A stretch of DNA of 54,634 nucleotides, counting the filler, from Streblomastix strix (taxonomy: Eukaryota), in the NCBI GenBank assembly GCA_008636045.1. It is 3 parts of 3 records of this genome, joined end to end, with 100 filler letters (N's around TTAATTAATTAA, not from the genome) between each part and the next. Parts side by side here need not be neighbours in the genome. Positions count along the whole stretch, not along the records: positions 36,524 to 54,634 come from SNRW01000636.1; 2 more parts are not named here. One strand, written 5' to 3'. Under the pieces are notes generated by a model. The model did not search any database, had not been told where the DNA came from, and was given only the letters and a program-made list of their open reading frames with translations. Position 1 is the stretch's first letter. Every line of letters starts with the position of its first letter. Made by a program: the position numbers and the translations under genes. Of the stretch, positions 1 through 54,634 are shown piece by piece.

Positions 1-5692
<5,692 letters not shown>

Positions 5693-5885
5693 TAGATTAC
5701 AATGAAATAAATATAAATTAACGAGTGATAGGTATAGAATAAATAACTTTGTTGAATATCATAAAATGAATTCACTAAAATAACTCAATATTTTAAGACT
5801 TAATTAATTTGTACTATTATTAAATTATTAACTCTTTAATTTCATTTAATTTTTGAACTTTTAATAATTAAAAACTGATGAATAA

Positions 5886-6190
5886 ATGCAAACTCTAATA
5901 AAAGCAATTTTCATTCATTTATTCCTTTGCTATCCATCATCTTATTTTCATTTTTGTTGAATACTGTGAGTCTGAAAATAAAATATGTAAAAGATGTATA
6001 GTTCAAAGTGAAGGAAGTTGATATGTTGTAAACTGTAGGAAAATTGAAGATTCTAATTGTGAAGTACAGAGATATTTCCCCTGAAGATTAATGCCTTGTG
6101 TTTGGTGGAAAGATTCTTGAAGATAAACGAACACTGGAGTCATATGACATCAAGAAAAAAAGAATAATCAACCTTATTTAATCAGATTTT
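5886..6190 (+). pseudogene. Ubiquitin-like domain preceded by a hydrophobic leader, frameshifted
   Basis: Frame +2 reads TVGKLKILIVKYRDISPEDQCLVFGGKILEDKRTLESYDIKKKRIINLI (Ubl signature Q.L.F.GK.LED..TL..Y.I). The ATG at 5886 is out of frame with the leader FIPLLSIILFSFLL. No C-terminal GG. Confidence 0.65.
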
Positions 6191-6335
6191 TTAAAAGGAT
6201 ATTTGATGAAAGCTTTCTTATATGAAAAATATTTAAGAATTTTATATCTTTTATTTATTGAAAAACAATTTATTTATTTATAATATAAAACAATTCAGTA
6301 AAATAAAATAAATATAAATTCAAGTATTAATACAA

Positions 6336-9300
6336 TCATAATTTAAGAAAAACAATTTCATCATCCTCATTTAAGGAATACATCGGAACTTTCATATCAA
6401 TATTCTTCAACTCTAATTTCTTCTGTAAAGATAATTTCATTTCATTGAGTTACTTAACAAATGATATTTATATGTATATGTTCAGAAGATAATCAAACCA
6501 TCTCCTTGCTTGTACAGCTCCTTCACACAAAATCATTTCTCCAAACTGAATTCCCAATCTCTCGAATCCAGATATTGCCCTACCAGTACTTTGCACAAGT
6601 GCTCTGCATTCATCTTCAACATTTCTTATTTCTTTCATTCCTTGAATAATAATACCACTTTTCATTCTTTCATAATTATTAGTATCAATTTAATCCTATT
6701 TAATCTACTCACATTAATGTTTAATATTCCTTTCAATTTCATTCTTCTTCTGGTTCTTTAATTTGTGTATCATCTGCTCTTTCACTTATTCAATACTTCT
6801 TCCAGACTCAACAAGTGCTCCAATTGTTCGTTCAATGCGCCAAACACTCAAACGTTCAAGTGTTAATTATTCAATCACACTCACAATTCCACGAAAATGC
6901 ATATGTGTTAATTTCCATATTTTCTTATTTTCTCTTCTTTATATTAGTTGATTATTGGTTTTTAGTTTTTCAATTCGTGTTTTCCTCAGGAATATGAGTA
7001 CTGCTCTTTGAATAATTGATGCTGACTGATTTTCATCTAAATTTTAATACTTTGAGTTTACCTCATTATTTATCGCTATTTATTATTTCTATTTTTATTA
7101 TTTAATTATCGTATTTTTATTTTCAATCGTATTTTTATATTATCTTCTTGATTTCTTCAATTACATTTATTTTCTAAGCCAATGTTGAATCTTTCGTGCA
7201 ATTGACATTTCACTCAAAAATTATAAATTGTTAAAATCTTCATCATTAACATCAATTTCAGATTTATCCATAATTCCAATAAGATATTATGATTATGATG
7301 ATTGCATATAAAGAGCTTTTAATGATGACAAAGAAGAAAGAGAATAAGATTACTTTATTTAAAATCCAAATTTTTAATCTTATAAATGTTCTAAATATTA
7401 TTATTATTGTTGTTGTTGTTATTATTATTATTATTATTCTAATTATGAAGATGAAGATGGTGATTAAGAAGGAGATGGAGAATTACTTTGTATTTCTTTG
7501 ATTTCTTTCTCAATGTATTATTCATCAAAAAGTTGTTCTTCTCTTGGACATAGTGTGTATGTAAGTGATTTATCCTTCTCAGTTAATCCTTCTGATTACA
7601 TTTCAATCTCTTCATCAGAAGAAGAATCATCATCATCTTCTTCATCGTCTTCTTCATCATCTTCATCTTCATCTTCTTCCTCATCACTTTTAATTATAAT
7701 TGTTTATTATTATTATTATTATTATTTATTTCTCATATTCTCCTTCTACTTCTTCTTTTCTTAATCCTTCTTCTTCTTCCTTTCAATTCTCTCTTTTATT
7801 CTTTCTTCTCTTTCTTTTCTTCTTTATTCCTTCTTCATTCTCTTCTCATTCATCATCTACTTATGGTTACTCTCCCATTGATATTATCTGTCTCCTATTG
7901 TACTGTTCTCTAATTGGAAATAACAGTCATTGAGGAATCTGATATAATCTTCTCTATTTGTATCTATGCAATCTGAGAACCCTAATGAATTCATAGTAAC
8001 TTTGCAATAAAGAGGACGAATTGGAGATAGAGAATCACAGAGCAACAAACGAAGAGCAAATTCATCATCACCGCTTCTTCTAAGCAATGAATAGAATCTG
8101 GATTATTCTTCATCTAATTATTATTCTTATTCTTAATATTGCTATTTAGATTGTTATTAAGAACTAGTAGAAGATGAAGATTAATTAGTAAAAGGATTCT
8201 AATATTAATAAGAAGAAAAAGATGTTGATTGATGTGTAGTCTGTGAATATTCTCCATCTGAATCATTTTCTTCTTTTGTTTCCTTCATTTCCTCTTTCTA
8301 TATTAATTACTATTGTTATTAACTACTACTATCTGATTATGAAGACGGTTAATCTTTTAATTATGTTTATGATTATGAATTAGTAGATTATAAAGTCAAT
8401 GTATCATTTTCCTGATTGTTAGATACCTAATTTAGTGGTGAAGGTCTGAAAGGTAATTTCTTTATTAGTTATGAGGGTGTAAAAGTTGTCTATGAGATGA
8501 TGCTTTCAGAATTAGTTGGTATTGAATTGATATTCTTAGATTTTTTATTAATAGTTTAGTTTTAATATAATTGTTATTTCTGAACAGTATCAATTTATTT
8601 GTATAAATATTTCTTATTGTTAATGTTGATATTATCGTAATCACAATAACTACTCACATCAAATTAATAGTAAGGGTGAACTCTAATATTCGCATCTTCA
8701 TCATCCTCATCATAAATTAATCCAAGTTCTTTTTTCTTCTATATTTTAATTCCTGTTTCTATTTATTATTTCAAAGTCCTTATTTTACGATTAGGAAATG
8801 AAGAAGGAGGATGAATGAGTAATTATGATTATTATTATTATGATTATTATTACTATTATTATTATTGTAATTATAATATAAGTTTCTTCTATAATCCTCG
8901 TGGGAATGTTGATAATGAATTGTATGTATGTATGGATGTATTTGATGTATTTGAACTCACACTGCTCTTTTCATCTTATTCTTATTCATTCTTCTTTTTT
9001 TATTCTTTTTGTTCTTATTATTCTTGATAATCTTTCAAGGACTACTTTGGCTAATATTAAATACCAAATTTCTGTCCATTATTTTCAAATAGATCCTTCA
9101 TATTGTTTATTTTCATAGTATTTGAATCATTGTCTGTATTTCGTATGAGTGATTGTGTTGCAGTGTGTATAGCATGTCTATTCAAAGTGAGAAGTATTGT
9201 AGCATCTTCAGAGAAGGGTGTATTATAATAAGAAGATTATTATTATGGAATTATTGGAGAAGTTTGTTATGAAGTTAAATGATTTGATTAATCTTCCTAT

Positions 9301-12300
9301 AAAATAATTGGATTATTAGATACAGATTATTATGAATTATCCTGTTATTATTATATCTATTATAATGGTGAATGAGATTGATGTTATATTTAAGATAATG
9401 AATCAGATTTTAGTTTTTATAATAAATTCTTAGATTAATGTAATGATAAGTTAGTTGATGAAATTAAATGATCATTTGGTTGATTTGTTATTTTCTCGCT
9501 TTCTTTTTCTTATTCAATATTTTATTTTTTTAATTCAATTCCATTTAAATTTTAAATTGTATTTATTTATTTATTTTCTTTGTCTTTTGATTATTTGTTT
9601 TCTTATTTAGTGATTTTATCTCCAAATATTATACAATTATAATAGTTACCATAATTATATATGTTATAGAATTGAGATTAATCATGTTTCTACACCAATT
9701 TATTATTATCTTCTTTTTCTCCATATTCATTTTCTTCAATATCTTTATTCTATTCATTTTAATCTTCCTTCATCTTCCTTTGATTTCTTCTTCTCTCTCT
9801 ATCCTATGCTATTAATATCTTCTCCATCTATTCCAATGCCTATATCTTCATTATCTTAGTGTATATATGTGAAGATGCATTCATACTCTACTCCAATATA
9901 ACTATAGACTGTCTGTGTGGAGCTGATTATGTCTCAGGTGATGAAGAGAAGACAGTTGTTGATGCATATTATGTAGATGATGGATATTGTGAGTGTGTTG
10001 GACTATTGGGAGTGAGATACTAATAATAATCTAAATATTAATATGGGATTGGTTTATCTGATTATGATGTGTACTATCTATTGGGTAGCAGTGATAGAGT
10101 ATATGGTGATGCTGGTGAGTATCTGAATTGATCCTAATAATCTAAATTGCTCTCTTTTTATTTATTAGGAGAATTCTTATTCATTAATTATTACCATTAT
10201 TAGATCTGAGTAATTCTCCTTTCCTTTCTCATTGGATAATATGGGAATACCATAAATGATCTCAGAAATGCTTGCATTCTCCTTCTCATTACATATATAT
10301 CCTTGTCCATATCTATGAATATTGGATTGAATGTTATTGACTGTGAAGGTATTGGTACTTTTGGGAGTAAGTATTGAAGATTAGGAAGTTATTATATTGT
10401 TAGACGTGGATATGTGTGTGACTATGAATTTGGATTAGAATATTATGTATTACTGATTAAATTAGTATGTTTTGGTTTAGTTTATTTATTCTCTTCCTAT
10501 TTAATCTGTTTCTATTGTTATTATTTCTAATCTTATTATTTCTAATCTTTTTATTTATTCTCTTCTTATTATTTATTCTCTTATTTATTCTCTTATTTAT
10601 TCTTTTCTTATTAATTATCTTCCTCATTCTACACTCTATGAATATGAGAATTTGATGATGTGATTAGTGTATTGAATGAAGGAAGATTTGATGATTATGA
10701 AGATTATTATGAAGATGTTAGTGCAGAATAAGAAGTCAATGATTATGAAGTTAATTAATTATATTGAGCAGTTTATTAAGAAGAAAAAATTGTGTTTGTT
10801 TATGAAGTTTAAAGTGCAAACTTATTTGGAGGTGTAAATGGAGTAAATTAAGGAGACGATTATTAAGGAGGTTATAAATAAGATTATTATTATAATAAAG
10901 ATTAAGATTATTATTAAGTAAATGACATAGGTTATAAATGTGTAGATTACAATGAATTAGGAGAAGATGTATATAATATTCAATTTTTATCTTTTATTAA
11001 TTAATTATCTGCTTTAAGGCTCATTAAATTAGTATAATATACATTATTATCGTTTTTGTTTAATATTTATTAATAATTCTATCCAAGAGGAGGAAGATGA
11101 AACTATTTACCTTATTTATGATCTTATTCATCAGTAATATTTTATTCTTTTATTAATTTTTCTCCATTTTCTTATGAGCCAAAAGACTTTGTTTTTTTAC
11201 TTTATTTCATCTGTGACTGTTAATTTACATCAGAAAAAAATGTCAATTTTTAATCTTAATTAATTTATTATTGTTAAAACTTGTCTAAGAAAGGAAATTT
11301 GTACAAATCAGCTCCAACACTACGATTGATAGAAGAAGTTTTAGGCTTTTGTTTCAATTATGATTATTATTATTAATCAGATTTCTTTTACCATTAATAA
11401 GATGTTTGTATAGAAGGCCATAATTCATCAGTTTATTCAACATTCTAAATATCAGTTAATGAATTAGATGAATGAAGTGATAAAGATGTATGCGATGGTT
11501 ATTATTAATAATCTATTTAATCTGTTTATTATAAATTAGTTTAATTCGGAGTTTGTGCTTTTATATTTGTTTTAATGTTTCCTCTCTATTATTGAACTGA
11601 TTATCTTAATTTCCTCATTTATTACCATTCATTCTATTTCTGATTCTCCTTCTTTCTTTCTGAATCTTATTTCATTATCATTTGTTCAGATTTTTGTCCA
11701 ATTATTATCAAGTCAGATTATTTATTATTTTTATTCATTTGATTATTAGTTAATTGCAAAGAAGAAATAACTGAATTCTATGTATTGTAGATATTGGATA
11801 CATTACTCCTATGTGTTCTTTATGAATAATCAAAACTGTCATTCACATTATCATTATCATCAAAGAACCAATTATTTATGTTGTTACTGTTCTTATTCCT
11901 ATTCTTATTCTTATTATATCTTCTACTTTCATTATGACTTTCACGGAATGAATCTTCTTCTTTTTCATTTATTTTATTATTATATTTCTTTCCTTATTAT
12001 TCATCTATTTATTATCCTTCATTCATATTCAAATATTATGATCCAAATATACCAACTCTGGAAATTGGAGTTTAATTGTTCATTGAATCAGGTGTATATT
12101 ATCGGATATCAATTGGATTATTATTATAGTTATTATTATTGACATTAATTATATTGGCTTAATAATTACTGTCAATATTATTATTATCAGTGTCATAAAA
12201 TTTGAAATTTAAATTTCTGTCGGTCTTATTATTACACAATGAACCTATAATTGGGCTATTCTATTCAAATAAATTATATTACTGACTTTTAGATTATCTT

Positions 12301-13373
12301 GATTTCATTTGACTGTAATTTGCATTTCTTTACAAACTGATCTTTGATAGTTCATCCTTTTCTCTTTATAATCTCCATTCTTATTCTTTCTATTATTCAA
12401 TCTCTTTCTATTTAACCTTTTCTTTCATTTATTCTCTTCTTATTTATTCATTAGATTAATATGGTTTCCTTATTAAATTGAATGAATTCTTATTTGATTG
12501 GATTTATTATAGTAATTTCTAATACTATTAACGAGTAATATCTTGTTAAGCTACTGATGCTATTGAATACATAGCATCAGATTATGAAGAAGTTGCATTT
12601 GATTGAGTTGCAGAAGTTATAAATGTTTACTATTATTATTATAATTATTATTAAGAATTAGATTTTTAAGGAATATTGAATGTTACTTACTTCTCATTAT
12701 TCATTTAATTCATTTATTTATCCTTATTTAATTAAACATCTAATTAAAGCGGTTTAATAACAGAAGATCTGGATATTTAATAAGGAGAGGCTAAAGTTTT
12801 ATTAAATGATGATTAAAAGTTTGTTTTATTAGAAGGAATAAAGTTCTGTGATTGAGATGTAGAATTCAAAGAGTTTGATTATTAAGAAAGAAATAGAGGT
12901 GATGAATTAATTGAATTTTTTGGTAAATTTAATTGTTATTGTTATTATAAGTTGGATTTTTAAGAAATTGAAGAGTTGTTTTGGTACGTATTTTAATCTA
13001 TAATTTCTGATGGATTTTACTAGTCTTTATTAGCTATCTTATTTTTCCAATTAATTCTGCGATTGTTTGAACTATATTTAGGTGCACTATCAAATTCATA
13101 GTTCATTCGCCTCGTATTGGCTACTGCCTAGTTATTAGCAGATCTTTTTTTCTTGATTCGCTTCTCCGCTGAAGACAAACGAACAGCTTCACTAATACCC
13201 ATAGAAGAAGTGATTTTTATTAAAGGCGAACCTATAATTTTTTATGATGATTGCACCGAATTGTCAGATATTTTGTTCTATTTAATGTCAATAAAGCTGA
13301 TGCTCAAATTCCTCGTTGTACCGAATTGCAAACCATCAGCACGAGTTTTAGTTCGCGGTGTCTGAACTTGCAT
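6336..13373 (-). CDS. Large (~2345 aa) Gln/Ser/Asn-rich hypothetical protein
   Basis: ATG 13373 to TGA 6336 is 7038 nt in one frame under TAR=Gln. Spot checks at ~6470, 6840, 7900-8090 and 10260 are in frame and protein-like. Not every codon was checked. Confidence 0.8.
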
Positions 13374-13658
13374 TATGGTATAATATCTATATGTTAAAAA
13401 TATATATTCAAAATAGATAGAAAATATAGAAACAACGATTATCAACTCAGTATCAATTTAATATTTCTTATTATCATCTATATAATCTTTAAAACTTACG
13501 GAAATATCAAAAATTGTACATAAAACAGTGAAATTCAACAAACTGTAAAAATTTAACGTTTACCTCCGAAATTGATTTTCCTACTTATCTGAAAGTTATA
13601 TTATTTATATATTTATTTATTTATTTAGTTTATATTGCTTCTTTAATACTATTTAGAT

Positions 13659-14909
13659 ATGTAAGATACACTGTGGACCGGTAAAAAGTTAGATTTAATA
13701 GGCTTTGGATCTGTTTTCTTGCCACCAGGAGAAGCTAAAAGGTTTGAAAGTTTATTTCTAGGGATTCTATATGAACATTTTATATTTTTGGCATTTAAGA
13801 ACGTTTATTGATGCAGTTGACGTTGGATATAGGCATTTCGATTTTGCTGGTTTGATAATAGAAAAATATAAGTTAAAAATTGATCATTTGGATTTTATTT
13901 TCTCAGAAATGTACGGCAATTAGAAAGAGCTAGGTGAAGGTTTTATTTATTACTAATTTATTAGTGATTTTCATCTTTCAAAAAAAACCCTTTTTTTTGA
14001 ACAGGAATAAATGAAGTTCTTTCAGCAGGTAAAGTTAAGAGAGAAGACCTCTGGATTACATCAAAACTTTGGAATACCGAGCATCATCCTTAACATGTTG
14101 AAGCTGCATGCCGAAAAACCTTATCAGACCTGCAACTTTCCTATCTGGATCTTTACCATGTACATGGTCTTGTGGGATTAGCTCGTGGATAAGGATATTT
14201 CCCAAAAGATAAAGATGGGAAATCATTATGGGATGAAGATAGAGTTCCACTGATTGATACATGGAGAGAGATGGAGAAACTTGTTGATAAAGGGTTAGTC
14301 AGATAAATTGGGATATGCAATGCTCCTGTGTCTGTTATAAACGATCTTTGGGCGGGTGCAAGGATTAAACCAGCTGTTGTATAAGTAGAACTTCATGTTT
14401 TCAACCAAATGAGAAGATTAATTGAATTCTGCGGGTAAATACTGTTTTGAAAATTTTAAAAATAATTTTTATATATTAATTTCGGCAGATCAAAATCCAT
14501 TCATGTGACTGCATTTTGCCCCTTAGCAAGATGTGGATAAAATACAATAGTGAGAAGTGAAGTCATACACTTAGGACAGAAGATTACCCCTGAATAAGCT
14601 GCAGCTGATAAAAAGAAAGTCAATATATTTGAGAATGAGACCCTGAAGAAGATTGCATCTAAGCATAAGAAGACTATTCCATAAGTAGCTCTGAGGTACA
14701 TAGTTTAATTAGGAGAGGATATTGGTAAGCCCTGGAGTAGAAAGCTGGTGTCTGTGATCCCAAAGAGCCAGGTGAAGACCAGATAGATTGAGAACTTTAA
14801 CTCATGGTTCACTCTGGATAAAGAAGACATGGATGAGTTGGAGGGTCTTGACGAAGGTCTGAGAGTGTGTCTGGGGCCTATCGGATACGGCCTTCCTACG
14901 TTTGAATGA
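13659..14909 (+). CDS. Aldo-keto reductase (AKR), 5 exons
   Basis: Motifs LIGFGS, GYRHFDFAEMYGNQ, REDLWITSKLWN, YLDLYHVH, DTWREMEKLVDKGLVRQIGICN, VQVELH and VIPKS. D-Y-K-H tetrad present. Four short GT-AG introns. TGA stop. Confidence 0.93.
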
Positions 14910-15029
14910 CCATTCTGTGAAATTATTTAACTGTAAAATACAATCAGAATTAGTCAATATTATATCAAACTAATAAAAATCCATTAAAATCCAGAGAAAA
15001 AAATTCCAAAAAGCAAAATCGAATTTACC

Positions 15030-16270
15030 TTAAATCAGTATTTCCTAACATAATTAGTTTTTAGCTTTGTTTCTTTAAAATGTTTATAATATGCACCATA
15101 TAATAAAAACACTTTCATAAACCAATATTATCTAAAAGTGGAGGAATTTAATTCTTTGGATCATGGCTGGGCCATTTTTTAAAGTATTCATAGGTTTTAT
15201 TAACCATACAAGTTGAATGGGTATGTTAAAGTCGATCAGTTTATTAACCTCTTCGAATATCTCATAAAACTGATTATTTGTATAATCAATGTGTGAATCT
15301 TATATTATATGTTACAACTACTGTTATAAATAGATGAAGTTGGATTTGAGTAGAGTTGTGAAAGTGGAAAGTGCTTGTTTCAATATATTAAGATCAATTT
15401 CGGGTTAATTTTGTGCAGGAATTTGTACATCAGCATTTCAATCATACACATATTTCAATAATAAAGGTGATTTTCCAATCAAAGCAGATTGAGGAAGTTT
15501 AATTTTTCCATTTCTTAAAATATATTCTATTAAGATAGTTCTTATTGTGTGTGAATTAATTAATGAATATTCAAAATTAGCATATTAATGAATAGCTAAT
15601 GGATGTGCTGGATTATATAGTAATGTTGATGAAGTTTTTGAAAATTTATATTTTATTAATTCGATTAATTTTATTCACTATTCATTGATTGAGTTGACTT
15701 TGCTAATATTGGTTAATGTATAATAAGTCAATGTGGTTTCTATTCGATTTTAGAAAATAATCTTATTTCTCAAGTTAAATATGATCAATTTATATCTCAT
15801 TTTCTTTATTCATATCTTTTGTTCCTGAATAATTAGTGCTAGATAAAATAGGATTGTTTTTTCTTTCTGTTTCATTATCTTATCTTTAAATATATTTCTC
15901 AATCTATTCGGATATATCCTTATTCGAATCATTAAGGATATATAATGATAATTATTTCGAAACATTCATATCAAATTAAATATGATCAATTATTGAATGA
16001 TGTACAATTCTACTATTAAGACATATAACAAGTCCTTTTACTATATTTTGATCTTCAATTATTTGGGCATCATCTTATTCATTTAGAGAATTGAATTTGA
16101 GTTTCTCTTCACTATTCAGAATTAAACTCAACTTCTTTTATTATGATTTGGATTTGATGTTATATTTGGTAGTATTAATTTCTTCTTTTTATTCAGTTGA
16201 TGATTCATTATCTTTTTCACTATTATTTGCAGACTTTTAATTTTTATTCATCTTATTTAAATCTTATCCA
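15030..16270 (-). pseudogene. Degenerate coding sequence of unknown family, downstream of and apparently fused to the thiolase fragment
   Basis: Protein-like stretches (PEIDLNILKQALSTFTTLLKSNF...FYEIFEEVNKLIDF) with an in-frame TGA at 15438-15440 and frame changes. Confidence 0.4.
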
Positions 16271-16782
16271 TATTTGTTTTTAATTGAAATTACCTTATTA
16301 TCGAATATTCCATCTTTCAAAGCTTGTATAGCACTCTTAAAAGAGCAAATTGCATATTCATCCTGTTATTCAAGTGTAATTCCTTCTTTTGAAGCCATAT
16401 GATCCCATATTTCGAACATCAATTAATTTACATTCGGTTCATATAGACAATCAAATAATAAACTGTTGATTATTGAATATTAATCAATTTAGATCTAATT
16501 AAGTATTTCTTGTGCCAATTTAGTTGTTATGAGATTACTTGTTATTTCAGGTGAAGATTTTAATTCGGATTATGCTTCCCTAATTAATCGACGAGGTATA
16601 TTCAATAGTTTCATTCCACAGGAGCAGAATTTGATAATTGTCGTTGTTATTACACTCAAAGGAAGTCATGCATTCAATACGGCCTGTTTTGCGGCATTGG
16701 GTTAACCGGCTGCTTGAATAGCTTATCCAAAATATGCAAAATGAAATTAATTTGAATCAATTTTAGATATTTAGACGGCATC
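16270..16782 (-). pseudogene. Thiolase (acetyl-CoA acetyltransferase) N-terminal domain fragment
   Basis: Reads FGQAIQAAGQPNAAKQAVLNA*LPLSVITTTIIKFCSCGMK ... LLFDCLYEP ... EGITLEQQDEYAICSFKSAIQALKDGIF. In-frame TGA at 16666-16668 replaces the G of AGLP. The C-terminal thiolase domain is absent. Confidence 0.8.
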
Positions 16783-17857
16783 TAATCAAATAAATAAATA
16801 AATATTGAATGAATAAATAAATAAATATAGAATGAAAAAGTGCATACTTAGCGTATAAAGTTTCTATCTATGTCGGGATTTAGTAAAGATTATGATGTTA
16901 ACATCTAAAAAATATTTAAAAATATAAAAATAAAAATCAAATAAATTTATTGAAGAGTTAATGCAACTGAAACAGAAAGTAAAATGAATTTGAGTTTAAG
17001 TATTCTATTTCTACAATTTGAAAAGTTAAATTAATAATAAAAATATTGTATAGAACATATGGACATGTAGAATAAATACTATATTAATAAAATTATACTT
17101 TTCAATCTTGCATCAAACGCATTTATTATTGGAAAAATTAAATCAATTTTAATTGGTTATAAATAGCTGAAAATATATAAAATTATGATAAAATAATAAC
17201 AATTAAATGTATATTTCAGAATTTGTGATTCAATATACTTAAAAATATAAACATGGATAAATGAATGAAAATGTAAAAAATGAAAGGATCTGCAATTAAT
17301 ATAGCTAATCACTCATTAATATGAATACTAAAAATAAATTTTTATCAAATTTTAATGATGAAAATATGAATGTCCTTTTTTATTTTGAGAAATGCTCCCA
17401 TTTGTTAATCCTAAAAAATTTGTATGATTCTCTAGCTTAGGAACTAGCACTTCCAAGATTAATTCAACTTATGCAAAAATATAACCAATAATGCATATCC
17501 ATGAGTTATTTACATACCAGAACACAGCCGAAAAAATTATTCCGAATATCTGTTGATTTCTCTCTTAATGCTCATGTAAAACTTTTTGAATATCAAATAA
17601 ATGCAATAGGGCATGAAATTCTATTCTTTTCCATCAATATCCATCTATTACACTTATCCAAAAAATCGCTAAGGATTATAAAAAGTTCCATACTAATGCA
17701 GTTAACGCTGTTGTTTGCTTGTAGAATGATGTTATTTGTGTAGCAAACATCGGGAAAATGATTTATCTATCTATGCATTGTAATGCATTAATTAGAAATT
17801 GCTTCGTTCTCGATTACAACTGCCATTAACTGATTTTCGAGTATCGCTCGATTAATA

Positions 17858-17941
17858 ACTGCCGAACGCTGGCTTACGACTGCCGCACACTGGTTTAAGA
17901 CTGTCACGCATTGGTTTATGATTGCCACAGACTAATTTTAA
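17858..17941. repeat. Degenerate 21-bp tandem repeat (~4 copies)
   Basis: actgccgaacgctggcttacg / actgccgcacactggtttaag / actgtcacgcattggtttatg / attgccacagactaattttaa. Confidence 0.7.
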
Positions 17942-18171
17942 ACCACTTAACGTTCATCTATATCTGAATAATGTAAATATTCGCACTATTTGTAATTATT
18001 CCACCATATTATTATTTTCTTGAAACAGTCCACTATATTTACAGCTCCATTTAATATTTAACATATTAATCTAAACCCTTCATAATAAGTTCTTAATCCT
18101 TAATATAATTATATTACTGTCCAAGTGTGAAATTTACTTTTTTTCAACTGTAAAGATCAAATAATAATATC

Positions 18172-18271
18172 NNNNNNNNNNNNNNNNNNNNNNNNNNNNN
18201 NNNNNNNNNNNNNNNTTAATTAATTAANNNNNNNNNNNNNNNNNNNNNNNNNNNNNNNNNNNNNNNNNNNN
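18172..18271. other. Artificial contig-joining linker
   Basis: 44 N + TTAATTAATTAA (six-frame stop in the standard code) + 44 N. Confidence 0.98.
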
Positions 18272-19601
18272 TTGTGCTTGCTTTTATTGGCCTTGTTCTG
18301 GGTACAAAAGAGAAGAACGTGCTTATTGTGTACTTCAGTCTTACAGGTACTACTGAAAAAGTTTGCTTCTGTTTCTACATTGCGTTCTTAATACAAAATA
18401 TTTTTTTTCTGACGCACAGGTTGTTTATGATCTAGAAAAACATATCATTGCTTCATCTCGGGTATGCACCAATATATTTATTTCAATTAATAAAATAAAT
18501 TCTTTGAGCAGGATCCGATAACTGTTCAAAAAGAAAATCTTAATTGCATTGCTGTTGACGAGAAACGGAACCAAGGATTGAAGCTGTTTATAGATATTGC
18601 AAGAGGAAAAGAAGCACTGAAATGCGATGATATAAAAATTGATGTTGGAAAGTTTGATGGAGTTGTTGTAGCTGGACCTGTTTGGGATCACACATGCGCT
18701 CAGCCATTAGCAACTTGGGCTGAACGAGGATACCTATTAAAATCAAAGAAAACATTCTTTTTGAGCATTTCAAAGAGTTCTGAACCAGGAAAATTCTATC
18801 AAAGTATAACCCATTAAATTAAAGCCTTTTTAAAATTAATTTTTTCTTTACTTTATATAGAACTATAGAAATACAGTGGTGTAGAAGAGAATGGACATCT
18901 TAATGTGAAAATTCAAAATTGGAATAACAAAGATGCAAATAAACAAGAGAAATCATAAGAATAAATTGATAATTTTGCTCGAGATATTCTTTAGAAGAGC
19001 GAAATAAGAGTTTATTCTAAAGATCCAATAATTTAATAATAAGAACGAGAAGAAGATGAAAAAAAGAAATAAGAAGAGGTATTAATAAATTCATTAATAA
19101 ACATTAATAATAAACATTATTAATAAACATTATTAAATTTGAATTAATTATATACATTTTCTTATTTATTTACTTATTTATCAGTTAAAGAAAAAGAAAG
19201 TTACAAAACAAACTAGCACTATCATCAATGGAACAGATGAACATACAGAAAACACAGGAAATAAGGATTCATGGAAAAATAAGATTATTCAAGTTCCTGG
19301 AAAAGCAAAAGAAATAACATAAGGATTTCTTAATATATTCACAAAGAAGAATAAAAAAGATGAAAAAGAATAGAAAATTGAGAAAAAAAAAGAAATTGAA
19401 GATAAAATAAAGAAAGAAAAAGAGAAATAAGAAAAGAAAGAAAAAGAAAAGATTGAAGAAGAAGAAAGAAAAAGAGTTGAGAATTTAAAGAAAGAAGAAT
19501 AGAATAAACTTAAAGAAATTGAAAAGAAAGCGAAAGAAGAAGAGAAGAAATTAAAAGAAGCAGGAAAGAAAGCAAAAGAAGCTTTAAATAAAAAGATATG
19601 A
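18272..19601 (+). CDS. Flavodoxin-like protein with hydrophobic N-terminus and K/E-rich coiled-coil tail (5'-truncated, intron-containing)
   Basis: VLAFIGLVLG followed by KNVLIVYFSLTGTTEKV (FMN phosphate loop) and FDGVVVAGPVWD. Four GT-AG introns. TGA at 19599-19601. Confidence 0.85.
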
Positions 19602-19777
19602 ACAATAAAATATGCAATTATCTGCTTGTAAGAGTTTATCATTCATTTCGCATGTACATGAAATTGATCAAACGAACCTGTTTTTATTTAAACAGCTATA
19701 AATAATAAATTCAGTTTTAAATCAAACTATGATCTATTAATTAGTGTTATTTGTGAAAAAAGTGGTATTGGGATCAA

Positions 19778-20297
19778 ATGGAATCTCTTGAAGCACGTGT
19801 TGCGGTTGCAGAACAACGAATTGGTGAAATTGAAGTCCTTTAAGGTTAGGTGATTATTATTTTGCCATCATTTATCATTTATTTGAGTAGGCGGCGCTGG
19901 TCAGGGCGGTGGAGGATAAAGTAACGAATTAAAAGCATTTCAGGAGAAGATACTTTAAGAACTCCGTGTTTTAAGATCAATTATGGGTAAAGAGCATAGA
20001 AATGCTCTTAATACACAAGAAGAACTGAAAAAGGTCTGCTTACCTTTAAGAAATAATTCAATATTTTATTTCACGGAATTTTCTTTGTTATTTTACATAA
20101 ATTTATTAAATATTTTATAATGAACAGGCAAATGCCGAAATTGAACGTTTGAAGAAGGAAAATGAGCGAATGAATTACAGAATTAAGGTAAATTTCTTGT
20201 TATTAAAAAATAAAGTAATTCACTCATAATTTTTTTTTAGATTCTGATTAACAGTTTAGAGGAGGAAGAAAAGAAGAATGTTCCACAATAAAATTGA
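19778..20297 (+). CDS. Small coiled-coil / leucine-zipper protein (4 exons)
   Basis: MESLEARVAVAEQRIGEIEVLQ...EIERLKKENERMNYRIKILINSLEEEEKK. Three GT-AG introns splice in frame. TGA at 20295-20297. Confidence 0.8.
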
Positions 20298-20458
20298 GCA
20301 TTCATACTTCAATCAGTCAAAAATTGTTTTGTTATGTTTTATATTATTTAGGAAAAAAATAAGATGTACATTTTCAACAATAATTTGATACAATTACGCA
20401 AACGATTCAAGAATGATATGATAATATATTTTCATATTTGGTGTTGGTGAATAATCGA

Positions 20459-21495
20459 TCAGAGCACAGAGCAGCAACTTTAGCCACCTGTGTCTTCTCC
20501 ACGAACTGCAGCCAGTATTGCAACATCAAATGCTTCTTTAACACCAATATTCTTGAGTGCACTGCACTCCAAGCATCCAACTGCTTTAATTTGCTTTGCA
20601 ATTTACTTAGCACGTTCCTGAGACAAGAATTAACGATAGATTAAACAAAATTAAAAAAAGTGATCATACTGGTTATGCGAAGCGTGAATCATTCTATAAT
20701 GCAGTTCCTCTAAGATCACTCTTTGTTCCAATCAAGATAAAGCGTGCTTTTGGACTCTTGCTTTTGGCCTGCATTAAGTATAGAGAAAAAAAAGAAAAAA
20801 ATTATGAAAATGTTTTTATGAAAGGCTATATATACAAACTTCTGGTACCCATTTTTTCAATACATTTTCAAGAGAGTTCTCACTATTTACAGCATAGCAG
20901 ACCAAGAATATGTCTGTGTTGTCGTAGCTGAATAATCTCATGGCAGCATATTCTTCCTGCCCTGCCGTATCCCAAAGCGAAAGGATTACTTCCTCCCCAT
21001 TAACCTATACCATGCTTGTGTAGTTGTCAAATACACTGCAAAAAATAAAATTATGTTTGCGAGAAGAGAAAAAATCATAAAAAGAAAGAAAAAGAATAAT
21101 AACTTCAGGTGCATACGCTGTATGTAGTGTAACATTCAAAGTTCAAGATTAGAAATAATTCAGACATTAAATAAATATATAGAGAATATATTTTAATCGT
21201 TAAGAGATATGAAATCGCTGATAATAAGGTAAAAAAGAACAAACTGGGTACGTACTCTGAACAAACAATTTCATAAGAAATAGATATATAAATTAAACGT
21301 AAATAGAATAAATTGTTTATACCAGAAGGATATTCTCCCTTCGCATACACTGTAAGTTGAGTAAAAATGGAAAGAAAGAAAAGCCGAATTAAAACATTTT
21401 CGGTGAAGCATACTAATTAGAAAACATGTTTTTCCGACAGCACCATCACCAATGATAACTAGTTTGATTTGCTTATCGCCCTGCGGAACAGACAT
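20459..21495 (-). CDS. Rho/Rac-family small GTPase
   Basis: Motifs IKLVIIGDGAVGKTC, EYVP(T)VFDNY, LWDTAGQEEY, GTKSDLR and ECSAL, with C-terminal CAAX CSVL then TGA. Includes a 12-nt exon (21245-21256) and an inferred 1-nt exon (21117). Confidence 0.95.
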
Positions 21496-21643
21496 CGAAA
21501 AGGGAAAATAATTGTATGGGAATTGACTCATTAAAATTTGAAAGTTTTGAAGTTGTCTAAATAAATGTATGGATTTATCCAGGCAATTTAATCTTAAACG
21601 AAGAGTCGTGTCAAAGGAAGTTATAAAATGTTGAAGGCTCTGA

Positions 21644-21714
21644 GCATTAGTGGTATAGGGGCAGCATGCCAGCCTTCCAAGCTGGCGACCCGGGTTCGAG
21701 TCCCGGCTAATGCA
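21644..21714 (+). tRNA. tRNA-Gly(TCC)
   Basis: Acceptor stem GCATTAG/CTAATGC, anticodon arm CCAGC-CTTCCAA-GCTGG, T arm CCGGG-TTCGAGT-CCCGG. Confidence 0.95.
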
Positions 21715-22365
21715 TATTTTTCATTCTATTGGATTTGACTTTTTTTTTATACTTAGAGAGTATTGAACAAATGAATAATTTTAATGAAATGCATTTATAT
21801 GTAATTTGAGATCACATGAACTAATAATGAAATCATAAAAGTAGTTAGTGCAGAAAACAAAACAATTAAATTCTTTTTTGTTTTATTATTGTAACTTAAC
21901 ATATGATTTATGTTAATAAATATAGTTTATGTTATAGTTCTATATTTAAATATTAATATTAACATAATTAAAGAATAATATATGAATATTAACACGAAAT
22001 GCCAATATCAATTTTCTTAGAAATAAATCAAATTTATACTGCAAAACAGCACATTAATGTTATTATTTGTTCTATTTCACGCTTGTAATATATTATATTT
22101 GAGAAAAACATTCTCTAATAACTAAGTTTAATTAAAACTTACATTTTTAATCATTTAATTAATTTTTATTTTATTTTATTTCTATAAATTTAATTATTTT
22201 AAAATTTTATATTTTCATAAAATAAATATTTTTAGATATATATTTATATTGTATAAATATTATTCACCATAAAATATCCAAACCCATCCTTACAATACAT
22301 CGAAATCATTTAACTATTATCATTATATCTCTTTTCTAATTTAGTAATAGTACTTCTATAGAACT

Positions 22366-25300
22366 ATGATTGATCCAATAATCAGTCTGACGAATCTGTT
22401 TATAATTCCTATTTCAGAGGCTATTTCTGTTCAAGCTGACGTTGTGCGTGGCGTTGTTGGTGCGAATTTAATTTAGAGGAATTATTATTTTTATTAATAA
22501 TTAATATATTTTAATTTATTATTCAGTTGCTATATTAATCTATGCATATTCATTTTCCATGAATTTTGTAACATCACACATTGTAAGACACATATTCACT
22601 ATTATTATTGGAATCGGTGCATTACTTGTAGCATTTGGATTATTTTCAGCACCTGCATATTTCTTGATGGCATTTGTATCATATGGACTTGTCAAGTTTA
22701 GAATTGGTATATCATATCCAAGTATTGTATTCTTTGTGTGCATGTTCATTCTTCTTTGTTCGTATGTAGAACATTCAATTATCTTGATTCAATTTATCAC
22801 TTCAATATAATTTATAATATATTAGACATCTATACTATTTCATTACATCTTATGGGATATGGTAAATGGACATATCATCTGCATTAATGGTATTACTTCA
22901 GAGATGTGTTACATTTGCATATAATCTACATGATGGAATGATTGCATCACCAAGTTCTCTATTCACATTTCATTAGAAGAGGTTTAACATTTATTACTAT
23001 TATTATTTAATTTAATTTAATTTAATCTATTTATTATTTATTAACTAATTTTATAATATAAATTATTAATTTAACATTCATTTGTATTATTTCAGATATA
23101 AATTGACATATATTCCTCCTTTCTATGAATTTTTGAGCTGGTGTTTATTTCCACCTACACTTTAAGTATATAAATTTCAATTATTTATTTTTATTCATAT
23201 TAATTATTTATTTAATTAATTAATTATTAATATTATTATTAGATTGGACCATGTATTGAATTCAAATTATATCATGAAGCAAATGATTATTTCAGTAATG
23301 CTAAAAAGAGAATGAAATTTGAAAGATTAAAAGCCAAAATGATGAATATTTATAAACGTAAGAATAATAAATAAGATTAAATAGCATCTCCACTATTAAA
23401 TAGTCCAAAATAATCATTATCAACTTCATCTATTCATAATCATTCATATACGCACTATTGGAGTTATCCATTGCCCTCATTTAGTTCTAGATTGAAATTA
23501 TGCTTAAATTAATTATTATTTGGAATATTATGCTCAATTAATTTAATTTGTCCTCCTGGTATGCAACTCATAAATAATAATACTCTTATTCTTTATATTA
23601 ATATTCTTTATAAATATTTATATTCTTTATTGATATTTATATTCTTTATTGATATTTATATTCTTTATTCATTTCAGATACAAATCCACTTCCTCGAATT
23701 GAAAAGACCAGCGATTAGAAAATTAAATTTAAATTCTTTGAGCTATTCCCATTTTTTGAGGATAAATTTATGAAAATTTTCAACAAATTTCCATATTTCA
23801 TACAAAATTTGTTGTACTTGTAGGTATTCAAATATAATTATATATTCTCAATATATCATTATTATATATTCATATATATGTTCATATATATGTATATAAA
23901 TAGTTATAAGGTCGATGGGTTAGATACAAATACTACTTTGGATGGTGCATGATGAATGTAAGTATTCTATTCACTGGAGTTGGTTGGGATGGGGAGGTTT
24001 ATTATATATATTAATAGAATTGAGTATAAATATAAATATAAATATATTATAAATATGTTTATTATAAATAGAATATAAATATAAATTGATTATATAATAT
24101 AAATATAAATATTATTATATTCTTTCATAATTACATATTCATCTGGTCAGTCATTTGAACCTTCAATGTTAGCTTATCCATTTAGATTGGAGGTTTATTA
24201 TATTATGTTATTAATATTAATATTATTTATATTATTTATATTAAACATCATTTACTCATTAGACAACTCGACGTCCGCGTGTTTTTATTGCAAACTGGAA
24301 TTGTGGAACATAAAGATGGCTAAAATATTGTATGAATATAAGAATTAATAAATAATCAATAATCAATAATATTATTCATTTTAATTATTTTTAATTCAGA
24401 TATTTACATTAGAGGGCCAAAAGTGAATAAAAAGAAAGAAGAAGAGAAACAATAAGAGAAAGAAAAGAAGCAGTAATTGAAAAAAGAGAAAATTGATTCA
24501 CTGATAAAAGATTATAATGATAAACAATAGAAAGATAAACAGAAGGATAATTTATTGCTTATGAATAACAATGATCTTCAGTATAATATAAAGAATAATC
24601 AATAAATTGATATAAAAGGATCTGAATCACAAACTGAGAGTAATAATGAGAGTAATCTGGATAATGATACAGTAACTGAGACTGAAACAGAATCAGATGC
24701 GATGATACATTCCATTCCGAAACCTTAATTTACTCCAAAGTCTTTCCCAAGACAGAAATATAATATTAATAATAATTAATAATAATAAGAAGAAGTACCA
24801 TAATTGTAGTTGTCTTCATTCAAGAATAAGAATTTAGATACAATTATTGAGGATTAGAAGGATGGATTGCAAATAGAAGGTTAATAATAAGATTAAGTAT
24901 AATAATAATAATAATAATCTTCTTAATAAATTCTTCAATCCAAATAACAACTATAAATATCGCCTTCTGATTCTCCATCATTTAATACCAAATAATAGTA
25001 TCAGCAGCCTTCATCATCCCAATCATCACAAACACAATCATCATCATCATCATCAATCCATCCAATCATGAAATGGATCACTTACTTCTTCTCTGCGCTT
25101 TGGCATGGATTCTATTTGGGCTACTACGTCCACTTCTCATTCGATCTCCTCCTGACAATGTTTGACTTGTCGTACTTCTCAGTAATTCCGCACAAAGAAG
25201 ATGAAGAACAGGAGAAGCAGATGAGGAGATATGGAGAGAATGAAGACAACTATAGGAAGAGGATTGCTCAGCTGTAGAAGAAGAGGAATGAAGACAATTA

Positions 25301-25848
25301 GAAGAAAGAAGAAAGAGAAAGAGAAAGAATAAGAGAAAGAGGATTATTGGATGATGAGATTAATATTAATAATAAAGATAATAATAAAGAAAGAAGTAGA
25401 ATATAGAAGATATTGATCAGGATTCTTGTATTCATATAGCATACTCTGGAATATATAGTGACATAAGCTTTGATAAGCTGTTCTGCAATTCCATTTAATG
25501 TATTATATTATATATTATAAAGTCTTTATTATATTATATATATTATATTATATATATTAATCTCAGGCTTTAGTAAAAGACAGTGTCTTAGCAGCATACA
25601 ATTCTATATTTTGGTGGGGTGATCTATTCCTTATATCAGGTATAGTGATACTCAAGATCTACAGCATCTTAACAAAGAAGAGGAATAAGATTAAGAGAAA
25701 GGAGAGGAATATATTAAAGGAGATTAAGAAGAGGGAAAAGAAAGAAAGAAAAGAAAAAGAATATTTAAATAGAGAAGACAATAACAATAATAAGAGATGG
25801 AGAAGATGGAGAATAAGAATAAGAAGAAGGAAGGAAAAAGGAGATTGA
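22366..25848 (+). CDS. MBOAT-family lysophospholipid acyltransferase (multi-exon)
   Basis: Motifs MVLLQRCVTFAYNLHDG, PPFYEFLSW..IGPCIEF, KYYFGW, ANWNCGTQRWLK and FFSALWHGFYLGYY (catalytic His). Several TM segments. A long Q/N/S-rich insertion spans ~24420-25065. Confidence 0.9.
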
Positions 25849-26452
25849 ATATATATATGGAAATATAAGGATATTCATTCATTAATTCACTCTATAAACT
25901 AAATAGATATATTGATTACTATTGTTTATTATATTCAGTTGTTCTTACGTTTTATAATGAAAGTATTTCCATCTTATTTTCTCAATTATTAATTTTGTAT
26001 TCTTTTGTGAATAGAGTGTATAATAATTAAACAATAAATATATGAATGACTTGATATTGAATAAAAGTTTTGTAATTATAAGTTTTTGATATCATTCTTT
26101 CCCAGTTATAATGAGAAGCTTTTTATTTATTATTATATTTTCTATGAAATGAGTAAAATAATGCTAGAAACAGCTTAATATAGAAGATACCTCGAAAATA
26201 AATATAAATGTACTAATATGGCATAAATAACAAAGCAAAATGAAATGTGAAGTTAAAAACAATAGTGTAGGAATAATCTCGAAATAAAGAAAATTAAAAA
26301 CAAATAAAAAAGATGAAGAAGAAATAATGAATGAGGAAATTACATAAAGTAACACTAATAGTGATTAATCGCAAGAATATAAACAAAATTAAAGCTTACC
26401 AATGCTTAGTAGATATACTATTTCCTCATTCATTAACACAATCTATATTCAT

Positions 26453-28076
26453 TCATTGTTGTTCCTACTGCAATTATTCATCATTTCCTTCATCAATTGG
26501 AGTAACACCAACTCTCTGAGCTCTCTTCATCCAGGGGTTGTAGAATCCAACTGCAGATGTAATGAATGCAAAACATAAGAAGATTGATATGGCTAATGAC
26601 ATCAGCCCAATTAGTTCTATGAATGAGAATATTACTTAGACTGTATGATTTATATCTCGACTTGGATCATTACATATAGCACAATCATCTACATTAGTCG
26701 GTGATTATGATGAATATGATGTATGAATATGTGTCATTCCTTCACTATATGTATTACTTGCTGGGTCAGCTGATGTATCTTCTGGCACACAATCTTCTCT
26801 AGTAGAACATCCATATGCTTTATCTAGATTAGCTGCTACCTTTTTACATACACGATTGAAGTCTTTTTCTGAGCCAGGAGTACTCTCATCACCAACACAG
26901 AGCTTAAAAGAAACAATAAAAGAAATGAATAAATAAATAATAATAAGATATTAAATAAATAATAATTATAATATAAACCTTTTCATTAACTTACTTAGTC
27001 ATATATACTTTACTTGTATTAACAATAATAATTTGTGCAATACCCAATCCAAAGAATAGAACTGTTAATATTCCTAATGAGATAACGAAAGCTAAGAGAA
27101 CTAATCTTGATTTACGGAAGTGAAGCATTGTTACTATTCCTATTATTCCAGATATACCACATAGTGCACCTATTAATATATATTAATATATATATAAGTA
27201 TGATGAATTCATTTATAGTACATATAATATATAAAAGAATGATATATGTATATTAATTTATAATAATATGCTGTTAAATACCTGAAAATAGTATTATGAA
27301 ATCAAGCGTATTCAAATATCCTTCTGGTTAATCTATAATATATTTAAATATAAATACATTAAAATAAAATATAATAAACATAGAAAATATATAAATGTTC
27401 GTATACAAATGAATCTGAAAGCAAGACCAATAGCTATAAGGAATAACCCAAAAATAACAGATATTATTCCAGTGCATGTTATGAAATATCTGATGAAGTG
27501 TTTAGCTCCCATTAGATATATAGTTCCTATAACAGCTATGCATTGAATTAGAGCAAATACAAGTGTCAGTATCTCTAATGGTAATAACTATGATTAGAAC
27601 TTCTTGAATTTTTCATCAACTGTATTTCCTGCAGTTTTTGTAATAATATCACTGAATCCATCCCAGAAATATATTCCCCAATATTTGAATGAATCTGGAA
27701 GTGCAAAAGGCATCAATCCTAATACTATAGCAGTGAGTGCAAGGATAGAACCAGCTGCAAAGTTAATGACGAGGAATATAATAAACTTTCTCATGTCTTT
27801 CTGACCATACCTATAATAAATAATAATAAGGGAGATAAAAAAAAGAGTTTTGAAAAAAGATATGATAATTAATTGTATACCATGTTCCTATGAAGCCTAT
27901 AACAGCGTTAATAATCCCTAAAGTGGCAACAATTAGAATAATTATGTTGTAAGCGAGGTTATTCTTTGACTTGGCTAAATTAATAGCCACTAAAACAATA
28001 ACCACGATGGCAGCAGCCGCTACAATTGCTTGGAGAATTATTGCAATAACGCGTCCGATAGGTTTTCTGTGTTCAA
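26453..28076 (-). CDS. Multi-pass membrane protein resembling two tandem tetraspanin-like units (first exon not located)
   Basis: About 8 hydrophobic helices in two similar blocks (VIGFIGTW...; ISGIIGIV...). A Cys-rich loop precedes the last TM. GT-AG introns. TGA at 26453-26455. Confidence 0.65.
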
Positions 28077-28788
28077 CTGAAAAAGTAGAATAAATGATAA
28101 AATATACAGAGATTTTTTGATGTAAATATAGTGAAAAATAAGCGGGAACTAATTATTTTCACAAATAAAATATTATTTTGTTAAGGCACTAATGTGTAAT
28201 TACTTTTAATGAAATGATGTTTTTAATGAAAATAAGTAAATATTTATTATAATATTATTTTTAATTTGAATTTAATCGCTGAAATTAAGCCAAAAAATTA
28301 AAATAAAATTTACGAAGTGCGTTATTGAAAATGAAAGCATATCTAAAGACGGAAATATAGTTTTTGAGATTATATTATGTAAGTCCATAAATAAATAGTG
28401 CCAACTTGAACAAACCCATTGCGATAGAGCTAAAAATTGGACCGAATAATTTTGAAAATTCTTCAAGGTAATTAACCGATTTTTTGTTAATGTTTTAGTA
28501 AAAATAAATTAATAAAATATGATTTTGAACAAATATAATGCTTATTTCGCAGTTAAAAGCGACTGTTTATTGATATTTACAGTAAAATCGTGATGGTGAA
28601 GAGTGAAAAAATCAAGAAGGTGAAAGATGAAATAAAAATAAAGCTACGATGAAATAAAAATAAAGCTAATATGAAAACTGAAAACATAGACGAAAGCTCT
28701 CAGAGAACTACTGAATAGTGACTTGAAATAAAATAATTAATACAAGCTGAATCCAATAATATCAATATAAATATATATATCAATAATA

Positions 28789-31700
28789 TCAATGTGGAGT
28801 AGTGCGAGGTGGAGATCTGAGTGGGACAGGAGGAGTAGCATGTGGAGAATTAGGATTCCTCAGAGTAGGGGATCTCTAAGATATTCTGCTGGGTGTAGAT
28901 AATTGGGTATTAATTGATTAAGGTGTAGTGAACTATGATCTTTATCCACCAGATACAGCTTGTTATTAGTTGACTTGATTTGATCTACCAAATATACCTG
29001 GAAATCCAGTGCTTGGTTATCTAGGGGTACCTCCTACACCCTGACCAGTCCCACGAAGAGGTGTAGATACTCCTCTAACTCCAGTTGGTACATCTGCATT
29101 CTATGAATACAGTTACTAACTTCCCACATATACAGGTGCTTGATCATTAATTATCTATCCATTAATGCCATCATATTGTTATGGGGTCCTTAATACATTA
29201 CCTGGTTTCTTAGTTGATGCTGACTGCATGGGAGATATTGATCCAGGTCCAGATCTTTTGCTTCTTCTGACACTGTTCCTTATATTCTTCTATTATGAGT
29301 ATTCATATTGATCTCCACTATCAATGTTTATATTATTGCTAGGTAATGAAGATAGTAGTCCAGGTGGATTCTGAGATGGAAGGGTGTTTATAGTATGAAC
29401 TGATACTCCTATATTATTAGTGCCACTATTATTGAATGAAGATCTTGGAGGAGATCTACGAACTGAATGATGAGAAGATTTCTCTAATTATGAGAATCCT
29501 TATCCCTAACCATCTACTTCTTCATATGTCTCTTCTAATTTCTCATTCTCTTCATCTTCTTCTTCTTCTTCTTCAATCACTTCCTATTAATATGCTTATA
29601 CTTGATCACTCATATTAATACTCTATCCATACTGTCTAGATGGTGACTAATATGCAATAATAGATGCAGGTTATGATACTATAGACATATTAGTAACATA
29701 TCCATTAATAGGCATAGTATTGCTATTAATAGTATTAATATTATCTCCTCTTTACCCTCTAGTCTTAGTAGTCCTCTTGAATTCCTTCCTCTAATATCCA
29801 TCTCCAGCTTCTTCAAATGTTTCTTCTCTTACATGTTTCCTCCCTCCATCTTCTTCCCATTCATTAACTATAGTCCCACCTGTATTATTACCACCTTATA
29901 TTATAGAGAGATTAGATTGATTGGATTTAATGGATGGAAGTGGACTTCTTCTATTTATATTACTGTTACTATACAGATTGGGTGATCTTCTAATAGATGA
30001 TAATTAAGGAGGATGGATTTGGATTCTGGATTGAGATCCAATTCCAGATTATGAAGAAGACTCAGATGATGAAGATGATGATTATTCAGAGTAGAAGTTG
30101 CTTTATTATCTTGGAGGTGAGTAAGTCCTTTATACAGGTGGAACTATTCTTCTGCTCTGAGGTTATGAATATTGCATAGATTATATGGTCTAATATTATT
30201 ATGGTTGTTGATATGTATTAGAAGTAGTTATTATCTATCCCTATTATTATCCTTATCCTTATTATCCACCTGAACTCCATTCTTCTTCTTCTTCCTCAAA
30301 TTCCTCTTCTTCCTCTTCTTCTTCAACTACATTCTATTAATATGGATCAATACCATGCTATATCAAGTACTCATTCTGATCAACTTCTCCAAACTGACTG
30401 TTCCAAGGTCTTATACTCTGTCCATTAGTGTCCATGGCTAGTTATTCATCTCCTTAAGGTAATCCTTATTCAGGTTATGGATTCCTCTTTCTATTGGGTA
30501 GTTTATATGCAGGAGATGGAGAATGCATTCTTGGGGAAAGTGGGGGTTTAAGGAATGAAGGAGATGTTTATGAGATATTATATTATTATTGTTATTGTTA
30601 TTATTAGAATGAAGATGATGAATATGGAATTGATTAATTAGTATAATATCCTTATCCTTATCCATTCACATCCTAATTATAATTCTAACTTATTATACTT
30701 CCAGCTGGTGGAGATGTAGAATGTCTATGTCTGTGAACACTTCTCTTGTGAACTTTCTTTATACTTGTCTGTCCAATATTCCCAATTCTTTATGTGCTCG
30801 TATTGGTCTTTGAATGTGAATTAATCTTTGTTTACTATATCAGTTACTGTGCAGGTGGAGATTGTGATCTTATTGTTGTATTAATGATCCCTCCTTATTA
30901 TAATCCATTACTCTAGAATCCATTACTCTAGAATATTCCCTATGTATGGAATTATGGAGATGGAGAGGTTCTTACTTGATAACTAGATGCAGGTGGTGAT
31001 CTAATTGTCCTTTATTAGCTGTTATACTGCTACAATGAAGACTGAGTGCTTGTTCTCTATATTGGTGGAGATCTTATATGATTGGGTGAGTAAGAAGTTC
31101 TTGAAGGAGATGAACGTATTGGAGACATCTATATTTATTATTGTTATTATTGTTATATACTGGAAGGTGACTAATATACTGTATTAATCCTTGTCTATGG
31201 AGAAGATTGAATACGTCTTATTATAGGAGGAGATATCTATGTTTGAATTGGAGACTATCTTTACTATACTTAATATTACTATTAGTATTACTATTAATCA
31301 TTATATTATTATTATTAATTCACATCCTAATCATTTCCACTATCCCATTCTTCATCCTAATCATCTACTTCCTCATCTTCTATTTATCCATCCTATCCAA
31401 TCTGATTATTATTATAACTCTCAATTCCACTTCCTGAATTCCTTCCTTTACTTCTGTGTCTTCTTCTCTTATGGTGATGTGTCTTATGATGAACATGTTA
31501 TACTACTTGATCCTACCCATACTAACCTTATACATACTGACTATTCTATATCATTGATCCTCTATTCAACATTGATCTTGTATTATTCTATACTCTATTG
31601 AGTGAATGTGAATGAGAATGCTGACTACTAATAGAAGGTGAGACATTTGGGGGTGAACTATATATTGGCTGGGGCCTCATTCTCTAAGATGATCTCATTG

Positions 31701-32541
31701 AGTTGTTGAATTACTATGATCCTTATTATTGTATTGATTATGGGGTCCTCATTAGATTTGGGGAATGTTGTATTACAATAGAGTCATCAATAGGAGATCT
31801 ATGGACAGGAGATGGAGGTGCACTTAATATGGATGCACTTCTTGGCTTAAAGAATTCAAGCTCCAATAGTTGGTCAGCTTATTGTCGTGATTTGGGATTA
31901 AATGAAAGAGCACCTCGAAGCACATCACACAGCATAGGAATAGCCTTAGATGATATATGAGATAGTATTCCCCCTCGTAGTAAGGGCGTAGGAGGTTCAG
32001 TGCCCTTCAAAAATATATTCCATGAGGGTGGAGGTGTAGCATAAGAGTGTAGTTATAAGATGTTGAATCGCTGATCGCTCAGGTACCAGAAGTCTGTTCG
32101 GGATGGATTCCCGAACCTGTCAAATATTCCATTGAGTATATCGTCAATAGATCCAGATTGTATAGGATCGTAACCAAGTGCAGCCTCAAAAAGAATGCAT
32201 CCAAAAGTCCAGACATCCGTTTTTGGTGTAAATGCACCTTCCTCATCGCCAGCTTCGAGTAAGAATAAAGTCTCTGGTGAATAATATACTTGATCTCCTC
32301 TATTTAATTCTGATAAACTTACATTATCATTGCCAGAAATGTGAATATTTCTTGGATGCAATGTACGCAGTGAATCGCCATTTCCTTATCTTTCAATTAT
32401 TCGAATTAAAACTTATTTCATAATTCTTTACAATTATTCAAGTGGGATAATGCCTATAAAACATTGATTATTACAAAATAAATGAATGAAAATGTTCATA
32501 CCACCACTATCTCGTTTCAGTCCCTCGAGAGTAGATGCCAT
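28789..32541 (-). CDS. CMGC/CDK-like pseudokinase (C-lobe only) with >900-aa S/P/Q-rich tail
   Basis: ATG 32541, one intron. Reads LRTLHPRNI (no HRD), YYSPET, KTDVWTFGCILFE, FGNP and ALSFNPKSR. No GxGxxG, VAIK or DFG. TGA at 28789-28791. Confidence 0.8.
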
Positions 32542-32888
32542 GATTTAATTGTTAATATGAATCTAAAATAATTAAATAAAATAAAATAAAATAATTATAT
32601 ATCAAGAATAGTAAGAAAAATCAAATATTTGTTTTTATGTTTATCCAATCGATAATTAAATGATTGTTTAGTAAAATATTCTTAATTACGCTATTATTAA
32701 TATAATTTTATATGCATTTAAACAAATTTTGATTATAAAAATTCTTACTAGTTATAAACTTAACTGCTCAAAGTTTTTGTTATGGATCTTGATCAAATTT
32801 AGCTTTCTGCTTTTTTATTGAATGTTTAAGCCATTTAAAATATAATAAAACTGTAAAATAAAAACGTTATACAACAATCAATAAAAAA

Positions 32889-33755
32889 TAGGCCTGTCAA
32901 AAATCGGTCCAAAATTGCTAATTTTCGGACAGATTTCAAAAGTATATGCGGATTTGTTTTGAATATAAAATTTGAATATATAATATATATACACTTCATT
33001 TTTAATGATTAGAAAAATCCGCATACTCAACGATGGTGATTTCCAGCTTTTTATTTTTTTTTCAAAATTCACCAGTCGCAATAATTAAAAATTACATTTT
33101 GTTATGTTTTCATACATTATATATTATAGGGCATATACATACGATAATAACATGTTTGCAAGTTGTGCGGGTGGGAAAAGGAGAGTGATTTTTTCAAACA
33201 ATGAACTTCTGATTTCATTACATTTAAAATCATATTTTATTTATTGTACATTAATAAATATATTATTTATTATTATAAATTGATTTATTTCTTTTGTGCA
33301 TATTTTTAAAGTGTTTACTGGGAATAGTTTGCTATGTTGATTTTTCTAAAATGAAAACTTGCTCTAAAACAGTGTAAAGCTTTTTAATTTATACTATCTT
33401 GATTTAAATCATTAGTAGACATACCATAGTTACCATTACACCTTTATTTGCTAACTAATCACTTGTATTTTGAAGGAAAAATATTTTTTGCGTTCTTGTC
33501 AACCAGACATATTACTGACATGTAACTATAATAAACAATATATATAATATATTTATTGATTTATTATCATAATATTAAGGTTAAATTATTTACCTACAAA
33601 AATTTAAATTTTTGAAAATAAATTTTTTTTGTTGATCTTTTCAAAACTTGGCTTGCGGAAAAATCCGCACTCCTAATTGCTGTACGGAAAAATCCACACT
33701 ACTGATTGCTGTGTGGAAAAATCTGCACTTCCCGTCCGTCATTCCGTCACCCCTA
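32889..33755. mobile_element. Possible hAT-like non-autonomous element (MITE)
   Basis: Ends TAGGCCTGTC... and ...GTCACCCCTA. A subterminal motif (C)GGAAAAATCCGCAC is tandem x3 at ~33654-33729 and inverted at ~32941-33028. Any TSD lies in poly-A and is unverifiable. Confidence 0.4.
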
Positions 33756-33779
33756 TAAAAAAAATTTATTTCTTAATTG

Positions 33780-34844
33780 TTCCATCCAGAATTGAATCTG
33801 TTGAATCTTAGATCAAGCTTGCACTTGCTCACCATCAGGAGAATCTTTTTATTTTTCCATCCATTTCACTTTCAATTATTTTCACAAACTAAAAATAATT
33901 TTAATTCAGCTTTTTAATAAAATTAGTTTATTGTAATAAGACAAAAATAATAAATTATGTTGGTGATCAGCTCAAAAGGAAAGAAATAAACTTTATTTAT
34001 ATCACTTTTTGAAAGTTCTTATTCTAATTCTTTGATATATCTTTTTAGATGTAATTTCAGTAAATAATTCATTTCTTATCATTATCTTCTTCATTCTTAT
34101 ATTTAATGTCTTCTTTTTCTTTTTCTTTCTCTTAATGTTGTTCGATTAAATATTTCATCTTTTTATCATCATCTAATTATTTTCCTTTTCTTATTCTTTT
34201 TCTTATTGATTACTATTTTCTTTTATCCAAGTTTATTATTGTTTTTTTATATCACGAACCTTATTAAGAATTTGATCTGTCTTAATCCGATCTTATGGAT
34301 CCTAATTAATATAAAAAATATTGCAAAGTTAATTATTATTACACGGTAAAAATATTATATATAAATATAATGCAAACTGGTTTAAGCATCTCTTTGATTA
34401 GATTTCTCAAATAATCTGGATATTTCAAGAGCTTGTCAATCTCTTCAATAATTAAATAATAAGCTATATCATTTGATGGTGCATCGCGCTTCTGAAATAA
34501 ATAATTAAATGAATAAAATAGTAAATAATATAATAATTAATAATAAAATAAATAATAAAATAAATAATAAAAAGAATAATTTTTCATACAATATTATGAA
34601 GGAGAGGATGTTCCTTTATAAGTAATTCAACTATAATAATGCCCATACTCCAAATGTCATTTGATAATTGTAAATTAACTCTATAAATAATGAAAATATA
34701 AGTTAAAAAGAATGAAAATATAAGTTAAAAAGAATGAAAATATAAGTTAAAAAGAATGAAAAAATAAGTTAAAAAGAATGAAAAAATAAGTTAAAAAGAA
34801 TGAAAATATAAGTTAAAAAGAATGAAAATATAAGTTAAAATGAA

Positions 34845-34884
<40 letters not shown>

Positions 34885-35206
34885 AATATATTTTACACAT
34901 ACGAATCACTTGAATTAGCATTATTTTTTGATCCAAATCCATAATACACTGATTTATAAACAAAATTAATTGAATATGATATAAAAATTTAAAAATATAT
35001 CTAATTTTATTGAAAAACAAACTTAATTATATTCCCATGTCTGGAAATAACAAAATATTTTCTGGAGTTAAATTTCTATGACATATTCCATTTATGTGCA
35101 ATTGGTTAAGCCGCAATGTAAGTTCTTCAATAAAGTTAAGTATATCCTATAATTAATATAATAAATTATTATTATTAATAATAATAATAATAATAAGGTA
35201 AAATAA

Positions 35207-35253
<47 letters not shown>

Positions 35254-36423
35254 GGTAAAATAAAATAATAATAATAATAATAATAATAAGGTAAAATAAA
35301 ATAATAATATAAATTTATTTTTTCTTAATGAATACATTCAAGCTTATTTATTCTTCTTTTTCTTTCATTTGATTAATGTACTACCGCAAATTTTGACATA
35401 CACTACATTAAAATTATATCTAGCCCTTTGTTCCATTTAATGAAAGAAACAATCTTTATGGTCTAACAAAATAAGTTTGAGGAGATGAAGCAGACGAAGG
35501 ATTAATTTAGATTTTACAAATGTTATATATTTCAATCATTGATGTAAATTCACTCAAGATGCCATCTAAATGCCCTTCACAATAAATATCTATATATTAA
35601 TATTATGATTAGTCTTGACAAATTTTTATTGGACCTGGGGAAGAAGCTGAAGGAGAAATGGCATTTTATGGACATTGATGATATAAAGTTTAAGATGAAG
35701 GAGATGAAGTTGGAGAAGGAAAAGATGTGTTTGAAGTTTATTATTGTATGCTAATGCTATTTCCCTGAAATAAATATTTATATATAAACAATTATAATAA
35801 TTATAAAATTAATTCTTTATAAAATCTTTATTTTAACCTCTTCTGTGGCCAACCATTACAACAATCCTGGAAGAATCTCAAGAGTTTACACAACTATCAT
35901 TCGCCCACCATTATAATTTTAGCTTCTAAGCGAATGATTATTTATATCGCCAATTCCAATAAAGTCAATTTGAACTCCCATCTATTCAAGTTCATCACAT
36001 TCAATTAATGCATCAATATTTGAATCGCAAATAACAAAAACAATTATTCTCTTATTATCATCCAAATATTATTTAAACAATTCAACGGCTTTTTGAAGAG
36101 CAATTTTTATGTTATTTCCTTTTCCATTTTATCTTTCTGGTGTTTTTATATATCGGCTTTATTATCGAGCAAATATTACATTTACTTAGTCTGAATATGA
36201 TATTACAGATATAAATGCTCCTTTTTAATTCTGAATACGAATGAATTCATTTTCAATGTTTACCAAATATTAATGTTATTCATCTTATATTGAATTGGAT
36301 CCATCAGAAATAAGGATTGTATGTTATTTTAAGTTGCCTTAAACTTAATCAGAATCACGATTATCAATTCTTCCTTATTCATTTTATTATTTTAGATTCA
36401 TATTAACAATTAAATCATGGCAT
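33780..36423 (-). pseudogene. vWA domain + protein kinase-like gene, frameshifted
   Basis: vWA: TILISDGSNS, ISVISYSDQVNVIF, GNNIKIALQKAVELF, RIIVFVICD. Kinase: GICHRNLTPENILL, SNDIWSMGIIIVELL, DPQDRIKTDQIL. A frame change occurs just before HRN. Confidence 0.65.
34688..34846. repeat. 22-bp minisatellite (~7 copies), intronic, followed by (TA)n
   Basis: Unit AATGAAAATATAAGTTAAAAAG repeated in tandem. Confidence 0.9.
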
Positions 36424-36523
36424 NNNNNNNNNNNNNNNNNNNNNNNNNNNNNNNNNNNNNNNNNNNNTTAATTAATTAANNNNNNNNNNNNNNNNNNNNN
36501 NNNNNNNNNNNNNNNNNNNNNNN
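36424..36523. other. Artificial contig-joining linker
   Basis: 44 N + TTAATTAATTAA + 44 N. Confidence 0.98.
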
Positions 36524-37136
36524 ATATTGAAATTTATGATAATTTACCTATGGCTTTTAGTGGAAATCATGGAATAATAAAATAAATTAGGACCAGCTTT
36601 AAAAATATATCAATTCATTACTTTAGGATGGAAGTTCAAAAATCAGATAATGATAAGTTCCTAAATGAATTGGATGACCTAGTCAATACCATATACCAAT
36701 AGAACTGTATATTTTTGTCGTGGAACTTTTCACCCGACGACTTTATAGGGTGTCGGCCCCAAAAGGGCCAACGGACAATTAGCTAAAAATATCCATACTT
36801 TCAAGGGACATAAAAGTGTCGCTAGACTTTTAGGGGTAGTGTCTAATTTAGGCACAATACATTCAATCAATAACGTAATCACTTGCTTTAAGTCCATAAA
36901 CGTAAGGACAACAGCTTTAATCTTTTAATACTATAGACTTGGTGCGTATGCCAGTAATGCCATTATTTTGTGTTTCTATTTTTGAAATAATATGGTTCTT
37001 TTATCCAAGTCTCATATTAGTCGCCTTCGTTATCGTTCCACTTCCAATGTTATCCACTATATTTTATTTACTTATTTTAGTCGTTTTCTAATTGACACCC
37101 TTTAATTTTATTTTTCCTTTTCTCCTACCTTGAGAT

Positions 37137-38676
37137 GAGGTCGGCTAATTAAGTTGAAGCTCGAGTGCCCTTTTTGTATCTCATTAAAAGAAATATATTA
37201 ATTGAATTTATACATGCAAAATTCAATTATAACAAATACTCTTTTTTGCCCTCCTAGTCGAGATCAAAATAATAAATTTTCAAACAAAAGTTTCTCAATT
37301 AGTACTATGTTTTTTTACAAAATAAATTTTTTATTTAAATCATATTTAATAAATTTTAAAAAAAAATTTACTTTAAATTATTTAATGAACATTCGATGTT
37401 TTAAATAGCTTTCTATTGAATATTTTGAAATTTTATATAATAATCCTATTAATGTATAATTTTTATATCAAAAATTTTAATTATATATCATTGTTAGCTT
37501 ATTTAAATTATAAACAATATCTATTATTTTGGGTTGCAGCAGAAATTCTAGGATGAAAAAAATAATGAAAAAGTTCGATCATTTATGATGATTAATAAAA
37601 TATTTTTACTTTATTTTTTTTGTAAAATGAATTATTATTTATAGTTGTTTTAATTTATTATATTTTTTAACTAACTTAAATAGGTAGGTCATTTTAAATT
37701 GTCCTAGAATGTGTCGATGTAAGGCACGATTCTGTTGCGAAAACCCTGGACATTATCTGAATCCTTGGCAGTATTATTGGAATGATATCATCAGGCGTTA
37801 TTATATGCACATTTGTAGCACTACGCGTAGTGATGGCATTTATGTCGGAGCTTATAGCATTCATCTACTCATTTGTGGGACTCGCTGCTATTTTTATCAG
37901 TTTTAGGAACTTCTTCAGTGGAGATGAGCCTGCGGGTGTCTTCGCGTTATGCCTCCACCGTTTTGAATGCAATTTTGTCACATTTATTGGAGCAGTAACA
38001 TTCACAGGGCCTCTGATTGCATATTGCAAGTAGGCATTTCAATGCTAAATTCATAATCAGAATGGAATACAACAGCAACTGAGCTAATGATTAACAATCT
38101 CTCTCAAATATATTCTGGTGCACATGTAGGATCATCTTGTGCTATACTATCATATATATTATACCATGCTATGAACGGATCTTATATATTTGCTATTCAG
38201 AGTGGTTTTACAGCAGGTTCAGGAAGTGCTCCAACTGTTGCAGTTACGTAGAAAACATGCATTTATTTACAAAGTTACTGCCTACCTAGTTGTAGGAAGA
38301 CTCTAAGAATATGTGAATTTATTGTTGGCTGACGCCCATGTCCTATTTGATATTAAGATTGAAAAGGACAAGATCAACAAAGATTTTTCAACTAAAAATG
38401 TATTTATTAATAATTCTATATTAATTACTGAAATTTTGGAATCATTTTACATATTATTTTATTATAACATCAAAATCAATAAAGCAATCAATTAATTAAA
38501 TAAAAAATTACGATTTTTTTTTAAAAAAAAACGGATTTTTCTTTATTTAAGTATAATAAATCTATGTTAATATAATAGATTTGTATTATGTTTAAATTAA
38601 AAAAGTGATTTTTCTTAAAATATTATAAAATGGGCACTTTTACAATAAAAAATCTTGGAAATTATTAGCTGACCTC
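37137..38676. mobile_element. 1540-bp non-autonomous TIR DNA transposon inserted in polB (Sola-like termini)
   Basis: TIRs GAGGTCGGCTAAT (37137) and ATTAGCTGACCTC (38676), 12/13 identical. Flanks AGAT/ATAT suggest a 4-bp TSD. An AGTGCCC subterminal motif occurs at both ends. Removing it restores APKNYYIKVGEK. Confidence 0.88.
37709..38333 (+). pseudogene. Degenerate gene fragment carried inside the TIR element
   Basis: GC-richer coding-like island (FECNFVTFIGAVTFTG; SEWNTTATELMINN; IQSGFTAGSGSAPTVAV) broken across frames. No transposase motif recognised. Confidence 0.4.
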
Positions 38677-41600
38677 ATATAATAATTTTTAGGCGCTAAT
38701 GCTATCATTTCTGTTCCTTCATTTTCGATAGCTAAACCTAGAACCTTTTTTTCGTCCAATAAATTATTTTTAATAGTCGGGAAGTAGTATTTTGCATTAT
38801 CCTCATAGAATTATTTATCTTTAATCACATGGTTAAATTATTATAAATATCCAGCGTCAGCTAATCCACTAACAGCCCAATAAGCCGAATCAGTATCTCC
38901 TTCCAAGTAGTGCACTTTATCCATGTCAAAAGCTTTATGCATAAAATTATATATGAAATTTATGTAATGATATTTTGCATTATCCAAAACAAAATATGCC
39001 TCCTATAAGGGTGTTTTACAAGTGCAAGTCTCAGGTTTTAATTATACCGCGTATGAATCCGGGGATAATTATTACTCATCCATAAACGTATTCGATAAAT
39101 GGGCCTTTAATGCTTCCTTTTAATCCATGACTTTAATTTCGGTATATTTTTCTGTGTTCATTCCATCGGATCCATATGAGGAGTTCATAGTAATTTTACA
39201 AAATTATTCTAATACTTTATTTCCCTCTATTTTCGCATAAATTCTCTTGTCTATAGATTCCTTGACGAACGGATTAAATCCATCATGCTTATTAAATAAA
39301 ATTAATTGCTTTACATCACCTATAATAAAGTGGCAGTCATCAATTAGGAATCATAGATAGTAAGAGCTAAAAGAAATAAATTCCCCCATCGTTGATAATA
39401 AATTAGTTAATTTTCGTTATTTTTGGTCTGTTTTAATACTGTTATTTTTCATATGATTATACATGTAGGACCCCATAGTATCCTCATTAGTGGTATAGCT
39501 ATAACTTCTTAAAATAGGGGGGAAATTATTAAAATCATTAATGTATTTTTCGTCAACGTTTCCCTTTATCTCTGCTATAAATAACTAATCCCTTCCACTA
39601 ATTATATCCATTATTTTATCCTTATTATCTGTTCGGCTAATGTTGGAGCCAGCCATAGACATTTTACCACCTGTATATTTGATAAATTTATGCTCCACTG
39701 ATGACATAGCACTAGGATATAGAGAATTGAAATGAACGCCGACTATATGAGAAATTACATTATTTGACGTTTGAACATGAACCTTTTTATCAATGGGATC
39801 ATATTTAAATTATTTTATTACGACTTTGCCTGCGATATTTTACCTACGCATGACGTTAGATAGGCCACCAGTTATTCCACTTCTAATTAATTTATAATCA
39901 TCTATATTTGTTAAATTAGTGAGGAGACATTTAAGCATGCAAAATCTTCTAAGCTATTTAAATAATCTACTAATATTTTTATCTTTATATGAATATTATT
40001 TATTGCAATTTAAACAACAGGGTTAAACGTTATCTTTTGTATGAGGTAAACCATTATTGAGCCGGTCAAGTGATGGGCGGTTACTGAAAGTAAATTTATC
40101 CCCACAAATGGCACATGCTGACAATTCGAGTAATTGCTTAAAATAATCGTAATCATTGACGGAAACATTATTTGTTGGGTCTCTCTTTTTATTTTGGTTT
40201 TGGAATCTATATTCATCCACTTTATATTTCCAATAGCTGGAATATAAAATGAATTTATTTGTCTTGTCTTCAATGGGGGGATAATTAGCATTTATATCGA
40301 CATCTTTATTGATTAATGCATATTTGATAGAGTTTGCACAAGCAGCAATGGACATAAAGTTAAACATATCAGTTTTTATATTTGAAATTTATTTATTTTA
40401 AATTGTATATTGATGCTATCATTATTTTTGTATCCTGTTCATTATAATACTGTAAATATTCCCACCTTTTTCTTTACATCGTCTAAATAATTTTTATAAT
40501 CGTCCTCTTTCATCGATGAATTCTTTAGCGTTGAATTGAATTCGTCAATGGGGAATGGCTCAGATAAATTATGAACCTCATTGAAGTTATCAGTGTTAAT
40601 ATAATCATATGGAATTACGCCTTTTTCGTTGCCTTCAATAGAACCTCCAAAATTCTTTGCAAAATCCTTCAATGTCATCGGCTGAACATAGACCATTATA
40701 TCGCAGAATTTTAATTTAAATTATGAGTGCCTATGTTTAACGATGATGGATTTGGCTTATAATGAGCTGTCAATATAACTCTTAATTTCCCAGTCTGAAG
40801 ATTATAGATTTTTAAATATTAATGCAAAATCGAACTTTGCGCTATTGAATCCAACGATGAAGATTTCATTTGTGGTTAAATCATTTATGGTTTTATCGTC
40901 ATACTAATTGTCAAGGCTAATTTATTCCGCTTCTATAAATATTTATTTGAGCCATATATTTATGAAATCAACGCAATTTTTCAAATCATAGAAAATCGTT
41001 TTTATACCTTATTTGTTCTTAATTGTTGAGGCTACAGAAATGGGAACCAATTATGATAATTATTTGCTTGATTTTCCGAAATCTTTATTAATTATTTTCT
41101 CTACTGTTTCAAAATCATAAGTGATATAGTATTATGTAGGCTAAAATTCATTCTCTCGATTATTTGCCAGTAAATATTAATAAATTTTATTCTACATTAT
41201 ATGGGGGCAAAAAGGTCTTTGGACTGCTTCCAATTTAATTTCTTTGACTATTTTACCTTCGTTAATTTCACATTTCTTAATGTGTTTCTCATATTGCGCA
41301 ACGAAATGAGGGTCTTTAGGGTCATATGCTTTTTATTTACAGAAGGGGCAAAATTTTAATCCTTTTAAAGTTTCTTTATTCGAGATATAAAAGCGTGGGT
41401 AAGGGTTGCGGCTTAATCATCTTTGGCTTCATCAATTAATACGTTAAAGTCAGGAACTACAACGGGCTTATTAACCAATTCCTTACTGGATTCATCTGCT
41501 GCTTCATTAACGTCTTCATAATATTTATACACTTTTGACTGATAATATGTTTAACTTTCCACTGAATAACTATATTTATTTACATTAATTTTCTCCTTTA

Positions 41601-43002
41601 AAAACGAATTCATCGATTTCTGTTTCAATATCAAATCCAGTGAAATCATTGAGCCATTTTTGAAATTAATTGTCATCTGTTTTATATGGTAATTCATAAA
41701 ATTTAGCCATATGTTCTTTTGCCATGTGCTCCCGTGAATATTCTTTAATTCTTTTCTCCGCACTGTCGGGATATTTAAATAAATTATAAGCATAAAACCA
41801 GCATATATTATATTTGCATCTTGTCGTTCTTAAACAGTTTTTGCGCCTTTTCAAATGAAAGTCAATTAATTCCTTAATGCTGTCGCCTACGTGAAATTGT
41901 GATAGTTTGAACGTTTTATCATCATTGAATAAATCGCTATGAAACGTTATTTCGTGTTATCTAAATTAAAGTTCTACATTTCAATTATTTCACATTTTAC
42001 ATATTATTTATATTCCTCGACATCTTAATTATTAATGATTGATTTGGGGTGTGCTTTTATGTCCTTGCTTTATTGGGCCTAATGTTGCCGTATGACACTG
42101 ATAGATGCCAATTTTTGTCTCAATTTTGCTCCTCATAAATCACTCCAAAATCAAAGGTAATTTTAAATGCTTTATGGTTTAATTTTTCATAGACATCATC
42201 AATAAATTTATTTATCTCACCTAAAGAATAAATGAAATTATTATAATATGTGTTGCTTATTTCACCTTCAATATCTGTCTCAAAATGATACCCTTTACGT
42301 GCTTCACCAACTGCTTCAATAAATTTATCCCCCTATTTATGGTGGGAAATAAAGCAAGGTGTTAGACCAGTTATTTTCAATTTCTTTGACTTCACCGTTA
42401 TTGTACTTATTAAATTTATCCATTATTTCTTCGTTCTATATTATATCATTGTATATTTATGGAAGAACGAAATTGCGTCTGGTCTCGCTAAAGTTCTCAG
42501 GTCTTGTGAATTAAATTGTTTCGCTAAGCAAACGCTATTGGATCTATTAATCGTATTCCTATTATGCCTGTTCTTATTATTGTTCGCGTCTATATTCAAG
42601 CAAATCGTATTCATATTAATTTTAATGGAAATAATTGATTTGGTTATTTTATTCTTTTTGTTGCTGCTATTATTGTTGTTATTGTTGCTATTATTAAAAT
42701 TGTAATTGTTAAGCTTCAGCCACTTACCGCTAACGCACATTATTTGCAAAAGTTGTTAATTGGGTTAAATTATTTCTTCCTCTTTTGGGTAATTTAATTA
42801 ATCTAATATTTGATTTGGTTATTATTTTAGTACTGAGACTCTTATGCGGCGATTTACATTATTTTATCCAACGATTTCAAGCATTAACAAAATTTCTTTC
42901 TTCTTTAGGTATAACATATTTATTATAAATTAAAAAATTAAAAAAATAAATTTAATTTGGATAAATTAATTATGTTATATAAGGAAATAAAAAAATAAAA
43001 AA

Positions 43003-43034
<32 letters not shown>

Positions 43035-43065
43035 AAATAAAATAAAATAAAATAAATTAAAATAA

Positions 43066-43405
43066 TTAATGTAGCCTATCAATGGTTTCATCAATGTTCA
43101 AATATAATTCTTAGTTTATGGTATCAAATTCATTTTTCAATTCTGGATATGAATAATGCAAAACATCAATGATTTCTTTATCTTTATATAGCCGTTATTT
43201 GAATATTTTTTATCTAATTTTATGCTTCATCAATAATTACATTAATTTATTTCCGTTTTTCGGTCAATTTATGAAATCCAAAAGCTAAATATTCTTGTGT
43301 ATGTTTATCTGGGTTAATTATCTAATCTTAATAAGCTTCAATCTTTCTGATACAGTACGAATAATCTATTGCTGCTTATTTGTAATAATCGATTTTCTTG
43401 TTCAT
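43066..43405 (-). pseudogene. Small Polinton ORF, frameshifted
   Basis: ATG 43405 MNKKIDYYKQAAIDY..., continuing in another frame as DKEIIDVLHYSYPELKNEF. Confidence 0.5.
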
Positions 43406-43438
43406 TTATGATTGATAAAAATATATTAATTAATGGAA

Positions 43439-44899
43439 TCACTAAAATTAAATTTCTAGCAGTAAATTATTATACATATCACAATATTATGTCGGTATCT
43501 TACGGCCAAAGTTATCGTATAACGTAAATACAACTGACATATTTTAGCAGTTTAAACACTCTTACGACATCAAATTTTATCTCCATTAAACAGGTGCAAC
43601 AACCAAGTTCGATTTGAAGCATAAATTATTGAACCCATTACCTCCGACTGTCTCCATCTTTATTCCTTTCAATTAATTATTTACGCATATAATTAATATC
43701 TATGGGTACTCAATAAAATTACCTATAAATGGACTGAATATTGGCAGCTCAGGAATCAAACTATTAGCAGAAAATTTAGTCTTATAAAACCATGTTTCTA
43801 AATCAATCTGTTTAATTGATGATGCGAAATTAACTAATTAGTTTGCTTTATTCTCATTTAATCCATCATATTAATCTAATGCCCAGCTAATTAAGCATAT
43901 AAATTTGGCGATAATATTATTTTTTTAGCATTCCAATTAATATGCTCAACTACTGCATATTCACTAACAACTTCCGCAAAGAATTATCCATAAAAACCAG
44001 TCCTTCCAACAGCAGTATAAATATCAGTCCATTCTTAGGTGGTAGGAGCTGGCAGAGAGCATATTATTCTCAAGGGGAAAGTATTTATATTATTGGTTAT
44101 TTATTGCATGGGCTATTATTAAACATCAATTGGCTGGTCATCTGATATTGTTATCGCGCCCGCTGAACTAATATTTATCCGCTTACAAAATAACTAACGA
44201 ACGGATAATGCATTTGGTGCAAGTGGTTCAATAGAAGTTATAAAGTTATTTGTAGTTGGACAATATAATCGGATCAATCCAATTGTTCGATAAGAGACGC
44301 CGTTGCTATAGTCCATTATCCAATAGTGATAAAGTAATGCGTCAATTCTTAAATTTATGTAATTTATCGCTGAACTTACTATATCCTGTCAATAATTTGT
44401 ATTTAATGAAAATTAATTTTTTGATAATTTTTTATGTGTGTTCATTCTGGAGATTATTGAAGCAAATAGCGCCTCGGTTTGTTGTAGATTATAATTTGAA
44501 ATATTTTTCTTATCCGTCTATGAAATTAATAAACTAAGAAACTTAAACAGCAAGCAATTATGGAACGTATTTATATCTCTGATTATCTTAGTCATCAACA
44601 TATTAATTATTTATAGCAATATTTAAATTTAGCCTGATAGGGGGCAACTCCGTTAATGTTTATAATGAAAAGAAACCATTTCCATTATCCTGCTAATAAC
44701 ATATTTTCCTATTGGGTGTTGAAATTATATTGTGCTATATTTCTATATAATCACTGTTCAAATAATAGGTTAAATTTATCGGGATATTATTAATGCAATT
44801 TATTTGAAATGCATTATAGCCACAGGGTATGGTGGTCTTCCATGAAACGAAATCTTCATCTGAATCAGAGCTAATAATTTATAAGCCAATGTTTAACAT
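43439..44899 (-). pseudogene. Candidate minor capsid (penton-like) protein, frameshifted
   Basis: ATG 44899. Beta-rich composition. The C-terminus SVVFTLYDNFGRKIP...NLLLEIQFQ* fits the penton pattern h.h.L.D..G..h. Several frame changes. Confidence 0.45.
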
Positions 44900-44987
44900 T
44901 TATATAAAGTAAAAATAATACATTAATAGATTCATTATGCAAAACTTATTTTTGCCACCGCTTGCGGCTGGAATTACATTGATGAAT

Positions 44988-45215
44988 TCATTTTCCTCTT
45001 TCATTCAATAATTCGATTAGTTTCATATCTGCATTTTAGCTATTTTCTTAGGCTATAGATATGATTTATTTTTGCTCTTCCAACTTCAGACACTTATTAA
45101 ATTGTCTCTATAAAAATCGATGTTCAATTTCTCGGTCTGATTTCGTGGCAAAAGAAACTAAAGAACTTAGGAATGAATTATAGTCCATAAATTCCTCACA
45201 TGATATTTTAATCAT
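44988..45215 (-). CDS. Small Polinton hypothetical protein (75 aa)
   Basis: Open ATG..TGA under TAR=Gln: MIKISCEEFMDYNSFLSSLVSFATKSD...LLNERGK*. Confidence 0.55.
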
Positions 45216-45374
45216 TTATTTAAAATAAAAATAATATTTCAATTATGTTTTAGAGCTAAAATTTGAGTTGTGAGAAGAATAAGACTAGATATAAAAATCA
45301 TAATATCAATGGTTTCCATTTGTTTCAAATTAAAAAATAATATTATCATTAAAATATTTTTAAATTCATTTAAA

Positions 45375-46334
45375 ATGTCCGCAAAATCAAAATCAAAAAC
45401 AGCTTCACTATAAACAAGATCAACATCAAATACCTAGCAATAATCTAGTAGTTCGTCAAGTACTTCAGATTCTCGTTTAAGAGACGGAAAAATATTCAAG
45501 ACAGACACAGAGATTTTATAATTATACAAATAAACACACTCGTTGAATAAAACAGTTATGGACCCACATACAGGTAAGAAAAGTATTTTGAAATAATAAA
45601 ATGACATCGTATCCTAGACGGGAGGATTAACTACGCAAGAGAGGAAATATTTAAATCTAATGTATTATGACATTAACCCAATGAGACATGAAGAAGTTGA
45701 GGACCCCCGCATAAGTACAGAAAGGCCTGCCACGACTTATAGCTATGCATATATTCCTTACAATCTTAGTGACGTCCAAAATTTACCAGCAAATCATACT
45801 GGAAGCATGCAGCTACCCAAACCTCAATAAATAAAAGAAAACATAAAAGAAAAAGAAAAGCAAATATATAGTGGTAGCTCAGACGAGGATGGGATAGGAA
45901 CACAAATAGGATTAGAGATTCCAGTTGTTAATTTTACAGATTTATAATAAGTTGAAAATATGATATAATAATTAGCATAATAAGCATAAAATAATTTGAT
46001 GTAAGGTAAAATTTTATAAGTGGCAAATAAAGAAACATTAAATCCCTTAGAATATTAAATAGGCGCTTTAGATTGGGGGAACGTGCCACTTAATGCAAAA
46101 TATACAAATAACCCTTATCAATTAAAAGACTACTAATATTATATGAACTAGGGAGGGATGCCATCTCTAAGGTAAAAATAATAAGTTCTAACAAAAGGAA
46201 GTAAAGTTAATCAGTCAAAAGAAAGAAAGAATTATATTAAAAGAAGCTAATTAAAAAAAATCTGTTGCCGCATAAGAAAAGCTAAAAAAATATAGCAAGA
46301 AAAATAAGTAATGAAATCATTCAGTTCATACTGA
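45375..46334 (+). CDS. Polinton hypothetical protein (319 aa) with basic N- and C-termini
   Basis: Uninterrupted 960-nt ATG..TGA frame with many TAR=Gln codons: MSAKSKSKTAS...KERKNYIKRSQLKKICCRIRKAKK. Confidence 0.7.
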
Positions 46335-46344
46335 TTCATCAATC

Positions 46345-46793
46345 ATCTCCATCTTCCCTTCCATTATTTCTATTATTTTAATTAAATCCTCATTTGATAA
46401 AACAACTTTATTTAGCATTTTTAGGCCGATGATTATAACTCAGAAATTCTAGATTTAAATACTTTCTATTTTTCTCTCAAACGTTGTTTAAATTATTTAC
46501 GTTGTAATCTAGCCATATCATTAGCCTCTTCTTCAGTGTAACATTTTCGTGGCCTACCTTGTCTTGGTGTTGCGGGCCTGCCGATTGGAGCCTCCATTAA
46601 CGGTTCCATTTATGGTTCTATTTATGGCTCTATTTATGGTTCCGTTGGTGGCTCTATTTATGGTTCCATTGATGGTTCCATTACTGGCTCCTCAATTGGA
46701 TTCACGTTTATTTTCATATTTTTTACATAATTTTTACTTGGTTTTTTTTCTCTAAAATTGGCTTTTCGTTTTGTTCAATTATTTTACCTTCCA
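46345..46793 (-). pseudogene. AT-hook / basic-helix DNA-binding protein with EPxx repeats
   Basis: EPVMEPSMEPQIEPPTEPQIEPQIEPQMEP (12-bp repeats) then RQGRPRKCYTEEEANDMARLQRKQFKQRLREK. Frameshift in an A-run near the 5' end. Confidence 0.65.
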
Positions 46794-46833
46794 TTAATTA
46801 ATTGATAAAAAATAAAAAATTAAAAAAAATTAA

Positions 46834-47778
46834 TCAATTTAATTTAAATGTTCGTTTATATTTCAATTATAAAGTATCAATAGAATCCTCTACTTTCTTT
46901 TTATAGTAAATGGGAATTTCAACGGTTTTAATATCTTTGTACTGTCTTAATAATTCACAAATAACGTTTCCATGGCTATAATTAAAGATTACGGCGATTT
47001 CATTAAATTATCTTCGTTTCTTTTAAAAATTACGCTGAGTTTTTGAAAGGTCAAGATGAATCATTATTATATTCCCTTAGTGAAGGTCTATTAATTTATC
47101 CTTACTTTATAGTTCTTTTACGTTGGTGGCATCTTTCATTTTCTAACGAATATATATACCTTCTAAATCTTCTGATTCATTAACTTACTGAGGGGTAAAT
47201 TTATTCTTGAACGCCGAATGCTTGGTGTTATTGTAGTCATCAAACGACTTGCTACATTTGCTTATTATTAGCCATGAGCTGGTCATCGTTTTCAAATGCA
47301 TTTCTTATAGTTCGGATAACAGAATCAACAATACGGTTTTTGTTGATAAATTTGGATGAGTTAAAATAATAGGTTATATTTTAGTCTTTCAAATAATCCT
47401 TAATTTAATTGCTTCCTAGCGGTGCCTCACCATCAGATCGAATATTGGAAACATACTGGTCTTTTACTAATTATTTTATACATCTGAGTAATTCATTTGT
47501 GGATTTAACTTTGATAGGATAAACTTTTAAATATTTTGTATTGATATTATTGGCAAAAAAATAGAGCGATTTGATTTTATTTATGGTGGGATGCATTATG
47601 AAAATAACATCAATTTCCTAACTTCCTAACAAAAGCAAATAATATGGTCGTTGGTATTTCTTTAATGGTTTCAATTTTATATCTTGAACAATATTGGTTT
47701 TATCTTTCGCTTTATTTCTGAAGAGATTTTATATTTTCGTTGGCTCAATTTATTATTTTAATTGTTTTGGCTTGGCAT
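46834..47778 (-). pseudogene. Retroviral-like (rve) integrase of the Polinton
   Basis: Motifs GS(Q)EIDVIF, NINTKYL, IRSDGE, KNRIVDSVIRTIR and YNNTKHSAFKNKFTP. One frameshift near 47241. Confidence 0.88.
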
Positions 47779-48948
47779 TTTATTTAATTCTTTCAGCGTG
47801 ATATTTTAAATAATTATCTAAATAAATATTATTACCATTGCGAAATTGTTTTATTTTAAAATATCTATTCTAAATTATTTATTGTAAATTATTAATTAAA
47901 ATAATTATTGATATTTCTAATGAAATTAGGCTGGAAATAATTTTTTTTTCCCGAACCAAATGGCTGGCTCTATGACTGACACTGTGGCTGTATAAAAAAA
48001 TAATAATTTAAATTTAACAAAAAAAAATTTTTTTTGATCTCTATGAAATTTTTGTAAAAAAAAATTGAAAATTTTTTAATTGAAAATAAGCATTTTTGGG
48101 TAAAAAATCATATTAATTAATCAATTTTTTATACAATAGTATATCTGTAGAATTTAGTAATAAAATAAAACAAAAATTAAATACAATTTATGTTAAGTTC
48201 AATAGTTAAATTAATTTTATTGTTATATTTTAATTTAAAAAAATTAAAAAATTAAAATAAAGCAGAAATAAAATTGAAATATAGCTTATATTATATAATA
48301 ATCATATTTTAAATATAATACTAACATTATATTATGTTAAAAACTATGTTAAAACAATGTGTTGCGGAAGAAAATGAAAATTAAAGAAAAAAATAAACAA
48401 AGAATTTGATAAAATTATAATTAATTAAAATTTTAATTTATAAATTGCATAATTATATGCATGCCATAAAATTAATTTAAATGTAACTTAAAATAACAAA
48501 ATTTAAACGGATTGTCTTATCAATTTTCCAGATTTATTATGCAAAAAAAGCAGCCTAGTGTTTATAAGTATCTGTAGTACAAAAATATAAATATTGCGTA
48601 ATTATTGATATATAATATTTAAATTATTACTAATTAATTTATCAAATATTAAAATATATATATTGATGCTAGCAAAAATTTGAAAAATATTAGAAGTAAG
48701 TTGGCACTATGTTTATTATATTCAAATTAGTAAAATAATATTTTGTAGCATTATATTATGAAAATTAAGTAGTATAAACCAGAATTGATAATATAGTTCA
48801 AGAAATAAAATTATTTATTTAAATTGTGGATACTCACATATTAATAATTAATAATTTATCTAAAATGAATTAGTATTGCTACATATATATCCATTCATAA
48901 CGTTTGCAGGTGGTAAATGTGAAAGGAAATTCTAGAAAATCTTAATTC

Positions 48949-49010
48949 TGGGGACAGATCGGTCATAGTCATAACTCTGCCAAAGCCAGACTATGACCGA
49001 TCTGACCCCA
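48949..49010. repeat. Strong inverted repeat / hairpin
   Basis: Perfect 16-bp stem CAGATCGGTCATAGTC / GACTATGACCGATCTG with an 18-nt loop, extended by TGGGG/CCCCA. Confidence 0.92.
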
Positions 49011-50119
49011 TAAGAAAGTTTTCACCAATAAAATTTTTTGAAATGAGCTTTTTAATAAATAGTAATATATAATAAATATATTATATATATAATTATAAAA
49101 ATATTATATAGACTCCATAATAAAGTGATACGTTATTTAGATTTTATTAAAATTTTTTATTTTTTTCATTAGAGACATTGAAAGAAAAATTACCAAAAAA
49201 TGGCTGGTTCGAGATACGAGAGCCAGCCATCCCTTTTGCAGCCTAAATGAAATCCTTTAAGTTTATTTTATCAGGCTTAAAACTTAAATTGTCAATTACT
49301 TCGTTAATTAGTTTATTTCTATTAAACATTTTATATATTTTAAATTGTATATTAATAAATGAGCTCAAATGGCTCAGTGGGACTGGTCCCTCCCACTACC
49401 AAGTCGAGTGTCTACGTTCGACTCACCCCGCTCACGGTCCTTTCGTTCGTTAAAATTAACAGTTCGTTTTAATTTTTTCCAAGAGCGGGGGGCCAACTGT
49501 TCTTGCTCCAACTCAAAAGAACAGAACCGAGTCCACCCATCATAAAAAAAAGAAAATGGGCGATGTAATCGCTAGCGATTGTGAGACATATCACTTTTTT
49601 TTGGTTTTTTACAATTGGGCAAAAATATCGGGGGATATGTTATATATACATAAAAATGCTAATTCCATTTAATTATTATTTTTTTAATTAGAATAACATA
49701 AATTTAAATCACAATTTCAAACAGTTCGCGCTAACGCGAAACAATTTTTTTAATAACATTATTTTTTTAATTTTTGCCTACCCATAATTTCAAACTTTGA
49801 TTTTATTAATTAATTTATATTTATTTATATATTGTCTTATTATGAAACACAAACATATACTTTTGATGGGGCAAACATTAATGGAGGCTATTAAAGTTTT
49901 AAAACTAACTTTGAAAACAAACTTTTTTATTTTATTATTAAATTTTTTAATTTGTATATATAGTGTGGCCATTACTGAGCAACCATTGCGCGATGATGGG
50001 GCATTGCTGTTGGGGCATTGATGTTATGTAGTAGTCATTTAGTGAGAAGTTCGCACTTTCATGTTTTGAAACTTGGTTTATATTTATGCGGTCTAATTAA
50101 GTATTTGGATTGACTGAAT

Positions 50120-51117
50120 GGTGAAATGCGAATCGTTGAGCTGCGCAAATTCGCTGAGAAGGAACATGAAAAAAATCTTACGTTGGAAATCATGAAGGAG
50201 GGATTGAAACCCAGTGAACGATCGAGGGAAAATAATGATGAAAATTTTGGGAACACTAATATTTTTTAAAGGAATTCAACTAAAAACAAGAAAAAGCAGA
50301 AACCACCTTCACATCTGAACTTTAATCAGACATATTTACTGAACATCATCATCATTATCATCTCTGGGTAAAGTACATTCAAATTAAGTGAATCTTCATC
50401 AATATCGTTCACATATAATAGACACATAAATGAAGTAGAATGAGAGTATTATTCGTGAAACGACAGCTGATGAATTTGAGATTGAAGCTGAATATCAGAA
50501 TCTGATCTGGAACACATTCATAAGCAAATTGGACAAGATAACAAGAAATCGTTCGTTGTTTAGATAATGGCTTCAGAGAAAAGAAATGCTAGATTTAATG
50601 GGATGTGTTGATACTGCGTCTGTTAAGTTAGATAAATAGATTGAGATTAAAATGAGTGATGAAATGTATGCTTAATATAAATAGAAACAAAATCAACAAA
50701 TATATCCATATCAAACAGAACTATAGAAGTAATAGAAGAAATTATTGAAGAAGAATCAAAAATTATTGAAAAAGAAAAATCCTTCATTGAGAACTACGCA
50801 AACAAAAGATTAACTTAACACAGATTGCAGAATTGCCCATTTAAATCTGATTATACAGAGATGTGCAGTATTTTTTCTTGGCCCAGAAGAAAAATTGATC
50901 AAATTTGCTCGTCCATATGTTTTAGAGATGGAATGTAACTCGCATGTGTCTTAGTTGGCTAAAACTACTGAGTGCTTTTCTGCATCTCACCAAACAATCA
51001 ATATATTGAAGAATAGCTTAGATTGGCTATAGATATATCCAGATTGTCATTGGTTATTTATATCGCTGGTGTTTGCACAGAAACAGAACCAAGTTGCTTC
51101 AAGTTGCAGAAGCTGAA
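50120..51117 (+). pseudogene. Degenerate coding sequence of unknown family
   Basis: Protein-like segments in shifting frames (FEIEAEYQNLIWNTFISKLDK...; FLGPEEKLIKFARPYVLEMEC) with multiple TGAs. Confidence 0.35.
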
Positions 51118-52149
51118 GGAATAACATACTATTCAACTTTAATAGTAAATTAGTATTGATTAAACAATTATCAATTTATTATTTATAAAATATTATTTTA
51201 TTAATAGTTTTATTTGATAATAATCATTTCTTTTATAACATTTTTATTATTATCATCTATTTCTTCACATAAATTAAACAACAGTCCCGACTGTATAATC
51301 AGTAAATATGTATGATCAAGAAGAATATTATGAAATTGATGATCAAGAACAAGAATAAGAGCCAAAAGAATCATGGATCAACTTCAAAGTGGACACAGAC
51401 ACTTATAAAAGCTGAGAATTTTTTAAATATTTTAATATTTTGAAATTTTTTCTTCATTTTATATACGATTTTCATTTAAAACGAAACTGTTTTTATAATT
51501 TATATTTTTCTATATTTTTTTCCAATTAAATTTACAATCTTCTCTCAATTAGTTTACTAATTTTTTAATTTAAAAGTTTTAATTTTATTCAAAGCATACT
51601 CTGATAAAAAACTTGGGGATGCCTAATTGACCCGGAGGGTTCTGGATGGGTGGATCGGTCGGAGTTCTGTGGGTAAGAATAAATATATGATATTGCAAAA
51701 ATATCGTTTTACTTTATATTGGAAAAATTGAAAAAAGAAAAAAATAATAATAAAATCTAAATAGTATCAACAAATAATTAGATTTATATGTATTTATGTT
51801 ATTAATTAGTAATAATTTAAATATATTAATTTATTAAATATGCTATTTATTAAAAAATACTTGCGATACATAAAAGAATTGGCAAATAATAATAATAATT
51901 TTGTTTGATGCAAACAGTATCATAATGGTAATTGAAATTTATTCAAATAAGTTAATAAACATACAAATTTAAAAAATAATATAAAAATTAAATATAAGGA
52001 TACTGGCTGAGGGACACACTGCTGAGAGAAAATTTTTATCCAAGATGCTAATGGAGGCTTATTTGAATCCATATTTTACTAAAATATATATTTATAAAAT
52101 GTATTAAAATTTCTTTTTTAGAAGAACAGTGGTAAATACTCTTGTTTGG

Positions 52150-52195
52150 AATGACCCAGACTAGGTTGGGTCGGGTCGGGTTGGGTCGGGTCATT
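52150..52195 (+). repeat. (GGGTY)5 pentamer array inside an AATGACCC/GGGTCATT inverted repeat
   Basis: aatgacccagactaggttgggtcgggtcgggttgggtcgggtcatt. Confidence 0.85.
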
Positions 52196-53282
52196 TTTTT
52201 TTAAAGCCAAATTTTGACAGTAACAAGAATTGCGCGCTTGAGGGATAATAGTACATAAATTGGTTAAGACAGAAATATGATAATGAAATAATTACATATA
52301 GTTATAATAAATTTATTCAATAATGCAATTAGCTATGCGCGAAAAAGAGTTTACCCACGACGACCCGTACTAATTTTTAAATAAATTTTTTTTATTGAAA
52401 CTATATGGGCCAGTTTCATCGGATGTAATCTTATTCAATTTTAATATTTAAAACTTCTTATAATAATTTTATTAGTTCCCTGAAATATAATTCATTTGCA
52501 TATTGTTATTTGTCATGATGTTAAAATTTTTTAAACCCCATTATTAATTCAATAAATGGACGTTTGCAAACAGAATCATCGAGTATCGATTTTTCAGTTT
52601 ATTTTTATTTATATTAATATACTATTACATAAAACATGTTCCAAACATGTCAAAAACATGTTTGTATAGTGTCTATAATTTTGTTAGTAAAATGAAAAAT
52701 TTACAGCAAATGTTAATTTATTTTTGTCAACAACTGAATAAATTTAATAATAAAGCATAAAAAAGTCTAACTAACATGCTGATACACAAATTAATGTTGT
52801 CACAAAACCGCAATTAATGAATAAAATTATTTCACATTTTTTGCTCCAACAGCATATAAATAGTTATATTTTAATAAAAATTTTTTATTTACAAAATTAT
52901 AGTACTGATGTTTATATAATATTGTATTTCTTAAGCATGAAAATCATCTTACAATTTCAATAATAATATTTATCCTGCAAATTCTCTATCACTTCATATT
53001 TTAATTCTAACAAATTTATGCTTAATGCATTTAATATAAATATTTAATTAATTTAATCGTATAATAAACATTAATTTTTTTTATAATTAAAGCTTTGCAA
53101 TGTTTTGAATTTATTTTTTTACTGATTTATAAAATTTTCTAAGTTTTAGACTTCTACACTGTTTTAAAAATGCACTTTAATATGTATTAATATTAAAAAA
53201 CTTCACATTTAAATAATAAACATATATATTAATATAAATAATGTGCTAATGCTTATGTATTATAATTCTATGATTAACACAC

Positions 53283-54060
53283 AAAGAATTTGACTTGACG
53301 AGGAACTCTGCTTACATAGATAGCTTGTGGCTTATCATTCACATAGAAACGTACAGTGCGACCTGTTTAAAGAAAAAAAAAATAAATTTATTAGTTATTA
53401 ATAATAATATAATAGTTAACATTAATATAGTAATTCTTATATTTACATTCATACAATTATTAATTCAAACCATCTTCAACTTATTCTCCATTCTTTAATT
53501 CTGCAGTTCCATCAATCATGACCTCATCATAATTGCGCATATCAACTTCAACAGCAACTTTGTCTCCATCGTTCCATCTTCCTGATCCAGAGAAGCATTC
53601 TCCATTCACTTGTACATACCCACTGAATAAAACATAATAAATAAATGAGTGATATTATTGAATTGAAATATTTGTATATTTTTATATACTCCGCATCAAA
53701 GGCAACGCTTTCTATAAAATATAAATAAATGAATAAACGAAATAAGAAAACCAATTAGTGATTAATTAAAATTATAAACCTTTTCCATGATCAGGAGCAC
53801 ATTCTGTTCCATCACTTTTGTTTGATGTTACTGATCCATGATGAGATGTTTATCCTGATAGAGACTTCGCAGTGGGTCCAACAACTATAGCTCAATCTTC
53901 TGGCTGTGTTGCAAGAGCAGCTGGTAATGATGGGATGAAGATGCTGCATAGAAGATATGACATATAGGGTGGAAAATGCAGTATAAGCGATGTAAGTGCT
54001 TGGGAGGCGCTAATTGAGACATTATCTTTCGAGCACTAAATATTTTAAAGAATAATTTAA

Positions 54061-54093
<33 letters not shown>

Positions 54094-54600
54094 AAACAAA
54101 CCAGAGCGCTAGATATAAGTGAACTTATCAAATTCACTCTCACAAGATCATAATTTGTTGTTTTTGCATTTTAAGCACTAACAAAAGATACATGTCCAAC
54201 TGACAAAGACTAGAAATTATAAATAAATAAAATAAATAAATAAATGAATTATAATAAATGTAATTATGTTGTTAGAAAAAACAAAATAAGATATTGTAAA
54301 CATTATCATCAGCTTGCTCCTTTAATATGCGGATATGTGTCTCAATAATTCTATTATATAATACAGCATCTACAGTTTTAGGTTCTGAAAAATAATATTT
54401 GCATAAAAATAAATCAAAAAATTGGATATATTGAGTTTAAAGAAAAGAATTAATGATAACTAAATATCTAAAGCATACCATTTAAGCATTTTTTGATTAT
54501 ATCAATCATGATATTAGCTCGTTTTTCATCATTCTACTCACCAATATGTCTAATACTTTCATCGATCGTTGTTATCTAAATATGAACATATATATGTTCA
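53283..54600 (-). CDS. Multi-exon gene with helical region and C-terminal SPRY-like domain (partial, possibly pseudogene)
   Basis: GYVQVNGECFSGSGRWNDGDKVAVEVDMR ... GRTVRFYVNDKPQAIYVSRVPRQVKFF. GT-AG introns. In-frame TGA at 53892-53894. Confidence 0.6.
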
Positions 54601-54634
54601 TTATTTGAAATTTGATATTTATATAAAGTATTTA

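Follow-up and report, generated by a model that had tools for sequence, protein, structure and literature searches.

In a Rho GTPase gene of Streblomastix strix, a single C at position 21117 of the window (the whole stretch of DNA analysed, 54,634 nucleotides with filler) is present in the spliced transcript and very probably forms a constitutive spliceosomal exon of one base, which all of the oxymonad Rho clade has probably inherited. The base is the middle one of the switch I Thr codon, which is split over three exons: the genome reads A, intron 3, C, intron 4, T, and cDNA-like contigs read A-C-T, restoring Thr35 of switch I. This was the main claim of a preliminary description made from the sequence alone, and the contigs bear it out; its coordinates for the 12-nt exon (21256-21245), the 127-nt intron, the C, the 81-nt intron and the exon beginning at 21035 are also right. 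Four sequencing runs (X1-X4) match the stretch, and their contigs were aligned to 20300-21800. The small GTPase gene has seven exons and lies on the minus strand, at 21495-20459 of the window. Its parts, with the basis for each, are as follows (X2 and X3 are the cDNA-like runs).

21414..21495, minus strand: exon 1, coding part (ATG, P-loop GDGAVGKT); joint 21349/21414 in X2 and X3.
21350..21413, minus strand: intron 1, 64 nt, phase 1, donor GTATGC; missing from X2 and X3.
21323..21349, minus strand: exon 2, 27 nt, with T and then GTATGC at its start; whole in the cDNA-like contigs.
21257..21322, minus strand: intron 2, 66 nt, phase 1; sequence and contigs.
21245..21256, minus strand: exon 3, a 12-nt micro-exon encoding E-Y-V-P and base 1 of the Thr codon; letters 1-12 of the 13 between the joint sides.
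21118..21244, minus strand: intron 3, 127 nt, phase 1, donor GTTTGT, acceptor CAG; not in the cDNA-like contigs.
35 nt upstream of the end of intron 3, minus strand: candidate branch site CTAAT; sequence motif.
21117, minus strand: exon 4, the single C, middle base of codon 41 (ACT, Thr35 in Rac/Cdc42 numbering); 13th letter in X2 and X3.
21036..21116, minus strand: intron 4, 81 nt, phase 2, donor GTATGC, acceptor CAG, in frame and stop-free; not in the cDNA-like contigs.
20840..21035, minus strand: exon 5 (last base of the Thr codon, VFDNY, DTAGQ); sequence and contigs.
20769..20839, minus strand: intron 5, 71 nt, phase 0; missing from X2 and X3.
20670..20768, minus strand: exon 6 (TKSD, shortened Rho insert); sequence and contigs.
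20618..20669, minus strand: intron 6, 52 nt, phase 0; missing from X2 and X3.
20459..20617, minus strand: exon 7, coding part (ECSA, CAAX-type CSVL, TGA stop); a poly(A)-like tail joins near 20327.

With the C included, the seven exons sum to 576 nt and yield an open frame of 191 aa under NCBI table 6. The frame is open only under that table, as it holds five in-frame TAA/TAG codons, all at places where Gln fits; the preliminary description had not mentioned them. S. strix reads TAA/TAG as Gln (PMC1501061). The P-loop, switch I Thr, DxxG, TKxD and SA motifs of a Ras-superfamily G domain were all found, Pfam PF00071 was matched with an E value of 5.7e-41, and the best solved-structure relatives are Cdc42 and RhoA. 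The protein shares with Rac, Cdc42 and RhoA all G-box motifs, the switch I sequence YVPTVFDNY and a CAAX-type C-terminal end (CSVL); its Rho insert is present and about 6 residues shorter than that of Cdc42. In Rac1, Thr35 binds Mg2+ and the gamma-phosphate (PMC8154616). On the other strand, some 150 bases upstream of where Rho translation starts, is a tRNA-Gly(TCC) gene (21644-21714, plus strand).

The C, which becomes nucleotide 122 of the coding sequence, is flanked in the genome by AG and GT (CAG-C-GTATGC at 21120-21111). Without it the frame shifts and a stop is reached at codon 73. Only two AG-n-GT candidates (n up to 39) occur within 21244-21036, and the 1-nt one alone keeps the frame. 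When the 193-nt interior was shuffled 20,000 times with dinucleotides preserved, AG-N-GT arose in 6.1% of the shuffles, YAG-C-GT in 2.0% and YAG-C-GTATG in 0.035%, while equal tiles of the window held YAG-C-GT in 10 of 560 cases and YAG-C-GTATG in one (the 21117 site itself); these patterns were picked after the site was known, the GTATG consensus itself being taken from PMC1501061. According to the same source, S. strix introns span 46-229 nt, most being 60-100 nt, with A, U and G at donor positions +3 to +5 and a pyrimidine before the AG. GTATGC, the donor that follows the C, recurs at intron 1 and agrees fully with that consensus. The U12 donor motif is GTATCCTT or ATATCCTT; the donors here are GTTTGT and GTATGC, and a U12-type assignment was rejected. 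The oxymonad M. exilis is described as being without minor-spliceosome parts (PMC6759080).

Across the whole window, YAG-N-GTATG occurs at 7 sites compared with 1.49 expected. Five further sites (9882, 25440, 35397, 44823 and 51595), read by eye, are probably ordinary donors or coding sequence. The start of exon 2 (21344-21352, minus strand) reads CAG-T-GTATGC and so resembles a one-base exon, yet the contigs keep exon 2 whole. This in-gene negative control indicates that the motif alone is insufficient for a one-base exon. Structures predicted around the C were weak and disagreed between the two stretches that were folded, and they were set aside.

The spliced sequence was read from X2 and X3, each of which gave one contig (747 and 719 letters, depth 64.3 and 46.7). 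Both contigs have four joints whose skipped parts end in CT..AC, corresponding to introns 1, 5 and 6 and the block 21036-21322, and all six introns are absent from both. In place of the block stand 13 letters, namely exon 3 plus the C of 21117, which are contiguous nowhere in the window. The junction thus reads exon 3 plus C between 21323 and 21035, the product for which the preliminary description had proposed that transcripts be searched. The bases adjoining exon 3 and exon 5 are both G, so neither exon can supply the C. In both cDNA-like runs, which come from one study, the base is therefore part of the mature transcript and does not come from the flanking exons. Although neither run is recorded as RNA, we infer that both are cDNA because introns have been removed, the X2 contig has a poly(T) loose end at 20327 and the X3 contig has a loose end that we take to be a template-switch adaptor. 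Contigs of this kind report the main joined product, and not splicing intermediates, lariats or rare isoforms.

The length of the insert also bears on whether the main product arises by another in-frame route, either from a donor at 21240 (giving P-S-F-V-F) or by retention of intron 4. Both would keep the frame, and retention is what the deposited model KAA6400020.1 depicts. The two routes would leave 16 and 94 letters, respectively, between the joint sides, against the 13 observed, which rules them out for the main isoform. The alternative donor (PSFVFDNY), raised beforehand as an outcome that would overturn a one-base exon, did not appear in either contig. One extra residue at this place is also found in none of the 313 scored non-oxymonad Rho proteins, and we regard such a route as scarcely plausible.

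The public annotation illustrates how the exon escapes notice. The exon 5 peptide is 100% identical to KAA6400020.1, a 218-residue protein labelled Streblomastix strix putative Cdc42, in which intron 3 is spliced correctly and intron 4 is read through, adding 27 residues after the Thr. The cDNA-like contigs contradict this read-through, and the expectation that gene finders would miss the exon is borne out. The database name was not upheld as a sign of Cdc42 orthology: in the tree described below, the protein is joined by four more from oxymonad Rho genes and stands away from the Cdc42 pair, and its nearest named relatives are Monocercomonoides Rac1a and Blattamonas KAK2958781.1.

We also considered whether the assembly lost a base where exon 3 ends or where exon 5 begins. 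DNA coverage is shallow (depth 7.56), and the evidence consists of contigs and not raw reads. The X1 DNA contig nevertheless equals the window over 20300-21565 with 0 differences and 0 gaps, so the missing base that the preliminary description had named as a possible refutation did not appear; X1 and the window may, however, share one sample. A different study supplied X4, which gave a 151-letter DNA contig over 20967-21117 with 8 differences and no gaps, spanning the border between exon 5 and intron 4 and ending at the C, and two X4 contigs in all cross that border gap-free. An assembly error would moreover explain neither the consensus splice site nor the faults in the models of other species (see below), and it retains minimal probability. 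The second X4 contig is about 80% identical over 20914-21045, with listed changes silent in 11 of 12 codons. Its alignment extends 10 letters into the intron 4 acceptor, a weak hint that it may represent a relative with an intron at the place of intron 4. Insertions of 5 and 1 letters in intron 4 in X4 were discarded, as they fall in a low-complexity patch matched by unrelated contigs.

Relative to the window, the X2 contig differs at 8 letters and the X3 contig at 7, and of the two places listed the coding one is silent. These differences imply that the transcript was not read from the same allele or cell as the genome. They leave room for a reading in which the transcript derives from another allele or a near-identical copy with the C inside a flanking exon, the copy in the window being broken or otherwise spliced. 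We consider this highly unlikely: the frame of the window copy is intact and its site for the C is perfect, the gap-free X4 contig over 20967-21117 shows intron 4 in a sample other than the window's, and other oxymonad models fail at the same codon.

Removal of one 209-nt intron, with the C then inserted by RNA editing or by a slip in reverse transcription, would give the same mature sequence, and the contigs cannot separate it from splicing of a one-base exon. Such an insertion is barely credible, as a C with consensus splice sites already sits in the intron, an arrangement met in 0.035% of shuffles, and as the same base is present in both runs. No editing that inserts a C is known to us in the nuclear mRNAs of these organisms. 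A precedent is placozoan cox1, in which a single C, initially open to an editing interpretation, proved to be a 1-bp exon (PMC5436844). That case is mitochondrial and involves group I introns, whereas the Streblomastix exon lies between nuclear GT-AG introns.

For the one-base exon, we envisage that the major (U2-type) spliceosome would take out the two short introns successively, by intron definition, each step treating the unspliced neighbouring intron as part of an exon. Sequential splicing has been proposed for APC11, without proof there (PMC4674806). From the consensus donor GTATGC to the exon 5 acceptor is a distance of 81 nt, and skipping the C would need a 209-nt intron from the weaker donor GTTTGT; the nearer, stronger donor would thus favour inclusion of the C. 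At the exon 2 look-alike, the real donor is the one closer to the next acceptor (66 versus 92 nt). Spacing seems to decide donor choice, a heuristic drawn from one gene, and further weak donors and acceptors are present in intron 3. Occasional transcripts lacking the C would meet the stop at codon 73, and nonsense-mediated decay would probably remove them. The exon may have originated in an oxymonad ancestor, when a second intron was gained one base from an existing intron, inside the Thr codon. It would then have persisted because neither the Thr nor the frame can be lost. A comparison of introns 3 and 4 showed no likeness beyond chance (259 of 1000 shuffles scored as high), and hence no sign of intron duplication.

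An addition to this reading, which we judge unlikely, is that the exon is real and doubles as a regulated switch, with skipping (frameshift and decay) or in-frame retention of intron 4 lowering Rho signalling. The skipped form stops 197 nt upstream of the last junction, UPF1 is reported in S. strix (PMC1501061), and intron 4 is a multiple of three, in frame and stop-free; a Blattamonas model has a 20-residue read-through at the same place. Retention isoforms are known at the one-base exon of plant VPS55 (PMC8831610), but none was seen here in the X2 and X3 contigs. One joined form, with the C included, was found in both runs, albeit in contigs that drop rare variants. Read-through models arise only where the intron is in frame, three of the five broken oxymonad models use other work-arounds, and with TGA as the sole stop in this code, stop-free introns are common. 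The stop-free intron 4 with its length divisible by three and the Blattamonas read-through are probably products of ascertainment. The earlier suggestion that skipping could act as an off-switch found no support: skipping would truncate the protein, but any frame-shifting exon would have that effect. Given lower credence still is a combined proposal in which the exon dates from the oxymonad ancestor, occurs in every Rho gene of the clade and acts as a switch through the Mg2+/GTP-binding threonine, where inclusion would give active protein, skipping would destroy the message and retention of intron 4 would insert residues into switch I.

The one-base exon of S. strix has probable counterparts among other oxymonads. 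Five of the six oxymonad Rho models retrieved, from three genera, are broken at this same codon, compared with five of 313 other Rho sequences. The faults are of the kind that a missed 1-nt exon would cause; conservation is inferred from protein models. One (P0005) carries 27 extra residues with intron 4 read through; P0123 from Blattamonas reads T-Y-V with 20 added residues, P0239 from Monocercomonoides T-Y-A-S-I-I, and P0125 and P0133, both from S. strix, P-S-I-V and G-K-L-Q-R-T-V. The T-Y-V and T-Y-A of P0123 and P0239 would correspond to the C plus GTATG read in frame, like the T-Y-A of read-through in the window. In P0125, P-S-I-V could reflect an exon 3 extended by four bases, bridging a phase-1 donor and a phase-2 acceptor, and the Q-R of P0133 may be CAG CGT, the acceptor-C-donor motif itself, translated. 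Alternatively, the 12-nt exon or routine errors of prediction could account for these faults. P0124, a different model of the same Monocercomonoides gene as P0239, has the normal P-T-V-F. In the older Monocercomonoides annotation many models were hand-curated, and 2838 were altered on transfer (PMC8767320); the older model of this gene being correct, its curators may already have met the exon.

A tree of 26 hand-picked rows from 333 proteins, with P0239 omitted as a second model of P0124 and with Paratrimastix and Trimastix outside the sample, placed the five oxymonad genes on one side of a branch with support 96/95. This single clade fits one origin before the oxymonads diversified, which happened about 100 million years ago (PMC10703272). 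On the strength of the protein models and their grouping, conservation of the one-base exon across oxymonad Rho genes appears likely. A search for AG-N-GT in orthologous DNA met no oxymonad genomic locus among the metagenome loci or prokaryote genomes scanned: the metagenome scan returned 80 loci at 51-63% identity or lower, none oxymonad-like, and the prokaryote scan with P0125 gave none among 97 candidates.

Outside the oxymonads, the same codon appears constrained. P-T stands directly before V/I-F in 78 of the 80 related metagenome loci, and the remaining two have an intron there, before the Thr codon in L014 and, in L048, between the second and third bases of that codon, where intron 4 lies in S. 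strix. Between the P-loop and the Thr, 62 loci are uninterrupted, many of them probably transcripts, 13 were modelled with introns and 5 were not modelled; among the 13, the position of intron 4 is occupied once and that of intron 3 never. L048 (1463-1498) is a Rho gene of another eukaryote that uses the standard code and has an ordinary intron at the intron 4 position, which may reflect either common descent or parallel gain. Of 326 non-oxymonad proteins, 313 were scorable and 13 were dropped. The spacing from GK[TS] to VF is 18 residues in 308 of the 313, 39-66 in five and 19 in none. As these protein and locus matches are redundant and were picked by similarity, the counts serve as background and not as a statistic.

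One-base spliceosomal exons have been described in Arabidopsis APC11 (PMC4674806), plant VPS55 (PMC8831610) and Fusarium CYP621A (PMC12940212), and Coprinopsis cinerea has 13 one-nt exons in 13 genes (PMC12230235). The preliminary description's term "very rare" is thus fair as to frequency, but the kind was already known from these four sources. The closest parallel is CYP621A, whose exon is likewise spliceosomal, supplies the central codon base of a conserved motif and joins a phase-1 donor to a phase-2 acceptor; it is conserved over orthologues, supported by RNA reads and missed by pipelines (PMC12940212). It differs in belonging to a fungal P450, in being a G in a Gly codon and in its restriction to one genus (PMC12940212). 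The Streblomastix exon, in contrast, belongs to a metamonad with a TAR=Gln code, is a C in the nucleotide-binding Thr of a core signalling GTPase, adjoins 12-nt and 27-nt exons and probably occurs in three genera. The APC11 and VPS55 exons resemble it in being constitutive, required for the frame, misannotated, conserved in their clade and placed between GT-AG introns (PMC4674806, PMC8831610). APC11 was proven by base substitution in vivo (PMC4674806), whereas the Streblomastix exon rests on cDNA-like contigs. Coprinopsis cinerea shares internal 1-nt exons and an intron-rich genome; it differs in that no link to a Rho gene was found in the excerpt of that report (PMC12230235). Among the literature matches listed, drawn from a corpus that mostly leaves out subscription journals, a one-base exon in oxymonads or in a Rho gene was unreported.

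Our results extend one-base spliceosomal exons from plants and fungi to a distant lineage of mitochondrion-less gut protists, with transcript support. If the exon is kept across three genera and several paralogues, as is probable, these genes would offer a natural series for asking how a pair of introns ends up separated by a single base, and which of the two is removed first. There is also a practical consequence for users of public data. Switch I is damaged in five public Rho models, KAA6400020.1, KAK2958781.1, KAH7820558.1/XP_067724416.1, KAA6403145.1 and KAA6400239.1; the damage is an annotation fault in the first and probably in the other four, and readers of these models would wrongly infer an unusual effector loop in oxymonad Rho proteins. 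Elsewhere in the window, N-rich spacers at 18172-18271 and 36424-36523 divide it into three pieces of about 18 kb, a sign that separate contigs were probably joined, and a long TTA/ATT microsatellite tract lies at about 35140-35300.

What the first reader, a model, noticed from the sequence alone, without database searches (positions are those of the whole stretch)
36524..49960. Polinton/Maverick endogenous virus whose genes are written in the host's TAA/TAG=Gln code
Seen: an intronless pPolB, rve integrase, penton candidate and 4 small ORFs, all readable only with TAR=Gln. Examples are a polB poly-Q run mixing CAA/CAG/TAA/TAG at ~42660-42715 and a 960-nt ORF full of TAR codons. Established: pPolB plus integrase defines Polintons. 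Inference: this is a virus lineage adapted to, and host-restricted by, a recoded anaerobic protist, and it is invisible to standard-code ORF callers. The major capsid, packaging ATPase and protease are not in the window and may lie beyond the left contig edge.
Basis: partly seen in the sequence, partly recalled or inferred. Interest (0 to 1): 0.85.

Follow-up and report, generated by a model that had tools for sequence, protein, structure and literature searches.

The report
Decayed Polinton-like virus in host's code
This is a broken copy of a Polinton-like integrated virus in a termite-gut protist (likely Streblomastix strix) whose genes read the usual stop codons TAA and TAG as glutamine, as the host's genes do, and this code sharing was already reported for that host in 2023.

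Summary
The observation largely holds. The third contig (36524-54634) carries a protein-primed DNA polymerase B and a retroviral-type integrase that read only with TAA/TAG=Gln. The best homologs are Streblomastix strix proteins.

The TAR codons are not decay. At Gln sites 50 of 61 Gln codons are TAR, while the same C>T change hits 2 of 67 His/Pro codons. TAR use (0.72) is close to host genes (0.79) and to the synonymous Leu TTR share, which fits drift to host codon equilibrium, not special adaptation.

polB has at least 5 frameshifts, 2 in-frame TGA, a motif-A Asp>His change and a 1,540-bp inverted-repeat insertion carrying a transhydrogenase fragment. The integrase and a ~485-codon penton candidate (unproven) are frameshifted too. 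No capsid or ATPase was found in the window. Standard-code relatives pair this polB with the integrase (L001) or a double jelly-roll capsid (L003).

Bellas et al. 2023 (PMC10120064) already state that S. strix endogenous viruses use the host's table. The scan noted a similar case on another genome (e1-7142348). The integrase family has a D-D-D triad. Verdict: already known, low interest.

The parts
36524..36865 (.). Element DNA at the contig's left edge, downstream of polB; gene unidentified
   Evidence: Summed contig depth 1140-3380 in run X1, like polB; coding score weak (z 1.9 and 0.5); no Pfam hit
36866..37123 (-). C-terminal 86 codons of pPolB, cut off by the insertion
   Evidence: 84% identical to P0001 residues 559-644
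37137..38676 (.). 1,540-bp insertion in polB with 13-bp terminal inverted repeats (12 of 13 match) and flanks AGAT/ATAT, read as a 4-bp target duplication with one change; likely a non-autonomous DNA transposon
   Evidence: Junctions; contigs of X1 and X2 join across the empty site 37115 to 38677; depth 31-62 over 37589-38440 versus thousands in polB
37967..38329 (+). NAD(P) transhydrogenase beta-subunit fragment carried inside the insertion
   Evidence: Pfam PNTB, E 8e-11, residues 21-90 of this frame
38673..42876 (-). Main body of pPolB with a Gln-rich N-terminal extension. Broken: at least 5 frameshifts, in-frame TGA at 39351-39353 (Trp in 29 of 31 aligned homolog rows) and 42120-42122, motif A reads HFNSLYPS
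   Evidence: Pfam PF03175 E 1.9e-9; tblastn chain; TGA sites; Asp at motif A in 33 of 37 homologs, motif not found in 4
42658..42696 (-). Run of 13 Gln codons mixing TAA, TAG, CAA and CAG in the polB N-terminal frame
42880..43242 (-). 121-aa ORF in the same frame as the polB N-terminal extension, separated by a TGA; weakly coding-like
   Evidence: z 2.5
43442..44899 (-). One ~485-codon multicopy gene in three frames (two frameshifts); penton (minor capsid) candidate, unproven
   Evidence: 23 relatives found, and the 10 clusters looked up are all S. strix; homologs span the frame breaks; adjacent to polB also in P0027; atlas lead V18-19 at 0.83 only; fold failed
45375..46334 (+). Intact 319-aa ORF (960 nt) with 27 TAR codons; function not identified
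   Evidence: codon score z 5.3; no Pfam hit
46343..46717 (-). 124-aa ORF with EP-repeat and basic C-terminus, coding-like
   Evidence: z 4.2; no Pfam hit
46837..47704 (-). rve-type integrase, one frameshift between 47261 and 47235; catalytic Asp codons at 47609-47611, 47432-47434 and 47324-47326 (D-D-D); N-terminus runs further right, start not fixed
   Evidence: fold of homolog P0110 pLDDT 87, Foldseek to PFV/HIV integrase E 4e-12

Best explanation
This is a broken copy of a high-copy Polinton-like element that has likely lived for a long time in an oxymonad host reading TAA/TAG as Gln, so that its Gln codons likely drifted to the host's codon balance while the family was still replicating. 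Shown: pPolB and an rve-type integrase lie on one contig, and their Gln codons are mostly TAR at the host's proportion. Also shown: the breaks in this copy and the nested insertion. Inferred from the known Polinton scheme: intact members would copy their linear DNA with pPolB, insert it with the integrase, and could package it in a double jelly-roll capsid encoded outside this contig. Inferred: because CAR to TAR is a silent change in this AT-rich host, it accumulates without selection, and as a side effect the genes would truncate in a standard-code cell.
For: Decay control: sites with Gln in sibling proteins carry 50 TAR and 11 CAR, whereas His/Pro sites show the same C>T change in 2 of 67 (Fisher p 5e-22; 8 sibling proteins, 1,902 aligned sites). 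With only the 135 non-S. strix homologs: 6 of 10 versus 2 of 35, p 6e-4, including a TAA at a Gln found in 24 of 24 aligned homologs. Equilibrium: TAR share 0.72 in element genes versus 0.79 in three host genes (p 0.056); Leu TTR share 0.78-1.00 in element genes. Long residence: the window falls in a 100/100 clade of 8 S. strix rows with two diverged subfamilies; Gln content 5.8-6.2% in S. strix pPolBs versus 3.0% in others. High copy: 1,848 contigs of a termite-gut run laid on 6.4 kb. Relatives use the standard code and pair polB with the integrase (L001) or a DJR capsid (L003). Literature: PMC10120064.
Against: No capsid, ATPase or element ends were found in the window, so viral status rests on relatives and the paper. 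The penton is unproven. The sibling proteins were themselves translated with the host code, so the large test is partly circular and the independent one is small (10 Gln codons). Equal proportions do not exclude weak selection. Codons of sibling copies were not read at DNA level. The host species is inferred from homolog names and habitat, not from a held genome.
Confidence: 0.8

Rival explanations
1. A still-infectious virus lineage that was selected to use TAR=Gln and spreads between oxymonad cells as particles.
For: 820 capsid genes reported in S. strix; atlas capsid clusters dominated by Preaxostyla; some S. strix family members have long open pPolB frames (P0001, P0002, P0004).
Against: TAR share is not above the host's or the Leu C/T share. 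This copy is broken. No relative was confirmed in viral contigs in 3 scans, which is weak because those scans rely on short standard-code patterns.
Confidence: 0.15
2. This subfamily is a capsid-less self-synthesizing transposon (Maverick in the old sense), and the host's capsid genes belong to other elements.
For: No capsid or Walker A motif in about 11 kb of element; penton unproven; S. strix holds at least two pPolB clades.
Against: The copy is cut by the contig edge. L003, whose polB is in the weakly supported (89/80) sister group of the window's clade, carries a DJR capsid. The 485-codon gene has a weak penton lead.
Confidence: 0.15
3. The breaks are assembly artefacts of a multicopy region and the real copy is intact.
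For: PMC10120064 shows that such false stops and frameshifts arise in short-read assemblies. Only 145 of 1,848 laid contigs are 99% or more alike.
Against: A 1,540-bp insertion with inverted repeats and a target duplication interrupts polB, while other contigs span the empty site. A catalytic Asp>His and a Trp>TGA are present. The window's branch is 0.25 against 0.086 for its sister.
Confidence: 0.08
4. The TAR codons are nonsense-type decay (CAR to TAR) after insertion of a standard-code virus.
For: The copy is decayed, and C>T and G>A changes are common among laid contigs.
Against: C>T at His/Pro first positions is 2 of 67 against 50 of 61 at Gln; 2 of 35 against 6 of 10 with outgroup proteins only.
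Confidence: 0.03

Closest known systems
Endogenous Polinton-like viruses of Streblomastix strix, 'Metamonada group' MCPs (Bellas et al. 2023, PMC10120064)
   Same: Likely the same host lineage; same TAA/TAG=Gln use, stated in the paper; high copy number (820 MCPs in Table S1); pPolB plus rve integrase is a gene set the paper lists for such elements.
   Different: The paper defines the elements by capsid genes, whereas this copy shows the polymerase and integrase side and no capsid. The passages read give no decay control or codon-equilibrium test.
Trichomonas vaginalis Maverick/Polinton elements
   Same: The integrase is homologous (P0126, 37% over the core) and shares the third Asp; massive genomic expansion.
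   Different: Standard genetic code (recalled). No T. vaginalis-named pPolB was among the 37 homologs, so the pPolB relation was not tested.
Tlr elements of Tetrahymena thermophila (PMC4028283)
   Same: Virus-like element with rve integrase, capsid and penton in a host that also reads TAR as Gln (host code recalled).
   Different: Tlr has a superfamily 1 helicase instead of pPolB.
Code-6 giant virus genome of Imitervirales family IM_12 (PMC13524828)
   Same: A DNA virus whose genes read best with TAA/TAG=Gln.
   Different: A giant virus from metagenomes with unknown host, not an integrated Polinton-size element.

Membership tests
Polinton/Maverick (Polinton-like virus) | Protein-primed DNA polymerase B | tested here: met
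   Pfam PF03175 above cut-off; homologs over the whole length; broken in this copy
Polinton/Maverick (Polinton-like virus) | rve (retroviral-like) integrase linked to pPolB | tested here: met
   Homolog fold matches PFV/HIV integrase, E 4e-12; Pfam rve in 12 of 49 aligned members at E 0.01, none for the window piece; same pairing in L001. Third catalytic residue is Asp in 49 of 49
Polinton/Maverick (Polinton-like virus) | Double jelly-roll major capsid protein | tested here: inconclusive
   No match of the L003 capsid to the window (best E 1.2), but the element is cut by the contig edge; the relative L003 has one
Polinton/Maverick (Polinton-like virus) | Penton (single jelly-roll minor capsid protein) | tested here: inconclusive
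   Candidate 43442-44899: no Pfam hit, model of homolog P0169 pLDDT 34.6, atlas lead V18-19 0.83 on 19% of members
Polinton/Maverick (Polinton-like virus) | Packaging ATPase (A32/FtsK-like) | tested here: inconclusive
   No GxxxxGK[ST] motif in frames of 40 aa or more of contig 3; element truncated
Polinton/Maverick (Polinton-like virus) | Adenovirus-like cysteine protease | not tested
   No dedicated search; no Pfam hit among the 30 frames scanned
Polinton/Maverick (Polinton-like virus) | Terminal inverted repeats, 6-bp target duplication, 15-30 kb length | not testable with these tools
   Left end is off the contig and no genome is held; no long inverted repeat within contig 3
Stand-alone DDD/E transposon (IS481EU, Ginger) as source of the integrase | Single transposase gene between its own short inverted repeats | tested here: inconclusive
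   No such repeats seen around it and the homolog in L001 lies beside pPolB; not aligned to IS481EU proteins (PMC10045372, passages only)

The most novel reading that the evidence does not exclude
S. strix hosts two separate pPolB virus lineages that each converted to TAA/TAG=Gln, at least one still forms particles locked to recoded oxymonads, and the metamonad elements integrate with a D-D-D rather than D-D-E retroviral-type integrase. The tree shows two fully supported S. strix clades apart, both Gln-rich, but a single origin is not rejected (AU p 0.17).
Probability: 0.12. Interest if true: 0.55.

Novelty: already known. Interest (0 to 1): 0.22.

Why it matters
It adds a control to a published remark: the shared code is older than this copy's decay and sits at the host's synonymous balance. 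A genetic-code barrier to host switching can therefore arise by drift alone, and code use can serve to assign such elements to hosts in termite-gut metagenomes. The conserved D-D-D integrase triad and the gene-fragment-carrying insertion are small side findings. None of this changes the known picture of protist Polinton-like viruses.

Tried and rejected
No whole genome is held, so copies, element ends and linked capsid genes could not be searched. No RNA holder was listed, which says nothing on expression. Runs X2 and X3 held next to none of the sampled words. Contigs were laid only on 36524-42900, so copy depth and the right boundary of the element are open.

Searches that found nothing: polB piece against phages; three viral-contig scans; near-length homolog search for 44345-44899 (42 candidates, none significant); polB profile against PDB sequences; scan look-ups by place and by sequence. 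The integrase profile against PDB gave only weak hits (best E 0.013, all top rows integrases).

The fold of penton-candidate homolog P0169 failed (pLDDT 34.6) and was not searched. The 960-nt ORF has no homolog search behind it, only Pfam and codon scoring. ORF length under table 6 was rejected as evidence. Polyphyly of S. strix pPolBs is not established (AU p 0.17). The 49043-49978 ORF could not be tied to the element.

Rows left out of the tree: homologs and loci with under 200 query residues aligned (P0034, P0036, L002, L007-L013).
Full report
Setting. The window is three contigs joined by N spacers: 1-18171, 18272-36423 and 36524-54634. No whole genome is held. Long host genes on contigs 1 and 2 (a metallophosphatase, a kinase, a thiolase fragment) read through only under table 6. 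A stretch at about 53230-53720 on contig 3 shows exon-like blocks separated by GT-AG introns (read by eye). One termite-gut run holds 0.41 of the element's sampled words. The five best pPolB homologs are named Streblomastix strix, as are all 10 clusters looked up for the penton candidate. The host is therefore likely S. strix or a close oxymonad (inference).

Observation. Under table 11 the region 33000-54634 has 8 ORFs of 80 aa or more, the longest 114 aa. Under table 6, pPolB appears on the minus strand from about 42876 to 36866 (Pfam PF03175, E 1.9e-9; 80-84% identical to P0001 by tblastn). ORF length is not evidence by itself, since 63.5% of 200 simulated sequences gave an equally long frame. 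Codon usage does mark the 960-nt ORF (z 5.3) and 46346-46717 (z 4.2) as coding-like.

The copy is broken. The polB alignment changes frame at least five times and has in-frame TGA at 39351-39353, where 29 of 31 aligned homolog rows have Trp, and at 42120-42122. Motif A reads HFNSLYPS, where 33 of 37 homologs have Asp and 4 lack the motif. A 1,540-bp insertion (37137-38676) with 13-bp inverted ends and AGAT/ATAT flanks splits polB between P0001 residues 556 and 559. Contigs from runs X1 and X2 join across the empty site, and depth inside the insertion falls to 31-62 against thousands in polB. The insertion carries an NAD(P) transhydrogenase beta fragment (Pfam E 8e-11). The integrase has one frameshift, and 44899 to 43442 is one gene of about 485 codons in three frames. 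The window's branch is 0.25 against 0.086 for its sister P0001. PMC10120064 warns that assemblies can create false breaks, so single frameshifts may be artefacts, but the insertion is hard to explain that way.

Is TAR decay or inherited? CAR to TAR is a first-position C>T change, so His and Pro codons serve as controls. Against 8 sibling proteins (1,902 sites), the 129 Gln sites carry 50 TAR, 11 CAR and 68 other codons. The 37 His sites carry 1 TAY and 19 CAY, and the 62 Pro sites 1 TCN and 46 CCN (p 5e-22). Of 88 TAR sites, 50 align to Gln, against a background of 6.8%. Because siblings were translated with the same code, I repeated the test with the 135 non-S. strix homologs: of 18 conserved Gln sites 6 are TAR, 4 CAR and 8 other, against 2 of 35 for His/Pro (p 6e-4). 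TAR use thus predates this copy's decay. Of 13 metagenome loci, 11 gave alignments at E 1e-10. These have 0-3 TAA and 0-1 TAG per aligned segment beside mostly CAR codons, so outside relatives use the standard code.

Adaptation or drift? The TAR share is 0.61-0.79 across element genes and 0.73-0.84 in three host genes. The analogous synonymous Leu TTR share is 0.78-1.00 in element genes and 0.59-0.82 in host genes. Pooled, the shares are 0.72 and 0.79 (p 0.056). This is what silent drift under AT pressure would give (inference), and there is no excess that calls for selection. Gln makes up 5.8-6.2% of S. strix pPolBs and 3.0% of the others (whole stored proteins of unequal coverage). The window sits in a 100/100 clade of 8 S. 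strix rows, and 3 other S. strix rows form a separate 100/100 clade (41 rows). One origin is not rejected (AU p 0.17).

Family identity. The integrase pieces match L001, where the homolog lies next to pPolB, and match T. vaginalis integrase-core proteins. A model of the S. strix homolog P0110 (pLDDT 87) matches foamy-virus and HIV integrases (E 4e-12). Three Asp residues are invariant in the 49 aligned sequences (48 of the 113 homologs plus the window piece). A motif search found Asp in 70 of 113 homologs, Glu in none, and no motif match in 43. The third lies where rve integrases have Glu (position recalled, not from a call). One literature search for this returned only PMC10045372, whose passages do not address it, and I did not read its alignment supplement. 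L003 pairs a related polB with a 543-aa protein that the atlas places among double jelly-roll capsids, nearest to Parabasalia and Preaxostyla clusters. That capsid has no match in the window, and no Walker A motif was found in contig 3. The penton candidate stays unproven: no Pfam hit, failed fold, atlas lead V18-19 at 0.83 (that this is the Sputnik minor capsid protein is recalled).

What is known. Bellas et al. [quoted passage not shown] PMC4028283 (passages) defines Polinton and Tlr capsid genes. PMC13524828 (passages) reports a code-6 giant virus genome. PMC12220804 (passages) added nothing on the code. Searches returned only the Bellas paper, and 14, 52 and 75 returned listings from which the others were chosen. 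The scan's note e1-7142348 describes a similar code-sharing virus on another genome (unchecked).

Verdict. The feature is real, works like a Polinton-like integrating virus, and meets the two membership features that could be tested on this truncated copy. Its headline property is in print for this host. Novelty: already known. Interest 0.22.

Noticed in passing
window 37137-38676: Likely non-autonomous DNA transposon (GAGG...CCTC ends, 4-bp duplication; resemblance to Sola-type ends is recalled, untested) carrying a transhydrogenase beta fragment with a possible short GT-AG intron near 38029-38060: a gene-fragment-capturing element inserted in polB.
   Followed up: partly
window 47324-47611 (-); alignment A3: D-D-D catalytic triad, invariant in 49 of 49 aligned integrases including T. 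vaginalis and S. strix proteins.
   Followed up: partly
window 48950-49009: Hairpin with 21-nt arms (20 of 21 complementary) and an 18-nt loop to the right of the integrase; possibly an element end or a small transposon remnant.
   Followed up: no
window 49033-49168 and 51729-51858: Degenerate inverted repeat (74% over 138 nt) around the 50430-51116 ORF; possibly another mobile element.
   Followed up: no
L003 3618-4169 and 6036-6743 (-): Two transposase-like frames (recognised by eye, not searched) between polB and the capsid gene; a 115-aa penton-like ORF follows the capsid at 8253-8600.
   Followed up: no
L006 1849-2595 and 4687-5370: A pPolB of this family on the same contig as a frame that looks like an animal ephrin receptor exon (by eye); possibly a chimeric or contaminated contig.
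   Followed up: no
window 21644-21714: tRNA-Gly(TCC) on contig 2; no TAR-decoding tRNA was found in the window.
   Followed up: no
window 15685-16665 (-): Thiolase N-terminal domain (Pfam E 4.7e-9) followed by unrelated low-complexity sequence.
   Followed up: no
window 39354-40418 (-): pPolB carries an HNH-like Cys motif insert (weak Pfam HNH, E 0.009) before motif A, also seen in the homolog sequences.
   Followed up: no
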